A stretch of DNA of 64,000 nucleotides from a virus (IMGVR_UViG_3300033069_000781:55053-119052); one strand, 5' to 3'; counted from the first letter of the stretch, positions 1 to 64,000 are shown. Program-made: numbers and translations. The notes: generated from the letters alone by a model not told the origin.

Positions 1-2
1 AT

Positions 3-293
3 TTCGGCAAAACCTATATCTGTGACTTAATAGATGAGGTGGGTACCAAATATACAGATATCTGTATGTATAAGGCTCAGTTCGGCGAGAATAAGATTGA
101 TGATATGGGAGTAAGCTCCAAGAGTTCTATTACTTACTGGGATTACGGCTACTGTATCACATGTCATAAAGCTCAAGGATCGGAATGGGCAGAGGTAGTA
201 GTGATCGAGGAGCAATCTACCTTATGGGATATGCGTAGATGGTCCTATACTGCGGCAACTAGGGCTAGTAAGAGATTGGTTTATTGTAGATGA
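3..293 (+). CDS. C-terminal end of RecD/Dda-like SF1 helicase (partial, runs off left edge)
   Basis: YGYCITCHKAQGSEW and RRWSYTAATRA are SF1 motifs V/VI; the frame is open back to position 3. Confidence 0.85.
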   Translation, partial: FGKTYICDLIDEVGTKYTDICMYKAQFGENKIDDMGVSSKSSITYWDYGYCITCHKAQGSEWAEVVVIEEQSTLWDMRRWSYTAATRASKRLVYCR

Positions 294-300
294 GTAACGT

Positions 301-933
301 ATGACAATAAGTGATCAGATCGCTAGGATTGATAAGATGGGTTTCCCTAAATCATGGAGACAAAAGTATTCATTTAACCAAGATCAAGCTCGCTATAAAC
401 AACCCTTTACATATAATCACCAGCGCTTCGATTCCGCTAAACTAACCGCATTTAGATTTGATAGAACGTTTGAGAACATCGAGAATAAGCGAATCGGAAC
501 GGAATGGACCAGTTATGTCACTGAGGCCTTCAAACAGCGCTGTCTATTAGAGGAGCATGCCCTAATAGCCAAGTTGAAACAACTAGAGCTTAGTAGTGAG
601 AAGTCAAATCCTTACTGGGGGTTTGGTGGACTCAAACTATACTACAGTATATTTACGCAAGAAACAGAACTAACTAAAAATAGCTACGATTATGAGGCCT
701 CTCGCTGCCCATTAGAGATCGATGCCTACATTAGTGGTAAGCGACTCTACATCTTTATGTGTATAAGTGTAACCAGGGAAGTTAATCCTGACTGGGTGCA
801 TAGATTCCCATCTTTTATTACGCCATATATAGATGAGGATAAGATACAGGATACACTCAAACCACTTAGAGACCAGTTCAATGAAATTAGTAAAAAAGAA
901 AACGAAACCCAAGAAGAAGCAGCCCAAGTCTAA
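301..933 (+). CDS. hypothetical protein
   Basis: 210-aa ORF in a tightly packed + strand run. Confidence 0.6.
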   Translation: MTISDQIARIDKMGFPKSWRQKYSFNQDQARYKQPFTYNHQRFDSAKLTAFRFDRTFENIENKRIGTEWTSYVTEAFKQRCLLEEHALIAKLKQLELSSEKSNPYWGFGGLKLYYSIFTQETELTKNSYDYEASRCPLEIDAYISGKRLYIFMCISVTREVNPDWVHRFPSFITPYIDEDKIQDTLKPLRDQFNEISKKENETQEEAAQV

Positions 934-1324
934 TAAACAAGCAGCACTGGCAGTGCCCTATGATAATGAGATGGCTTTAGCTCAAATAATAAAACAGCTA
1001 GGCGCAATCCTTACTGAGTTACAGTTTGTGAGCCAACATATCATAGAGCAGATGAATAAGTCGCCTGCACCTATACCTGAGCCTAGTAAACCTCAAGTAT
1101 TACCTAAAGAACCGTTTGATTGGTTTAAGGAAATAGAAAGGAGGCGTAAAGAAAAGGAACAGGAAGAGGAAGTATGGCCTTATCGCATAGGTGATCCATA
1201 CCCACCCTATCCTAGATGGCCTACACCAGCTGATCCTTGGGTACCGACTACCCCTGATACTTATCCCTACCCAGATAAAAAACAACCAATAATTACTTGC
1301 AATACTCCTAATCCATTGTCATAA
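833..1324 (+). CDS. hypothetical protein with Lys-rich N-terminus and Pro-rich C-terminus (likely start ATG 881)
   Basis: ORF; PYPPYPRWPTP low-complexity tail. Confidence 0.55.
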   Translation: MRIRYRIHSNHLETSSMKLVKKKTKPKKKQPKSNKQAALAVPYDNEMALAQIIKQLGAILTELQFVSQHIIEQMNKSPAPIPEPSKPQVLPKEPFDWFKEIERRRKEKEQEEEVWPYRIGDPYPPYPRWPTPADPWVPTTPDTYPYPDKKQPIITCNTPNPLS

Positions 1325-1331
1325 TGGAGGA

Positions 1332-2045
1332 ATGGGAAGTAATAAGAGGCTACGTAAATCTAAATCAAATCTATGGCCACGTACAGAAGTGGAGCTATGT
1401 CAGGAATTAATTAAGTGGATGAGTGCTGAGGGTTGGGAGGTCTTCCAAGAGGTAAAGTCTCCTAGAGGATATGGGGTAGCTGATATAGTGGGTCGCAAGG
1501 GTACACTGACCTGGATAATTGAGTGTAAGAAGAGTCTTAATCTCAAAGTAATTGCCCAAGCATTTAATTGGTTGAGATTAGGCCACTATGTCTCAATCGC
1601 GGTTCCTAAATACATGTTCAATAGTAGGAACGGTAATGTGCCTGGAGTGGCCTGTAAGATCTGCGAGACTCATGGAATTGGCGTACTATCCGTTGAACCA
1701 GCACTGACAACCGAACGAGTTCCAGCTAAACTACATCGTAAGAACCATAATTCCAGTAAAGCGATATCCACTACCCTTACTGAGCATCACAAAACGTTCA
1801 CTCAGGCGGGCTCAGCAACCGGTAGCCATTGGTCACCGTTCAAACAGACAATAGAGAATCTAATTGAAGTTATCAAGAAACACCCAGGCATATTAATGAA
1901 GGATGCTATCAAGCAAATCAAACATCACTACAAATCATCTCCTATAGCAGTGAACTCGATCTGTAAGCATATTCAGACCGGAGTAATTAAAAGCATTAGG
2001 ACCCAGTGGACCCCAGCAGGAATCAAATTATATGTCCAAAGCTAA
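1332..2045 (+). CDS. PD-(D/E)XK nuclease-family protein
   Basis: WEVFQEV...GVADIVG...IIECK catalytic signature. Confidence 0.65.
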   Translation: MGSNKRLRKSKSNLWPRTEVELCQELIKWMSAEGWEVFQEVKSPRGYGVADIVGRKGTLTWIIECKKSLNLKVIAQAFNWLRLGHYVSIAVPKYMFNSRNGNVPGVACKICETHGIGVLSVEPALTTERVPAKLHRKNHNSSKAISTTLTEHHKTFTQAGSATGSHWSPFKQTIENLIEVIKKHPGILMKDAIKQIKHHYKSSPIAVNSICKHIQTGVIKSIRTQWTPAGIKLYVQS

Positions 2046-2766
2046 GGTGGGGATTTCAACCCTAACTGCTCATGATTTAGATAAATACAGAGCTCTTAAA
2101 CTCTTCAAGATCTCAAAGAGCCTAAATATACCACTTAATGAGTGGTTGGATCGAGAAGTAGATATTCCACTAGAATTACTCCGAAGAGATATCATAGATG
2201 GTGATTATGAAGCCGGCTTCTATTCTGGGGTGATCGCTAGAGCTAGATCGAATGATGATATATCTAAGCCAATTGCCCATTCCTGGATTAGGTTGAACTG
2301 TGGGACCATCCTAGATCCAGTTAGATGGTACTTAGAGAATACTGTACCTTATATGTATGTTGGAGACTCTCAAGGCTATATTACAGGATCAGAATACCGA
2401 AAGAACTTGGATCCTTGCCCACCCGACAGTGATGGGTCCTATCCAATTGTTACTGAGTTCTATGACATAGTTGGCGAGCCCACCGCTACTGCTGTTAGAG
2501 CTCTATTAGGCGTAGCTGATAAGAATGAGTCAATAGATACAAATCAATTATCCTGGTTGCTTAGATTACCCCTAGCTAAATTGGGATCGGCAGAGCTAGC
2601 TGAGACTATATATCAAGCCACTATCCATTGTGGCTACAGTAACCTATTGATTAACGAGAATTATCGAGAAGTATTCAATGAGGACCTAATCGTAGTGATC
2701 GATCAAGCTAGAAAGAAAGCCAAGAATGGACCAGGTATCGTCTCCTACAGAATCCCCAATAAATAG
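2032..2766 (+). CDS. hypothetical protein
   Basis: 244-aa ORF overlapping its neighbours. Confidence 0.6.
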   Translation: MSKAKVGISTLTAHDLDKYRALKLFKISKSLNIPLNEWLDREVDIPLELLRRDIIDGDYEAGFYSGVIARARSNDDISKPIAHSWIRLNCGTILDPVRWYLENTVPYMYVGDSQGYITGSEYRKNLDPCPPDSDGSYPIVTEFYDIVGEPTATAVRALLGVADKNESIDTNQLSWLLRLPLAKLGSAELAETIYQATIHCGYSNLLINENYREVFNEDLIVVIDQARKKAKNGPGIVSYRIPNK

Positions 2767-3229
2767 TCTAAAGATTAGAGATCACTTTAAAACAGTAGCA
2801 CCGGATACTAGTGTCGATTGTGCAATATGTCCGGATGGTTCTGTACTAATCGAGTTAAATCAAATCGATACTGGCCAGACTGATACGCTCCTGAGGACCT
2901 CATTCACTTTTGAGAAGGAGCATGCCAGGTATTTCACCTTTAACTTAGCCAAAGAGTTACATAAATCTACAAAGAGTCTAGATAGGGATTTTGACTCCAC
3001 TATTCGCTATAATCCTAATACTAGAGCATTACAATCAATAAAAGATAGAAATGAGGTATGGGTAAAAGTTAAACCTATACTTATGGACTTCTATATTGCA
3101 CGCAATTATATAAGCCTTTTTGAGGGCAGCTTTGAATTACTATTTAAAGCTTATATGAGATTTAACCCAAATCTATCAGAGCATACACTTCTATTGAGAT
3201 CAATTTTAGCGTCTATAGTCTGTAATTAA
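2726..3229 (+). CDS. hypothetical protein
   Basis: 167-aa ORF. Confidence 0.55.
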   Translation: MDQVSSPTESPINSLKIRDHFKTVAPDTSVDCAICPDGSVLIELNQIDTGQTDTLLRTSFTFEKEHARYFTFNLAKELHKSTKSLDRDFDSTIRYNPNTRALQSIKDRNEVWVKVKPILMDFYIARNYISLFEGSFELLFKAYMRFNPNLSEHTLLLRSILASIVCN

Positions 3230-3255
3230 CAAAGCACGCACAAAGGAAATCACAA

Positions 3256-4359
3256 ATGACAAAGTCAAAAGCGAATCAAGTTCGACCGATTCACCGTTCC
3301 GAGATCACTGTACTCACGGACACCTTCGCTAAGGTGTACCCACAGATCAAGCGAAATGGACTCTCGAAGAAAGCTGCCCTACCCATCTTCAATAAGCAGC
3401 TCAAGGCAGATCTAAATAGTGCCAGAGCTAACAGTACCAGCTATCAATGGGAGGTACTCAATAAGCACAAAAAACTTAACTCACCTAATCAACTCGATAC
3501 CCTATTCCGTGAATATCAGGCACGCCAAGATATTTCCAGCCCTGACTGGACATGGCCTATTCATGGTAACGGTAATCGATTACATCTTGAGCGCTACTTG
3601 GTTGAGAATAAGCAAACTATTTTGCATAACGCTATGACCCGATCGAGAGTAGCGGATAATATCGATCGAGAGCTTGGTATTCGGTACACCGATGGAATGA
3701 TCCAGGATTGTGCCCGTGAGGTTGGAATTGTTTGGAGGAACGGTAAGGCTGTCGATAAGGCTACTACCTATGCTACCATTAAGCCTTACGAAGTTCCCGC
3801 TAAGGCCTCACCCAAGGCTGAATATGCCTGGCAGGTATCATTCGATAAGGATCTCTCTAAGGACCCCGTGATTACCCAGACTATGTCCGCAATGGAGCAG
3901 ACTAATGCTATTAATGCAATGAAGTCCCAGGTAGCTAGCTATATCACCACTATTGAGCAACTGGTCCGTGCAGTTGAGTCTATTCAGCTCCAGGTTACTC
4001 GTTTGAATCAAGTCAATTTTGCTGGTACCCAGCTCGTTGATTATCCACATGCACCAGTTACAGATCCCACCAATGTCGTAGTTCCATCCGAACTGCCCGT
4101 AGTAACTGCCCCTAACCCAGAGGCCACTAGTCCACTCTCAGCTGCTCTTAATAGATTCAAGTTCGACATCGAGACCTCGAAGCTAACCCCTATAGCTCCA
4201 GTAGGTCTAAAGGTCAATGAGACGCCCAGTACGAATAGAACTGAGGTTGCTGAACTAGCCCATGTAGGTATGCATACAGATCATGACAATACCCCTAATC
4301 CCCGAAGAGACTGGTGGGATTCTAATTATGCTAATGTTGGATCACAGGGCCCATTCTGA
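3256..4359 (+). CDS. hypothetical protein
   Basis: 367-aa ORF with AAAGGA SD. Confidence 0.7.
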   Translation: MTKSKANQVRPIHRSEITVLTDTFAKVYPQIKRNGLSKKAALPIFNKQLKADLNSARANSTSYQWEVLNKHKKLNSPNQLDTLFREYQARQDISSPDWTWPIHGNGNRLHLERYLVENKQTILHNAMTRSRVADNIDRELGIRYTDGMIQDCAREVGIVWRNGKAVDKATTYATIKPYEVPAKASPKAEYAWQVSFDKDLSKDPVITQTMSAMEQTNAINAMKSQVASYITTIEQLVRAVESIQLQVTRLNQVNFAGTQLVDYPHAPVTDPTNVVVPSELPVVTAPNPEATSPLSAALNRFKFDIETSKLTPIAPVGLKVNETPSTNRTEVAELAHVGMHTDHDNTPNPRRDWWDSNYANVGSQGPF

Positions 4360-4364
4360 ATTAA

Positions 4365-6401
4365 ATGAAGACAAAAACAAGTGTTAGTCCTAAGTCAGCA
4401 CAGACTAGACTAAAAGAACTTAAGACCATGATCAAGAGTGCTGATGAGGCCTACTATCAGCAATCAGATCCGATCCTAACGGATCCGGAATATGATGCCT
4501 TGATTAGTGAGCTTAGAGCACTAGAGAAGGAGAATCCGGATCTAATCACCCCGGATTCTCCTTCTCATAGAATAGGGGAGAAATTGACCGCTGGGTTCTC
4601 TCAGCATAAACATCTCTATCCAATGTTGTCTATTGATAACGTCTATACCTATGAAGACCTAGATAAATGGTATAAAGACATAATCGAGCTAGTAGGTGTA
4701 GGTAATGATTATGTCATTGTTCAACCCAAGATTGATGGGATAGCGATATCACTGACCTATAAGAATGGTAAGCTTATCAGAGGTACCACTAGGGGTGACG
4801 GTGAAGTAGGTGATGATGTCACCGCTAACTGTATGGCTGTTCTAGATATTCCTCTAACTATCTCCTACAAAGAGGAGATAGAGGTTAGGGGTGAGTGCTA
4901 TATCTCTATCTCTGACTTTGAGAGGATTAATATACGTGAGGAAGCTAACCATAAGAATCCACGTAACCTAGTCAATGGGACCATGAAGAGCCATGATCCT
5001 ATACAGGTGCGCAATAGAATGGTTCGGTTCATATGTCACAGTGTTGGACATCTCGGAGTTAGTATGGAGTATGACACTCTAAGTTCAATACTACGTATGC
5101 TGGTTAAGAGTGGCATGATCATAGCGGCGTGGTCTAGGACCTCAGGATTTCTAGAGTTCAAATCCCTAGTCGATGGCTATGTATCGGGTAATGAAAATAG
5201 AGATATTCCAGTAGATGGAGTAGTGGTTAAGTTAGATAGTATTGATGCCCAGACCCACCTGGGACATGGCTCTAAATACGTTAAATGGGCAATTGCTTAT
5301 AAGCCCCGTGAATCCTACGCTGAAACCACCCTGGAATCAATAACCTGGACTGTTGGTAAGAACGGTAAACTAACCCCAGTAGCTAACTTAACCCCTGTAG
5401 ATCTCGACGGCACAACCATTACTCATGCCTCACTACATAATCATATGATCATGTATGAGCTGCAAATTGAACCTGGATGTGTAGTTAGACTAGAGAAAGC
5501 GGGGGAAATAATTCCCCAGATAGTAGCTAGAGTAAACACTAGGCATAAAGATACTTCAATAGATTATTATGCGCCAATGGTATGCCCTATATGTAATAGT
5601 ACATTAGAGCTAGTTGGCCCAAATCTCTTCTGTAGGAACTCGTCATGCCCAGGTCAGACCTCTTCAAGCCTTAAGCATTTCGTAAGTAAAACTGGATTAG
5701 ACATCAAAGGTATAGGTGATGTATTAATCGAGAGAATAGGTGGGATAGTTATCTTACCTGAACATCTCTGGACCCACTACAATCAATATATACAAATGCT
5801 AGAGGGCCTAGGCAACTGGGGTCAGAGGAGTACAGATAAATTGTACGCTGGACTACAGGAGGCTAAGAGTTGTGGTCTAGAGAAGTTCCTGCGAGCCCTA
5901 GGTATCCCAAAGCTGGGTAAGACCCTATCCAAGGCTCTGGCTGCTAGGTATGACGATATCGATGATTTATGCCAAAACATAACAATAGACAAACTAAAGG
6001 AAATAGAACATATAGGAGATACCATTGCTGAACTGGTTTACCCAGTCCTATCGAGTCCTAGTTTTAAAGCTCGTGTTGATGTATTCAAATCTCAAGGATT
6101 TAATCTACGAAGCTTATCACGGCAAGCTCCCGAGGTAATAGATATGGCCAATAAAGCTAAACAATCAAAACTAACAGGAAAATCTATATGCGTGACCGGT
6201 TCCGTTGAAGGTTACACCCGTGCAGAGCTAGAGGCTAAACTGACCGAGCTAGGAGCCAGCTTTAATTCAGGAGTATCTAAGAGTACTGATATACTGGTCA
6301 TAGGAGATGACCCCGGTAGCGCTAAGATCGAGAAGGCTAATAAGTATAATATTCCCACTATAACTTCAGATGAATTACTTAAGCTATTCAGTTCCCCATA
6401 A
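4365..6401 (+). CDS. ligA: NAD-dependent DNA ligase
   Basis: YY...D.EYD domain Ia, PKIDG adenylation motif, RGDG, EVRGE, DGVVVK, C4 zinc finger, HhH repeats, C-terminal BRCT. Confidence 0.97.
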   Translation: MKTKTSVSPKSAQTRLKELKTMIKSADEAYYQQSDPILTDPEYDALISELRALEKENPDLITPDSPSHRIGEKLTAGFSQHKHLYPMLSIDNVYTYEDLDKWYKDIIELVGVGNDYVIVQPKIDGIAISLTYKNGKLIRGTTRGDGEVGDDVTANCMAVLDIPLTISYKEEIEVRGECYISISDFERINIREEANHKNPRNLVNGTMKSHDPIQVRNRMVRFICHSVGHLGVSMEYDTLSSILRMLVKSGMIIAAWSRTSGFLEFKSLVDGYVSGNENRDIPVDGVVVKLDSIDAQTHLGHGSKYVKWAIAYKPRESYAETTLESITWTVGKNGKLTPVANLTPVDLDGTTITHASLHNHMIMYELQIEPGCVVRLEKAGEIIPQIVARVNTRHKDTSIDYYAPMVCPICNSTLELVGPNLFCRNSSCPGQTSSSLKHFVSKTGLDIKGIGDVLIERIGGIVILPEHLWTHYNQYIQMLEGLGNWGQRSTDKLYAGLQEAKSCGLEKFLRALGIPKLGKTLSKALAARYDDIDDLCQNITIDKLKEIEHIGDTIAELVYPVLSSPSFKARVDVFKSQGFNLRSLSRQAPEVIDMANKAKQSKLTGKSICVTGSVEGYTRAELEAKLTELGASFNSGVSKSTDILVIGDDPGSAKIEKANKYNIPTITSDELLKLFSSP

Positions 6402-6404
6402 TAA

Positions 6405-6902
6405 ATGAACAGTTCAGAGCAGCCATTAATTAGTACTAATGATAAAGGTCTCTACAATCAGAACGTCCAGGCTTTAGTTAATTCACTAAACAAATCGGAC
6501 GTTGAATATGTTTGTCTGGAGGCTCTGAAGACCATTTTGATGCGGGAGTTAACCCATAGCCTACTTACTCATAGAAAGGGTCATATAGGAATAAATCTCA
6601 TTGCTGGTAATATTGTTGCTAGTAAAGAGATGAATGCTAAGTTGTGTGAGCTATTCGAAAATCCTGAGCTGTATGAATTGGATAATAAGCCAATCTTTTA
6701 CGTAGTTCATATACCCTTCGATAAGTTAGATTCTGACAATATCCACTGTATATCTGATCTATGCAAACTGAATGATCTAGAACTAAAGTTTGTTCCGAGT
6801 TGGCAGGGCTGTACCTCTAAGTTAGCTATATGTATATATAGGCTAGAAAGTCTAGATCTATTCAATGAGAAGCTAAAGAAACTAGGAGCACTAGTGCAGT
6901 AA
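6405..6902 (+). CDS. hypothetical protein
   Basis: 165-aa ORF coupled to its neighbours. Confidence 0.6.
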   Translation: MNSSEQPLISTNDKGLYNQNVQALVNSLNKSDVEYVCLEALKTILMRELTHSLLTHRKGHIGINLIAGNIVASKEMNAKLCELFENPELYELDNKPIFYVVHIPFDKLDSDNIHCISDLCKLNDLELKFVPSWQGCTSKLAICIYRLESLDLFNEKLKKLGALVQ

Positions 6903-7498
6903 TGAGTCAATCTAAGATCTGGTTCTCATCAGATTTCCACTTTAATCATTCCAACATAATTAAGCACTCTAATAGACCCTTCTCTACTAAGGAGGAGATG
7001 GACGATGCTATTATTCATAACATAAATAGCAAAGTACACAAGGATCATACTCTATACTTTCTAGGAGATTTTGCTTGGGTGCGAAATTCATCAGATAACA
7101 ATATAGAGAGGACTTCTAAGTATCGTAATAGGATTAAGTGTCAGAACTTCATCTGGACCCAGGGTAATCATGATCCTGACTGGATACCTTGCCAATTAGG
7201 TATACGGTTTAATAGAGATATCTTCGAGTTAAAGATATCTAAACAGGAAATGTATGTTCTATCACACTATCCTATACATCAATGGCACCGTAAACGATAC
7301 GGTATGATACACCTACATGGTCACTCCCACGGTAAGAGCTTTGGGTATGATCCCTGGGCTCTCGATGTCGGGGTCGATACAAATAACTTCCAACCCTATA
7401 ACCTAGATGATGTAAGAGATATAATGAATGCAAGACGACTATTAAGAGCCAATGAGATAATCGCTAATGACGACCCTGATGACCCCTCAGAACATTAA
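6902..7498 (+). CDS. calcineurin-like metallophosphoesterase
   Basis: SDFHFNH, LGDF, GNHD, LSHYP, HGHSH motifs. Confidence 0.92.
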   Translation: MSQSKIWFSSDFHFNHSNIIKHSNRPFSTKEEMDDAIIHNINSKVHKDHTLYFLGDFAWVRNSSDNNIERTSKYRNRIKCQNFIWTQGNHDPDWIPCQLGIRFNRDIFELKISKQEMYVLSHYPIHQWHRKRYGMIHLHGHSHGKSFGYDPWALDVGVDTNNFQPYNLDDVRDIMNARRLLRANEIIANDDPDDPSEH

Positions 7499-8813
7499 TA
7501 TTGAACAAGACTTAACAATAAGCTATACAGAAGAGGAACTACTAGATCTAGATGTCCCATTACAATTCAATATTGATGAGTCCAGTAATAGTACCGATCT
7601 CTCTGAATTACTAGTTCCAATTGATATTGATGCCCGTAGTTCCATAATTGAGACTAGATTATATCAACAAAGAGTAATTGAGAATACTATGAAGGCTATT
7701 AAGGAGGGGCATAAGTCCATCCTTATTACTCTACCTACGGGAGCCGGTAAGTCTATCATAGGCCACTTATTGGCTAAGAGATTAATTGAGGAATATAACT
7801 ACTCAGTGGGATGGACCTGCATGCGTAGGATCTTGCTCAAGCAGGCTGAGCTAGAAAATAGGGCTAAGTTTAATGTGCCTATTACTTACTTCTCTACCTT
7901 TACCCACCATCTCCCCAAGATCGATGTTGTCATAGAGGATGAGGCACAGCACTCCGCTTCTAATACCTCTACATCAATTAATTCCCAGATAGGTCCTAAG
8001 GTCCATATCGCTATGACAGCGACCCCTTACAGGACCGATCATATGAAGCTCTGCTTCAGTAAGGTCATTATTGATGCGGGGCTGCGTCAATTAGTAGATG
8101 AGGGCTGGTTATCCCCCTATCACCTCTACATAACCAATATGGATTGGTCACCTAAAACGGTAGCCTCTATATATCTTCAGGATCCCAATAGATGGGGTAA
8201 GTCTATCGCTTTCTTCCAGACCAGAGCCCAATGCTATGAATTTATGTCAATATTGGATGCGGCAGGTCACGCCTCCGATGTAGTCATAGGGGGATCTGTA
8301 AAGAAGCAAGAAGAGAAGATAGCTAGGTTCCGGAGAGGTGAAGTTAATATCCTGAGTAATGTATTCGTATTAACTGAAGGATTTGATGCTCCCGAACTTA
8401 GGACCGTATTCGTTAGGGATTCAGCTAAGGGTCCCACTACACAAATGGCTGGCAGAGCATTCAGAAAGCATGCCTCGAAGCCCTATGCCCAAATAGTTCA
8501 ATCCGATAAGTCTCCCAATATCTTCTCAAATATAGTATCACCGGAACGCAAGTTCACTGTGGACGAAAAAGATCATACTAAATGGTTTGAGCGGGAAGGT
8601 CACTCTAAGCTAATGGAACTGGTGGAGAGGTCATCACTGGCCGCTCTATCTCAGGCTCCCGAGGTCAAGATGCCACCATTCATATTGAAGAATAAGTATA
8701 AACAACTTAGACGTAGAAGGGTTGAGGAGCGCTTGCCTGAGCCCGCAACTGAGCTACCTAGACCTAATCCTACCACTCCTACCATCCCTCCATTACCCAA
8801 TGCCCAACCCTGA
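7467..8813 (+). CDS. SF2 DEAD/DEAH-type helicase (ResIII-like)
   Basis: LPTGAGKS Walker A, EDEAQH, TATP, LTEGFDAP, QMAGRAFR. Confidence 0.9.
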   Translation: MTTLMTPQNINIEQDLTISYTEEELLDLDVPLQFNIDESSNSTDLSELLVPIDIDARSSIIETRLYQQRVIENTMKAIKEGHKSILITLPTGAGKSIIGHLLAKRLIEEYNYSVGWTCMRRILLKQAELENRAKFNVPITYFSTFTHHLPKIDVVIEDEAQHSASNTSTSINSQIGPKVHIAMTATPYRTDHMKLCFSKVIIDAGLRQLVDEGWLSPYHLYITNMDWSPKTVASIYLQDPNRWGKSIAFFQTRAQCYEFMSILDAAGHASDVVIGGSVKKQEEKIARFRRGEVNILSNVFVLTEGFDAPELRTVFVRDSAKGPTTQMAGRAFRKHASKPYAQIVQSDKSPNIFSNIVSPERKFTVDEKDHTKWFEREGHSKLMELVERSSLAALSQAPEVKMPPFILKNKYKQLRRRRVEERLPEPATELPRPNPTTPTIPPLPNAQP

Positions 8814-8982
8814 TATAGATATCAAACCTATAAATCAACATGCGTGGTTTAATAGGGCCTGTGCTTTAACTCGTTGGGCCCTATTAAATCCAAATACCCA
8901 TTTACGTGAATTATGTAAGGAAGCAGCTAGGGTCTCGTTACACCTCTCAAATCAAGGAGCACAGAAAGCATGGCAAAGATAG
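8800..8982 (+). CDS. small hypothetical protein
   Basis: ATG at 8800 overlapping the helicase end; fills the gap to the next gene. Confidence 0.45.
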   Translation: MPNPDIDIKPINQHAWFNRACALTRWALLNPNTHLRELCKEAARVSLHLSNQGAQKAWQR

Positions 8983-9497
8983 AAGTTACTCATCCTGATA
9001 AAACAACTATAACATTTGAGATGTGCCCATATGAAGATTCCTACCCACCAGCTAGATCTCTTGAAGAGTTTAGGATTGGTGACGAAGTAGTAGAGTGCAA
9101 CTTAGATACTAAACGTGTACACAGTACGTACTATACAATTGTCTCAGATATCCATACTAGTAGTAATAGGTTATTCAGTAAGGGTAATAATCGTGTTTAT
9201 GACTCTATTCAATACTACACTAGCGCTAAAAAGTGGTATCTAGTTTCTGACTTTGATGCTAATGGTTGTTTGAAATCTATATCGAGACCGCAGAAGCGCA
9301 TACAAGATCTAGAAGTAGGTGAGTATTTTGAGTACGACGGTGAAATACTATATCGAGTACCAGAAGGGGATGGTAAACAATTTAGAGCATTATCCATTAG
9401 CCCACGATTAATTACAATCCCATCTAACTACGACTTAGCTACTCCATTGGGTAAACTATATATCAAGAATAGTGAACAAATCGGGAGTCCTAGATAA
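8970..9497 (+). CDS. hypothetical protein
   Basis: 175-aa ORF with AAGGAG SD. Confidence 0.65.
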   Translation: MAKIEVTHPDKTTITFEMCPYEDSYPPARSLEEFRIGDEVVECNLDTKRVHSTYYTIVSDIHTSSNRLFSKGNNRVYDSIQYYTSAKKWYLVSDFDANGCLKSISRPQKRIQDLEVGEYFEYDGEILYRVPEGDGKQFRALSISPRLITIPSNYDLATPLGKLYIKNSEQIGSPR

Positions 9498-9520
9498 GTT
9501 CTCTATACATATATCTATAA

Positions 9521-9548
9521 TTGCTAGTCATAGCATATCTGCTATAAT
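9521..9548 (+). promoter_or_regulatory. sigma70-like promoter upstream of the DUF932-like gene
   Basis: TTGCTA-16 nt-TATAAT with an extended -10 TG, in an intergenic gap. Confidence 0.45.
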
Positions 9549-9603
9549 TGAAATATCCTAGATATCGGTCAGGTAGACTTATATCAGTGATATTGAGAAA
9601 TAT

Positions 9604-11025
9604 ATGGAAAATGAAATTAATGGCGGCTTTAACAATTCCAATGGTAATGATATCGATAATTCAATGATCCCTGGTATGGATCAGACCGGGGATCCAGCTC
9701 TAGCTGGTGTTACGGTTACTGATAATCTACCTCCCGATAACTTTGAGCATGAACCCATTGCTATGGAGGCTACGGGTAATGAGGGTCATGTATTCAGTGT
9801 TACCCGTGCCAATATCATCGGCTTCGGTGCTAATACCCCATCAAAGAATATTCGTGATATGTCATGTTTAGAAAAGATCGATATCTCACGTGAGATCGTT
9901 CCTATCAAGGATCTTCGGATCAAGTACTTGGCCGATAATGTCAATCATCTAAAGACCAATAAGGCAAAGAATGAAAAGACTAGGCTAGTTATGCCAGATG
10001 GTCGGGAACTCAGGGTCACCGATAAGTTCTTCCATTCCTTTAATAAGACTACTAATCAGTCGAAGTCGATCTTCGATCTATTTGCCCCCGATGAGGTCTT
10101 TAAGCGCATGCAGGAGAAGGACCCCTCAATGATGGTCCGGATCACTGTCGAGAACTATAAGAAGGCTACTGAGGAGTCCGCCTTCCATGGACTAGCTCTC
10201 ACAATGACCCCGCCCTCTAAGGCTGTCCTTGGGGTGGATTCAGTCCTACAGCTTGCGGCTAAACACGGTGGTATGAACGCTACCTACAAGGATGGCACCG
10301 CATCCCTCAGCTTCAACTGCCCCTTCCAGACCAATCTGAATATTACTGGTAGCTCCGATTCCGACTTCACTACTCGGTTCAATATGCAGTTCCCTCTAGA
10401 TGGGTTCGGGCTACCCGCTTCATACCTGGAACTCCTTCGTAAGGTCTGTAGTAATGGTGCTGTAGCAATGACCAAGGCGTTCCGAACCGAGTTTTCGCTA
10501 GGTAAGGGTGACTCAGACCTACTCTATGTTCTTGATAGAGCAATGAGTACCTTCAATAATGAGGAGGGCTTCCATAGCTTTGCGGAACGTATGCGATCCG
10601 CTACTAACTCTTGGGCTTCCCTCCATAACTATGTCTCACTGAATAAGGCTATTACACGGGCCTGTCAGCTGGAGAATAAGGATATCAAGGCTCGCCGCTT
10701 GCTTATTGGTGGATTAGATAAGCTCTGCAATAATCCTCTCTATATGTACAATATCATTGCCGGTAATGAGCCCTCAACCCGTTACTCCAAGATATTGCCT
10801 GTGGAATGTACTGTATATGACTTGATCAATTACGGTACCGAGGTCGCTACCCACCACTTCAATACTCTCTACGCCCGTAACTCCATTAATGGCTGGTTGG
10901 GTGATCTAATCGTCTCAGAGTTCGATTTAGAGAATTCTAAGACCACTAAGCCTGACTTTACCGACTATTACTTAGATACCAGCAGAGCTCGTATCAAGGA
11001 AACTAAAGCCCAACTAGGTAACTAA
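9604..11025 (+). CDS. DUF932/DUF945-like protein
   Basis: PLDG...LELLRKVCSNGAV resembles the family R.VC.NG signature. Confidence 0.55.
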   Translation: MENEINGGFNNSNGNDIDNSMIPGMDQTGDPALAGVTVTDNLPPDNFEHEPIAMEATGNEGHVFSVTRANIIGFGANTPSKNIRDMSCLEKIDISREIVPIKDLRIKYLADNVNHLKTNKAKNEKTRLVMPDGRELRVTDKFFHSFNKTTNQSKSIFDLFAPDEVFKRMQEKDPSMMVRITVENYKKATEESAFHGLALTMTPPSKAVLGVDSVLQLAAKHGGMNATYKDGTASLSFNCPFQTNLNITGSSDSDFTTRFNMQFPLDGFGLPASYLELLRKVCSNGAVAMTKAFRTEFSLGKGDSDLLYVLDRAMSTFNNEEGFHSFAERMRSATNSWASLHNYVSLNKAITRACQLENKDIKARRLLIGGLDKLCNNPLYMYNIIAGNEPSTRYSKILPVECTVYDLINYGTEVATHHFNTLYARNSINGWLGDLIVSEFDLENSKTTKPDFTDYYLDTSRARIKETKAQLGN

Positions 11026-11042
11026 TACGAGAAACATAAACC

Positions 11043-11080
11043 AAACGGAGACTGTATTCCCATGAATACAGTCTCCGTTT
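11043..11080. terminator. 17-bp perfect hairpin, likely terminator
   Basis: AAACGGAGACTGTATTC-ccat-GAATACAGTCTCCGTTT just after the stop codon. Confidence 0.75.
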
Positions 11081-11159
11081 ATATCTATATATTTGTTAAA
11101 AGTTAATTAGCTAGATATGTTAGTTAGGTATATAAGAAAGGTTTTTAAGTCTCAGATAA

Positions 11160-11498
11160 ATGGTAAAAGGAAACGAAGTCAGAGTTGGAGTCAAAGCTAC
11201 AAACACAGCACCAATACTAAATAATATAGGTATAGGTATTCGAGAAATACCCGACGATACCGTCACAATAACCTACGCTAAACTAATAGATCCACTTAAC
11301 GGTCAAGCATTAGCAGAGGACTATAATGTCGAATTAACTTGTTTTAGACTATGGGCCGATGTTGACTCCTGCAGATTTCCTAGGGCTAATAGTAAATTAC
11401 TTCCAAGTGAAAAACTAATCATAGACGATAATTCAGAGAATATCTGGGCCATTAAAATCAAAGAGCTAATAAGACTTGGCATCAAGATGGTTAGCTAA
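11160..11498 (+). CDS. hypothetical protein
   Basis: 112-aa ORF. Confidence 0.55.
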   Translation: MVKGNEVRVGVKATNTAPILNNIGIGIREIPDDTVTITYAKLIDPLNGQALAEDYNVELTCFRLWADVDSCRFPRANSKLLPSEKLIIDDNSENIWAIKIKELIRLGIKMVS

Positions 11499-11519
11499 AC
11501 TACTTGAAAGGTAGCGAAG

Positions 11520-12014
11520 ATGACTCAAACCGAAACTCAAACACTGACACCTGAGCAGAGAACTCATTTACTCCAATGGGCGGAAGCCTTAGAGAGTGGT
11601 AAATATAAACAGGGCAAGAACCAGCTAATCAATAACTATATGGTCGATGACCCCGCTGACTATACCTATTGCTGCTTAGGTGTGGCCTGCGAAATATTGC
11701 CCAAAGAGGAATTCGGAGCAGTAGTAGCCCAGGCGTTCAGGAATGCACGAACAGAAAGCTTACCAAAGGAAGTCGATGAGTACTATGGACTGCATAGTGA
11801 TTTACACTGCACTGGTAGGACAATTTCTGCATTATGTGACGATATCGAAGCTAATCATTTTTACCCCGATATATCACTAAAGGCTTATTTATCTACTTTA
11901 CCCTTTAGCCGCCTCAATGATTCCAGAGGGGCCAGTTTTGCAAATATAGCGGCTCATATCCGAAGAGTTGTTAAGCGTAGTGAAGAACTAGAGAGTAGTC
12001 ATAATGGAAATTGA
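11520..12014 (+). CDS. hypothetical protein, CCLGV-family paralog 1
   Basis: WAEALESGKYKQ...YCCLGVACE...LND...F..IA. Confidence 0.75.
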   Translation: MTQTETQTLTPEQRTHLLQWAEALESGKYKQGKNQLINNYMVDDPADYTYCCLGVACEILPKEEFGAVVAQAFRNARTESLPKEVDEYYGLHSDLHCTGRTISALCDDIEANHFYPDISLKAYLSTLPFSRLNDSRGASFANIAAHIRRVVKRSEELESSHNGN

Positions 12015-12486
12015 AAACGAAACACCCCATCAAGTCGATCCAGTTAAATTGGATAGATTACTCATATGGGCCGATGCTTTAGATAGTGGTGCCTATAAGC
12101 AGACTACGGGCGTATTGATGGAAATAGATCCTACTGATTCACCAACCCCCACCTATTGCTGCTTAGGGGTTATGTGTGAGATATTGCCCAAGGCGGGCTG
12201 TACCAACAACGAGGTACTAGGTAGGGCACAACACAACATTAGTAGCGGACGATCACAGCCTGATGATGATATAAATGAGTTCTTTGGATTAGGTTCAACA
12301 AATGATGAGCCTGGTTTAAGTGTCATGAGTGCAGTCCTGGATGATGCTCTAGATGATTATAAGCCATATCGATATCTAGATAGACAGCTCTTCATCTCTT
12401 TAAATGATGATTATTCCTGGGACTTCAATAGAATAGCTAACTTTATCAGAACTGTTGTTCAGAAAATCAAGGAGTATCAAAAGTAA
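12004..12486 (+). CDS. hypothetical protein, CCLGV-family paralog 2
   Basis: WADALDSGAYKQ...YCCLGVMCE...LND...F..IA. Confidence 0.75.
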   Translation: MEIENETPHQVDPVKLDRLLIWADALDSGAYKQTTGVLMEIDPTDSPTPTYCCLGVMCEILPKAGCTNNEVLGRAQHNISSGRSQPDDDINEFFGLGSTNDEPGLSVMSAVLDDALDDYKPYRYLDRQLFISLNDDYSWDFNRIANFIRTVVQKIKEYQK

Positions 12487-13089
12487 ATGGCAACTTCAAC
12501 TAAAACTAAAAGCAAAGTAATTGGGCCCTCAAAGGAAGTTAAGACTCTAATCGATGCGACCGAGAAGGGTCGTAGACTATTCAAACTCACTAAGGCTAGG
12601 GTTGATAATCTCCGCTACTGGGCCACCGAACTCAATAGTGGTAAGTGGGATCAGACAATTGAGGAACTAGTTAGCATCAAAGTAACAGACTATGTAACAG
12701 ACAAGCTACTCCCTGCTGTAGATGTAAATGCCAAGAGTAATCAATTCTGTTGCTTAGGTGTAGCCTGTGTACTTAGGGATATTAAATGCATTAAGAATCC
12801 TAATATCAGATTCTCACTCCGAAGCAGTGTTTACGATCTAGGCGGCGGTATACATGTTACTAATGCTGTCAAATCCTTCTTTGGATTGACAGCCGCAAAT
12901 GGATTTGAATATGAAGATCTTCGCGACTATTTAAAGGAAGATAACACAGCCAAGATCAAAGAGAATTCAGCTGAATTCTTGAGCAACAGCACATTTGCTC
13001 AGATGAATGATACAGGAGGCTGGACCTTTGGTGATATCGCATATTACATCAGAGAGTTTATTCTTAAGAATTCCTATATTTCGGGCTAA
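12487..13089 (+). CDS. hypothetical protein, CCLGV-family paralog 3
   Basis: WATELNSGKWDQ...FCCLGVAC...MND...F..IA. Confidence 0.75.
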   Translation: MATSTKTKSKVIGPSKEVKTLIDATEKGRRLFKLTKARVDNLRYWATELNSGKWDQTIEELVSIKVTDYVTDKLLPAVDVNAKSNQFCCLGVACVLRDIKCIKNPNIRFSLRSSVYDLGGGIHVTNAVKSFFGLTAANGFEYEDLRDYLKEDNTAKIKENSAEFLSNSTFAQMNDTGGWTFGDIAYYIREFILKNSYISG

Positions 13090-13119
13090 TTGACTTTAGT
13101 TAAATCTATACATTAACTT

Positions 13120-13695
13120 ATGTCTGAATCTATAAAAACAATATTGGCCTTAGACCTCTCACTTAGCACTGGCTGGTGTATAACAAATACTTCAGATACA
13201 CCAACTTATAGAAGTGGTAAGTGGAAGCTAAGGAATACTGATCCTATTAGTCGAATAATATCACTCCAAGAAGAACTATACGAAGTACTTACATTTGATC
13301 ACATAGACTTAATAGTCTTCGAGAGGGTTGACTTCTCAAAGTTCCTACTAGCCTATGCATCCTATAATCAGCTACTAGCAATGGTTTACTTGTTCGCCGA
13401 TGGTAGTAATACCCCCCTCTATGGAGTTCCAACTGGAACTCTCAAGAAGTACAGTACTGGTAATGGTGGGGCCGATAAGGAAGCAATGGTTGCTGCAGCA
13501 AACCTTATATGGCCGGATAAGAACTTTGAGGTTAAAGCAGATAACGATGAAGTCGATGCTAGATTACTTGCCCGATTAGCCGTAGAGCACTTAACCAATC
13601 CATTACTAGCAGTAACCTTTAAAACTAATTTCGATACACGTAATCCTTTAGTAAAGGAAAAGAAACCTAAAAAGAAAAGAAATGTCAAGAAATAA
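13120..13695 (+). CDS. ruvC: RuvC-like Holliday junction resolvase
   Basis: ILALDLS..TG, VFE, LKKYSTGNGGADK..M, DNDEVDA. Confidence 0.85.
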   Translation: MSESIKTILALDLSLSTGWCITNTSDTPTYRSGKWKLRNTDPISRIISLQEELYEVLTFDHIDLIVFERVDFSKFLLAYASYNQLLAMVYLFADGSNTPLYGVPTGTLKKYSTGNGGADKEAMVAAANLIWPDKNFEVKADNDEVDARLLARLAVEHLTNPLLAVTFKTNFDTRNPLVKEKKPKKKRNVKK

Positions 13696-14158
13696 ATCTG
13701 TATATCTTGCTGGCCCTATAACTGGATTAACTTATAGCGAAACTATAAATTGGAGAGAAATAGCCACAAAAGAATTTAAGCTCTGTGGGATCGATGCTTA
13801 CTCTCCAATGCGTAATAAAGCCTATTTAGATAATGGAAAACCAATTGATCCTGTACAAACAAGAGATTTATCAAAAATCTTAAGTACCAATAAAGCCATA
13901 GTGAGCCGCGACTATAATGACGTATCGAACTCTGATTGTCTATTAGTCAACCTATTAGGGGCCACTAAAGTAACAATTGGAACAGTGGCTGAAATGGCTT
14001 GGGCCCATCAATTACGTAAGCCTATAGTATGTGCAATAGAGCAAGATGGAACCAATATACATGAACACGCCTTTATACAAGAATTCATAAATTTCAGAGT
14101 CAATAATTTAGACGATGCCATAAGAACCTGCTGCCATATACTTCTCTCATATAACTAA
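13682..14158 (+). CDS. nucleoside 2-deoxyribosyltransferase-family protein
   Basis: VYLAGPI, RD..DV..SD, GT.AEMAWA..L.KP. Confidence 0.85.
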   Translation: MSRNKSVYLAGPITGLTYSETINWREIATKEFKLCGIDAYSPMRNKAYLDNGKPIDPVQTRDLSKILSTNKAIVSRDYNDVSNSDCLLVNLLGATKVTIGTVAEMAWAHQLRKPIVCAIEQDGTNIHEHAFIQEFINFRVNNLDDAIRTCCHILLSYN

Positions 14159-14161
14159 GAA

Positions 14162-14791
14162 ATGAATACTGATAGATTAATAAACAATCACGCTCAAACT
14201 ATATTCTTACTCGGTGAGATGTGTGCTGGTAAAGATTATCTGGGTAAGATTCTATGTGAAGAACTAGGATATACCAGGATCGCATTAGCCGATGCTTTAA
14301 AGCACGAGGTGGCTGCTATACATGGTTTAACTATAGACGATATAAACCGTAATAAAGCGGTATGGAGACCGGAACTGCAGACCCACGGCGAGATGCGTAG
14401 GAAGCAGAATATTGATTACTGGGTTGATCAATTCTGGATAGCCCGAAATCTAATCAATGGTCCTGTAGTCTGCACCGATGCCCGCTATATCAATGAGGCT
14501 ACATCAGCTGTTATATGGCATGATAAGACCTGTGTAGTTCGTATATTGGTTCCTAAGGCTATTAGGCACGCTAGGGCAGTTGCGGCCTACGGAGAGGTAC
14601 CAGAATCAATCTATAACCATCCCTCGGAGTATCAGCAAGTCTTATGCCCATTTAATGTAGTCCTAAATGGTACATTACCTAGAGAGCAATTACATGGAGC
14701 TTTTCTTTCTTCAATAGAAGACTGGGTATCAATGGGCAAACCTATCTTTAGGCAGGACTTAGTCCTGGAATCAATTCAACAGGATAAATAA
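14162..14791 (+). CDS. deoxynucleotide monophosphate kinase-like P-loop kinase
   Basis: GEMCAGKD, ALADALK, R.ELQ..G...R, DARY.NE, H.SE. Confidence 0.8.
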   Translation: MNTDRLINNHAQTIFLLGEMCAGKDYLGKILCEELGYTRIALADALKHEVAAIHGLTIDDINRNKAVWRPELQTHGEMRRKQNIDYWVDQFWIARNLINGPVVCTDARYINEATSAVIWHDKTCVVRILVPKAIRHARAVAAYGEVPESIYNHPSEYQQVLCPFNVVLNGTLPREQLHGAFLSSIEDWVSMGKPIFRQDLVLESIQQDK

Positions 14792-15385
14792 ATGAGACTG
14801 ACCGGTCCCGAAATAAAGAAACAGATTGAGTTGGGTCTTATCGATATCACACCTTTTGATGAGTCCCAACTGGGGCCAAATAGCTATGATGTTAGATTGG
14901 CCCCAACCCTATACGAGGTTGAACAGCCCTATACAGGTAGATCTGTTATGTCACTAGGTGGCTTTCAGATGTCTAAAACGGAGCTAGCAGCTCTAGATAT
15001 AAAGCTACCTTGCTCCTATGTACATATTGAAATACCCGAAACTGGTTATGAACTCAAACCTGGCAAATTCTACTTAGGTGTAACTAAGGAGTTCACCGCT
15101 ACTAATGATTTCTTACCTATACTTGATGGTAGATCTAGTTGCGCCAGATATGGTATGACAGTTCACCAAACTGCAGGTTTCGGTGATGTCGGTTTCGCGG
15201 GCCACTGGACCCTAGAGATAACCGTAGCTCTCCCGCTAATAATATATCCAAACATTCGGATCGCCCAAGTAAGCTTTGAGCAAGTAATGGGCACTATAAA
15301 GAATTACAAAGACAAAGGCAACTATATAAATGAATACACAGAGAACCCTAAACCCCGTATCGGAAAACCCGGTAACTTCTTCTAG
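14792..15385 (+). CDS. dcd: dCTP deaminase
   Basis: PNSYDVRL, DGRSSCAR.G, AGFGDVGF.GHWTLEI. Confidence 0.93.
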   Translation: MRLTGPEIKKQIELGLIDITPFDESQLGPNSYDVRLAPTLYEVEQPYTGRSVMSLGGFQMSKTELAALDIKLPCSYVHIEIPETGYELKPGKFYLGVTKEFTATNDFLPILDGRSSCARYGMTVHQTAGFGDVGFAGHWTLEITVALPLIIYPNIRIAQVSFEQVMGTIKNYKDKGNYINEYTENPKPRIGKPGNFF

Positions 15386-18300
15386 ACCAATCTATAGTTA
15401 TGAACAAGCTAAAGCTGCTTCTACCGAGTACTTCAACGGAGATGAATTAGCGGCAGCTGTCTTTGTTGATAAGTATGCCCTCAGAAATGAGAAGAATGAG
15501 TTGGTGGAATTAACACCAACTGATATGCATTGGCGTATAGCTAATGAATTCGCCAGGATCGAGCAGAGGAAATTCAAAGATCCAATGAGTGCTCAGACTA
15601 TCTTCAATCTATTAGATAGATTCGCTAAGGTAGTCATGCAGGGATCACCCTCATATGGCATAGGTAACTACTATCAATATATATCAATTGGTAATTGCTT
15701 CGTAATACCCTCCCCCTTAGATTCGTATCTTGGAATCATGCATACCGATACCCAGATAACTCAAATCAGTTGTCGTAGAGGTGGTGTGGGCTGGAGTAAC
15801 TCCAAACTTAGGCCCGCCGGTATGCTGGTTAAGAATGCTGCCAAGACAACTAGCGGTATGATTGGGTTCGCTAAACGATTCTCTAATACAGTTAGAGAAG
15901 TTGGCCAGCATGGACGCAGAGGTGCCTCACTACAGGAGCTATCGTGCTGGCATCCCGAGATCATGGAATTCATCAAGGTTAAGCAGAACCTAACAGAGCT
16001 GACTGGTTCTAATATATCTGTAGATTTCTACGATGACTTCATGCAGAAGGTATTCGATCGGGCCGATATAAAGCTTCGTTGGCCTGTCTGTAAAGCCGAT
16101 GCAGATGAGATGAAGAGACCATTCCCAGAATGCGAGGTAGCAGCTAATGCTGGGCAGATCTGGGATGAGTTTATTAAGTCAGCTCATCTAATGGCTGAAC
16201 CTGGTTGTAAGTTTATGGATACAGTCCATAGAATGAGCCCAGGTGTTCCATATGGTCATATTGAAACTGCGAGTAATCCTTGTGTAACTGCAGATACTTG
16301 GGTAATGACTTCCGAGGGTCCACGAAGAGTATCAGATCTTATAGGTAAGAAGTTTAATGCGTTAGTAGGTAATCAGTCCTACGAATCCACTGTTGATGGT
16401 TTCTGGTGCAGCGGAGTTAAGCAAACTATAAAACTTAAAACTCTGGGAGGCTTCACAATTGAATGTACTCCTGATCATAAGTTACTATCGGCCCGGATTG
16501 AAAATGGCGTAAAAGTCACGGAATGGAAGGAAGCCCAGAACTTTACAACTAGCGATATGGTTGATGTAAATAACCATACTGGAGTTGAATGGGATGGTCA
16601 AGGCACAGACGATGAAGGATATCTAATAGGAACTATATTAGGTGACGGTCATATAACAGATAACAAAACAGCTCGCGTATCCTGGTGGGGCGAGAATAAA
16701 GGAGAGATGAAAGATTACACTCGTGATCTAGTTCATCGTACTTTGGATTGTAAGAGTAACCTTGGCTCTGGGTCCGTGGTTTGTAAATCTGCTGTAGACA
16801 GAGATTCAACTGGCTTTAGCTCTGTTAGATTACTAGAACTTACACAAACGTTCGATCTACATCACGATAAGAAGATTACAGATACTATAGAGAAAGCCAG
16901 TAGTGATTTCTATAGAGGCTTTTTACGCGGTTGGTTTGACTCAGATGGTACAGTTCAAATTAATCAGTCTAACGGGTCATACTCGGTAAGGTTAAGTTGC
17001 TCAACCCTACCAAATCTAGAGGTTGCCCATAGAATGCTTGCGCGTCTAGGTATAGTATCAAAGTTGTACGTCAACAGACGTGAGAGTGGGTATCGATCAA
17101 TGCCTGATGGTAGGGGTGGAAGCAAAGAGTACCCTTGCCAAGCTAACCATGAAATAGTAATTACCAAAAGTAACATAAGAGCATTCAGAGACAGTATAGG
17201 TTTTATTGATTCGTCGAAAGCGGAGAAGTTGAATAGAGTATGTGACCAATTTGCCTTATCAGCTGAAACCTACACAAGTAGAGTAATCAGCATAGAGAAT
17301 GGCTCAACTCAACCTGTGTATGATTGTACTGTTGATAAGGTGCATAGATTTGATGCAAACGGAATTACAATAAAAAATTGTGGTGAGCAAAATATGCCAC
17401 CCTATGCTTCTTGCAGATTACTCCTACTCAACCTAATCAGTTATGTTCGCAATAAATTTAAGCCCGACGCTTACTTTGATTTCGAGGCTTTTGCTGCAGA
17501 TGTCAAGATATTACAACGACTAGGCGACGATCTAGTTGATATCGAGATCGAGTGTATCGATCGAATACTAGATAAACTTAGCCGCGATCCTGAACCGGAT
17601 TACATAAAGAAACCAGCGGTTGATCTCTGGGAGAATGTACGCAGAGTAGCCCTATTGGATCGTAGGACTGGTTGTGGGTTCACCGCTCTAGGTGATACCA
17701 TTGCGGCCCTAAATATGAAGTATGGTTCAAAACTCAGCATAGAATTCGCGGAGAAGATGCAGAGAATATATGCTCTATCTGCTTATAGATCATCTGTAGA
17801 GATGGCAAAGGAGCTAGGTCACTTCCCTGAGTTCGATGCTAAGTTAGACATACAATCTGGATTTATTCAGTTAATACAAAAAGAGGATCCAGAACTTTTC
17901 AGCGATATGCAGAAGTGGGGCCGTAGAAATATGGTCCTATTAACTGTAGCCCCGGTGGGATCCCTGAGCTGCGAGACTCAAACAACCTCTGGAATGGAGC
18001 CTGTATTCCTACTCTACTACACTAGGCGTAAGAAGGGTAATCCTGGAGATTCAGGATTTAGAACTGATTCTATAGATGCCAATGGCGATCACTGGATGCA
18101 TTTCGATGTCTATCATAAAGGTCTACAGGACTGGATGGATATTACGGGCAATAAGAACATCAAAGATAGCCCTTACTACGGGGCATCAGCCAATGATATT
18201 GATTGGTTATCCAGAGTGACTATGCAGGCTACCTTACAGAAGTGGATTGACAACTCTATTTCTAGTACAGTTAACTTGCCTCAAGATGTGCCCGTAGAGA

Positions 18301-18965
18301 CCGTAGACAAGATCTATAAGACGGCGTGGAAGATGGGCTGTAAAGGTATAACCATCTATAGAGATAAGTGCAGGGATGGTGTATTGGTATCCAAGGAGCC
18401 CGAGAAGAAGCTTTCTGGTAAAGAGCAGGCACTTGCCGATAGACTATGGCATGAGTATCTAGAGACTAAGCCGGTTAAGAGACCTAAAGAATTAGCTTGT
18501 GATATCCATCACACTAAATCTAAAGGTGAAGACTTCTTTGTATTAGTTGGGTTAATGGATAATCACCCCTATGAAGTCTTTGCTGGTAAGAATGGCACAG
18601 TGACCTCTGCTAAAACTGGGACTATTACTAAAAATAAAAGGGGTCATTATGAGCTCAAAGCAAGTGATGACTCCGTAATAGAGAATGTCTGTGATTTACT
18701 CACAGATGAACAAGCCGTAATTACTAGAATGGTAAGTCTATCCTTAAGGCATGGTTCCAACGTATCCTTTATAGTGGATCAATTAGAGAAGGCTCCAGGG
18801 GATATGACAAACTTTGGTAAAGCTCTAGCTCGAACTCTAAAGAAATACATAAAGAATGGCTCCAAGGTAACTGGTGCTACTTGTACTAATTGTGGATCAT
18901 CCGACATAGTTAGACAAGAGGGTTGTCAGACATGCTCTGGCTGTGGTAGTAGTAAATGTTCATAA
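15330..18965 (+). CDS. nrdJ: class II (adenosylcobalamin) ribonucleotide reductase with intein
   Basis: GNCFV, RRGGVG, GRRGA, SNP/CGEQ split by intein, RRTGCG, APVGS, GITIYRD, C-terminal TSCPD-like domain and Zn ribbon; no R2 subunit nearby. Confidence 0.92.
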   Translation: MNTQRTLNPVSENPVTSSRPIYSYEQAKAASTEYFNGDELAAAVFVDKYALRNEKNELVELTPTDMHWRIANEFARIEQRKFKDPMSAQTIFNLLDRFAKVVMQGSPSYGIGNYYQYISIGNCFVIPSPLDSYLGIMHTDTQITQISCRRGGVGWSNSKLRPAGMLVKNAAKTTSGMIGFAKRFSNTVREVGQHGRRGASLQELSCWHPEIMEFIKVKQNLTELTGSNISVDFYDDFMQKVFDRADIKLRWPVCKADADEMKRPFPECEVAANAGQIWDEFIKSAHLMAEPGCKFMDTVHRMSPGVPYGHIETASNPCVTADTWVMTSEGPRRVSDLIGKKFNALVGNQSYESTVDGFWCSGVKQTIKLKTLGGFTIECTPDHKLLSARIENGVKVTEWKEAQNFTTSDMVDVNNHTGVEWDGQGTDDEGYLIGTILGDGHITDNKTARVSWWGENKGEMKDYTRDLVHRTLDCKSNLGSGSVVCKSAVDRDSTGFSSVRLLELTQTFDLHHDKKITDTIEKASSDFYRGFLRGWFDSDGTVQINQSNGSYSVRLSCSTLPNLEVAHRMLARLGIVSKLYVNRRESGYRSMPDGRGGSKEYPCQANHEIVITKSNIRAFRDSIGFIDSSKAEKLNRVCDQFALSAETYTSRVISIENGSTQPVYDCTVDKVHRFDANGITIKNCGEQNMPPYASCRLLLLNLISYVRNKFKPDAYFDFEAFAADVKILQRLGDDLVDIEIECIDRILDKLSRDPEPDYIKKPAVDLWENVRRVALLDRRTGCGFTALGDTIAALNMKYGSKLSIEFAEKMQRIYALSAYRSSVEMAKELGHFPEFDAKLDIQSGFIQLIQKEDPELFSDMQKWGRRNMVLLTVAPVGSLSCETQTTSGMEPVFLLYYTRRKKGNPGDSGFRTDSIDANGDHWMHFDVYHKGLQDWMDITGNKNIKDSPYYGASANDIDWLSRVTMQATLQKWIDNSISSTVNLPQDVPVETVDKIYKTAWKMGCKGITIYRDKCRDGVLVSKEPEKKLSGKEQALADRLWHEYLETKPVKRPKELACDIHHTKSKGEDFFVLVGLMDNHPYEVFAGKNGTVTSAKTGTITKNKRGHYELKASDDSVIENVCDLLTDEQAVITRMVSLSLRHGSNVSFIVDQLEKAPGDMTNFGKALARTLKKYIKNGSKVTGATCTNCGSSDIVRQEGCQTCSGCGSSKCS
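16281..17378 (+). mobile_element. LAGLIDADG intein (366 aa) in RNR
   Basis: starts CVTADTWV; block B CTPDHK; LIGTILGDG and FLRGWFDSDG; ends VYDCTV...ANGITIKN followed by Cys+1. Confidence 0.93.
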
Positions 18966-19000
18966 TTTGATTAATTAGCCCTATTGGGCTAGGCCTCCCC

Positions 19001-19037
19001 AATTCTTGCAGGCCTGCAAGAATCTAACATATGTTTA
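19001..19037 (+). repeat. 37-bp element with a 22-bp perfect palindrome and a start codon, copy 1
   Basis: AATTCTTGCAGGCCTGCAAGAATCTAACATATGTTTA, identical to 50170-50206. Confidence 0.9.
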
Positions 19038-19324
19038 CAGCAAAGACAGCTCAGGAATTTCAGTTCTATACCAATATACTTCAGCAAATCCTTAACCATC
19101 CCGAAAGTCTATCTACCTTTCAGGGAGAAACAACCACATCAGACGAGGTGGGTAAGGCTATGATCACTATGGCAGATAGTATCTCAACAGAATGGGTAAA
19201 GCGTATGGACGCCTTTGAGAGAAATGTGAGTGCTCCAAAGGTAGCTGTGGCGGGTCCGATGGACACAGCTCGTATAGCAAATGGTAATAGTAATGGTAAC
19301 GGTTTACGTTTAACCGATCATTAA
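19031..19324 (+). CDS. hypothetical protein
   Basis: 97-aa ORF starting within the repeat. Confidence 0.6.
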   Translation: MFTAKTAQEFQFYTNILQQILNHPESLSTFQGETTTSDEVGKAMITMADSISTEWVKRMDAFERNVSAPKVAVAGPMDTARIANGNSNGNGLRLTDH

Positions 19325-19332
19325 GGATATAA

Positions 19333-19818
19333 ATGATTAATCTAGGTATTGGCGTGGATTCAGACATAGGTATTTCTAATAGCTCAATTAATTCACCTGA
19401 TCAATATACCTATAATTATGTTTTCATAACTAATAGCCCGGCATATGCAGCAAAGAATAAGAAGTCCTGTGCTATAATTAACAAAGTTGAATTATTTGAT
19501 TCAGAGTATCTATTAGAGATACGATTCGAAGATGGATCAATTGCTCAAGCTCTTCCCGAGGAGTTATATGAAATGACCAATAAACATCAATCCATATATA
19601 GCAGCTCTGATTATCTATCCGAATTTAAAGGTAATGCTAAAGAAGAGGAAGATGACGATTTCTTGGGCGATGATGAAGAGGACCCATTTGGGGATGATGA
19701 CGACGATGATTTAGAGTATTTCGACGATGATGAATTCGACGATGAGTCTGGTCTAGACGATGACGAAGATACATTCGACACCGGAAGCGGTTACGAAGAC
19801 GATGATGAAGATCTATAA
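19333..19818 (+). CDS. hypothetical protein with extremely acidic C-terminal tail
   Basis: about 58 C-terminal residues dominated by D/E. Confidence 0.65.
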   Translation: MINLGIGVDSDIGISNSSINSPDQYTYNYVFITNSPAYAAKNKKSCAIINKVELFDSEYLLEIRFEDGSIAQALPEELYEMTNKHQSIYSSSDYLSEFKGNAKEEEDDDFLGDDEEDPFGDDDDDDLEYFDDDEFDDESGLDDDEDTFDTGSGYEDDDEDL

Positions 19819-19827
19819 GAGTAATAT

Positions 19828-20553
19828 ATGGCACATAAAATAGGTTCAGGATATGCAAAGTCCCAGCAACTCGTCACTTCTAGAGGAACTAACTTTAGAC
19901 TAGGGCAGTCTGTTTTACCGGGTATAAGCATAACCAATACTGGCCCCTCTGAAGTCTATGTAGTTATTAATGCTAGAGTAATAGGAGGTCAAGGCAGCGA
20001 TCCAGCTGCTAGATCTATATTATCCATGGCTGATAATGCTGACATCTTTAGCGGTAGCTACGAGATGGTGGACTCAAACAGTACGGGCATGATCGGCTTT
20101 GCAACTGATATTAATGGATCCACTCTGTCCAGCTTTAGTGAATTAGCCCCTAATACAATAATCAATGGCGACACACTAAGACTAATTAAATGTACAGGAG
20201 CTTCTAGCGGATTCCCCACAGATCTAGATGCAGATGACTATTTCGAGTTCCCGATCGATAAGGTAATATCTGATACTAAACTACAATTAGACATAGCAAT
20301 TGATGCACTAGCCTATGCTGATGTCAATCACAGACTATTCGAGATCTGGAGGGGTAAGGATTCCACTAAAATAGATAGTACCTATTATTGGTATACTCCT
20401 GACGAGGTCATAGCTAATGGTATTCTCCTAACCACAGATCAAACTATTAATATCAGTTGTCACCCCGGTAATCCTAAGATATACGGATTTGCTGCTGTAG
20501 CACCTGATCCAGCTAATAGTGCGACTATGGCTTGTCATCAATCCATCTTCTAG
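19828..20553 (+). CDS. hypothetical protein (beta-rich, possibly virion)
   Basis: 241-aa ORF rich in S/T/G/D. Confidence 0.6.
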   Translation: MAHKIGSGYAKSQQLVTSRGTNFRLGQSVLPGISITNTGPSEVYVVINARVIGGQGSDPAARSILSMADNADIFSGSYEMVDSNSTGMIGFATDINGSTLSSFSELAPNTIINGDTLRLIKCTGASSGFPTDLDADDYFEFPIDKVISDTKLQLDIAIDALAYADVNHRLFEIWRGKDSTKIDSTYYWYTPDEVIANGILLTTDQTINISCHPGNPKIYGFAAVAPDPANSATMACHQSIF

Positions 20554-20571
20554 GGTCAATTAAGTAATACT

Positions 20572-21387
20572 ATGGGAATAACACAAATTACCCCCGTTAA
20601 GGGGCGTAAAGAGTTTCTATTCAAAAATATTGAGTATTGGTTAAAGCAATCCATAGATCAATTGGTCATAGTAGATTTAGCTTGTCCGGAGCAATCCGGA
20701 CCAGACCTAATCAAATCTAAGTATGCTAAAGATCCAAGATTAATTGTAGTACTAGTCGATAAGGAAACAGCGGGTCCATTCTATAGCCACGGCTTTGCCA
20801 GAAATATAGGGGTCCACGCTGCTAGGCATGATTTACTTTTCTTTCTAGATGTGGACTGTAGAGCTTCCGATTTCTATATCAAGGAGGCTGCACATAGAAT
20901 GGATAGAGAGGGTGGAGCTGATGTCTACTGTAATCTACCCCCAGACTTCTTACTCTCGCAATACCTAGATCAATTACCCCTAGATCTTAGTAGAGATAGA
21001 CAGTTCTTTATTAGGAATGCTATCTTCTATGACATCAACGGGTTTAATCAGGAATATACGGGGTATGCCGCTGAAACTTACGATTTATTAATCAGAGCTA
21101 AGATGAGGACTGATAATTTTTCGTATAGTTCAATGACGAACCTATTGCGAATTATGCCTCACGACGATACCCTAAGGGATCAGTACTTACCATTCTCAAT
21201 TAGCAATGGTTCCGACTATAAACAGTTAATGTTTAAGAAGTCCATGGATTACTATAAAAGGGTATCGAAGTTATCTCCTAGAACTCAACCTGGAATTCAG
21301 TTTGGGATTACTAGCTCAAATCCCAAAGCTCTAAGGGTATATAAATCGGGGGTAGAGATGGCCTTTAGGCCCGGTGATGATACATAA
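20572..21387 (+). CDS. GT-A glycosyltransferase (GT2/GT7-like)
   Basis: ITPVKGR, ARNIG, FFLDVD (DxD), F.DINGF..EY.GY..E..D. Confidence 0.8.
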   Translation: MGITQITPVKGRKEFLFKNIEYWLKQSIDQLVIVDLACPEQSGPDLIKSKYAKDPRLIVVLVDKETAGPFYSHGFARNIGVHAARHDLLFFLDVDCRASDFYIKEAAHRMDREGGADVYCNLPPDFLLSQYLDQLPLDLSRDRQFFIRNAIFYDINGFNQEYTGYAAETYDLLIRAKMRTDNFSYSSMTNLLRIMPHDDTLRDQYLPFSISNGSDYKQLMFKKSMDYYKRVSKLSPRTQPGIQFGITSSNPKALRVYKSGVEMAFRPGDDT

Positions 21388-21393
21388 CTATAT

Positions 21394-22164
21394 ATGAATG
21401 ATATAACCAATATCAATATGGATCCCTCGATATTAGAAAACCAGAATAAGGTTAAGGGAGTGAAGTCTGAGGAGGCCTGGCCAACTTTCAGAGAATTTGT
21501 AGAACAATTCACAGCACCAATCATTATTAATCCACAGGAACCCGAGAATCCACTCAGTCCCAAGGATATGCAAACCATAATCGATCAGGACAAAGCGTCG
21601 GAATATGAGAAAGAGACTACTGGACGGGATATCAACGATCCAGAGTACATTAAGTCCATAACCTCTAAGACAGTAAACGTTAATCCTAACAACCTAGAGA
21701 TAGTATTGGATAATTCTCCAATCACCCTCTCTACAGAGGAACTAGACCGTAGACAGGAAGAGGCTAATGCCCAATATGCCTCTGTTCAGACCTATCATGG
21801 CGATGTAGTCCAGGTCGGTTCAATGCCCGATACAGACTACATCGTTATGACCTTTAGCGATGGAACCTTCTCTCAACCTATTCATCGTAGGACTGCTATA
21901 GAGCGTGCAGGGGCTATTCTAGAAATGATTGAGCAGGAGACTGGATCCGCCACTGGCTCCATTGTCGATAAGGATGTCTGGTTATGCCTAGAGACCTTGA
22001 GGGCTGCTATAAAGAATGGTAGATCCCGGGGACTAGAATATAACACTCAGGCTATTAAGAACTTTGAAAAGCGAATACTTAAGGCTGAGAAGTCCTGGCG
22101 TGATAGATCCGACTATAAGCCTGGCCCAGATGCGCCCCGTAAAGTCTATATGGGTAATAACTAA
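21394..22164 (+). CDS. hypothetical protein
   Basis: 256-aa ORF. Confidence 0.65.
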   Translation: MNDITNINMDPSILENQNKVKGVKSEEAWPTFREFVEQFTAPIIINPQEPENPLSPKDMQTIIDQDKASEYEKETTGRDINDPEYIKSITSKTVNVNPNNLEIVLDNSPITLSTEELDRRQEEANAQYASVQTYHGDVVQVGSMPDTDYIVMTFSDGTFSQPIHRRTAIERAGAILEMIEQETGSATGSIVDKDVWLCLETLRAAIKNGRSRGLEYNTQAIKNFEKRILKAEKSWRDRSDYKPGPDAPRKVYMGNN

Positions 22165-22189
22165 GTTAGTAAATCGATACTATAAATAA

Positions 22190-22348
22190 ATGGCAAAGCA
22201 ACCTAAAGCAATAAAACTTCAAAGGGTCTGTTTGTGCTGTCCTGCACTCTTCATGAGTTCTGGACCCGGTAATAGAATCTGTCCCAAATGCTCTCGTAAG
22301 ATAGATAAGGATAGATCACCACCGGCCTATAAGATAACCAAAGAGTAG
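22190..22348 (+). CDS. small zinc-finger protein (52 aa, not in ORF track)
   Basis: MAKQPKAIKLQRVCLCCPALFMSSGPGNRICPKCSRK...; fills the intergenic gap. Confidence 0.7.
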   Translation: MAKQPKAIKLQRVCLCCPALFMSSGPGNRICPKCSRKIDKDRSPPAYKITKE

Positions 22349-22355
22349 TCAATTA

Positions 22356-23087
22356 ATGATAGACATCAATAAACTCCGAGATATAAAGCAATCGAAGCCT
22401 AGGGTTAATCCTTTAGCAGAGATCAGCTTTGGCAAAATTAAACAGATAGAAGCTAAACTAATGGCTGCTATCAATAGTAGTCATATCCAGTTTATTAGTG
22501 AGGTACTAAGTGGAGAGCTTTTAAGCTCTCTCAATTCTTTATTAGCTAGATCCATCTCTACCCGAGAATTAGTGGTTAACCCAAACACTATTCTGACTTA
22601 TACATCTCTACACCTCAATAAGGTAATTGATTATCCATTACTCAAGAATATAGTCCACTTCTTGGCCACCAACCACGAAGAGGTTCGCCAGAATAGAGCA
22701 CTCTCGGTTCCACATATAGATGAGAATTCATCGGAGCCGGGTTGGTTGTACGCAAAGTTTACCAGCTACTCAATCAATAAACTACCCACTGGACCTCAGA
22801 TAGAATATGAGCTAGAAATAATGAATTCGACCCTAGTGGGTCATAAGTTACATAAGTCAATCCCATACTTTAGCCCCATTTTCTCTGTTTTAGTGTATAA
22901 GGCGGGGATAACTAACCGTAAGATCAAGAGTGCTATGCCTAACTCATTGATTGGGTTATATATATGTGTTAACGTAAAGAAGCAATTCAATAGTGATAAG
23001 CTGACCTACTTTGAATATAAGTTCGATAGTTGTGTCGACAATCAGAACCGAGAATTAATCAAACGAAAGCGATTGGAGAAGAAGTAA
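22356..23087 (+). CDS. hypothetical protein
   Basis: 243-aa ORF. Confidence 0.6.
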   Translation: MIDINKLRDIKQSKPRVNPLAEISFGKIKQIEAKLMAAINSSHIQFISEVLSGELLSSLNSLLARSISTRELVVNPNTILTYTSLHLNKVIDYPLLKNIVHFLATNHEEVRQNRALSVPHIDENSSEPGWLYAKFTSYSINKLPTGPQIEYELEIMNSTLVGHKLHKSIPYFSPIFSVLVYKAGITNRKIKSAMPNSLIGLYICVNVKKQFNSDKLTYFEYKFDSCVDNQNRELIKRKRLEKK

Positions 23088-23917
23088 TGACATGTGGTTA
23101 CAGTTGCTGCAGTGCAGAGATAGATAGACTAAAAGTAGAAATCAGAAGAGCTAATGAAAACATAGAGGGCTGGAAGTTAGCCTATAACAAAGTAATGGCT
23201 GATAATATCAAACTAACCAGAGAGAATACAGAGCTAAAGAAAGACCTAGAGCTCTATAAAAACATAAAAGCTGATACAAAGATAGCTAAGCTTACGTTAA
23301 AGGTAGCGGAGCTTCAGCGACGTAATGATGCCCAGGCCAAAACTATTGCCATTGCCCAAGAGGAGCGAAAGAAGCTCCAAGAGATGACCGAATGTGAGGT
23401 CTATGGTCAGCCCTGCTCTAAACGAATATTAGATCACTTCAATTCGGTATGGAATAAATGGCGTGCAGATAGAGATAGGGCAATTGATGCGGAATTAAAC
23501 TTTACAGAGCTGACTGCTTCACGTAATAAGTACTTATCCGACTTCAAGGATTCCGAGTTTGTAATTAGGCATCAAAATAATACCATTAAGAACCTTATTG
23601 GTATAAATAATGAGAATGTGGACAAGCTTGAAGATTACGCAGAAGCGATACGTATATATCAGGGCACTACTCGCGGTAACCTAGCTTGGATCACAGCTCT
23701 AACCGAGGAGAATGAGAAGCTTCGTGCCGGACCTAGCTCTCAAACCATTGCTGACTATAGTAAAAAGATCTTTGATCTAGAGGCCACAATTGGTAATTTG
23801 CGCGATGAGATATATAACGTACAAAAACAATCAGAGCGTAAGGATGAGCAGATAGAGTTCTGGCATAAGAAGCATCAAGGATTAGTCTCCGATGTAAAGG
23901 ACGTATTGGCTAAATAA
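23030..23917 (+). CDS. coiled-coil protein (likely start ATG 23087)
   Basis: heptad-rich sequence; TAATG coupling with the upstream gene. Confidence 0.65.
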   Translation: MCRQSEPRINQTKAIGEEVMTCGYSCCSAEIDRLKVEIRRANENIEGWKLAYNKVMADNIKLTRENTELKKDLELYKNIKADTKIAKLTLKVAELQRRNDAQAKTIAIAQEERKKLQEMTECEVYGQPCSKRILDHFNSVWNKWRADRDRAIDAELNFTELTASRNKYLSDFKDSEFVIRHQNNTIKNLIGINNENVDKLEDYAEAIRIYQGTTRGNLAWITALTEENEKLRAGPSSQTIADYSKKIFDLEATIGNLRDEIYNVQKQSERKDEQIEFWHKKHQGLVSDVKDVLAK

Positions 23918-23921
23918 ACAT

Positions 23922-24392
23922 ATGGGAAGCGTATATCAATTTAAAACAAAACTAGAGGGTAGAGTAGTTGCGGGTCCCGATGGTGAGTACTGGATGAGCC
24001 CTCAAAGGGATATCGCAACGAACTTTCCGGTCCAGGTAAAGCGAGCCCTGATCTATGCGGATCAGATCAGGACTGATCCACTCATTAAACGCTACTATGA
24101 CTCAGTAGTTGGAGCTGAAGGTAAGCTTGAAGAGGTAGCTTTATGTATGGCTAGGTTTGTACATATCGCTACCGATAAGACCTATTCAGGTAAGGTCGAT
24201 GAAGCTGTAGAAAAGAGCGGTTTAAATACCTGCTCACAAGAAGCGAGATATATCTTCTTCTATGCCTTAGGCTGTGTTGTAGTCTCATCCTACTATGCGG
24301 GGGTAGCGGAGGCTATGGGAGGTAAAGGTTTCAATCCATTCATGATGATGGAACCTAGTGAGATATTTAATGACAACAGACCAATCAGTTAA
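23922..24392 (+). CDS. hypothetical protein
   Basis: 156-aa ORF. Confidence 0.65.
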   Translation: MGSVYQFKTKLEGRVVAGPDGEYWMSPQRDIATNFPVQVKRALIYADQIRTDPLIKRYYDSVVGAEGKLEEVALCMARFVHIATDKTYSGKVDEAVEKSGLNTCSQEARYIFFYALGCVVVSSYYAGVAEAMGGKGFNPFMMMEPSEIFNDNRPIS

Positions 24393-24909
24393 GGCTACTC
24401 AGCGTATAACTAATGTAGAACATATCGAGAGAGCTATAGATGTAAATAGCCCACGAATACCCCTAGATCGTAATACACTACCAAAGATTGGCTCAGTAGC
24501 CCTATGTACTCTAGGAGAACATTACTCGGGCGGGGCCTGGTTCTATACCTTAGAACCCTTATACGAAGCCCTAGGCCTCGATATAGATCTGGACACTGAA
24601 TACCTCAAAGAGGTTAAAGGTGCGAGACCCGCTGTGCCAATGCTCCTGACAGATGATGTAATCTTTAGGGGTAAGGATGGGCATAACCATGCTATTGTTA
24701 TGTCTCGGGATCACCAAGATGCCGCTAGGTTCGAGAACTGGCTCTATTGTCTAGAATTTGTGATTAATAATAAGACCTATACTGTACGTAATGCATCATT
24801 TATGTACGGCTGTAAGGGTTTGAATTACTTCAAACTATGGGATGAGTCTGGAGCTACCACTTATATGTTAAATGAGGCAAGGGAGCAATTCTTATATGAA
24901 AGACGCTGA
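24358..24909 (+). CDS. hypothetical protein
   Basis: 183-aa ORF. Confidence 0.6.
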   Translation: MRYLMTTDQSVKATQRITNVEHIERAIDVNSPRIPLDRNTLPKIGSVALCTLGEHYSGGAWFYTLEPLYEALGLDIDLDTEYLKEVKGARPAVPMLLTDDVIFRGKDGHNHAIVMSRDHQDAARFENWLYCLEFVINNKTYTVRNASFMYGCKGLNYFKLWDESGATTYMLNEAREQFLYERR

Positions 24910-25546
24910 GTATATGGATATACCTGAAATAAAAACCATAACTAGATTACCAGGCGATTTTCTAGCTCATATGGATGGGCTAAAGCTGGATAGATCTGAA
25001 ACAGATAATAATTCCAGAAAATTGGAATGCTTCACACTTGAGTCTGAAAGGATCTGTAAGCCCTGGGTCTATTCCCTTGAACCCGTTAAGCCCCCTCCTG
25101 AGAGTATTAAGTTACCAGCCGGAACTCAGCTAATCTCTATAACTGATATAGCCAACAATACTGATCATCCAGTAATCTATGCTATTCCTACTATAAGAGT
25201 GGCCAACACCAATAGTTATGAACATCTAATCGCTATTCTATGCGACACCGCTTACGATGTAATAGATACCCTGACCTTTCAGCCATACCATCTGATTATC
25301 TCGGTGCCTGATAACGATCAAGATAAGCATATTCAGTACTATGAGTGTAGAGATCGGAAAGCTCTAATATCTCAGTTAACTACTGTACTCAAGAATATAG
25401 AAGACGAATTTGAGGTATTTATTGTTAAAGGCCAACGCTGTCACTTAGGTGTTCAGAATCCATCCATAGCATTCGATGATCAGGTCCTAGATCTCACTAC
25501 AAGCAGGACAATTAAGCTTTTGGACCTAGGCCTAAAGGGTGCTTAA
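24872..25546 (+). CDS. hypothetical protein
   Basis: 224-aa ORF. Confidence 0.6.
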   Translation: MRQGSNSYMKDAEYMDIPEIKTITRLPGDFLAHMDGLKLDRSETDNNSRKLECFTLESERICKPWVYSLEPVKPPPESIKLPAGTQLISITDIANNTDHPVIYAIPTIRVANTNSYEHLIAILCDTAYDVIDTLTFQPYHLIISVPDNDQDKHIQYYECRDRKALISQLTTVLKNIEDEFEVFIVKGQRCHLGVQNPSIAFDDQVLDLTTSRTIKLLDLGLKGA

Positions 25547-25555
25547 CAAATGAGA

Positions 25556-25586
25556 TAAATGCGTCATATTAAATTGCTGATGTTAG
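25556..25586 (+). promoter_or_regulatory. conserved phage promoter-like element, copy 1
   Basis: TAAATGCGTCATATTAAATTGCTGATGTTAG; intergenic; similar at 31343, 34573, 37075, 58768. Confidence 0.7.
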
Positions 25587-25724
25587 ATCTCATTTAATCA
25601 ATTCATATATACCTAATCCATAGTTCTATTTTAAATAATACAACTATGGATTCTTGGTTTAACTAGGAGTGAGAAAGTCCTTACTTTTAGTTATTGCACA
25701 TTAACCCTTAACAAGGATATAGAG

Positions 25725-27098
25725 ATGGCTATTGATGAGATGGTAGTACTAGACTACGAGAATGAGGTGGATAGGAGCGATATCGAAGATGGCAATATGG
25801 TAATAGGTCTGGGCAAACCAGAACATTGTCAAATAGCTCGATCTATTTGCTATGAGCAGGACGCGGTAGTCATAAACTCCTTGACGCCTGAGGCCCAAGA
25901 ATCAGTAAGCCTTCTTTCCTTAGGCCAGCCCGAGTACAAGATAGAGCTTAGACATATAGCTAGCAAGATTCACGATAACTTTTTCATTGGGCCAGATGAT
26001 CCAGAACTTAAACCCGATTTAGGTTATGTAGGTGGTGCCGTATGGGCTAAGCAGATCATTACTATTGATGAGGGTTTAAAAGATCTGAGTTCTACTCCGT
26101 TTGAGGCCCTATATAAAACTTGTATCAAACCTGCTACTGTTCCCTATAATCGTAAATCAATAGATGAGTATAGGCTTAGTCTGGGTCATACCGAGTATCC
26201 AAACTACTCAGACTTCCTGTACTACTTAAGTCTCATTTATCCCAGTCGGACTAATTGTACTAGGGTAATTGAACTCGAAGGCCCCATTAGACCCAGTATG
26301 TATAGTCTGGAGCATAGAGTAATCCATGACTATTTATCCCGTGCAGTTAACATGTACGCTAGTCATGCTTCAGTTATCGTACTTCGTCAAGAGATTTGGG
26401 ATGGTCCACTAGATACTACTCTGCTTGAATCCTGTAAAGTAAACAGAGTAGTTAGGATCTTTGATTGTCACAAAGATAAACATAAACTGATAGCAATCGA
26501 TACGCTCATTAAGGGTAAACCTGAGTTCTACTTAAAAAAGCGTGCTAAGTGTTGTATATACGAATTAATCTATGATCCACATAAATGCCCAGGTCTCCAT
26601 AAACTGAGTGGAGCGAGAAGACAGAAAACACTCCGTGCTATACCTAATAAGCTATCAAATTCATTTCTCATGCGATTAGCTAGAGAAACTTTCTACAAAA
26701 AAATTAAAGGTCCTGATAAACTGAGCAAGTTAAGCTTAGTGAAACTGGGAGGCGATGGAGAACACTACGCTAAGTACGGTTCATGTAATAACCCGTCAGT
26801 CGTAGGTTATATGCAATATATTCATGAAGTATTAACCATACTAAAATCTGATACAATCTACGCTCCAATACTTCGCAGAATTAGGAGCACCGAATCCTAT
26901 AAAGCAGATATAGCTTTAATTATCCATAATTGGAGAATAATAAAAGACACTAAGTACGGGAGAAAAGCGGAGGATGAGTCACAAATAAAAACTAACTTTT
27001 TGATTGCTATAGCCCGAGAAGCCCGCGATATTCATATATCTAAACAAGACTATATTGACTGGAAATTGGCCCAGGAACTCAAAAAGAACAAGGATTAA
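25725..27098 (+). CDS. hypothetical protein
   Basis: 457-aa ORF with AAGGA SD. Confidence 0.7.
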   Translation: MAIDEMVVLDYENEVDRSDIEDGNMVIGLGKPEHCQIARSICYEQDAVVINSLTPEAQESVSLLSLGQPEYKIELRHIASKIHDNFFIGPDDPELKPDLGYVGGAVWAKQIITIDEGLKDLSSTPFEALYKTCIKPATVPYNRKSIDEYRLSLGHTEYPNYSDFLYYLSLIYPSRTNCTRVIELEGPIRPSMYSLEHRVIHDYLSRAVNMYASHASVIVLRQEIWDGPLDTTLLESCKVNRVVRIFDCHKDKHKLIAIDTLIKGKPEFYLKKRAKCCIYELIYDPHKCPGLHKLSGARRQKTLRAIPNKLSNSFLMRLARETFYKKIKGPDKLSKLSLVKLGGDGEHYAKYGSCNNPSVVGYMQYIHEVLTILKSDTIYAPILRRIRSTESYKADIALIIHNWRIIKDTKYGRKAEDESQIKTNFLIAIAREARDIHISKQDYIDWKLAQELKKNKD

Positions 27099-27103
27099 AA
27101 AGC

Positions 27104-27805
27104 ATGGTTGATATGGATGTTACCAATGTGGCCCAGTCTGGCCAATCGAATCTCGCAACTCATAACGTGGTTGATAATGATCTTACGACCTTTAAGGCAC
27201 CATTAGATAAGGGAGACTTCTCGGCTCTGGCTGCCTATGAATTTGAGTCCGCAGTTAAGAATCAAATCATAGACCAAGAGGCTCAGAGGAATCGGATCGT
27301 TACGGAGATGGATGAGGCCCGCAAGCTCCTAGAGAACGAGATTAAGGTATTCGCTAAAGAGTCTAGACCTCATTTCTATGAGAACCTTCCTGCCTCCTTT
27401 GCAGCCTTCGGTTTAGTCAAAGATAAGATGACGGTTAAGCCTACTCTTACCCGTGAGCAGGATACCAACGACCTCAAGCTAGTGGTTATCTATACCTTGG
27501 CCATTAAATGCAGTACTGACACAAAGTTGACAGCGCATAATGGGTATGCCTCAGATTTGGGATCTATTACGCATACCGTTACCTTGACTCCCTCTGATAA
27601 GCTTATAGCGCTTGCGACTGATCATGACAACTTGGTCAAGCAGGTCCAGACTATGGCTGATGAGTTAGCCAGGACCCGCCTGAAGTTGGGAGAGGTTGGA
27701 TCCGTTGAGCGTGCCGCTAGAGCTCATCTCACCAGGGCCGAGCTGAGCAAGACCCAGGGTGGTAAAGCACTGCTTGATGGTATTCACTCCTATACTCAAG
27801 TCTAA
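27104..27805 (+). CDS. hypothetical protein (coiled-coil)
   Basis: 233-aa ORF with SD. Confidence 0.7.
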   Translation: MVDMDVTNVAQSGQSNLATHNVVDNDLTTFKAPLDKGDFSALAAYEFESAVKNQIIDQEAQRNRIVTEMDEARKLLENEIKVFAKESRPHFYENLPASFAAFGLVKDKMTVKPTLTREQDTNDLKLVVIYTLAIKCSTDTKLTAHNGYASDLGSITHTVTLTPSDKLIALATDHDNLVKQVQTMADELARTRLKLGEVGSVERAARAHLTRAELSKTQGGKALLDGIHSYTQV

Positions 27806-27821
27806 TTAATCAATAGTCCTA

Positions 27822-27893
27822 TGACCCATAGTATAACTGGTAGCACAACTCCCTTTGACGGAGTTAGTCTGGGTTCAAATCCCGGTGGGTCAT
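27822..27893 (+). tRNA. tRNA-Gln(UUG)
   Basis: acceptor TGACCCA/TGGGTCA, anticodon arm ACTCC-CTTTGAC-GGAGT, T arm CTGGG-TTCAAAT-CCCGG; CCA not encoded. Confidence 0.9.
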
Positions 27894-28023
27894 GTAATGT
27901 GTATAGGTATCCATTAGTTCCTAGGAGATATCGATTGATTAAGTGATAAGGAGCATAAACAACCATATTGAATCATCTAGCGCTATCAGTACTGCTTTTG
28001 CAGGTCTCTAATTTGTTAGAAAC

Positions 28024-28560
28024 ATGTCACACACAAACGCAGAGCATCCCGTAACAACGCTAAATCTATCAAAGACCACGTCTACACCTACAGCAAATAC
28101 TCAGGCCCCTCTTAATAAGTCTCGCCCACAATTTAAATATCAATCCAAACCAGTTAGTGAAAGTCAGGACTATATGGAGTTCGATACGCTTAAAGATCTA
28201 CACGATCTTATCGGTATCGAGGATGGATTTGGTGATCTATATCTAGAGACCCAAAAAGCTGAGGTATATACCATTAATGACTATAGACCTAACGAAGATA
28301 AATATTTCTACGTAAAGAGGGGTGAAGACGTCAAATGGATTTTGACCCCAGTAGGTTACAAAATTGAAACAGCTAAGATAGCTGCTTCTACATTTATCTA
28401 TTTATGGTTGCGTGGGATACCCGCAGCTATAGCTGCTAATCTTGCTGTAACTAACGCTTTGATTGGTCGGGTTAATAATCATGATTTGAATCAGATCGCT
28501 AAGAAGCATCTTGAATATACAAGGAGGTCCAGGGTTGATAACACGAACATGCTTGGTTAA
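28024..28560 (+). CDS. hypothetical protein
   Basis: 178-aa ORF. Confidence 0.6.
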   Translation: MSHTNAEHPVTTLNLSKTTSTPTANTQAPLNKSRPQFKYQSKPVSESQDYMEFDTLKDLHDLIGIEDGFGDLYLETQKAEVYTINDYRPNEDKYFYVKRGEDVKWILTPVGYKIETAKIAASTFIYLWLRGIPAAIAANLAVTNALIGRVNNHDLNQIAKKHLEYTRRSRVDNTNMLG

Positions 28561-29338
28561 AGAGATTCTTGATCTAGTCGCAAAGAAGACAAATAAGAGA
28601 GAGATTACGGGCGAGTTAGCTGATGCTGCGCAAGTCTTGTCTAGCATAGCTATTCCACGTAAGCCCAAGAAGGAGAGGGTGCTTAAGCCTATCGATCCAT
28701 CAGCTCCATTCTACTTTAGAAAGTGGGAGCGAAACGAGAATAGGCAGAAGATTGGGCTGCTTGTCGCTGAGTTGAAGATTAATTACGATGTACCCGAATG
28801 CACATTAACCATAGGCTGGTCACAGGTCCATGGTCCCAAGGGTGATCTCATAGAAGATCTGATGCATTCGGATATATTCATTAAAGAGCGAGCCAACGCA
28901 ATCGCCATGGGCAGATTCGCTACATCTAAGTATCAGATTCATATCACTTCTGATAATCTGAATGGGCATGACCCCGAGGAGCCCTTGGAATTAGCTGAAA
29001 CTGTTTGCTATAGCTTGCCTAATCAACCCAATGCGATAATGAAAGAGGAATTTGAGGCTCAACACTTCGTCGTTCCTAAGGATCGTATGGGTAACTATGT
29101 TATCCCTTTGGATTGGTTAATACCAAATAAGATGAGGCCAATGGTCCAAGAGTTGGTAGAGAGGTCGATAGAAGTAGCTAACAAGAAGATAGCCCGTTAT
29201 AGGGATCAGATTAATCCAGCTATACCTGCGTTATCCGAAATTACGAATAATCCATCGGTGCCCGCAATGAAGCAAATCGGCGCAACACAGACCGGCAAGC
29301 GATTGGTGCCAGCTTTTGTGGGTATTCCGGGTAGGTAA
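28511..29338 (+). CDS. hypothetical protein
   Basis: 275-aa ORF; start uncertain. Confidence 0.65.
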   Translation: MNIQGGPGLITRTCLVKEILDLVAKKTNKREITGELADAAQVLSSIAIPRKPKKERVLKPIDPSAPFYFRKWERNENRQKIGLLVAELKINYDVPECTLTIGWSQVHGPKGDLIEDLMHSDIFIKERANAIAMGRFATSKYQIHITSDNLNGHDPEEPLELAETVCYSLPNQPNAIMKEEFEAQHFVVPKDRMGNYVIPLDWLIPNKMRPMVQELVERSIEVANKKIARYRDQINPAIPALSEITNNPSVPAMKQIGATQTGKRLVPAFVGIPGR

Positions 29339-29353
29339 TTAACTACCCTAACT

Positions 29354-29746
29354 ATGTGTACCCAAATTCTTACATTCATGTGTGGAGATGCTAAGCATGC
29401 TCAACTTCATGAATATGCTGATAGATTTAACCATAAGTCTAAACCCTTTGTATTAGATGACTACAACACCTACAACTCGGATAAATGCTGTCCCACGCTA
29501 GAGGCCGTAATACAGTGGACATCTAAGCAAAAGGATAAAACAGCAGTATATGTCATAACTAAGTTAAAGCCTTGCTTTGAGCATCTACCTCTGAGTAGTG
29601 ACTTAGTGTCAGATTACATATATATCATCACTAAGATCAATCCCTACATAACACTAGATTCTGAGTTAGCTAATTGGGATAGTAATATAGACATGGATGA
29701 TGATAACGATAACCCAGGGATGGGTGTTAGCTCGAATGCTTCTTAA
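29354..29746 (+). CDS. hypothetical protein
   Basis: 130-aa ORF. Confidence 0.5.
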   Translation: MCTQILTFMCGDAKHAQLHEYADRFNHKSKPFVLDDYNTYNSDKCCPTLEAVIQWTSKQKDKTAVYVITKLKPCFEHLPLSSDLVSDYIYIITKINPYITLDSELANWDSNIDMDDDNDNPGMGVSSNAS

Positions 29747-29789
29747 TTTGTGTTTACTATAGCCAGCTCTCTTTCTCTCCCACTCTTCT

Positions 29790-31256
29790 TTGCAGCTGTA
29801 TAAGAAAGGCCTTAATATGAAGGTCGGAATAGCTTTCAACGTTTCTGGCGTCAATGCGTTTGAACCAATAAGCAAGGTTAACTGTTTGACTGTGGCTCTG
29901 GATGAACGCCATAGATTGATGATAAATAAGCGTCGATTGGTAGGAACTGCGGAAGGAATTAATATCGGGGCGGTTAGATTCCCGGAATACTCTAACGAAT
30001 CCAATGAGATAGATTATAGACCATTTATAGATCCTGATAAAAGGGTGACGAACAAGACTATCGATATCGAGATCGATACGGCTAAGCGAGCTTTAGCGAT
30101 GTATGAGGTTTGCCCGCACAAGAGTGCTTGGCATACCTTCAAATGTGTCAATGTCGCTGGAGTGGTTAGTCAGGTTTTATTCGATAAAGATAAGAAGGCA
30201 TATAGAGCAGCAAGCGGTGCCTACTTTAGGCCTGAAGATGTGACTACGCTATTCTATGATTCTGAGGCGTTGACACATCAAATAGCGCTCAAGAACGCAG
30301 GTAAGGCGCTTACGATTCCCGAAGCTTATTTCGATTGGATGGTGTCCAACCAGACTAATAAGCTGATTATTGATGTCTCATTAGAGATCGGTAAGCAGAT
30401 GAGGTACGTGATAAATGAAGTCTATAATGGCTCATTAACACCTACCTCATCTCTACTTCTTCCATCATTCTTTTTCCATAATCCAAATGATCCCAACTAT
30501 TCCTACAAGAAGGGGGTAGTTGAAGCTTTCATAGTTAAAATGGCTAGATCCCAGGATGGTATTCTTTCTGATGAATATGTCCCACACAAAGGAGTTGTGA
30601 GGGAGATAGAGTTCTCGGACGATAAAACTGCAGTGGGTATAACAATACAGAGGGTGGAGGTGATCACCTCCTCTGAAACCGGGCCAATTAAAACTTCTAA
30701 CACAAAATATAGAGTTCTCGATAAATATACGAATATTGAGCTACCCAATATACCCGGAAAGACCGAGATATTGGTTGAGAAGGTGAACTGTGAAGTAGGT
30801 GATATCTTAGACATAGGGAGTATTGTTACCAGAACAAGTCGGATGATTCGACTGCTTCCGTATCAGCCCGCTCTGACTGATTATCCAGCTTTAGCGGAGA
30901 CCATTGAAACCTATATGGTCGAGTATTTGCAGACCGCCATAATGAAGCAGCATACTCCTAACATAAATGGATCACCTGCAATTGCGCTAGATTTCTTGGA
31001 CAAGCTCCCGGAAGTCTTCAATCCTAGCATAGCATTCTATGTTAGAAATCAGCCTTTGAATTATGTATTTGATGGACCCAAGAGTGCGTTAGTGGGCAGT
31101 AGGCCCTGTCATGTCAAGTTCGATATGCTTAGACACCCCTGGTTCAAGACAACTGATCAAGCCAGAGCTTCCAATCAGTTCGATGGGCGTAGAGATAAGC
31201 CACTTCGTATGGGTGACATGATTATTGCCGGTTCCGGTTCCAACATGGTTCAGTAA
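29790..31256 (+). CDS. hypothetical protein (likely start ATG 29817)
   Basis: long ORF with GAAAGG upstream of 29817. Confidence 0.7.
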   Translation: MQLYKKGLNMKVGIAFNVSGVNAFEPISKVNCLTVALDERHRLMINKRRLVGTAEGINIGAVRFPEYSNESNEIDYRPFIDPDKRVTNKTIDIEIDTAKRALAMYEVCPHKSAWHTFKCVNVAGVVSQVLFDKDKKAYRAASGAYFRPEDVTTLFYDSEALTHQIALKNAGKALTIPEAYFDWMVSNQTNKLIIDVSLEIGKQMRYVINEVYNGSLTPTSSLLLPSFFFHNPNDPNYSYKKGVVEAFIVKMARSQDGILSDEYVPHKGVVREIEFSDDKTAVGITIQRVEVITSSETGPIKTSNTKYRVLDKYTNIELPNIPGKTEILVEKVNCEVGDILDIGSIVTRTSRMIRLLPYQPALTDYPALAETIETYMVEYLQTAIMKQHTPNINGSPAIALDFLDKLPEVFNPSIAFYVRNQPLNYVFDGPKSALVGSRPCHVKFDMLRHPWFKTTDQARASNQFDGRRDKPLRMGDMIIAGSGSNMVQ

Positions 31257-31284
31257 GGTTCAGTAAGTATCTAGTAAAGAAAAC

Positions 31285-31317
31285 GGAGGGATTAAACCCT
31301 CCTTTTTCTTAGCTATT
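31285..31317 (+). terminator. intrinsic terminator followed by TTAGCTATT
   Basis: GGAGGG-attaaa-CCCTCC-TTTTTCTTAGCTATT. Confidence 0.75.
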
Positions 31318-31342
31318 ACTAAGGGCTTAATAATAGCCAAAT

Positions 31343-31393
31343 ATGCGTCATATTATAGTGCTGATGATTAGTAATCATTTAACAATAAAGGAG
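31343..31393 (+). promoter_or_regulatory. promoter-hairpin-SD element, copy 2
   Basis: ATGCGTCATATTATAGTGCTGATGATTAG, inverted repeat ATGATTA/TAATCAT, CAATAAAGGAG. Confidence 0.8.
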
Positions 31394-31398
31394 AATGA

Positions 31399-31890
31399 AT
31401 GGAACTGGAAGCTGAAACAACGGCAACTATTACCCCCCTTGAACCTAGTATTATTTTAGGGTTCGATACTAAACTTGGACTGCGTTCCTGTCATATAACA
31501 AAGAGGCCATGGGGTCTATTTGTAGAGCTCTTTGTTCCAGGGTCCACGACTCCATTTCGTGTTCATGCCTTCAACCAGTTATATGATGTATATATCTGCT
31601 TAGTCCAGGACTGGGAAGCTAGTTGTGTTCATGTTATTGAACCCGAAATTGAACCGATAGCTATACCAATTCATGACTGGCTCAGAACAAATGAGGCTCG
31701 TAGATTGGTGGATCAACCAGACATTACTATTGTAGATGCCTCCGTGGATATCGAGGAAACAGTAACCCCTACCGATCCTCCGTATATCAGTGCCTCACTT
31801 CGGGACTTCGTACTAACAGCATTGGTGGTATTTTTGGGCGGTGCGCTAGCTGGGGTTGCGTCGGTATGGTTCAGGATGTTGTCTAATTAA
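31399..31890 (+). CDS. hypothetical protein with C-terminal TM helix
   Basis: strong SD; FVLTALVVFLGGALAGVASVW. Confidence 0.7.
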   Translation: MELEAETTATITPLEPSIILGFDTKLGLRSCHITKRPWGLFVELFVPGSTTPFRVHAFNQLYDVYICLVQDWEASCVHVIEPEIEPIAIPIHDWLRTNEARRLVDQPDITIVDASVDIEETVTPTDPPYISASLRDFVLTALVVFLGGALAGVASVWFRMLSN

Positions 31891-31900
31891 AGGAGTATAA

Positions 31901-32143
31901 ATGAGCCCGATAGAGATTGATGATTCGATGCGTTTTGTACTAGAGGCATGTCTTAAGCCACCAAAGGAAAGAAAGGAGATGTTGGATAGGGCTAAGGATC
32001 AGTACGGCGAGATCATCTTCGCTAGAGCCCAGATGAGACTGACGCGTAAGAAGCTTATCGAAAATGGTTATTCACTGACCCCACTTGGTATGGAGACGAT
32101 CACAACGATCAAAACAAATGAAGGAATCCCGGTATCAACCTGA
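31901..32143 (+). CDS. hypothetical protein (winged-helix-like end)
   Basis: SD; RLTRKKLIENGYSLTPLG. Confidence 0.6.
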   Translation: MSPIEIDDSMRFVLEACLKPPKERKEMLDRAKDQYGEIIFARAQMRLTRKKLIENGYSLTPLGMETITTIKTNEGIPVST

Positions 32144-32546
32144 TCCAACCCGTGCCAAGCTAATGATTTACTGGAAGTGGTCATTGGCTAATTTGAAGTT
32201 CATAGGTATAGGGTTAATCATTGCGGACTGTTTCGCTTACCCCTACGTTGGTTTTGCACCAATGATTGTTGGGGCAATCCTAATCCTCTATGAGTTCCTT
32301 GTGGCACTTCCAAAACTACTGATTGAGAAGTTCTCAGTCAAAAAGGAGAAAGAGAGATCACAGAAAGTTCATCAAAAGCTCGAACTGTCTGAAGTAGTGA
32401 TCTATGATGATGGTAGATTCGAAGGTAGAGTCTATATCCCTAAATCAATGGAGATCCCGGATAAAATTGCAATCCAAGACGAAATGATTCAAGATGCCAG
32501 TGCCGTTAAGGTAGCTAAGTCATTCGATCCCGATGCTGAGTCCTAA
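32085..32546 (+). CDS. membrane protein (likely start ATG 32118)
   Basis: two hydrophobic segments. Confidence 0.6.
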   Translation: MVWRRSQRSKQMKESRYQPDPTRAKLMIYWKWSLANLKFIGIGLIIADCFAYPYVGFAPMIVGAILILYEFLVALPKLLIEKFSVKKEKERSQKVHQKLELSEVVIYDDGRFEGRVYIPKSMEIPDKIAIQDEMIQDASAVKVAKSFDPDAES

Positions 32547-32562
32547 TAAAAGGAGTTTAGTA

Positions 32563-32661
32563 ATGTCTAGTGGAAAGCATGGAACGCTTTTCCGTATCGC
32601 CAGGATGGCCATTATTCTGTCAACTGTTGCTGTGATTCTGCATATCATTGCGAAACCGTAA
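32563..32661 (+). CDS. 32-aa membrane peptide (not in ORF track)
   Basis: AAGGAG SD; MSSGKHGTLFRIARMAIILSTVAVILHIIAKP. Confidence 0.55.
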   Translation: MSSGKHGTLFRIARMAIILSTVAVILHIIAKP

Positions 32662-32706
32662 TGAGCATAGTCCAATAAACCAATTAAATCAAGTAAAGGA
32701 AGTGGC

Positions 32707-33222
32707 ATGGATAGCGCAACTGGTTCTGGAATCAGTACTGATCAGACTCCTGCAATTAACCCTATTCCCAGAAGTGAAACTATCGCTGGGGCAATTGGGG
32801 AGAAGGCGGGAATCATGAAGTCTTTTTCGATGTTTGGTTTTATTCTGGTTCTTATCTTGTTCTGTCTCTACGGACTCTGCAAGCTCAGCTATGACCACGG
32901 AGTTCAAGCTGGTCAAGGGGCAGTCGATGCTTACCTCAAGACTGTCCAGTCCGTTGGAGTCAATAACGCTGGAGATAAGGGGCAGATCATCAAGTGCCTC
33001 TCACCCGTTGTTAGGTTATTTTCATCCCCAGCTGAACCCGCCGTGATCTACCAGGAAGAGCTTGTTCAGGGCCCTAACCCACGGAACTTCTTTATCGATG
33101 GTGCAAACCTCGATAACCAAGTCATCACAATCACCTATCGAAAAGGTCAAATCGTTCCCGAAGTGGAATACAAAGCAGCAGAAGTTGAAAAGGTTCGCCA
33201 CTGGTATAAGCTCTGGCTGTAA
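32707..33222 (+). CDS. membrane-anchored hypothetical protein
   Basis: SD; TM helix; Trp/basic C-terminus. Confidence 0.7.
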   Translation: MDSATGSGISTDQTPAINPIPRSETIAGAIGEKAGIMKSFSMFGFILVLILFCLYGLCKLSYDHGVQAGQGAVDAYLKTVQSVGVNNAGDKGQIIKCLSPVVRLFSSPAEPAVIYQEELVQGPNPRNFFIDGANLDNQVITITYRKGQIVPEVEYKAAEVEKVRHWYKLWL

Positions 33223-33302
33223 GAGTTTCGAGTAAAAATCAAAATAGTTCCAATAAGATCTGAGAATGTACTCAGATCATTTCAAGGTTTAAAGGAGTCT
33301 AT

Positions 33303-33755
33303 ATGAATCGTTTCTCGACCATGATCGTTGCCTCGCTTGTCGCCTCCATGCTTATCGTCGCCTACGTTCTCTCTGCTGGTGGTATGGGTACCCCCACCTA
33401 TCAGCCCTCGTCGGATACTGGGATCATGGCTGTCGATCCCGATACCATGAAGATGGATACCTGGAAGAAGATGCTGAGTGATCCCGTGATTGCCTTCAAG
33501 CCGTCAGCTGGTACCACGCTGGTTGTTGGCAGGGTCTACAAGATCGAGAGTGATCTCAGCGGTCACTGGGGTTATCATGAAGCCCAAACCGGGATTGTCC
33601 AGACCTCCTCCGATGATTCCTGGGTTTTGATCAAGTCCTCGGCACTGACTGATCGTGAGTTTGTGATCAAGAATCTTGAACTCGCTTCGGTCAAGGACAT
33701 CGACAAGAGGGGTTGGTGGAGCCGTAACTTGGGTTGGGTAGCTTTCTGGAACTGA
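33303..33755 (+). CDS. exported/membrane-anchored hypothetical protein
   Basis: AAGGAG SD; signal-like N-terminus; Trp-rich C-terminus. Confidence 0.7.
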   Translation: MNRFSTMIVASLVASMLIVAYVLSAGGMGTPTYQPSSDTGIMAVDPDTMKMDTWKKMLSDPVIAFKPSAGTTLVVGRVYKIESDLSGHWGYHEAQTGIVQTSSDDSWVLIKSSALTDREFVIKNLELASVKDIDKRGWWSRNLGWVAFWN

Positions 33756-33787
33756 TGGAATAACTAGGCTTATATAGGCCTAGTCCT

Positions 33788-33828
33788 AAATCACTACCCC
33801 CTCAAAGGGGTAGTGATTTTTTAGTATT
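33788..33828 (+). terminator. intrinsic terminator
   Basis: AAATCACTACCCC-ctcaaa-GGGGTAGTGATTT followed by TTTAGTATT. Confidence 0.8.
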
Positions 33829-33856
33829 TGAATAGTTCTAGAGATCTGATAATCTA

Positions 33857-34555
33857 GTGATAATGACACCAAATGAAATAGGACAATATAGAGAATCAAT
33901 TAAATCAGTAGGTGGAACTAATGAAATAGTCAGGAATTACATAGAAACTACTGGTGGTACAATAATACCATCTACGCGAAACGTAGGAGCCACTGATAAA
34001 GACTTTAGTGGACTTCAGATTAATGGGTTTAATCCCCATGTTAAGTATCCAGAAGTAATAGACCCAGATATGAATGCAGATCTACCCTCGCTAGAAGACG
34101 TGATTAAAGCTGTTGCACCTAAACCTGCGCCTAAGGTGGCTAGCGCACATAATAAACCAAAGGATAAAAACGCTAAAGCAGGAGCGAAAAAGGAGGTTAA
34201 TTTTGTTGACCCATCTGATCAGGTCCCAGCCCCAGTCCCAGTTGCCCAAAAGAGATCCATACCTAATCCAACTGTTGTTGTCTATCTACACGGTCTGGGT
34301 GTAAGGTTACCCTATAGATTCCATGAAGTATATGTAAAGCTGGATGATCAGGTATTAGCCTTAACCCTAGATACTAGGGCTGAGGTGGAAACCCCAGTAT
34401 TCGATAAAACAGAGGATGGTCAATACCTAGTCTTTAGTTTTGGAGATCCACTCATGAGATATTTTTGTACCTACCATGGACAGTCCGTGCCCATCGCAGG
34501 ATCCTTGATGGTCCACCTATTTGTCATAGCTAAGAGTGAACCTTACCCATCGTAA
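33857..34555 (+). CDS. hypothetical protein
   Basis: 232-aa ORF without SD. Confidence 0.65.
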   Translation: MIMTPNEIGQYRESIKSVGGTNEIVRNYIETTGGTIIPSTRNVGATDKDFSGLQINGFNPHVKYPEVIDPDMNADLPSLEDVIKAVAPKPAPKVASAHNKPKDKNAKAGAKKEVNFVDPSDQVPAPVPVAQKRSIPNPTVVVYLHGLGVRLPYRFHEVYVKLDDQVLALTLDTRAEVETPVFDKTEDGQYLVFSFGDPLMRYFCTYHGQSVPIAGSLMVHLFVIAKSEPYPS

Positions 34556-34572
34556 CTTAATAAATGAGCTAT

Positions 34573-34628
34573 ATGTGTCATAGTATAATGAAATTGCGAT
34601 ATCGCTTATTAGTTATGGAATAAAGGAG
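34573..34628 (+). promoter_or_regulatory. promoter element, copy 3 (divergent)
   Basis: ATGTGTCATAGTATAATG ... AATAAAGGAG. Confidence 0.6.
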
Positions 34629-34649
34629 CAAGGAATCAAAAACGACGAT

Positions 34650-34850
34650 GTGGTAATCGGTAAATACTACTATGTATCTGAAGGTACTCAAGTAACCCAT
34701 GCTAAGGCACTAGATAGGGATGGGGACGGTTTCTTAATGTACGATTTATCCGGAGAGTATATAGGCTGGTTTAAAGCTGAGGAGTTATTTACATTAGAGG
34801 TTGATGCCAAGCTTCATTTAAGTTTCACCAATAACGTAAAGGATGAATAG
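34650..34850 (+). CDS. small hypothetical protein
   Basis: 66-aa ORF after the promoter element. Confidence 0.55.
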   Translation: MVIGKYYYVSEGTQVTHAKALDRDGDGFLMYDLSGEYIGWFKAEELFTLEVDAKLHLSFTNNVKDE

Positions 34851-34852
34851 TA

Positions 34853-35074
34853 ATGGAAGCTAAAATTAAATCAGTTAATCAGGCTGAAGAGAAGTTTGTG
34901 GATAAATGTGCAATTGAAGCAATGAGCGCATTGATTAAAACAATTCCACAGTATACACCCACCCGATATAATGGTAGAGCTCCAACCATAGACTCCATCC
35001 CTTACACAGCTTACTACTTAGCTACATTAATGCTTGAGCAGAAACGTCGGTATAATCCTCAGTGTATCGAATAA
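34853..35074 (+). CDS. small hypothetical protein
   Basis: SD; DKCAIEAM..L...AY.LA..ML helical phage-type motif. Confidence 0.6.
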   Translation: MEAKIKSVNQAEEKFVDKCAIEAMSALIKTIPQYTPTRYNGRAPTIDSIPYTAYYLATLMLEQKRRYNPQCIE

Positions 35075-35081
35075 ATCGATT

Positions 35082-35111
35082 AAAGGGCCCATAGCCCTTT
35101 TTTTAGCTATT
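35082..35111 (+). terminator. intrinsic terminator followed by TTAGCTATT
   Basis: AAAGGGC-ccata-GCCCTTT-TTTTAGCTATT. Confidence 0.75.
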
Positions 35112-35150
35112 GATGGCTATTAGATCAGAATTGAAGTAATATATAGTAAC

Positions 35151-37052
35151 ATGAGCTCTATTTACGCCTATGACCTCGCGGGACCCTCAAGCCAGAACTC
35201 GGGTTTCCGGTCCTACCCTGATCCATTCCTTATTCATTCCAATATGCTTATGCCTCGCACGATAAGCGAGGTGATGCGTTGGAATGAATCGATCTGGATA
35301 CATAATGGTACTTACTCTAGAGCCCTTAAACGGGTAGTAGCCTATTTCCTAACTAAAGTAGAGGTAACCAACTCTTCAGCTGATGAGCGCAAGAAGTATG
35401 AAGAATTCCTAAATGATACCCTTAACATAATCAATACAATGTCCCTTATTGGGTCAGATTTCATGTGCTATGGTAACTCCTTTAGTTCATGTATTGTTCC
35501 CTTTAAGCGTTTACTTCAATGTACTAATCATAGATGTGGATTTGAGAAGCCCATTGATGACGTAAAATATGAATTCAGTCCAGGCTCTAATACATTTAAA
35601 TGGAACTGCGAGTGTTGTAAGAAGGAGTGTTCAACTACCCGTCCAACCGATCGTAGGGTCTCCGATGAATCTAAACTAAAGATTAAGAGATGGAGCCCAC
35701 ATGAGATCAAGATTATTCATCATCCCATTACAGATACTAATATCTATCTCTGGGACCCACCTAAAGATATAGTTCAAAGAATTATGTCAGGCGATAAGTT
35801 CATACTCAAAGAGACCCCTTGGGAGATGGTGGAAGCGATAACTAAGGGTAAGATGTTTGAGTTCGCTGAAGGTATAATCTTCCATATGTCTGAGGAATCG
35901 TTGAGCGGCCTCAGAACCAATGGCTGGGGCATGTCCCAGACCTTAATCAACTTCTCACAAGCCTACTATGTACAGATGGCTAAGATGTACAACGAGGTCT
36001 TGATGCAGGAGTATATTATTCCATGTAGGGTGGTTTCACCAGCTGCCGGTAAGACTCCTCAGGATCCCCTACTCAGTACAAATATAGGAGGCTTTAACTC
36101 CAAGGTTATACAGATGTTTAATAACCATCGTAGAAACCCTGGTGGCTGGCATGCTCTACCATTCCCTATTGAATACCAATCATTAGGCGGTGAGGGTATG
36201 CAAATGAATACCTATGAGCATATTGGCTTAGCCATGGATGAGTTATTAAATGCTGCTGGTGTACCTGCTGAGCTTTACAAAGGTAATTTGGAGTATCAAG
36301 CCCTACCGGGTGCTCTAAGGCTCTTCCAGGCTACATGGCCTCAATTAGTTGCTCAATTCAATAGTTGGCTTAACTGGCTAATGGGAACTCTATCAACCGT
36401 ATATAACTGGGATAGAGCAAAAGCTAAGCTACAGCAAGTAACTTTAGCTGATGATCTAGAGAAGAGACAATTCTTCATGCAGTTAATGGCTGGTAATAAG
36501 TTGAGCGCTGAGACCGCCCTAGCCACTATGGGTGTAGACGCTAAGGATGAATTAGGCAAGATAATGGATGAGCGTAAGGAACTCGCTGAGGCTGAAGCTA
36601 AGTTCAATGAGGAGATGTCCCAGAAGCAGGAGCTTCAAGATATCTTTATGGCGGGTGGTCAACCCATGCCGGGTCAGGCACCCCCCGGAGGTGCAATGGG
36701 TGGGATGGCTGGTTCACCTGCCGCTGGACCAAGTAGTAGTGGTGGTGGTGGGGCAGCCGCTGCTGGAGATCCTTCACAGATGCCTGGTGGTGCCGGACAG
36801 GACCCCGCGCTCAACTTCTCATCTCAAGGTATGACTCCTGAGGATATGATGGGGCAGGCCGAGCAGATCTCGACCCAATTGCTCCGTATGCCTTACGAAC
36901 AACGTAGGACTCAGATGAAGCAATTGAAGGATAGCAATAAGACCCTGCACTCATTGGTCAAAGCTAAGATGGAAGATATCAGGGGTCAAGCTAGTTCAGA
37001 GGGTGGTTACCAAGCTCTACAGACCATGGTTGGTGGAGCCCCAACTAGCTAA
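35151..37052 (+). CDS. probable portal protein with zinc-finger insertion
   Basis: size; DFMCYGNSF, IFHM..ESLSG....GWG, L.A.GVP.EL pattern typical of portals; Gly/Pro/Gln-rich C-terminus; inferred by resemblance only. Confidence 0.55.
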   Translation: MSSIYAYDLAGPSSQNSGFRSYPDPFLIHSNMLMPRTISEVMRWNESIWIHNGTYSRALKRVVAYFLTKVEVTNSSADERKKYEEFLNDTLNIINTMSLIGSDFMCYGNSFSSCIVPFKRLLQCTNHRCGFEKPIDDVKYEFSPGSNTFKWNCECCKKECSTTRPTDRRVSDESKLKIKRWSPHEIKIIHHPITDTNIYLWDPPKDIVQRIMSGDKFILKETPWEMVEAITKGKMFEFAEGIIFHMSEESLSGLRTNGWGMSQTLINFSQAYYVQMAKMYNEVLMQEYIIPCRVVSPAAGKTPQDPLLSTNIGGFNSKVIQMFNNHRRNPGGWHALPFPIEYQSLGGEGMQMNTYEHIGLAMDELLNAAGVPAELYKGNLEYQALPGALRLFQATWPQLVAQFNSWLNWLMGTLSTVYNWDRAKAKLQQVTLADDLEKRQFFMQLMAGNKLSAETALATMGVDAKDELGKIMDERKELAEAEAKFNEEMSQKQELQDIFMAGGQPMPGQAPPGGAMGGMAGSPAAGPSSSGGGGAAAAGDPSQMPGGAGQDPALNFSSQGMTPEDMMGQAEQISTQLLRMPYEQRRTQMKQLKDSNKTLHSLVKAKMEDIRGQASSEGGYQALQTMVGGAPTS

Positions 37053-37074
37053 AGCTATACCTTAATAAATACAC

Positions 37075-37146
37075 TAAATGTGTCATATTATAGTGCTGAT
37101 GATTAGCTCTTGTTGAGCTAATCATTTTCATATAGCAATAAAGGAG
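37075..37146 (+). promoter_or_regulatory. promoter-hairpin-SD element, copy 4
   Basis: TAAATGTGTCATATTATAGTGCTG-ATGATTAGCTC-ttgtt-GAGCTAATCAT...GCAATAAAGGAG. Confidence 0.8.
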
Positions 37147-37155
37147 TAATAGGGA

Positions 37156-37374
37156 ATGAATATTGGTACTGAGTATACGCAGGATATGATCGCACAATGT
37201 ATTGAGGATCTCTACACTGGGAGCCTTCTGAGCTTTACAACACCTCCGATCTTGGAGGCTACTCCTATCGAGATCATGGCTGGGATGCTGGGTGTCGATA
37301 GGCCCATTACTATTCGTGTAATGGATGAGCGCATGCCATCGGAGTATTGGGTGTGGACTAGGCGTTACGTTTGA
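37156..37374 (+). CDS. small hypothetical protein, paralog of the next gene
   Basis: ends SEYWVWTRR. Confidence 0.65.
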   Translation: MNIGTEYTQDMIAQCIEDLYTGSLLSFTTPPILEATPIEIMAGMLGVDRPITIRVMDERMPSEYWVWTRRYV

Positions 37375-37406
37375 ATTGAAATAAACCAAAGTAAAGGATT
37401 AAAGAA

Positions 37407-37691
37407 ATGCATATCATGAAAATCCTGTGCAAGAGCCTACTAGAGGCTGCTGAGCTAGAGACCAATATCCAGAACTGCGTTATAGCCCTAGAGGATGGGG
37501 TTATCCTGGAATTTAAGACCACTGTTATATCAACAGACGATCTATTCGCAATTATGTCTGACGATGGAGAACTTGGACCAGATCCAAACCCCAGTAAAAT
37601 CACAATCATAACCCGGGGTAAAGTTATGATTCAGTGTGTGAACAAAGGTGAGTCCTCGGAGCATTGGGTCTGGACTAAAGCAAAGAAATAG
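37407..37691 (+). CDS. small hypothetical protein, paralog of the previous gene
   Basis: ends SEHWVWTKAKK. Confidence 0.65.
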   Translation: MHIMKILCKSLLEAAELETNIQNCVIALEDGVILEFKTTVISTDDLFAIMSDDGELGPDPNPSKITIITRGKVMIQCVNKGESSEHWVWTKAKK

Positions 37692-37701
37692 GAGTATAGA
37701 A

Positions 37702-37977
37702 ATGGCTGTAACAACAAAATCAAAACTTCCAAGCCTCAATGAGAATTGGGATTGGGACCTCAAAGACGAGAATAGGGTTATAGCTAGACGTAAGGACTTA
37801 ACCATTACTGTTACCATGCCAAAGGTGTGGGTAATGGATGGTTATACCTGGGCTACACCTAACATTACCTGGAGTAGTGGTGGGTTCGAGACCATCACAA
37901 GTACGGAGGAATTTGCTACCCAGCTACTCTCGGCCATGATATTGGCCAGAGAACTCGAAAGAGAGTTCTGCAGCTAG
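37702..37977 (+). CDS. hypothetical protein, LPxxW family
   Basis: AGGAG SD before ATG 37702. Confidence 0.65.
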   Translation: MAVTTKSKLPSLNENWDWDLKDENRVIARRKDLTITVTMPKVWVMDGYTWATPNITWSSGGFETITSTEEFATQLLSAMILARELEREFCS

Positions 37978-37985
37978 GAGATTTT

Positions 37986-38213
37986 ATGATCTATGATGAA
38001 GAGGAAATCAAAAAACTACCTAAAGATGATCTAAGCCATACCGATTCATATTGGGTGGAGTTCAATGCATTTGACATAAGGGATAATCTCTGGAAACGTC
38101 AAGGTAAACGGTACTATGCTCCCGATAAAGACTCACATGGTGCTGTAAGGGCGCGTTTCCGGAAAGATATGGGAGGCAGGGCTTACTGTCTAATTGAAGT
38201 AGGTTATGAGTAA
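37986..38213 (+). CDS. small hypothetical protein
   Basis: AGGAG SD. Confidence 0.6.
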   Translation: MIYDEEEIKKLPKDDLSHTDSYWVEFNAFDIRDNLWKRQGKRYYAPDKDSHGAVRARFRKDMGGRAYCLIEVGYE

Positions 38214-38246
38214 TTAATTAACCCATAAAACTCAAAAGGAGTAATA

Positions 38247-38939
38247 GTGATGGATGCAATTATTGATAGAATTAGGGATGTGTCTGTAGGTGAGGCATTG
38301 GTTAATCCACCGATGGATCCCAATGGGCCCTTTAAGTTGGCTCTTGTGGATTGCACCTCAATCTTTGCGCTAATGCGCAGGATGGCCAACGATACTCATA
38401 ACGTAAGCTACGGGGAATTGAAGAAGATAATTGATCAGCTTGAACGGGAATGTGTGAATGATCACCCCTTCTCGGAATTTGTGGCAGTTGTTACTATTGA
38501 CAGAGAGAACCCTGGTCAGGTTCACTATGTTAATACCTTTATCGAGAACGCTGGGTTCTTGATCAAAGCGGTGGACTTTAGGTATTGTTACAACGATTTG
38601 AGTAGGGGTCCAAAAGACGACAAGCTGCCCAACAAGGAAAGGGACATCACTTCGGCATCTACCACGATTGCTTATGAGCTGGGTCAACTGCACTCCTATG
38701 AAGATGTGGAGCTGACCATCCTGACCGATAGTGCCGAATTGATCCCAATGATCATGGATCTTGTCAGAAGTGACGATAGTCCTATTAGGTCTATCCATTT
38801 GATCTGGCCTTCGATCTCAATGGATGCGAGGTGGTCTGAGTACTGGAAGGCTTGCAGTGAGGCCGGATCGAAACTTAGGTACTCCGACCTCTCGAACTAT
38901 CTGACTCAGATCCTGATCCCGAAGCGTAATGTCCGTTAA
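38247..38939 (+). CDS. NYN/LabA (PIN-fold)-like protein, catalytic residues divergent
   Basis: ALVD..., vSY.EL, AGFLIK, ILTDSAELIPMI layout resembles NYN. Confidence 0.45.
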   Translation: MMDAIIDRIRDVSVGEALVNPPMDPNGPFKLALVDCTSIFALMRRMANDTHNVSYGELKKIIDQLERECVNDHPFSEFVAVVTIDRENPGQVHYVNTFIENAGFLIKAVDFRYCYNDLSRGPKDDKLPNKERDITSASTTIAYELGQLHSYEDVELTILTDSAELIPMIMDLVRSDDSPIRSIHLIWPSISMDARWSEYWKACSEAGSKLRYSDLSNYLTQILIPKRNVR

Positions 38940-38982
38940 TTTGACCTAAACAAAGGCCGAATAGAAAGGTAATCAAATAGAA

Positions 38983-40470
38983 ATGAAATGGCTTAACTAT
39001 ATCGTATCTGTATTGATCTGTGCAATCATGCCTATGGTTCATGCCCAGTCCGGCTTCTCGAACTTCACTGAGGTTCCCACGATCTATGCAAATGATTTGT
39101 GTAAGTTTGCGAATCTCTTTAGAGCTGCGAAGTTCAGGCCGATTCAGGCTGTAATGTTTGGGGATTCTCAAGAGACCTGTCCTGAGGGGTTGGGTGATAT
39201 TTACATCCCCAGGTTCAACTATGAGTTAGCCTCTCATTATGGGAGTAATTCTCCAACTACTCCCTTTGTGAGGCTGAACAATAGCACAGGGACCTCTCCG
39301 TACTGTGAGTGGCTTACCAGGGCTGCCAAGGCGGGCCCTGGGGTCGATATCACCCGCTTGCCGGTTACATCGGAACTTCCTGGTTTCAGGGGCATGAAGA
39401 CCTCTACTACCAATGGTTCCAATGTCAACAACAATCAGTTCTATGGGCAGTTGATTGCGCTACAACCCTCAGCCTCTGGAGTTAATCCGGGCGCTGCAAT
39501 CCCAAGCCACAAGTACTTCGATGATTCAGCTGGGGTATATATCGATGTTATCGGAATTGGCAATCAAACCAGCTCCGGTGAGATCAAGATGAAGATGACA
39601 AACAATCTGACCCCAACACCGAACTACTACTCCCCAATTCAATTGGGTACTGTAACTACTTCTATGGGGCTTGAAGGAATCACTGGCTTTGTTACCCAGA
39701 GGTTTGGTCCCATTACCTACGATACCTCGAAGTTCCTGCAGATCGAGCTGTCAGGTACCGATGCCTCAAAGTTGACCGACGTCCTCTCGGTTCAGTTCTC
39801 CTCGGTTGCTAATCCCTCTGGTTGGACAGTTACGGATATCGCTGAGGGAGGTTACTATACAGGGTCAATTGCTGCTAACCATCCCGATAGCGGACCCATG
39901 CTGGCTGCATTGAACCCTGATGTGGCTTTTGTGACCTATGGGGCCAACGATGCCTATGGTTATAACTACACCCCCGCTCAGTATAAGCAGGGTCTGCTTA
40001 ATATCATTTCCTTCATTAAGACCAATAGTGGTCCTAATGTTTTGATTATCCTCATGGCAGATGTCTATAGGGGTCCCAGTGGTGGGAACCCCTCGACCTG
40101 GATGGCGGACTACCCCGGGGTTTGCTATGAAATCGCTCAAGCCGATAGCTCCGTTATGGCTATCAATAGCCGTTTGTTGACTGAGGCGGCTGGTTGGGAT
40201 CAGGCTCATGCTACGACCTATCTCATCGATCAGGTCCACTATACATCCACTGGAGCTATTACTAAGGCCCGTGTTGAGGTTGATGCGCTATGGACCATGT
40301 TTGGTTGTTTTGCCGACTTCGATATGGATGGGACCGCTGACTTCTTTGACTACGACGCCTATGTCATAGCTTTTGAGAACGGTGATATCTGTTCCGATAT
40401 CACTGGCGATGGAGCTATCGACTTCTTTGATTATGATGCATTTGTGATCATGTTCGAAGAGGGCTGCTAA
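38983..40470 (+). CDS. secreted SGNH/GDSL hydrolase with C-terminal dockerin-like repeat
   Basis: signal peptide ending VHA-Q, FGDS, GAND, DQVH, twin DxxxDGxxDFFDYDA EF-hand-like repeats ending GC. Confidence 0.85.
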   Translation: MKWLNYIVSVLICAIMPMVHAQSGFSNFTEVPTIYANDLCKFANLFRAAKFRPIQAVMFGDSQETCPEGLGDIYIPRFNYELASHYGSNSPTTPFVRLNNSTGTSPYCEWLTRAAKAGPGVDITRLPVTSELPGFRGMKTSTTNGSNVNNNQFYGQLIALQPSASGVNPGAAIPSHKYFDDSAGVYIDVIGIGNQTSSGEIKMKMTNNLTPTPNYYSPIQLGTVTTSMGLEGITGFVTQRFGPITYDTSKFLQIELSGTDASKLTDVLSVQFSSVANPSGWTVTDIAEGGYYTGSIAANHPDSGPMLAALNPDVAFVTYGANDAYGYNYTPAQYKQGLLNIISFIKTNSGPNVLIILMADVYRGPSGGNPSTWMADYPGVCYEIAQADSSVMAINSRLLTEAAGWDQAHATTYLIDQVHYTSTGAITKARVEVDALWTMFGCFADFDMDGTADFFDYDAYVIAFENGDICSDITGDGAIDFFDYDAFVIMFEEGC

Positions 40471-40496
40471 GCAAGTAGGTTAGAGGGGGAGATGCG

Positions 40497-40531
40497 CAGG
40501 GCGTAGACCTAACGGTTTATGCCCTGTTTTT
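40497..40531 (+). terminator. intrinsic terminator
   Basis: CAGGGCGTAGACC-taac-GGTTTATGCCCTG-TTTTT. Confidence 0.7.
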
Positions 40532-40921
40532 ATGTGTATACATACAATAACTGGTGTAATCGACTGGAATAATAAAGATCAAAAGGAGGGTTGGTGGAGA
40601 ATCAAATTAGACCCCGGTATATCCTACTATTATAAATGGTTATATGGTAGGGCTTATAAGTCATGGGATTTACCCATGAATGGGGTTCATTGTACTTTTA
40701 TTCGCGGCGAGTGGGAGCCACGGATAATTACCCCTAGTGATTTAAGGGGATACTTGGATGTTGTATTTGAGCTTGAGTATGAGCTACCCATACTGACACA
40801 TGGAAGATCTTTCTGGATGAACTGTAAATCTCGGGATTTAGATTATGTAAGAAAGGACTTAGGACTGGATATCTATAAGTGTTCTTATCACATTACACTC
40901 GGAACAAACAAAAGGAATTAA
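40532..40921 (+). CDS. 2H phosphoesterase-like protein
   Basis: two HxT motifs (VHCTF, YHITL) about 66 aa apart. Confidence 0.55.
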   Translation: MCIHTITGVIDWNNKDQKEGWWRIKLDPGISYYYKWLYGRAYKSWDLPMNGVHCTFIRGEWEPRIITPSDLRGYLDVVFELEYELPILTHGRSFWMNCKSRDLDYVRKDLGLDIYKCSYHITLGTNKRN

Positions 40922-41232
40922 AGATGCAAGCTACATTGTGGCTTATTAACTCTGTGCTATGGTTACTTGTAATGTTCTTTATGTATCGTGACAGACTTGC
41001 AGCTAATGCTAAGCTATATAAACTTCGATACATAGACTACGGCCAGATTACATTCTATGATGAGTCTAATCTGACTATACCCACTAGGACAGAGTTTAAG
41101 CTCTATTGTCAAATAATCGAAGATGATAAACCTGTTCGTATGGTCTACAAGATATTCCGTCACTCACATCCTTTCTACCATAAAGATGTGAGAGAATTCT
41201 ACAGTACCCTTAAGGGTTGGCATTTTATTTAG
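40879..41232 (+). CDS. membrane-anchored hypothetical protein (likely start ATG 40923)
   Basis: SD; N-terminal TM helix. Confidence 0.55.
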   Translation: MFLSHYTRNKQKELKMQATLWLINSVLWLLVMFFMYRDRLAANAKLYKLRYIDYGQITFYDESNLTIPTRTEFKLYCQIIEDDKPVRMVYKIFRHSHPFYHKDVREFYSTLKGWHFI

Positions 41233-41441
41233 ATATGCATATAGAGCTGATTAATTCCCGTAGTGGAGTGCCCTACACAGGATTAGAACTAGAAGCTAAT
41301 CATAGGACTAGAATAGACAGACTAGTAGAGAAGCTCAAAGCGGAGTCCTCCATAGAGATATGGCAGGAATTATCCGATGAACTATATCTGTATAGAGCTC
41401 TCTATGGTAACAGCTATACCCCAAAGATAAAGGAACCTTAG
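41217..41441 (+). CDS. small hypothetical protein
   Basis: ORF in operon. Confidence 0.45.
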   Translation: MAFYLDMHIELINSRSGVPYTGLELEANHRTRIDRLVEKLKAESSIEIWQELSDELYLYRALYGNSYTPKIKEP

Positions 41442-41642
41442 ATGTTACAGCACTATGCTATGGGATATCTAATAATTGGAATGATCTATGCGTTGGTCGT
41501 ATGTTTATTCTTTGACTCATTCTATAGCAATCCAACAAATTATTTTCGTAAATCCATATTCCTAGTGGTGGCATGTATAGTTGTAACCTTTCTTTGGTTA
41601 CCCCTGTTCTCTATCGTGATTGTTAGGTCGAGATTTCTATGA
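41442..41642 (+). CDS. small two-TM membrane protein
   Basis: SD; hydrophobic; W-P motif. Confidence 0.6.
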   Translation: MLQHYAMGYLIIGMIYALVVCLFFDSFYSNPTNYFRKSIFLVVACIVVTFLWLPLFSIVIVRSRFL

Positions 41643-42157
41643 ATAATGAATTCCCTGCAAGTAATATAACCCTAAAAATGACTGGTCCTGCTCTATCAGC
41701 ACTGTTAGCTGCAGATCCCACTCTATCTATACAAATGGGCCAACAGGTCTGTGAGCAGTTCGCTAAGCGTTATCTGCAATCTATAGATAACCAACCTGTA
41801 TTCGCTACACTTAAAAAAGATATAGCCCTAGAGCTTAACAAAGTAGTCGAATCTATAGTAGGTACATTGAAATTTGGTTATTACGGTAATCCGACGAATC
41901 CAGAATCAATATCAATTAAACCTGAACTATTAGCTTTAGCTAAGGCACAACTTGAAGTGGCCTGCAAGACTAAGGTTCAGGAAATGGTTGACTCTGCAAT
42001 CAAGAATGTAATCGATAACAAACTCAAAGCTCTGGTTGATTACTATGTAGAGCAGAGAGTCACTGAAGAAATAAGATCCAGAGTTAAAACCAAAGTAGAG
42101 GCTATTCTCAAGGATGTGATGAATGGTAAGTTAGATGAGGTAATTAAGACTAAGTAA
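41639..42157 (+). CDS. hypothetical helical protein
   Basis: 172-aa ORF; ATGA coupling. Confidence 0.65.
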   Translation: MNNEFPASNITLKMTGPALSALLAADPTLSIQMGQQVCEQFAKRYLQSIDNQPVFATLKKDIALELNKVVESIVGTLKFGYYGNPTNPESISIKPELLALAKAQLEVACKTKVQEMVDSAIKNVIDNKLKALVDYYVEQRVTEEIRSRVKTKVEAILKDVMNGKLDEVIKTK

Positions 42158-42159
42158 AT

Positions 42160-42630
42160 ATGGATATAAGAAATAAGGAACCTGTTCGTAAGCATAAACA
42201 TATGACTGCTTCTAAGATCATTTGTGTAGATTTTGATGGGACCATAGCTAAACATAAATATCCCGATATAGGTGAAGAGGTACCTGGGGCCATAGCCATA
42301 ATAAAATCTTTGCAGCAAAAAGGTCACAGAATCATTCTATACACAATGAGACATGATTCCTCTAAAGAAGGCCCAATGCTTAGTAATGCAATTGAGTGGT
42401 GTAAGCAGAGGGGTCTAGAGTTCTGGGGTCATAATCATAATCCCGAGCAAAAGGACTGGTCATTATCCCCTAAGGTGTACGGCAATATCTATATTGATGA
42501 TGCCGCTCTGGGCTGTCCTCTATTCTATAGTCTAGAACTGGGCGAGAGACCTTGGGTGGATTGGTCCGGTATATTCGACTTACTGGCTGAAAAAGGCTAC
42601 TTCGATGAAGAAGAATACAAGGGTCAATAA
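42160..42630 (+). CDS. HAD-superfamily phosphatase (BT0820-like)
   Basis: VDFDGTI, LYTMR, SPKVY..IYIDD. Confidence 0.85.
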   Translation: MDIRNKEPVRKHKHMTASKIICVDFDGTIAKHKYPDIGEEVPGAIAIIKSLQQKGHRIILYTMRHDSSKEGPMLSNAIEWCKQRGLEFWGHNHNPEQKDWSLSPKVYGNIYIDDAALGCPLFYSLELGERPWVDWSGIFDLLAEKGYFDEEEYKGQ

Positions 42631-43470
42631 ATGAAGTTACTGATTAATGGTATTGATTGTTACGAATCTGAGCAATTCAAATATCCCGGCGGTGAATTAA
42701 ATATTCATTTCCCTGGCCTAGGTCTATCTAGCAGACCCCCTACATCGTGCTGGCTTATTGCTAATCTACAGTCCTCTGACGATATCTTAGCCATGATGTT
42801 AGCTAAGGATATTATGGATAGACATACATGGACTGAGAATAAATACCTAAGAATACCGTATCTACCCTACGCTAGACAAGATAGAGCTCAGGATACATCA
42901 GCGTTTTCATTGAAGGTAATGGCTAATCTTATCAATTCAATGAACTTCAAAAAAGTAACTACTTATGATGTTCATAGCAATGTCTCAGCGGCTCTTATTA
43001 ACAACATTGAGAATATATCACTAGAAGCTATAGCCTCCAATCATGGATCGCTTAGATCTGATATAGATAAATATAACTATACCTTGGTTAGCCCTGATGC
43101 TGGTGCTGAGAAGAAGGTAGCTGCCTTAGCTAGAGTATTAGCCGTACCTTACATTACGGCCTACAAGACCAGAGATGAAACTACTGGTAAGCTCACTAAT
43201 CCTATCGTATTACAGGATAAGGTACCGGAATGCGTCTGCATCATAGATGATATTTGTGACGGCGGTAGAACTTTCCTTAACCTCGCCAAAGTACTTAGAG
43301 CAAAGGGCGCTAAGATAATTGGGTTATATGTTACCCATGGAATCTTCTCTCAGGGCCTAGGCGTCTTTGATGGCGAGATCGATATCATATATACCACTGA
43401 TACCTATAAGTCAGAGGTCTCCAAGGATGCACCTTCAAATCTATTCATTAAACATATAACGGGACTATAG
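42631..43470 (+). CDS. prs: PRPP-synthetase-like protein (Adps-like, NARP1)
   Basis: YPGGE, PYLPYARQDR, DVHS, SPDAGA, IIDDICDGGRTF, VTHGIFS. Confidence 0.9.
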   Translation: MKLLINGIDCYESEQFKYPGGELNIHFPGLGLSSRPPTSCWLIANLQSSDDILAMMLAKDIMDRHTWTENKYLRIPYLPYARQDRAQDTSAFSLKVMANLINSMNFKKVTTYDVHSNVSAALINNIENISLEAIASNHGSLRSDIDKYNYTLVSPDAGAEKKVAALARVLAVPYITAYKTRDETTGKLTNPIVLQDKVPECVCIIDDICDGGRTFLNLAKVLRAKGAKIIGLYVTHGIFSQGLGVFDGEIDIIYTTDTYKSEVSKDAPSNLFIKHITGL

Positions 43471-43472
43471 TA

Positions 43473-43943
43473 ATGAGTAAACATAGAGATGAATTAACAG
43501 TACTACCAAACTTAGATAATTTAGAAATAATGGCTAAGTTTCTAAGAGATCTAGAACCTGAGAAATTTGATTTCAGGCATATAGTCACTGAACACAAACT
43601 TAGTCCTAGCCTATGCGGAACTAAGTGTTGTGCCATAGGTTGGATGCCTGCGATATGGCCCGATCAATTCATGTGGTATAACTTGGATCGTAAAAATATT
43701 GACCCATTGGGTACATTAGTTAGACGCAGAGATGATCCTGATGGGGATAGTACTAGACTTTTCAATTTCAATCTAGCTGAAGCCTTCTTCGGCATATCTG
43801 AATCACAAAGTGATAGCTTCTTCATGCCTCACGCTAAGGATGCCAAATCTATCACTCCTATAGAATTAGCAGAACAAATTGAAAGCTTCATCGCAGAGTA
43901 CTCTTCTAAGGAACAGACCGTAAATGCTTCTACTTTGGTATAA
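43473..43943 (+). CDS. hypothetical protein with CGTKCCAIGW motif
   Basis: 156-aa ORF; AEAFFGIS; distant resemblance to the CCLGV family. Confidence 0.65.
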   Translation: MSKHRDELTVLPNLDNLEIMAKFLRDLEPEKFDFRHIVTEHKLSPSLCGTKCCAIGWMPAIWPDQFMWYNLDRKNIDPLGTLVRRRDDPDGDSTRLFNFNLAEAFFGISESQSDSFFMPHAKDAKSITPIELAEQIESFIAEYSSKEQTVNASTLV

Positions 43944-44655
43944 AATCCCAACCTAATTCTTTGAATGTTTTACCAACATTATCAGGGCTTATATCCTTGA
44001 GTGAATTGAATGCTTTGGGAGTTAGTGGGACTTGATTCTCTTTACATCTCTTAATTACCGTAGTGGAGTGCAAGGAATGAGCATTGGCTGCCTGATAAGA
44101 GGATGAGAATATACCTAGAGGTGTTACGTAGTTTCCTTTGTATTGCCCGTTATTCTCTGGGTGTTTAAGTTTAGTTTCTTTGATTTTGTTTTTGGTATCC
44201 TCGGACCTTGGGATCTCAAATAAAGGACTAAGTTTACCTACTTTACCCCTCCTAGGATTTCTATCCGATAACATATATCTTCTTGCCGTATCTATCTGGT
44301 GTTGACTTATCTTTTTGCCTTTATGTCTTTTTGAGTTAACTGTAGCGAAATTTAGTTTTGCCTTGCTATATAGTCCGGAGGTAACTTTATATTTCCTGAT
44401 TACATCACCAGTTAACTGATTACACATAGCCCAGAAAGCAAACTTAAGTTTATTGTTATCTGGGTATAGATGTGTGAGCAGCCTATGGCATATGAAGTGC
44501 TCTCTAGCTGTAAGTAGAACTAGGTTATCCTTATGGTTAGACCCACCCACGCACTTTGGGATTATGTGGTGCTTCTCAAAGTACCCTAGTTTTTTAGATC
44601 TATTTGAGCTATTGGCTCTATTAACTATAGCATTATATATACCTAAATGATCCAT
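43930..44655 (-). CDS. HNH homing endonuclease with NUMOD3-like repeats
   Basis: EKHHIIPKCVGGSN..NLV.LTAREHFICH; HKGKKIS and RSEDTKNKI motifs; the only convincing minus-strand gene. Confidence 0.9.
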   Translation of the reverse strand: MDHLGIYNAIVNRANSSNRSKKLGYFEKHHIIPKCVGGSNHKDNLVLLTAREHFICHRLLTHLYPDNNKLKFAFWAMCNQLTGDVIRKYKVTSGLYSKAKLNFATVNSKRHKGKKISQHQIDTARRYMLSDRNPRRGKVGKLSPLFEIPRSEDTKNKIKETKLKHPENNGQYKGNYVTPLGIFSSSYQAANAHSLHSTTVIKRCKENQVPLTPKAFNSLKDISPDNVGKTFKELGWDFIPK

Positions 44656-44711
44656 ATTGATATTGTAGCGGTTATGTAGTTGTTAAGAAAACAAATTAGA
44701 CTGAGAGATTC

Positions 44712-46211
44712 ATGCTAAACATTGCTCCAACCCTTTGTATAGATTTCTATAAAACTGGTCATATCGATATGTACCCAGAAGGTACAGAACTAGTATTGGC
44801 CAATATGACTGCTAGGTTTAACAAACTATCAAGTATTCGTAATTGCCCCATACTAGAGGATGCCACTATATTCAGCGGTCTGCAGCTCTTTATCAAATCA
44901 TTCCTAATGGAATCGTTTGATAGAAACTTCTTTGATCTCCCATTGGATAAGGTGCTTAAGACCTATAAGAGAAGAATGGATACTTCTCTTGGCAAGAATG
45001 CGGTCAGGACCGATCATATCCAGGCCCTGCATGAGTTGGGCTATTTACCTCTGATTATCAAAGCATTACCCGAGGGTACCTTAGTTCCAATTGGTGTGCC
45101 TTATTTTACGATAATGAATACCCATAAGGATTTCTATTGGTTGACTAATTACTTGGAGACGATAATGTCTGCAAGTATTTGGAAGGGTATAACTTCAGCT
45201 ACTACTGCCTTTGCATACAAATGGCTACTTACTGATGCGGCACGCAGTACGGGGGCTTCGTTAGATTTTGTTAAGTTTCAGGGACATGACTTCTCAATGC
45301 GTGGTATGAGTGGAATAGACGATGCCTGTATGAGTGGGTTTGGTCATTTGACCTCTTTTGTTGGTACCGACACTGTACCAGCAATTGACATAGCAGAGCA
45401 ATACTATAATGCTGATGCCGAGAAGGAGCTAGTTGGATGCTCAGTGCCGGCAAGCGAACACTCAACTCAATGCGCTGGCAGTAAGGAAGAGGAACTTGAG
45501 ACCTATCGCAGGTTGATTACTAAACTCTACCCGAGTGGAATAGTTAGTATCGTCTCTGATACATGGGACTTCTGGAGAGTACTTACAGAGTTCACGGTTA
45601 GTTTGAAACCTGAGATCATGGCTAGAAAGGGTAAGGTAGTCTTTAGGCCTGATAGTGGTGATCCCGTTGATATCTTGTGCGGTGATGCTTCCGCTCCAGT
45701 AGGTAGTCCTGCTTATAAGGGAGCCGTTGAATGTCTATGGGATATCTTTGGTGGAATCACTAATGATAAGGAATTCAAGGAACTTGATCCACATGTTGGG
45801 CTAATCTATGGTGACGCTATTACCTATGATAGAGCACTGAAGATTCTGTATAGATTAGCTAAAAAGGGTTTTGCTTCATCCAATGTAGTTTTTGGTATTG
45901 GGTCATATACCTATGAGTACTGCACCAGGGATACTCACGGTATAGCGGTCAAGAGTACCTATTGCGTTATCAACGGTAAACAAGTACCTATCTTCAAGGA
46001 TCCAGTTACAGATAAGGATAGTTTGAAGAAGTCCGCTGTTGGTATGCTTAAGGTTATTAGAGATAGCAATGGTGATTTAACTCTGATTCAAAATTGCCAA
46101 GTAGACATGAATTTCAGCGACGATCTGCTTGAAGTAGTATTTGAGAACGGTATGCTCAAGAGAGACCACACCCTCGCCGAGATTCGTGAGAGAATCGATG
46201 GTTACCTTTGA
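44712..46211 (+). CDS. nadV: nicotinamide phosphoribosyltransferase-like protein (Namat/NadV)
   Basis: DFYK.GH, HDFSMRG, SF.GTD, PASEHS, SIVSDTWD, RPDSGDP, LIYGD, FGIGS, KDP.TD. Confidence 0.93.
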   Translation: MLNIAPTLCIDFYKTGHIDMYPEGTELVLANMTARFNKLSSIRNCPILEDATIFSGLQLFIKSFLMESFDRNFFDLPLDKVLKTYKRRMDTSLGKNAVRTDHIQALHELGYLPLIIKALPEGTLVPIGVPYFTIMNTHKDFYWLTNYLETIMSASIWKGITSATTAFAYKWLLTDAARSTGASLDFVKFQGHDFSMRGMSGIDDACMSGFGHLTSFVGTDTVPAIDIAEQYYNADAEKELVGCSVPASEHSTQCAGSKEEELETYRRLITKLYPSGIVSIVSDTWDFWRVLTEFTVSLKPEIMARKGKVVFRPDSGDPVDILCGDASAPVGSPAYKGAVECLWDIFGGITNDKEFKELDPHVGLIYGDAITYDRALKILYRLAKKGFASSNVVFGIGSYTYEYCTRDTHGIAVKSTYCVINGKQVPIFKDPVTDKDSLKKSAVGMLKVIRDSNGDLTLIQNCQVDMNFSDDLLEVVFENGMLKRDHTLAEIRERIDGYL

Positions 46212-46327
46212 GCTTATGGGAATTTCTATATCAAGCCTCATTCTGGCAATGGCTTGGGATATTATTGTTAGCCGCTGTAATTTTCGGTGGGGCTAGTCGC
46301 ATAATAGAGGAGTGGAGAAAGCAATGA
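46208..46327 (+). CDS. 39-aa membrane peptide (not in ORF track), paralog of the next gene
   Basis: TTG overlapping the nadV stop; MSLWEFLYQASFWQWLGILLLAAVIFGG. Confidence 0.55.
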   Translation: MSLWEFLYQASFWQWLGILLLAAVIFGGASRIIEEWRKQ

Positions 46328-46515
46328 ACTTTTGGGAATTCCTCAGTAGTCTAGGTTGTTGTGGTTGGATGGGCCTGATTATTGTGGTTATTCTCATATT
46401 GGGCTCGCTACGTTTTGTATTACCTATGACCCTAATCATAATAGTAGCTGGAGTTGCCGCTATTATGGGGTTAATAGCAAGTCCTTTCATGTATATCAGA
46501 AAGAAGTTTAAATGA
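46324..46515 (+). CDS. small membrane protein
   Basis: MNFWEFLSSLGCCGWMGLII; GGAG SD. Confidence 0.6.
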   Translation: MNFWEFLSSLGCCGWMGLIIVVILILGSLRFVLPMTLIIIVAGVAAIMGLIASPFMYIRKKFK

Positions 46516-46766
46516 GTAAATTCGCAACGATAGCCGCACTATCTGCAATTGCCATGATGGGTAACTCAGATATTGGGCCATATGAGCTTAACTATAGAGA
46601 TGATCAGCTCAGGCGTAAATCACGTACTGATGATTTAGAAGATTACATCCCGCCCATGCCTAACTTGAGTATGGGTAGGCCCAAGAGTAATTGGGATGGT
46701 GTAGTCTTGGAAAAGCTTACCCGTCAGCAAAAAAGATTCTTGGCCCGTAAACAAATGCCTAAATAA
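46512..46766 (+). CDS. small hypothetical protein
   Basis: ORF in operon. Confidence 0.55.
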   Translation: MSKFATIAALSAIAMMGNSDIGPYELNYRDDQLRRKSRTDDLEDYIPPMPNLSMGRPKSNWDGVVLEKLTRQQKRFLARKQMPK

Positions 46767-46775
46767 AGGAGCAGT

Positions 46776-47153
46776 ATGGCTATACGAATGAGGGCAATCC
46801 CTCGTAAATTGACAGTTCAATACGATCTATTTGATTTGAATACCAACAGGGATAAGAATGTTACAGTGATGACCCCTGCTGGTCCTGTTCGATTCTGGGA
46901 TAATCTATTCCACGTAAAGGCCCCTAGGAAGGGCCCCAGGAATAGATTCGTTAGTTCCTATGAAAGATCTAGGCCTCGTAAGTTCGAGACCTCAACAAAA
47001 ATCATTAGGGCCTTAAATGGAGTGATTAAGGCCTGTGCTATAGCAGCACAAGATGGAGTACCTGAGTCCTGTATACCAGTGGCTTACATAGCCCAGGATA
47101 TGTTGCGTAAGACATTTAAGGTGGGTTTAGACGTGGTTCCAGTACAGGGATAA
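46776..47153 (+). CDS. hypothetical basic protein
   Basis: AAGGAG SD. Confidence 0.6.
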   Translation: MAIRMRAIPRKLTVQYDLFDLNTNRDKNVTVMTPAGPVRFWDNLFHVKAPRKGPRNRFVSSYERSRPRKFETSTKIIRALNGVIKACAIAAQDGVPESCIPVAYIAQDMLRKTFKVGLDVVPVQG

Positions 47154-47165
47154 TATGCAATTAAC

Positions 47166-47199
47166 GGATCAAGCCCTGGCAGGGACTTGATCCGCTTTT
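47166..47199 (+). terminator. intrinsic terminator
   Basis: CGGATCAAG-CCCTG/CAGGG-ACTTGATCCG then CTTTT. Confidence 0.6.
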
Positions 47200-47236
47200 G
47201 TTAATCCTTTCAATTTGTTTCAATAAGGAGACCTAT

Positions 47237-47434
47237 ATGTTTTTTACCCGAGATAGTAATAGAAGAAGTAGCAGCTCTATCAGAAATAATGTAGGTAGAG
47301 CTGTTAGTAGTTCTAACCAAATGAGCAATAGACAAGTCAGGTTATCTACTAAATCCCATGCCCCCATAACCAATAATGAGATGAAGCGGTTACTCGATAA
47401 GTGGTTTAACTTAAATCTGGAGCCTCATGGATGA
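47237..47434 (+). CDS. small hypothetical protein
   Basis: AAGGAG SD before ATG 47237. Confidence 0.5.
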   Translation: MFFTRDSNRRSSSSIRNNVGRAVSSSNQMSNRQVRLSTKSHAPITNNEMKRLLDKWFNLNLEPHG

Positions 47435-48519
47435 GTATAGACTATAAGCCGGGCGATGTTGTTAGATTGATTAACTCCGTATGCACCAAGATTAAGTCCT
47501 TGGTTGGAACAGATAGACGCTTAATAATTGCTTGTTCAGGGGGAGCCGACTCAATGGCTCTCCTCCATTGCGCAGAGTTCTTAGAGGGGTTTGATATAGC
47601 GGTGTGCCATGTAACCTACCCTATTAGACCTATAAAAGAATCCTTGCAAGCCCTAGGAGCTGTGGAAGAGGTCTGTAAGGAGATGGGTTACAAATTATTC
47701 CACAAAGATATTCCAGTACTAGATAGTAGTGATTCCAGGAATATCGAGAATCTGTGTAGACAGATCAGATACGAGTTCTTTGAAGAGACCTCAACTGTCT
47801 GGGACACTGAATTTGTGGCCACAGCGCATAGTAGTAATGATCAGCTAGAGACATTACTGATGCGAATCTGTAGGGGTACCGGAGTCAAGGGTCTAACTGG
47901 GATTGCTGAAAAGAAAGTTAGCTCTCAGGAGGACTCAACCTGTACCTTTATTAGACCAATGCTTAGCCTCTCCAAGAATGAGATTCTAACTATCTGTGAG
48001 GATAGAGCTTTAGCTTTTGTTGAAGATTCCACTAATAAGGATGAGACCTATACCCGTAATCTCATTAGGTCTAAGGTTATACCTGTATTGGAGAAGGTCT
48101 ATCCGGGATGTACTCAGAGGTCCCATGAGCTCTGTTTAATGTTTGCTGATATGGACAAGGAATTAGACGCCGAGGTCCATAGAGTTAGGTCTGCCATTGA
48201 TGCCCATGCTCCCGATGGGCAGACCTGGAGTAGGGGAGGTACACTAACCCTAGCTCATTGCCCACTAGATATACTGAGATATAAGAGCGATGTATTACTT
48301 CAGAGACTACTTAGCTCACTATACTCAGATATGACTAATGGAACCGATCTTGATAAAATAAATAGACATATGTATAGATTAGCCATTAATTCAATCAAAT
48401 CCCCCAGGGATAGCTATGAAAAGAATGCAGCTGTACATGAATGGCCTTCCAACATAGAGATCAGATTGTTTCGTAATCACTTCACAATGCGCAATTTAAA
48501 TCGAATTCCAAGTACTTAA
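47431..48519 (+). CDS. tilS: tRNA(Ile)-lysidine synthase
   Basis: ACSGGADSMAL, E..CR..RY, TAH...DQLETLLMR..RGTG..GL, IRPML, EDSTN...YTRN.IR. Confidence 0.92.
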   Translation: MSIDYKPGDVVRLINSVCTKIKSLVGTDRRLIIACSGGADSMALLHCAEFLEGFDIAVCHVTYPIRPIKESLQALGAVEEVCKEMGYKLFHKDIPVLDSSDSRNIENLCRQIRYEFFEETSTVWDTEFVATAHSSNDQLETLLMRICRGTGVKGLTGIAEKKVSSQEDSTCTFIRPMLSLSKNEILTICEDRALAFVEDSTNKDETYTRNLIRSKVIPVLEKVYPGCTQRSHELCLMFADMDKELDAEVHRVRSAIDAHAPDGQTWSRGGTLTLAHCPLDILRYKSDVLLQRLLSSLYSDMTNGTDLDKINRHMYRLAINSIKSPRDSYEKNAAVHEWPSNIEIRLFRNHFTMRNLNRIPST

Positions 48520-48532
48520 AGGAGTAATAGAG

Positions 48533-49246
48533 ATGGCACTGGATAACGAAGGTATGTCGGAGCTGGAGCGAGTAGTAGATATGTTCAGGGAGATAGGGTT
48601 TAATGTTCTATTGCTTACAGGAGAGAAAATCATCTCCGATGAGCAGGATAGATCTGAACTAGCCGATAAACCTGCAGCTAAAAAACCTCTGAAGCTAGTT
48701 AGGTCTAAGGCTCTAGCTACTATGGATAGAATACTGAAAGAAAGCAAACTTCATATTCTCTCTACAATCAAAGCTATTGATGCAATTGATGCTGTTTTGA
48801 TTGGTAAGGATACTGAGCTTAACTGTGTACCAGACTATCTAGCTGAGAGATTGCTAACCATTAAGAAGGTACTACTCCAGACCAGAGATGAGCTTAATGC
48901 CCAAGATCTCAGATTCCAGGATACTAAGGCCAAGATTCAAGCCATGAAGGAAGAGGAGTTAGAGCTTAATCACACCCCTAAACCTAAGACAGAAGCTAAA
49001 TTGAACTTAGACGGAGTAACCAATATCAACCAAGATTTTAGTGATGATATCGGAATTCCCCTCCCACCCCTCAAAGATAAATCAGCCACTGCATTGCCAG
49101 CAGCTTCTGGGGTGAGTCAAGGCGCACCTGCTGTAAGCTATACCACACTATTCGATGCAACAGGAAATATCGTAGGGGTGGTTGTGGTACATTTCAGCAG
49201 CCCCACTAGAGCAGTCATAGAGGTGGTTAAGAACCCGCTTGTTTAG
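48533..49246 (+). CDS. hypothetical protein
   Basis: AAAGGAG SD; 237 aa. Confidence 0.65.
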   Translation: MALDNEGMSELERVVDMFREIGFNVLLLTGEKIISDEQDRSELADKPAAKKPLKLVRSKALATMDRILKESKLHILSTIKAIDAIDAVLIGKDTELNCVPDYLAERLLTIKKVLLQTRDELNAQDLRFQDTKAKIQAMKEEELELNHTPKPKTEAKLNLDGVTNINQDFSDDIGIPLPPLKDKSATALPAASGVSQGAPAVSYTTLFDATGNIVGVVVVHFSSPTRAVIEVVKNPLV

Positions 49247-49262
49247 GGAACGTATAACTGAT

Positions 49263-49299
49263 AGGGCTATTGGGACTTAATTGTCCCAGTAGCTCTTTA
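49263..49299 (+). terminator. hairpin, probable terminator
   Basis: AGGGCTATTGGGAC-ttaatt-GTCCCAGTAGCTCT-TT. Confidence 0.55.
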
Positions 49300-50090
49300 T
49301 GGATATCTTAAGGACCGAAAGAAAGTTAAAGTTCTGCGCTATATCAGACCTACATGGTCAATTAGATTTCACTATTGATGACTGTGACTACTTACTTATA
49401 GCAGGCGATGTCTGTCCAGACTATGGCGATAAGGATCAATTAGAGACAGCTAAACGTCAATTGAGTTGGTTATGTAATAGTTTCGTAGACTGGGTCATAA
49501 AGCAACCCATTAGATATAAATGTCTATTAACTTGGGGTAATCATGATTTCGTAGGTCAACAGATCTCTAAGGCTTCTATTAATTATCTAATCAAAGGTTG
49601 TTCAGGTGACAAGATTGGAATACTTAATTGCGAGTCCTATAGTCATTATGAGGTAGATAGAAAATACGATTACTTAATGATTTATGGATATCCCTGGACT
49701 CCCGAGTACTATAATTGGGCATTTAATAGTCCAAAGCATATTGGTCAAATGTCAGATCTATATGAAATACCACAGCAAACTAGTATACTGCTTTCTCATG
49801 GCCCACCCATAGGTATGACTGGTATTACATATAAAGACGGTAGAGGAGTTCAATGTGGTAGTGATGATTTAACTAGATACCTAAGAGGATCATTAGTACC
49901 ATATGATTTACGATATGTGATCTGTGGGCATATACATAGTGGTCATGGCCAGGAAGATCTATTCAGGGATGGTAGAACAAAGGTCAGGAATGTTTCATTG
50001 CTAGATGAGACCTATAAGCTAACCCATCTACCCTATTACTTTCAAATGATCTGGGATGAACTAACAAAGAGCTGGGTACCTTGTCCGTAA
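49299..50090 (+). CDS. calcineurin-like metallophosphoesterase
   Basis: SDLHG, AGDV, GNHD, SHGPP, CGHIH. Confidence 0.9.
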   Translation: MDILRTERKLKFCAISDLHGQLDFTIDDCDYLLIAGDVCPDYGDKDQLETAKRQLSWLCNSFVDWVIKQPIRYKCLLTWGNHDFVGQQISKASINYLIKGCSGDKIGILNCESYSHYEVDRKYDYLMIYGYPWTPEYYNWAFNSPKHIGQMSDLYEIPQQTSILLSHGPPIGMTGITYKDGRGVQCGSDDLTRYLRGSLVPYDLRYVICGHIHSGHGQEDLFRDGRTKVRNVSLLDETYKLTHLPYYFQMIWDELTKSWVPCP

Positions 50091-50107
50091 CCCATAAATC
50101 GAATTAA

Positions 50108-50146
50108 AGCTATAAAAGAAAAAGAGAAATCTTTTTCTTAGCTATT
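50108..50146 (+). terminator. AT-rich hairpin followed by TTAGCTATT
   Basis: AAGAAAAAGA-gaaa-TCTTTTTCTT-AGCTATT. Confidence 0.55.
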
Positions 50147-50169
50147 GGTATATAATTAACCTAGGTATT

Positions 50170-50206
50170 AATTCTTGCAGGCCTGCAAGAATCTAACATA
50201 TGTTTA
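50170..50206 (+). repeat. 37-bp element with a 22-bp perfect palindrome and a start codon, copy 2
   Basis: identical to 19001-19037. Confidence 0.9.
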
Positions 50207-51339
50207 TTCAAAACACCAAATCCAACAAAGAGGACCCTGCCACTAAGATAATGGGTAGGGAATTCCCATTTAATTCGGAGCATAAAGGAAATACACAAGA
50301 AATGGATAGTCCAGAACAACCTAAGCCTGCTAATCCTAACCCTGGAGCTACCACGGGCCATCTCGACTCCACATTACCCCTGATTAAACAGTTAGCTAGG
50401 AAAACCTCCCGTAACAAGGTAATCATAAATAACAATCTCGGTAGGAAGCGTAGTGCCCCAAAGGTAATGGAGGCCACAGAGAAGGTTGCTTTTGTTAATA
50501 GGGTCATAGATATCTTGAAGAGCTCTCAATTAGAGAAGAGTGCTGATCTTAAGGGTATGCTAGCCAAGGCGCTACAGACCGCTGTGGGGTCCAGAACTCC
50601 AGGGGCTGCACTGAAGGGTATAGGATCCACTGTAGGTAAAGGGGCCCTTAATTGGGCTGTACCCCTAGCCGCAGGTGGTGCTACAGCTTATAAGGCGCAT
50701 GAGGAGGGTATGTCACCCTTTAGTTCTGGTATGTTAGGACTAGCCGCTGGATCTGTTGCTTCTCCTAAGATGTATAGTAGTGCATTTAAGGCTGGATTAA
50801 AATCGCCCGAAGGTCCTATTCCTGGATTCATGAATCATTTAAAAGGCCCTATTATTAACAAGGCCTTATTAACCGGTTTAGCTATTGCACCAGAGGGAAT
50901 CTCCCATGTAAATAGCACCCTACGTAACGCTAAAACTATCAGCGACGATTTAGCAGGTAGTACCGCTAACTTAGAGGGTACTTCCAATAAACTTCAAGCA
51001 TCTTTAGCCAACACCTCTGGTAATTTGGAGAGCTTAACTAAGAGATTAGACAACTCAAGCTCACAAGAAGCGGGACAAGGTTTTGTTGAAGGTGGTCTGA
51101 CAGCCTTAGGTAATGTGGCCAAGAGTCCATATGTCTGGGGTACCGCTGCTGGTCTAGGTGGGCTCTATGGTGGATATAAGTTATTGGATAAATATTTGCA
51201 ATACAAAGCTAAGACTGAGCAGGCTAAAGCGAGAGCTATGATGCCACCTAAGCCTCCGAAACCAAATGTGGTAAACTTAGATGATGTATTAGCCCGACTC
51301 AATAGATCTCAGCATCCTGGTATAGAAGTACCTCAGTAA
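50200..51339 (+). CDS. Gly/Ala-rich membrane-type protein with K-x-A motifs (putative internal virion protein)
   Basis: EKVA, EKSA; glycine-zipper segments. Confidence 0.6.
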   Translation: MFIQNTKSNKEDPATKIMGREFPFNSEHKGNTQEMDSPEQPKPANPNPGATTGHLDSTLPLIKQLARKTSRNKVIINNNLGRKRSAPKVMEATEKVAFVNRVIDILKSSQLEKSADLKGMLAKALQTAVGSRTPGAALKGIGSTVGKGALNWAVPLAAGGATAYKAHEEGMSPFSSGMLGLAAGSVASPKMYSSAFKAGLKSPEGPIPGFMNHLKGPIINKALLTGLAIAPEGISHVNSTLRNAKTISDDLAGSTANLEGTSNKLQASLANTSGNLESLTKRLDNSSSQEAGQGFVEGGLTALGNVAKSPYVWGTAAGLGGLYGGYKLLDKYLQYKAKTEQAKARAMMPPKPPKPNVVNLDDVLARLNRSQHPGIEVPQ

Positions 51340-51344
51340 TCTAA

Positions 51345-51719
51345 ATGTTCGATTCACCAGATAATCTTAGTGAAGGCAATGTCAATTATCCTATGGGTGA
51401 TCCCTATGGATTTTCAGCTCAGTATGCTCCATTGCCATCAGCAATGGCGGTAGTATCGGATACCTCACTGAGCCCTATACAGAAGACCTTAGCTCTACAA
51501 TCGATTAGACTAGCCTCTGAGAAGAGTAATAACAAAGGACTCTTCAGTACTGAGGATTTAGTACACGGCTTCGTAGGGGCAGGGCTAGGCTATGCCGCCG
51601 CTACCGTAACTGGTAAGGTCTTAGGATCAGTATTTGGCCTATCTCCGGATCACCAATCTCAATTAGCTAATATGGGTGCAATTGGTGGGTTACTGAAATC
51701 AACTGGTATTTGGAAATAA
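51345..51719 (+). CDS. glycine-zipper membrane protein
   Basis: GFVGAGLGYAAATVTGKVLG, GAIGG. Confidence 0.6.
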   Translation: MFDSPDNLSEGNVNYPMGDPYGFSAQYAPLPSAMAVVSDTSLSPIQKTLALQSIRLASEKSNNKGLFSTEDLVHGFVGAGLGYAAATVTGKVLGSVFGLSPDHQSQLANMGAIGGLLKSTGIWK

Positions 51720-51722
51720 GAA

Positions 51723-52115
51723 ATGGAAAAAGTATCTTACAACTATAGAGCTGCCCTCAGACAAGGCCTACTCCAGTCGCTAGCTGAGAATGGTATTACT
51801 CCCTCGGATATATACAATAAGTATATGAACAAGGTGGCTGGGGACGGTATCACATCAGTTCTAGATGTTGGTGGAACTATTGGCGGTATAGCTAAAGGGC
51901 TAGGTACGCTATTAGTCGATTACCCCGTCGCTACAGCTATTGCGGGCGGGTCCGCTGCGGGGCTTGGGGCGGGTTGGGGTATAGGCAAAATGATGCAGTT
52001 GCCTGAGGGTGATCCAATCGAGGATCTAAAGAACCAAGAGCTAATCAAGGAACTTAGATATCAGACAATGAATCAGAAGTTGAAGCAGAGGAGATCATCA
52101 ATTAATGGCCTCTAA
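51723..52115 (+). CDS. glycine-zipper protein with K-x-[A/S] motifs
   Basis: MEKVS, NKVAG; AIAGGSAAGLGAGWGIG. Confidence 0.6.
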   Translation: MEKVSYNYRAALRQGLLQSLAENGITPSDIYNKYMNKVAGDGITSVLDVGGTIGGIAKGLGTLLVDYPVATAIAGGSAAGLGAGWGIGKMMQLPEGDPIEDLKNQELIKELRYQTMNQKLKQRRSSINGL

Positions 52116-52461
52116 AGTAAGAGAACAATTAAGAATTATCCCATCTCCTGGATTCGATGGGTTACCTTTTCGTGGGCTAACTATCCCAGATCTAGTTAAA
52201 GATGGCCCTCAGCCCGTAGAGGTCCTAGATGCTAAGGTTAGAGTATTCGATTTATCGGATACAAAACAGTTAGCTGAATATGAAGCTATATGCGATAAAG
52301 TAGCCAAAGGTCTATTCTTGATGAGTAGAGAAGAGATGGAATGGGTACCAGAGAACAAGAACTGGATGGTCATGATAAGGTTCTTACCCCGATATGCTGA
52401 GGAAGCCGGTAAGCATCTGAATAGATTGAAATTTGATTCCGAGAGAGGATACGTAACTTAA
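52105..52461 (+). CDS. hypothetical protein
   Basis: 118-aa ORF; GLPFRG, VRVFDLSD. Confidence 0.65.
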   Translation: MASKVREQLRIIPSPGFDGLPFRGLTIPDLVKDGPQPVEVLDAKVRVFDLSDTKQLAEYEAICDKVAKGLFLMSREEMEWVPENKNWMVMIRFLPRYAEEAGKHLNRLKFDSERGYVT

Positions 52462-52471
52462 ACATATACAT

Positions 52472-54250
52472 ATGCCAAACCCATTCACACTAAAGGACTA
52501 TAGAGACCCATCGGTCCATGCCCAGGCCGGCTCTGCAATAGCCTCCGAGACCACTAAGCCTTATCTTGCCCTTGGGGCTTCCGCTATTGGTGGAGCTGGG
52601 CTACTCTATCTCCTCAAGAAGCACCTAGATACTTATCGTCTAGCTCCCGATAAGAATAGGTCATTTAAGAACAACGTAATGGATTCGGATTCAATTCCAT
52701 TAGCCGAGAAGCTATCCGATTTTAATTCAGGATCTATTCTCGGAGGGGCTGTTGAAGGTCTATCTGGCGCTGCCAATCAAGCCCTAGGTAATGATGGTAT
52801 AGCTAATAATTCGGGTAATTCTTTAAAGATGCTGGCCTTAGCCGGTGGTATTCCCACAGCTATCTTTGGTACACTAGCCCTCAAGAATCTAATTGATAAG
52901 TCCTATAAGATACCTAATAGTAGGCAAAAGGAATTAGATCAGGCTAGCTCTGAGTATGCCGATCTAATGAGTAACCAGGGTAACTTTGGTTCACCCAAGA
53001 TGGCCTCCGTTAATGCTTATCTTGAAGCCCTAGAGGATCATATTATCGATAAGACCTCTCACTTCAATTTATCCGAGAAATCAGCTAATCTATATAGCTG
53101 GCTACCCGCCCTTGCATTAGGGGTCGGTATACCAACTGCATACATGAAGGCTAAGTCAATGATTGATAACGATCCCGCTGTTATCAAGCGTAAGGCCTCC
53201 GAGGATGCGGTTAGGCGTATGCGTATGCTTAACCCACCTAAGATGAATGTGGTTATTGCGAATACCCCCGAGGAATATGAAGAGCTAAATAGACTCGATA
53301 ATACTTCTAGAAATCTGATTCCTATACTTAGACCACAGAGTAATAGTGGGGTTGGCAATAGTAACAGTCCTCATGGTGATAGCTCAGATGATATCTTTAA
53401 TAAGCTATCTCATGTTATTAACCCAGCGATCCGTAATGAGGTAGATGTGCTAGAGAAGCGCGCTAATTTGTATGGTACTTCTTTAAAGGAGTGTCGTGAG
53501 TTCTGGAAGCAGGCCTCACCTATAGTTAAGCGATCTCTAATCAAGATAGCGGAGGGCTTCAATATGCAAGAAGCTTTCGCTAATGTATCACCGGAGCAGA
53601 TGGCTAGAACTTTGAGTGCTATGCCTCCAGAGACTATTGGTTACTATTTAAACCATTTGAGGCAGACTAATCCTGCTGCCTTGGAACAGCTAGGTGGTGC
53701 TCATCTACCGGACCAGCAGATTATGGGTAATTTAAATGGAATGCTGACCCAGCATAATTGGTGGGACCCTATGGGATGGAAGAATGGTTATGTTAAGTCT
53801 CAATTACTACATGGGTTGGGGCAAATGAATCAGTCCAATCAGGGCCAACCTCAACCTCAGATGCCTACCCAACCTGGACCATATCAGGGTCCCGATGGTC
53901 CAATGGGCCCGCAACAGCAACCCCCTAGGCATAACGCTGCCATTAACTTCATGGGTAATCTCAATCCATGGCAAATAGGTATAGCAGCTGGAGCCGGTGG
54001 GCTAGGATTAATGACTGGACATCCAATACTAGGATTAATGGGAGCGGGGGCAGCTCTAGGTGGACCCGCACTCTGGAAAAAATATGTAGATTCCAGAATG
54101 ACCAGTGATCCATCAAAGATGACTGGTTGGATGAATAGCTATATGAAGAGGACTCCAGAGGGACCAATGGGACCTCAGCCCCTACCAGCAGCTATGCCTA
54201 ACCATTCCATGAGTAATACACCTAGCCCTATGTCCCACGCTGCGGCCTAA
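52472..54250 (+). CDS. multi-segment Gly/Ala-rich protein with eight K-x-[A/S] motifs (putative processed virion protein)
   Basis: EKLS, PKMA, DKTS, EKSA, NKLS, EKRA, WKQA, IKIA; several hydrophobic helices. Confidence 0.6.
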   Translation: MPNPFTLKDYRDPSVHAQAGSAIASETTKPYLALGASAIGGAGLLYLLKKHLDTYRLAPDKNRSFKNNVMDSDSIPLAEKLSDFNSGSILGGAVEGLSGAANQALGNDGIANNSGNSLKMLALAGGIPTAIFGTLALKNLIDKSYKIPNSRQKELDQASSEYADLMSNQGNFGSPKMASVNAYLEALEDHIIDKTSHFNLSEKSANLYSWLPALALGVGIPTAYMKAKSMIDNDPAVIKRKASEDAVRRMRMLNPPKMNVVIANTPEEYEELNRLDNTSRNLIPILRPQSNSGVGNSNSPHGDSSDDIFNKLSHVINPAIRNEVDVLEKRANLYGTSLKECREFWKQASPIVKRSLIKIAEGFNMQEAFANVSPEQMARTLSAMPPETIGYYLNHLRQTNPAALEQLGGAHLPDQQIMGNLNGMLTQHNWWDPMGWKNGYVKSQLLHGLGQMNQSNQGQPQPQMPTQPGPYQGPDGPMGPQQQPPRHNAAINFMGNLNPWQIGIAAGAGGLGLMTGHPILGLMGAGAALGGPALWKKYVDSRMTSDPSKMTGWMNSYMKRTPEGPMGPQPLPAAMPNHSMSNTPSPMSHAAA

Positions 54251-54265
54251 TCTAACTAATAAATC

Positions 54266-54304
54266 AATAGCTAAAATAAAGAGTCCTATATGGGCTCTTT
54301 ATTT
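54266..54304. terminator. bidirectional-type hairpin with reverse-oriented TTAGCTATT
   Basis: AATAGCTAA then AAATAAAGAGTCC-tatat-GGGCTCTTTATTT. Confidence 0.65.
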
Positions 54305-54324
54305 ATTGACACCTTAAGCTATAC

Positions 54325-57300
54325 TTGGGTATGGCCATATTCGATCAGAAAGCTCCTATTAAATCATTAGATAGAGAAGTAGCTCCAGGGGTGCCTACTC
54401 CTGTAACGCCCGCACCCGCACCCATCGAGATGCGGGACTTCTTAGATATCGATAAGCAGAGATCCAATATCTTTGATAATGTCCATAAGTCCTTAAGTAC
54501 AAAGTTTCCAGTTGAGAACGATAACTACCGATTGGAACTGAGTGATATTAGGTATGAGAAGAATAAGCCTTACTCATTGAAAGAGCAAAAGGATGCCATC
54601 ATGAATAGGCAGACCTTGGACTGGCCTATTAGAGCGAACTGGAGATTGATCGATAAATCAACAAATCATCCGATATCCGAGGCCCGTAAAACCATTACTA
54701 GAGTTCCATACCTAACTAATAGGGGTACCTATATCTTTAGGGGTAATGAGTATGTGCTATCAAATCAGGCTCGTCTACGCTCAGGTGTCTATACCCGTGA
54801 GAAAGAGAACGGTGAACTAGAAGCCCACGTTAACTTAATGCCTGGGACCGGCTCTTCATTCCGTATCTTTATGGAACCATCGACCGGTATCTTTAAGTTC
54901 AAATTAGGTCAGGGCTCGGTGCCTGCCTATCCCGTACTCAAAGCTCTAGGAACCACTGATGACCAAATGAAGGCAGCCTGGGGTGATCAGATCGCCTCTG
55001 TTAATGCCACTAAGTCTAGAGACTTCGATCTATCCAAAGTATATGATAAGTTAGCTAGTCCACGGATTCGTAAACAATTCATTGACGCAGGAGCTGGGCT
55101 TAGAGCTACATTCTCTCAGATGGCTCTAGATCCCGAGGTCTCCAATCGTACCCTAGGTAAGCCCTATACGGCAGTTAACTCCGAAGCATTGGTTAGGACA
55201 ATGCAGAAGTTACTACATATCAATCAAGGTAAGGAGGAGCAGGACGATAGAGATAACCAGGCCAACATGCAGCTCTATGGTCCCGAGGATCTATTCGCTG
55301 AGCGTATTTCAAAGGATAGCGGTAATTTAAGTAGGCAACTACTCTGGAAGCTTACCCATACGAAAGATGTCAATAAGATCCCGGCGGGTTATCTATCAAA
55401 GCAGATCTATTCAACTCTATTGCATAGCGGTATAGCATCTCCTATCTCAGAGATCAATACCTTAGAGATCTTGGATCAGTTATCCCGAGTTACCCGAATG
55501 GGTGAAGGTGCTCTGACCTCACAGGACTCGGTCCCCGATGAAGCTAGAAGCGTGCAGCCATCTCAGTTAGGTCTGATTGATGTAATAAGGGCTCCAGAGT
55601 CGGTCTCTATTGGTGTAGATTCCAGATTAGCTATCAATACGTTGAAGGGTTCGGACGGTAAGATCTACCGCAAAGTACTGGACCGTAACGGTAAGGAGCG
55701 TGTAGTTTCTAGTCATGACCTAATTAACGGTATCTACGCCTTTCCGGGTGAGATGCAAAAAGAGGGTACTAAGGCTAGAGCATTGGTAAATGGTAAGATA
55801 CGATATGTAGATAAGAAGTCAGTAGATCATGTATTACCTAGTGGTTCCGATATGTTCTCGTTTCTAGGTAACATGGTGCCCGGAATGAGCGGGGTCAAAG
55901 GTGGCCGAATGGCCATGGGTTCTCGTATGATAACCCAGGCACTACCACTCAATAACCCAGAGGCACCTTTGGTTCAGAGTGCCATGCCCAATGATCCATC
56001 GAAATCCTTTGAGGAGTTAGCCACTAAGTATAGTGGTAATGTTGAGGCCAAGGAGGCCGGTAGAATAACTGGCATCTCACCTGATGCTATTGATGTTGTC
56101 TATGGTAACGGTAAGAAGGATTCCATTGAACTCTATAACAACTTCCCATTCAATCAGAAGAGCTTCATTCATAACACCCCTATGCTCAAGATAGGGGATG
56201 TCTTCAATAAGGGCGATCTATTAGCTCGATCAAACTATACTGATAAGACTGGTAAAGCGGTATCACTAGGAACTAATTTAAGAGTGGTCTACTTACCCTA
56301 TAAAGGTAACTATGAAGACGCCATCACTATCTCAGAGGGAGCCGCTAAGAAGTTAAGCTCGGAACATATGTATTTAACAAAGGTACCTCATTCAGAGGGT
56401 ACCATCACCGGTAAGAAAGAATTCATTTCAAACTTCCCCGGGCAATTCAGTAAGGCTCAATTAGATAATATTGACGACTCCGGAATAGTTAAGCCTGGCA
56501 CAGTACTTCATGAGGGCGATCCTATTGTTATTGGAGTTAGGCAAAAGGAACCTACCAAGGGTAATGCTCTACTTAGACAGACACGCTCATGGAATATGCC
56601 ACACCTAGAAACATGGGATCATGCCGATCCAGGTTTAGTTACTGATGCTATAACTTCTACGGATGGTATAAAGGTAGCTGTTAAAGCTTATCAGCCCATG
56701 AGTTTAGCGGATAAAATGGCTGATAGATTTGGCTCCAAGGGTCTAGTGGGTCGAATAGTTCCCGATGATCAAATGCCAAAAGATGCAAACGGAAATCCAT
56801 TCGAGGTAATCTTCAACCCCCTGAGTATTATCTCACGGGTAAATCCAACTAAGCTAGTTGAGACATTACTGGCCAAGGTGGCCCGTAAGACCGGAAAGAC
56901 CTATAAGTTGCCAGCGTTCATGGATGATTCAATGGCGGACTGGGCTCTAGAGGAGGCCCGTAAGGCCGGGGTCTCCGAGAAAGAGAATGTATTCGATGCC
57001 GTATCAAATAAGGAACTGAAAGATATATTTACAGGTGAGCAGTTCTTTATGAAGCTCCACCATACAGCGGAATCCAAGTTATCCGTAAGAGATGCGGGAG
57101 CTTATACATTAGATGAGACTCCCGCTAAGGGTAGCTTTGGTCAAGCCAAGCGGGTAGGTACCATGGAGATCTCGGCCCTATTATCTCATAATGTACCATC
57201 TGTTCTCAAGGATCTGAAGTTAGTTAGAGGACAAAAGAATGATGACTTCTGGAAGGCTTATAAACAGGGCCTACCTACACCAAAGCCAGGTCAGACCTTT

Positions 57301-58758
57301 GTATACGATAAGTTCTTGAATATGCTTAGGGCTGGGGGTGTTCGGGTCAACTCCTCTGATAACGGTAATAAACTAAATGTATTAGCCATGAGGGATCAGG
57401 ATGTTGATGCCTTGGCTGGAACAAATGAGTTACTGAATGGTGATGCTATCAATATCAAAGATGGATCACCAGTAAAAGGTGGACTCTTCGACGTCTCAAT
57501 TACAGGTGGCCGTGAGAATAGAAAACAATGGGCTAAGATAACTCTGAATGATCCGGTACCGAATCCATTAATGGAGGAGCCAATCCGTAGGTTACTGGAT
57601 CTCACGGAGCCTAAGTTCATGGATTTACTGAAGAGTAGTAGTGGTCCTCAAAAGATTCTAGATAAACTGAAGGCTATCAATGTCAATCAAGAACTAGATA
57701 AGCAATATGGGATATTGAAAGACAATAAATTATCTAAGAGGGATAATGCTGTTAAGATTATTCAGTACTTGGAGACCGCTAAGAAGAACAAAGTTCACCC
57801 CTCGGAATGGATGATAACTAAGGTGCCCGTACTACCACCGGCGTTTAGGCCTGTTACAGCCATGGATGGTATCGAGTTGACTTCAGATGCTAATCTTCTC
57901 TATAAGGAACTATTTGAGGCCAATAAGAACTACGGTGAGGTCAAGAAGGATCTCGATGAAATAGGTCCCGAACGAGAGGCACTCTATAATTCCGTTAAAG
58001 CCGTTATGGGTCTAGGGGATCCCATTAACGTAAAGAATAGGGAGAAGAATGTGGGTGGAATGCTACAACATATCTTTGGTAAATCTTCACCTAAGTTCGG
58101 TATGTTCCAGCAGAAATTGATGTCTACTACTGTCGATTCTGTTAGTAGGGGATCAATGATTCCTGATGCTAATCTGAATATGGATGAGATCGGAATGCCA
58201 GAGAATATCGCCTGGGATCTCTATAGACCATACATAATGAGAAGGCTATCCAGGAAGTACAATAGCGGTGATCACTCAGTTCCAATGACTGATCTAGCTA
58301 AGTGGGTAATTAATAGAGATCCTAGGGCCAAGAAAGCTATGGAAGAAGAAATGGCAGAGAGACCCGTGATCTATAGCAGAGCTCCTACCTGGCATAAATT
58401 CTCAGTTCTAGCTGCTTACCCCAAACTAATAAAGGGTAATGGATTCACTAGCTCAGCTGTCAACTCGCCTGGCTTTACCCTTGATCATGATGGCGATAAT
58501 ATGAACTTCCATGTGCCAGCTACACAAGAAGCTGTTGATGAGGCCAAAGAGAAGATGCTTCCATCTAAGAACTTATTGAGTACTAATGACTTCAAGGTCC
58601 ATCTATTACCTAGGCAAGAATATCTCATGGGACTCTACTTAGCGACTCAAGAGGCCAAGAAGAAGGAGCCACGCCGATTCGCTACCTCTAAGGATGCGAT
58701 GCAGGCCGTTATGAGGGGTGAGTTAGGTATGACTGATCCAGTAGTAATTGTGGGTTAA
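54325..58758 (+). CDS. phage multisubunit RNA polymerase, beta fused to N-terminal half of beta' (likely start ATG 54331)
   Basis: beta motifs RGTYIFRGNE, NYEDAI, ADKMADRFGSKG, NPLSIISR, FMKLHH, GTMEISAL; beta' motifs GGLFD, VPVLPPAFRP, FQQKLM..VD, SRAPTWH, DHDGD. Confidence 0.93.
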   Translation: MGMAIFDQKAPIKSLDREVAPGVPTPVTPAPAPIEMRDFLDIDKQRSNIFDNVHKSLSTKFPVENDNYRLELSDIRYEKNKPYSLKEQKDAIMNRQTLDWPIRANWRLIDKSTNHPISEARKTITRVPYLTNRGTYIFRGNEYVLSNQARLRSGVYTREKENGELEAHVNLMPGTGSSFRIFMEPSTGIFKFKLGQGSVPAYPVLKALGTTDDQMKAAWGDQIASVNATKSRDFDLSKVYDKLASPRIRKQFIDAGAGLRATFSQMALDPEVSNRTLGKPYTAVNSEALVRTMQKLLHINQGKEEQDDRDNQANMQLYGPEDLFAERISKDSGNLSRQLLWKLTHTKDVNKIPAGYLSKQIYSTLLHSGIASPISEINTLEILDQLSRVTRMGEGALTSQDSVPDEARSVQPSQLGLIDVIRAPESVSIGVDSRLAINTLKGSDGKIYRKVLDRNGKERVVSSHDLINGIYAFPGEMQKEGTKARALVNGKIRYVDKKSVDHVLPSGSDMFSFLGNMVPGMSGVKGGRMAMGSRMITQALPLNNPEAPLVQSAMPNDPSKSFEELATKYSGNVEAKEAGRITGISPDAIDVVYGNGKKDSIELYNNFPFNQKSFIHNTPMLKIGDVFNKGDLLARSNYTDKTGKAVSLGTNLRVVYLPYKGNYEDAITISEGAAKKLSSEHMYLTKVPHSEGTITGKKEFISNFPGQFSKAQLDNIDDSGIVKPGTVLHEGDPIVIGVRQKEPTKGNALLRQTRSWNMPHLETWDHADPGLVTDAITSTDGIKVAVKAYQPMSLADKMADRFGSKGLVGRIVPDDQMPKDANGNPFEVIFNPLSIISRVNPTKLVETLLAKVARKTGKTYKLPAFMDDSMADWALEEARKAGVSEKENVFDAVSNKELKDIFTGEQFFMKLHHTAESKLSVRDAGAYTLDETPAKGSFGQAKRVGTMEISALLSHNVPSVLKDLKLVRGQKNDDFWKAYKQGLPTPKPGQTFVYDKFLNMLRAGGVRVNSSDNGNKLNVLAMRDQDVDALAGTNELLNGDAINIKDGSPVKGGLFDVSITGGRENRKQWAKITLNDPVPNPLMEEPIRRLLDLTEPKFMDLLKSSSGPQKILDKLKAINVNQELDKQYGILKDNKLSKRDNAVKIIQYLETAKKNKVHPSEWMITKVPVLPPAFRPVTAMDGIELTSDANLLYKELFEANKNYGEVKKDLDEIGPEREALYNSVKAVMGLGDPINVKNREKNVGGMLQHIFGKSSPKFGMFQQKLMSTTVDSVSRGSMIPDANLNMDEIGMPENIAWDLYRPYIMRRLSRKYNSGDHSVPMTDLAKWVINRDPRAKKAMEEEMAERPVIYSRAPTWHKFSVLAAYPKLIKGNGFTSSAVNSPGFTLDHDGDNMNFHVPATQEAVDEAKEKMLPSKNLLSTNDFKVHLLPRQEYLMGLYLATQEAKKKEPRRFATSKDAMQAVMRGELGMTDPVVIVG

Positions 58759-58767
58759 TAAACCCCA

Positions 58768-58842
58768 TAAATGCGTCATATTATAGTGCTAGTCATTAGC
58801 TCTCAATTGTTGAGAGCTAATTTTACATTAGCAATAAAGGAA
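58768..58842 (+). promoter_or_regulatory. promoter-hairpin-SD element, copy 5
   Basis: TAAATGCGTCATATTATAGTGCT...TTAGCTCTCAA-ttg-TTGAGAGCTAA...GCAATAAAGGAA. Confidence 0.8.
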
Positions 58843-58846
58843 CTAT

Positions 58847-59296
58847 ATGAAATCCGAGGATCGAATTGGTCAGAAGTTTGGTCACTGGACAATCATTGGT
58901 ATTGGATTTATTGACAAAGGCAAAGATCGAAAGTTCGAATGCAAATATTCTTGCGGTGATGTTCATTTCGTGAAGGCTGGAAATCTACGTGAAGGTAAAA
59001 CTAAGCAATGTAATAAATGCAGTCAGATTAAGTACGGAGAATCCCGCAAGAGATTGGCTAAAGCTAGACATAAGGCTCTAGGTCATGTGTTCAAGTCTGG
59101 AAAATACTACGATAGATGTAAATGCGGGAATCTGATGGATAAGACTGCTACACGCTGCATTAGTTGTACTCTGAAGTATCCAGTCAGACTCAAAGTACTA
59201 GCCGCACAATTTGGAATTACAAAATACGCGGTGAGGTATCAAATCAGGACCAAAGGGTATAAGAAGGCAATTAAATATTTAGAGCAAAGGAAATAA
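58847..59296 (+). CDS. Cys-rich DNA-binding protein, like the N-terminal domain of HNH/AP2 endonucleases but without a nuclease domain
   Basis: IGQKFGHWTII...CKYSCG...NLREGKTKQC; a second CxC/CxxC; HTH-like end. Confidence 0.6.
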   Translation: MKSEDRIGQKFGHWTIIGIGFIDKGKDRKFECKYSCGDVHFVKAGNLREGKTKQCNKCSQIKYGESRKRLAKARHKALGHVFKSGKYYDRCKCGNLMDKTATRCISCTLKYPVRLKVLAAQFGITKYAVRYQIRTKGYKKAIKYLEQRK

Positions 59297-59298
59297 TC

Positions 59299-59607
59299 AT
59301 GGTTGCAGATTTCACAATCGTTGGTACAGTCACGAATTGGCAGAGATCTAGTAATAAAGAAGTACAGTTGCTTATCACAACGAATAGACCTGGACTTCCT
59401 ATCGAGGATACTGTACAGACCTGGTGTGTATGTGTCGATAGTCATGTTGATCGAGGTACTGAATTCGCATATCTTGTTGGATCCGTTGTGATGTTTAAGG
59501 GCTATCTTGATATACGGAAATTGAGATTTTCTAGCTACTCTATTGATGCAGTTGTTCTGTGCGCTACCACTATTAAATCAATGGCTGGTCAGGTATTAAA
59601 AGGATAA
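59299..59607 (+). CDS. SSB-like OB-fold protein
   Basis: FTIVGTV ... GSVVMFKGYL pattern. Confidence 0.4.
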   Translation: MVADFTIVGTVTNWQRSSNKEVQLLITTNRPGLPIEDTVQTWCVCVDSHVDRGTEFAYLVGSVVMFKGYLDIRKLRFSSYSIDAVVLCATTIKSMAGQVLKG

Positions 59608-59611
59608 AGAA

Positions 59612-59929
59612 ATGAAAGTAAAACTCATTGAAAGGGTCGGTAGATTCTGTGTGATCTTGGGTACCGAGGTACCTTACAGCGATGACGTCGGATGTACAGA
59701 TACCCAGAAGATAATTCAGGCTTACTGGTGTGGGAATAAAGATGGGGAGGGCTGTTCATTTGAGAGCTGCACAGTTCTCTACAGGATTACCAGGGGAGTT
59801 GATATCGCTAGGCTTGAGTACGTCAAAGGACTCTGTGAGGGCTATATGTTGGCTCATGATGATCTAAGTGGAGAAGTAGCCATTGCTGGCGGTATCAACT
59901 ATAAGTCGAAACTGAACATAATTGAATAA
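59612..59929 (+). CDS. hypothetical protein
   Basis: SD AAAGGATAAAGAAATG. Confidence 0.6.
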   Translation: MKVKLIERVGRFCVILGTEVPYSDDVGCTDTQKIIQAYWCGNKDGEGCSFESCTVLYRITRGVDIARLEYVKGLCEGYMLAHDDLSGEVAIAGGINYKSKLNIIE

Positions 59930-59940
59930 AGGATAAAGAA

Positions 59941-60402
59941 ATGCTTTGTGATGTTAAATTGAATGAAACCAGAGATCCACTGATGACTGTTCTCTCTGGG
60001 ATGATGAATAAAGAGAGCAGGATCAAGCGACTCGAACAAGGTATCTATGAGTGCCCTCATTTCAACTTTGAGTGTGAGTTTAGATCTAATCAGACCTATG
60101 AATTAGACTTTCCTGAAATAGGTAAATGGGAAGATCAGACCCGATTTAGTCCATACGGTGTCTGTGACTCCGTGGATCAATTGAAGTCTAAGTTGCCAGA
60201 ATGTGTAACTAGTGGAGATACTAAGTATTGTATTTCCGTTCACCACATAACAAAGAAAGCGGAACAGGAAGGTGGAGCCTATGGCTGGCGTTGGCATAAA
60301 TGGGGGCCCTACATTGGTATTCATGAACCACAATGTGAGTACTTATCCGAAGAGCCAGTAATCGAAGAGATCTATGTGTACCATATCTATCAAATAGAAT
60401 AA
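59941..60402 (+). CDS. hypothetical protein
   Basis: SD; YGVCDS, GWRWHKWGPYIG. Confidence 0.7.
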   Translation: MLCDVKLNETRDPLMTVLSGMMNKESRIKRLEQGIYECPHFNFECEFRSNQTYELDFPEIGKWEDQTRFSPYGVCDSVDQLKSKLPECVTSGDTKYCISVHHITKKAEQEGGAYGWRWHKWGPYIGIHEPQCEYLSEEPVIEEIYVYHIYQIE

Positions 60403-60412
60403 AGGATAACAA

Positions 60413-60715
60413 ATGGGACAGGCAAATCGTTTCACTGATGAATTTAAGGCTGCGATGCTGCCGGAACTTAAAAGGGCGCTTCGTGAGAGTATGGGTGGAA
60501 TGAAGATGGTGGAGCTGCTTTGTGCTGTTATGCATGAGAACTCCACCCCTATCATCAAAATGGCATTGGTTGATTGTGCCAATTTTGTTTCACTTTTCGA
60601 CGCCTATCTCAAGGCCCTGGAGCCAGAAGGAATTCATGTCTTGACCTATGACTACGATATGGGAGGAGTGATTCGCGAGAAGCAATTCGTTTACACAAAG
60701 GTTAAACCAAAATAA
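60413..60715 (+). CDS. hypothetical protein
   Basis: SD. Confidence 0.6.
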   Translation: MGQANRFTDEFKAAMLPELKRALRESMGGMKMVELLCAVMHENSTPIIKMALVDCANFVSLFDAYLKALEPEGIHVLTYDYDMGGVIREKQFVYTKVKPK

Positions 60716-60930
60716 TGCATAAGCACAAGCACTGTAAACACCGAATCCGAAGGTTCGTAAAGGAGTATAGACATCAATGCATATCGGGAATCTGTATCTG
60801 GTTGAGGCGTAGCTGTGTCCTATGCGGTAATGATGAATTGGTTGCAAATAGGCCCTACATAAAGGAGCCTAGGAGTGAAGATTATGACTGTAGTAAAGAA
60901 GGATTGGCAGTACTACCTGAGGTTAGCTAA
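60715..60930 (+). CDS. small Cys/His-rich protein
   Basis: HCKH...C..CG. Confidence 0.45.
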   Translation: MHKHKHCKHRIRRFVKEYRHQCISGICIWLRRSCVLCGNDELVANRPYIKEPRSEDYDCSKEGLAVLPEVS

Positions 60931-61129
60931 GAACAGAGATCGTTTATCAATGGCGTTAGCAATCATTGTTGCAGTACTAGCACCTATTAACATCTATATC
61001 GGATCAGAGAGGAATCTCTGGGATATCACCTTTACACTACAATTAGTTCTGTTGTTTATAGAACTCTACTTCATTGTGATGGCAACTTACTATCATCGTC
61101 TAGCCCGAGTAGGTAGGAAATATGAGTAG
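60875..61129 (+). CDS. small two-TM membrane protein
   Basis: AGGAG SD; two hydrophobic helices. Confidence 0.55.
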   Translation: MKIMTVVKKDWQYYLRLAKNRDRLSMALAIIVAVLAPINIYIGSERNLWDITFTLQLVLLFIELYFIVMATYYHRLARVGRKYE

Positions 61130-61397
61130 TTACGCAATGATCAGGGCTATCTGTGATATAAGGAGTGGTACCGAGACCAAAAAGGATGCCCAGAAATATA
61201 ACTGGCCCACTTACTTTGAGGCCTGCCCTAGACGATGGGATAAGGTATACGATGTAAACAACGAGGTATATCTGGTTGTAGTTGGTGTAGAGCATAGGAG
61301 TAGCTGTTGTCAATCACATATAGAGAATGATTACAGATCTTCAGATCCACACCTAGTCATAGTGCTTGGCGGGCTATTAATGCCTGCTGATACCTAG
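61122..61397 (+). CDS. hypothetical protein
   Basis: SD; ORF in operon. Confidence 0.55.
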   Translation: MSSYAMIRAICDIRSGTETKKDAQKYNWPTYFEACPRRWDKVYDVNNEVYLVVVGVEHRSSCCQSHIENDYRSSDPHLVIVLGGLLMPADT

Positions 61398-61411
61398 ATA
61401 AAGGAAACTAT

Positions 61412-61663
61412 ATGCACTTAGTACAAGTCGTACTTCTAAGTAAGGATTTTCCTGAATGTCGGGACGATACCTGCCCGCATAGGCGTAACTGCGCTAATCA
61501 TTGCTCAGCTGGTGATTTCCGGACAGAAGATGGATCTACCCCAGACCTAAAGGAAACAGCTAGTGGAAACTGGCAATGCAGTAAAGATCCTAAGGCCATA
61601 GGAATGGGAGCTAGACTTAGGGGTGGTGGGACCGTTACAAAGATTAGGGATAGATTACCATGA
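61412..61663 (+). CDS. small Cys-rich protein
   Basis: SD; C-x4-CPHRRNC..H. Confidence 0.6.
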   Translation: MHLVQVVLLSKDFPECRDDTCPHRRNCANHCSAGDFRTEDGSTPDLKETASGNWQCSKDPKAIGMGARLRGGGTVTKIRDRLP

Positions 61664-61676
61664 ATAAAGGATTCAT

Positions 61677-61946
61677 ATGGCATCATTTAAAGAAACAATC
61701 GAACTGCCAGCGGGTTGGTGGTGGTCCCAAGATGATTGGTGCTTAATTCAGGCTAGAAACCATGACTGTTCGATTTGGGTGACTTCACTGACGGTGAAGG
61801 CCCCAGGAGACGGCACTCACTATACACAGAAAGCGGATATCAACTGGAAGGCGGGTTCCGCCAAGATCACAGCTGATATCATTGAGCAACTCAAGCAGGC
61901 TGGAACAATTGCTGCAGCGATGAACGCTTACTTTAATACCAAATAA
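61677..61946 (+). CDS. hypothetical protein, LPxxW family
   Basis: SD; ELPAGW. Confidence 0.65.
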   Translation: MASFKETIELPAGWWWSQDDWCLIQARNHDCSIWVTSLTVKAPGDGTHYTQKADINWKAGSAKITADIIEQLKQAGTIAAAMNAYFNTK

Positions 61947-61955
61947 GGAGAATTA

Positions 61956-62189
61956 ATGGGAGAAATGGCTGATTACTATCTGGAACTAGACCCAATAGAA
62001 CACGAACCAGAAGATTCAGATACACACCCAGGTTATACCTGTAGATATTGTCAAACACAGAATTTGTGGTGGTATCAAATCATGGGTAAATGGAGACTAT
62101 GTACTAGAACCAGAGAGGGTAGTCATAGCCTACATATATGTCCAGTTAACCCACCCAAAAACAGAACTAAACAAAATAAACAAAGATAA
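61956..62189 (+). CDS. small zinc-binding phage protein
   Basis: MGEMADY, CRYC...L.W...GKWRL...H.C. Confidence 0.65.
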   Translation: MGEMADYYLELDPIEHEPEDSDTHPGYTCRYCQTQNLWWYQIMGKWRLCTRTREGSHSLHICPVNPPKNRTKQNKQR

Positions 62190-62201
62190 GGAGTACTAGA
62201 T

Positions 62202-62533
62202 TTGGATAATGCAATTATTGTACCAATGATCCAACGGATCAGTTACCTCCGCTCCCAGAGGACTAGTCCTACAAATTTGTGACCCACGACAAACTGGAGA
62301 TTCAACATTGGGGTAATAAAGTCAGAATCAGGGTATTTAGAATTGTCCCCAGTAGACCCGAAGAATCGATGGGTAGGATCTTCAGAAATGCCGTGACTCT
62401 TGTTGATCAAATCGCTTTAAGTTGTGAATCTGAAATTGCTGAGTACCTCAAAATTCTTACTGAGGCCCATGAAATCGTTAGAACTATCAATGAAGCTTTC
62501 AGTCAACATGAAAGGAAATATAGGGATGGATAG
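62202..62533 (+). pseudogene. disrupted LPxxW-family paralog
   Basis: in-frame TAG at 62264 in DQLPPLPED*SYKF; the SD-led TTG at 62202 is in another frame. Confidence 0.45.
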
Positions 62534-62876
62534 ACCAGAGGAGGAAGTAAAAGCCCCTAAACTAGAGATGCTGCCACTATGGATGATACCGGATGGTCTA
62601 CCAGCTGGTTGGGAGGTTAAGGATAGACAAGAGAATTGGTTCGTACTAGAACATAGCAATCCACATATACAAATAACTGTGTATAGAACTGAGCCATATG
62701 GATACATGAAAGATTATCCAGATAGGCTATTTCGTCCCGCGTATATCTGTACTAATCACAATGTCTTCTCTGATACAGATTCTTTACAAAAACACATCGA
62801 GTTTCTAGAGCAAGCACATACGTTAGCTATGGGTCTGGATAAACTCTTTGAAGGGTATGAAAGGCAATATAAATAG
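62526..62876 (+). CDS. hypothetical protein, LPxxW family
   Basis: AAGGA SD before ATG 62526; GLPAGW. Confidence 0.65.
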   Translation: MDRPEEEVKAPKLEMLPLWMIPDGLPAGWEVKDRQENWFVLEHSNPHIQITVYRTEPYGYMKDYPDRLFRPAYICTNHNVFSDTDSLQKHIEFLEQAHTLAMGLDKLFEGYERQYK

Positions 62877-63181
62877 CGTTTACATCAACCTTTGAAGTCA
62901 TAGGCGAAGTCTCAGGCGTAACCCGGGTTAGAGCTATAAACTCTAACTTTAAGGACTCTGGGTTCTACAAAGTGCTCACGCTTAAGGAAGCCATACCAGG
63001 ATTACGTATTCATTACTACTCAATTTTCTTTGAGAGTGAAAAAGCTAACTGCGGTGATTTCGCTTACATAGATATGTTTGGTATGGGTGATACCGTTATA
63101 GTCAGGGGTGAGCTCAGGATTGGTACTGAGAATCAGATCGAACTACTCGGAAAGACTCTTAGGAACTTCCATAAACAATAA
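62873..63181 (+). CDS. SSB-like OB-fold protein with ATA in place of a start codon
   Basis: frame open from ATA 62873 (AFTSTFEVIGEV...GDTVIVRGEL); resembles 59299-59607. Confidence 0.45.
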   Translation: MAFTSTFEVIGEVSGVTRVRAINSNFKDSGFYKVLTLKEAIPGLRIHYYSIFFESEKANCGDFAYIDMFGMGDTVIVRGELRIGTENQIELLGKTLRNFHKQ

Positions 63182-63195
63182 TAAGGAGATCTATA

Positions 63196-63660
63196 GTGGA
63201 CCAGATTGGGTCACCAAGGAATGTACATCTTATCGATCACTGGCTAGCTACCAGGGTTATGGGCTGGAAGTACTGTGATAGGATGTCTCACTATTACTGG
63301 GGCGAGACTCTCAAGGATTCTATCTCGAAGGTCGAATGGAAGCCCTCTACTGACCTTGTTCAGTGCAAAATGATTTGGGATCATTTGACGGCTAAGGGTT
63401 ATGCCTTTGAAATATGAAATGTTCGAAGCATGACTGCAAAGGTACCAAATAGTTACTCAGCCAAAGTCTACCCAGCAGACAGAAAGGGTAATGAGAAGAT
63501 CTACCCACAGAGCCAAACCTACTATCACGAAACCTTGGAAGGTGCTCTCTGTATCCTCTTCTTGAGGATGTTTAATATCGCATCCATCGATGATACTAAA
63601 TTTTTGCTAGCGAGGGCAATAGAACACAAAGGAGTGAAGGTATGGGACACAAATCCATAG
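63196..63660 (+). pseudogene. phage ABA-sandwich-like gene split by an in-frame TGA
   Basis: ORFs 63196-63417 and 63430-63660 share a frame; LATRVMGW...WKPSTD in the N-half and ETLEGALC in the C-half. Confidence 0.5.
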
Positions 63661-63938
63661 ACCTGAAAAAGTTAGCTGACGAAATCTGTCGAGACGTGGG
63701 ACAAAAACTTGAAGAGATCTTCAATAACCCTAAACAAGGATTGGTTTATATGCCAGGTCATAGTATGTCTACGGTCCCACCGGGCCTAGCTACCCTAGTA
63801 CCAGGTTTTGTTCATAAAGAGATTCTAGATATCATACTGGATCATCTTCAGAGGCCTCATGTGGAGTTGAAAGAGCCGCCTGTAGAAGAATCGATAGCAA
63901 ATAACCAATTCCAAACCAAGTTTGAAAGAGTGATCTAA
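63642..63938 (+). CDS. hypothetical protein
   Basis: SD; 98 aa. Confidence 0.6.
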   Translation: MGHKSIDLKKLADEICRDVGQKLEEIFNNPKQGLVYMPGHSMSTVPPGLATLVPGFVHKEILDIILDHLQRPHVELKEPPVEESIANNQFQTKFERVI

Positions 63939-64000
63939 ACAAACCCATAAATAAAGGAGTTAAAGATGTATATCAGAGGAGTTGTCTTTACAAACTATGA

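Follow-up and report, generated by a model that had tools for sequence, protein, structure and literature searches.

In the window analyzed here, a stretch of 64,000 nucleotides from an uncultured large phage, one open reading frame carries the motifs of the beta subunit of bacterial RNA polymerase and runs on into those of beta-prime. The locus raises the question of whether the product of this frame is the large chain of a functional polymerase, how such an enzyme would be divided between genes, and whether it travels in the virion. The source record is a 119-kb fragment that is ~47% complete and ends 5.2 kb 3' of the polymerase gene. The explanation that we favor as a whole, with a probability of roughly three in four, is a two-chain, phage-specific polymerase that is probably packed into the capsid.

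One chain joins beta to the front third of beta-prime

The frame (54325-58758, plus strand) opens with TTG and is uninterrupted for 1477 codons. The ATG at 54331 is the likely start codon, giving a coding sequence for the fused beta and beta-prime-N chain (54331..58758, plus strand) with a 1475-aa product, P0002 on the record. A sequence-only reading of this DNA had described a single frame in which beta motifs continue into beta-prime motifs, and all of the motifs that it quoted were found in place. The Pfam mapping that it had proposed as a check returned Rpb2 and then Rpb1 domains in one chain, in the order Rpb2_3 (residues 376-438), Rpb2_6 (residues 601-929; E 2e-41, 142.6 bits against a cut-off of 23.4 bits), Rpb1_1 (residues 1142-1208, under the cut-off), and Rpb1_2 (residues 1270-1410; E 4e-18, 66.7 bits against a cut-off of 25.3 bits).

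Alignment through a family HMM covered E. coli/Salmonella beta 52-1339 and beta-prime 37-63 and 160-550. The beta module (54325..57354, plus strand; residues 1 to ~1010) aligns with E. coli beta 52-1339 and, compared with that subunit, lacks SI1 and SI2, which are lineage-specific inserts. At the fusion junction (57313..57444, plus strand), the beta C-terminus FLNMLRAGGVRV (residues 997-1008, nt 57313-57348) leads into the N-terminus of beta-prime, and there is next to no linker between them. The beta-prime-N module (57355..58755, plus strand; residues ~1011-1477) corresponds to E. coli beta-prime ~21-552 and contains the clamp helices, lid, rudder, and catalytic double-psi barrel. As had been claimed, the chain stops soon after QEYLMGLYLAT (residues 1431-1441): the stop follows residue 1477, the alignment ends at E. 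coli beta-prime ~552, and the Rpb1_5 part, which holds the bridge helix and trigger loop, is not in the fused chain. The chain is all of beta plus the catalytic front third of beta-prime (residues 1 to ~552 in E. coli). It is ~15 to 25% shorter than its bacterial equivalents, and the earlier description of the polymerase as minimal therefore holds in a relative sense only.

The predicted fold of residues 985-1477 matches both bacterial beta-prime 21-552 and cyanobacterial gamma. In the structural alignment of these folded C-terminal 493 aa, model positions 34..493 were paired with E. coli beta-prime 21..552 (Z ~20.6), and the top structural matches were the gamma chains 8gzh_D and 9dvs_D (E ~1e-28). 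Cyanobacterial and plastid gamma (RpoC1) and beta-prime (RpoC2) are separated by a natural cut after the catalytic barrel, as in the phage chain, which ends at E. coli residue 552, while the gamma chains were aligned to their residue 606. Unlike the phage chain, gamma is not fused to beta, and it keeps the zinc domain.

Catalytic residues and the rifampicin pocket

As judged from sequence, the chain holds both barrels of a two-barrel, bacterial-type catalytic core. The beta catalytic motif ADKMADRFGSKG (56707..56742, plus strand) includes K797 and K805, equivalent to E. coli K1065 and K1073, and R1106 and E813/D814 (E. coli numbering) are likewise kept. The beta-prime catalytic loop reads TLDHDGD (58477..58497, plus strand; residues 1385-1391) and retains the three Asp residues, which are invariant across the 35-sequence family alignment. 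The replacement of NADFDGD by TLDHDGD, to which the sequence-only reading had drawn attention, is thus present, but it is a local variant, peculiar to this phage: the family consensus is N/G-A-DFDGD, with NADFDGD (42), GADFDGD (41), and GMDFDGD (11) the most frequent forms and NLDHDGD, GADNDGD, and GGDNDGD also occurring among relatives. The asparagine of NADFDGD helps hold the substrate ribose in bacteria; Thr occupies this position in the present chain, a point against the reading favored here. The inteins found in relatives coincide exactly with catalytic sites, a placement that would be expected if the enzyme is essential.

The equivalent of the rifampicin pocket (E. coli beta 505-538, mapped through the family HMM) lies at 55414..55515 (plus strand). 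It carries the substitutions Q513S, F514P, D516S, H526Q, S531T, and L533M, with R529 retained, and the predicted enzyme would be expected to be insensitive to rifampicin.

A chain devoid of cysteine and of the N-terminal zinc domain

At the site of the missing Cys4 zinc-binding domain (57478..57546, plus strand), GGLFDVSITGG is followed directly by RENRKQWAKITL (residues 1052-1074), and in all 35 aligned members of the family a short Gly-rich loop replaces the zinc segment. Not one of the 1477 residues of the chain is a cysteine, so the N-terminal Cys4 domain is absent, and its proposed deletion is borne out. Cysteine makes up 1.6% of the phage's other proteins, and the chance of finding none in 1477 residues is ~3e-11. 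The same depletion is seen in 60 of 66 intein-free relatives, which have no cysteine at all; overall, phage chains have 0 to 1 cysteine, compared with 6 to 21 in the bacterial equivalents. The three largest Cys-poor open reading frames of the genome adjoin each other (50200-58758).

A large phage family with the same architecture

More than 1300 homologues with the same join and the same end point were identified, on contigs of up to 217 kb, and cultured members include Salmonella phage Arash and Vibrio phages D69, D148, and D181. With the single protein as query, IMG/VR yielded no relatives. In a tree of 18 phage chains and 16 bacterial rpoB/rpoC sequences, which was unrooted and had limited bacterial sampling, the phage chains were set apart from the bacterial ones on one branch (SH-aLRT support 100), with P0001 sister to P0007. 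An assembly or frameshift artifact, or a mis-binned bacterial rpoBC, is the least probable origin of the fusion, close to negligible in our estimate, as nothing speaks for it beyond the general risk attached to metagenome contigs, while the same join recurs in phage isolates as well as in over 1300 independent proteins, the phage-bacterial split has full branch support, and the flanking genes are phage-like. On sequence grounds, the direct join, the end near beta-prime 552, the phage-side grouping, and the near-zero cysteine content identify the chain as of the Arash-like, fused-and-split type, and its homology places it in a very large phage family that appears to be undescribed.

The natural RpoBC fusions of Helicobacter and Wolbachia join beta head-to-tail to beta-prime at the natural termini; they comprise full-length cellular subunits, keep the zinc domain, work with alpha and omega, and have no second split. 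Some relatives of the present chain are also fully single-chain, but the example L013 (2069 aa) differs from these RpoBC proteins in that its zinc domain, too, is missing.

The closest described counterpart is the pair gp206 (1525 aa) and gp216 (606 aa) of phage Arash (OQ632216.1). The same full-length fusion is found in gp206, at 30% identity over 96% coverage; gp206 also ends at the same point, lacks the zinc domain, and has, like the present chain, 0 to 1 cysteine. Arash differs in its loop, AADYDGD, in having sigma genes, and in its complete genome, the present record being half a genome. In the Arash paper, gp206 is labeled simply "subunit beta," and nothing is said of the fusion (PMC10585845). 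The claim of novelty accordingly survives in part: the fusion itself already exists in Arash gp206, the Vibrio phages, and the wider family, but no description of the fused-and-split layout was found in the literature that could be searched.

The polymerases of phages phiKZ, AR9, and PBS2 resemble the present family as two-barrel phage enzymes without alpha or omega; the break in their beta-prime likewise follows the catalytic barrel, and one of their sets travels inside the virion (PMC7598289, PMC7824862, PMC4666361). In these phages, however, beta is in two or three pieces and never fused to beta-prime, whereas here it is whole and fused; they have two paralogous polymerase sets, compared with one in Arash, and no sigma factor was found in them (PMC7824862). 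The AR9 match to the present chain spans only residues 790-961 (E 4e-8), compared with an E value of 1e-53 for bacterial beta. A multi-piece polymerase of the phiKZ type was ruled out, as beta is whole and fused and Rpb2_6 occurs in a single copy in the 119-kb record and in the complete Arash genome.

A probable separate beta-prime-C chain and the proposed enzyme

The sequence-only reading had proposed a differently cut enzyme with beta-prime-C encoded by a separate gene, and this proposal is supported by the genomes of relatives. An Rpb1_5 gene lies downstream on the same strand, 1.4 to 6.4 kb away, in all four close relatives examined (50 to 63% identical), and the Arash beta-prime-C gene is 4.8 kb downstream of the fused gene. 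The beta-prime-C proteins of relatives begin at E. coli beta-prime ~572 and include the bridge helix, trigger loop, and a second zinc site of the form C-x6-C-x2-C; in Arash, gp216 is a separate chain of this kind with exactly four cysteines, all at that site. The possibility of an entirely zinc-free enzyme was ruled out, since the partner chain of relatives keeps this second site.

Rpb1_5 was not found in the 119-kb record, but because about half of the genome is missing, this is weak evidence of absence. The record could in principle hold an inactive remnant that has lost beta-prime-C and in which TLDHDGD reflects decay, and both the missing partner gene and the departure of the loop from the family consensus would fit such a history. 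We regard it as very improbable: 1477 codons are open and all catalytic residues are retained, the other loop forms among relatives indicate that the position tolerates change, and the contig ends 5.2 kb on, whereas in relatives beta-prime-C can lie as far as 6.4 kb away. Neither exact look-up of its terminal 98-aa open reading frame nor comparison of an exact 35-mer near its end with metagenome contigs allowed the contig to be extended.

Searches for other polymerase components gave similar results. No sigma factor was found in the 119-kb record, and no alpha (RNA_pol_L) match was obtained in that record or in the complete Arash genome; the RNA_pol_L search matched 14 of 14 control genomes, although a divergent alpha-like protein could escape it. 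In Arash, whose genome is complete, a single beta-type catalytic domain and two sigma region-2 matches were found; Rpb2_6 is present once there and once in the present record. A search with PF00940 (T7-type polymerase) gave no match, in the control genomes either, and has no bearing on the question.

A functional two-chain polymerase is, in our judgment, very likely. In such a working enzyme, bacterial in type but phage-specific, the present frame would account for the large chain, with both of the catalytic barrels as well as clamp helices, lid, and rudder, and a second chain of ~600 aa, beta-prime-C, would provide the bridge helix, trigger loop, and second zinc site. In the present phage, its gene would be expected just past the contig end. 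As alpha was not detected in the complete Arash genome, the join of beta to beta-prime probably replaces the alpha-dimer scaffold, and the retained clamp helices, together with the sigma-like factors of relatives, suggest that promoters are probably recognized through a phage sigma.

Flanking sequences and probable packaging in the virion

Packaging had been suggested from the position of the gene at the end of a virion-protein-like block. This reason fails, as no known virion protein is homologous to anything in the upstream block. When abundant virion proteins of Arash, gp10, gp4, gp217, and gp218 among them, were compared with the present genome by tblastn, there was no match. The sole match of the 592-aa upstream open reading frame was a 549-aa neighbor gene in the relative L002 with no known function; its candidacy as the equivalent of the portal found at that position in Arash was ruled out (BLASTP E 2.3). 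The gap that separates the polymerase gene from its upstream neighbor holds a terminator-like element, an 11-bp hairpin followed by a T-rich run (54276..54302, plus strand), that was read by eye and is unlisted in the scan. Directly after the polymerase stop codon, the 21-nt motif AAATGCGTCATATTATAGTGC is followed by a 12-bp hairpin (58769..58821, plus strand); the motif is conserved, with six copies in the genome.

Packaging nevertheless remains plausible on other grounds, namely, the virion proteomics of Arash and the cysteine depletion. In the proteomic data, gp206 was the most detected protein, with 128 unique peptides and 3516 spectra, and gp216 had 1210 spectra (PMC10585845), corresponding to 2.3 and 2.0 spectra per residue, respectively, which is comparable to major structural proteins. 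As 116 of 252 Arash proteins were reported as virion-borne (PMC10585845), contamination is likely for the weaker detections, and virion presence is shown solely for the Arash homologue, which is 30% identical to the present chain. Among the Arash proteins, those detected in the virion by 15 or more unique peptides contain 0.30% Cys, compared with 1.2% in the rest (p 3e-13), and the contrast persists when the polymerase chains are left out (p 4e-10). For phiKZ, used as a control, the virion polymerase subunits, which we take to be gp80, gp149, gp178, and gp180, contain 0.61% Cys, compared with 1.16% in the non-virion chains, a weak, two-fold difference. These four proteins are annotated "structural head protein," which is the sole backing for the virion list.

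Alternatively, the two-chain polymerase might be made after infection for middle and late genes and stay out of the capsid, with the Arash signal due to carry-over of an enzyme that is highly abundant in the cell. The Arash authors raised carry-over themselves (PMC10585845), many clearly non-structural enzymes, among them ribonucleotide reductase, primase, and ligase, were likewise detected in Arash virions, and virion homology is lacking around the present gene. We consider this account unlikely, however, given the top spectral count of gp206, the similar spectra per residue of gp206 and gp216, and an extreme avoidance of cysteine that matches the robust Arash virion set; moreover, Arash has one polymerase set, and were it unpackaged, the early genes would need the host enzyme. 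On balance, packaging of the enzyme in the virion is moderately favored, by analogy with Arash. A packaged polymerase would probably be delivered with the DNA, allowing early genes to be read without the host polymerase, and the loss of the zinc domain and of all cysteine would suit a protein that survives outside the cell.

A broader reading, which we offer tentatively and hold to be rather less probable than its alternatives, is that of a very large clade of 150- to 220-kb phages whose bacterial-type polymerase of one or two chains is packaged and makes infection host independent from the first minute. Such an enzyme would have neither alpha nor an N-terminal zinc domain, and its only cysteines would be the four that bind zinc at the second site. 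The join would replace the alpha scaffold, a single core would be packaged with a cysteine-free sigma-like factor, and the cysteine purge and zinc-domain loss would be adaptations that let the enzyme be stored in the capsid and pass through the tail.

Implications

If two chains, or one in some relatives, suffice, the two-chain polymerase favored here would be the simplest natural multisubunit RNA polymerase of the bacterial type, and the alpha platform and N-terminal zinc domain would be dispensable. The cultured hosts, Salmonella for Arash and Vibrio for D69, make its assembly, sigma use, and promoter recognition tractable. If packaged, it would represent a third architecture beside those of N4 (single-subunit) and phiKZ/AR9 (many pieces), and cysteine-free content could mark packaged or ejected proteins of uncultured phages from sequence alone. 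As the family is very common in metagenomes, host-independent transcription among large phages may be much more widespread than the jumbo-phage literature portrays.

A single chain joins beta to the N-terminal part of beta-prime

The polymerase gene occupies a single open frame on the plus strand, from 54325 (TTG; the likely start is an ATG at 54331) to 58758. The sequence-only reading had taken its product (P0001, 1,477 residues counted from the TTG) for beta fused to half of beta-prime, and every motif it quoted was found in the translated ORF where it had been placed. Pfam matches follow the N-to-C order Rpb2_3, Rpb2_6, Rpb1_1, and Rpb1_2, mapping beta and then beta-prime domains along one ORF, while PHROGs matches comprised two unnamed families in addition to phage families annotated as "RNA polymerase beta subunit." A family profile (35 members) covers E. 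coli/Salmonella beta residues 52 to 1339, then beta-prime 37 to 63 and 160 to 550; the gaps in the beta alignment correspond to E. coli lineage-specific inserts. The AlphaFold model of residues 985 to 1477 (mean pLDDT, 81) matched bacterial beta-prime and the cyanobacterial and plastid gamma subunit in Foldseek (E about 1e-28), with model residues 34 to 493 superposing on E. coli beta-prime 21 to 552 (VIA-align; Z about 20.6, about 445 residues aligned). Pfam order, profile, and structural alignment together confirm the fusion, and the two alignments show that the chain comprises the whole of beta followed, with nearly no linker, by beta-prime as far as about residue 552.

As P0001 contains no cysteine, the Cys4 zinc-binding domain, proposed to be deleted, cannot be present; in its place is a short loop, GGLFDxxLTGG-H-GG-NRW, found in 35 of 35 aligned members. 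The TLDHDGD active site was also located, with its three Asp residues, which are invariant across the 35-sequence alignment. However, among 113 members with a readable loop, TLDHDGD is restricted to the window's phage, the common forms being NADFDGD (n = 42), GADFDGD (n = 41), and GMDFDGD (n = 11), and those of close relatives NLDHDGD, GADNDGD, and GGDNDGD; thus, it is a local variant at tolerant positions and not a family hallmark. The beta-side residues K1065, K1073, R1106, and E813/D814 (E. coli numbering) are retained. Changes in the rifampicin pocket (Q513S, F514P, D516S, H526Q, S531T, and L533M) predict rifampicin insensitivity, given known resistance mutations.

The partner chain in relatives

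The source record is a linear 119-kb IMG/VR fragment whose end is also that of the window, and no Rpb1_5 gene, which would encode the separate partner chain beta-prime-C, was identified in this 47% complete (CheckV) record, either by profile search or with proteins of four relatives as tblastn queries. Relatives carry such a gene downstream of the fused gene on the same strand: at 2.0 kb in contig L002 (63% identical to P0001), 1.4 kb in L003 (52%), 2.3 kb in L005 (55 to 56%; sister in the tree), and 6.4 kb in the contig of P0012 (50%). In Salmonella phage Arash, beta-prime-C is gp216, 4.8 kb downstream of the fused chain, gp206. The relatives' beta-prime-C proteins start at about E. coli beta-prime residue 572, lack the E. 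coli SI3 insert, and span the bridge helix, second zinc site, and trigger-loop region. As the window's contig stops 5.2 kb after the polymerase, the position of these genes leads us to expect the partner just past its end. A conserved 21-nt motif precedes the small genes that make up the intervening sequence; the first gene (58847 to 59296, plus strand) weakly matches HNH endonuclease family phrog_374 (E = 3e-8), and the block from 58847 to the contig end had no counterpart in the closest relatives. The proposal of a two-chain enzyme is therefore an interpretation that is partly supported for the window's phage by analogy with its relatives.

Family members, inteins, and phylogeny

A search of 5.8 billion proteins returned more than 1,368 matches to P0001, typically of 1,450 to 1,500 amino acids (aa), on contigs of up to 217 kb. 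The cultured members come from Arash (gp206, 1,525 aa) and three Vibrio phages (D69, D148, and D181), all showing 30% identity to P0001 across 96% of the length. Longer members (P0003, P0010, P0011, P0035, P0037, P0084, and P0118) bear inteins at P0001 positions of about 426, 799, 838, and 1391, in or next to catalytic motifs, the commonest site (about 1391) lying within the D-x-D-G-D loop. Inteins in catalytic motifs are typical of essential enzymes. Inteins also interrupt the beta-prime-C gene in L002, L003, and L005. Some members (e.g., P0023, P0025, P0027, P0036, and P0051) harbor extra domains within the chain, namely, SET (PF00856), GNAT acetyltransferase (PF00583), PF22547, or a 2',5' RNA ligase-like domain, and some long relatives have additional sequence near P0001 position 250. 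Two contigs encode longer fusions: a 2,069-aa single chain running on into beta-prime-C (L013:5938-12144; 162-kb contig), with five cysteines, four at the second zinc site, and a 2,873-aa full beta/beta-prime fusion with inserts (L014:5953-14571; 204-kb contig). These were binned into cyanobacterial and Bacteroidales MAGs, respectively.

In a maximum-likelihood tree (1,413 columns), 18 phage chains, including P0001, and 16 bacterial RpoB+RpoC sequences fall on opposite sides of one branch with support of 100. With limited bacterial sampling, sequences aligned by fitting to the family profile, and no root, the tree carries no claim on donor or age. P0007 is the sister of P0001, and Arash and L013 branch deeply. 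P0001 resembles bacterial beta (PDB match, E = 1e-53) far more than AR9, which matched residues 790 to 961 only (E = 4e-8).

Cysteine avoidance and possible virion packaging

Packaging of the polymerase in the virion had been suggested from its neighboring genes. This basis fails, as no virion homology was recognizable around the polymerase (Pfam, PHROGs), but Arash proteomics makes packaging plausible by analogy. In Arash virions, gp206 was the most detected protein by mass spectrometry (128 unique peptides, 3,516 spectra), with 1,210 spectra for gp216 and 467 for sigma gp10; 116 of 252 proteins were reported in virions, and the authors consider carry-over possible (PMC10585845). Spectra per residue are alike (about 1.9 to 2.4) for gp206, gp216, helicase gp217 (no cysteine), and gp218, which weakly matches a gene of roughly 790 aa after beta-prime-C in L003; gp217 and gp218 may accompany the polymerase as additional packaged components.

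The absence of cysteine from all 1,477 residues of P0001 compares with 1.6% in the phage's other ORFs (chance about 3e-11). Zero cysteines were found in 60 of 66 intein-free relatives, against 6 to 21 in the equivalent bacterial segments. Arash beta-prime-C has exactly four (C-x51-C-x6-C-x2-C), in the arrangement of the second zinc site; L002, L003, L005, and L013 show the same spacing of the triplet. Two regions of Arash supplied 55 genes encoding 149 aa or more; among them, cysteine content was 0.30% for proteins detected by 15 or more unique virion peptides versus about 1.2% for those weakly detected or undetected (Fisher P = 3e-13; 4e-10 without the polymerase chains); virion sigma gp10 has none, whereas the undetected sigma gp196 has three. 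In the window's phage, cysteine-poor ORFs number only 7 among the 83 that reach 150 aa, and the three largest adjoin at 50200 to 58758. The two upstream of the polymerase, both on the plus strand and without family matches, share its cysteine avoidance: one of 379 aa (50200 to 51339; no cysteine) and one of 592 aa (52472 to 54250; one cysteine). The latter is 32% identical to a 549-aa neighbor gene in L002; it was considered as a counterpart of the Arash portal and rejected as unrelated. Genes flanking the polymerase in L002, L003, and L005 are also cysteine free. As the phiKZ control is weak (0.61% cysteine in virion versus 1.16% in nonvirion polymerase chains), we take cysteine avoidance as support for, but not proof of, life outside the cell.

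Other features of the window

The near-invariant 21-nt motif AAATGCGTCATATTATAGTGC occurs in six copies, all on the plus strand and intergenic (0 expected by chance), at window positions 25557, 31341, 34571, 37076, and 58769 and, upstream of the window, at genome position 2618. It is preceded by TTAATAAA and mostly followed by a hairpin, then AATAAAGGAG and a start codon. A weak sigma-70-like match (TTAATA-18-TATTAT) overlaps the motif, a candidate class of phage promoter. Also on the plus strand are a ribonucleotide reductase large subunit split by a LAGLIDADG intein (15330 to 18965; Pfam Intein_splicing, LAGLIDADG_3), an NAD-dependent DNA ligase (4365 to 6401), and a nicotinamide phosphoribosyltransferase (44712 to 46211), which Arash also encodes (gp157), hinting at a shared NAD-salvage module.

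Proposed working of the enzyme and standing of the family

Between them, the fused chain and beta-prime-C account for all elements of the bacterial catalytic core. In Arash, whose genome is complete, one beta-type catalytic domain, two sigma region-2 matches (gp196 and gp10), and no alpha-type domain were found. Both the P0001 model and the alignment show the clamp helices, to which sigma binds in bacteria. The covalent beta/beta-prime join would replace the alpha-dimer scaffold, a phage sigma would steer the polymerase, and a single core enzyme would serve throughout infection. In contrast, phiKZ and AR9 have two polymerase sets, with beta split too, and no sigma (PMC7824862, PMC7598289). Reviews of jumbo-phage polymerases describe split subunits only (PMC7598289, PMC7824862), gp206 is called "subunit beta" in the Arash paper (PMC10585845), and a full-text literature search returned no publication describing a phage beta/beta-prime-N fusion. 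Within an extraordinary, undescribed family, the window's polymerase is an ordinary member.
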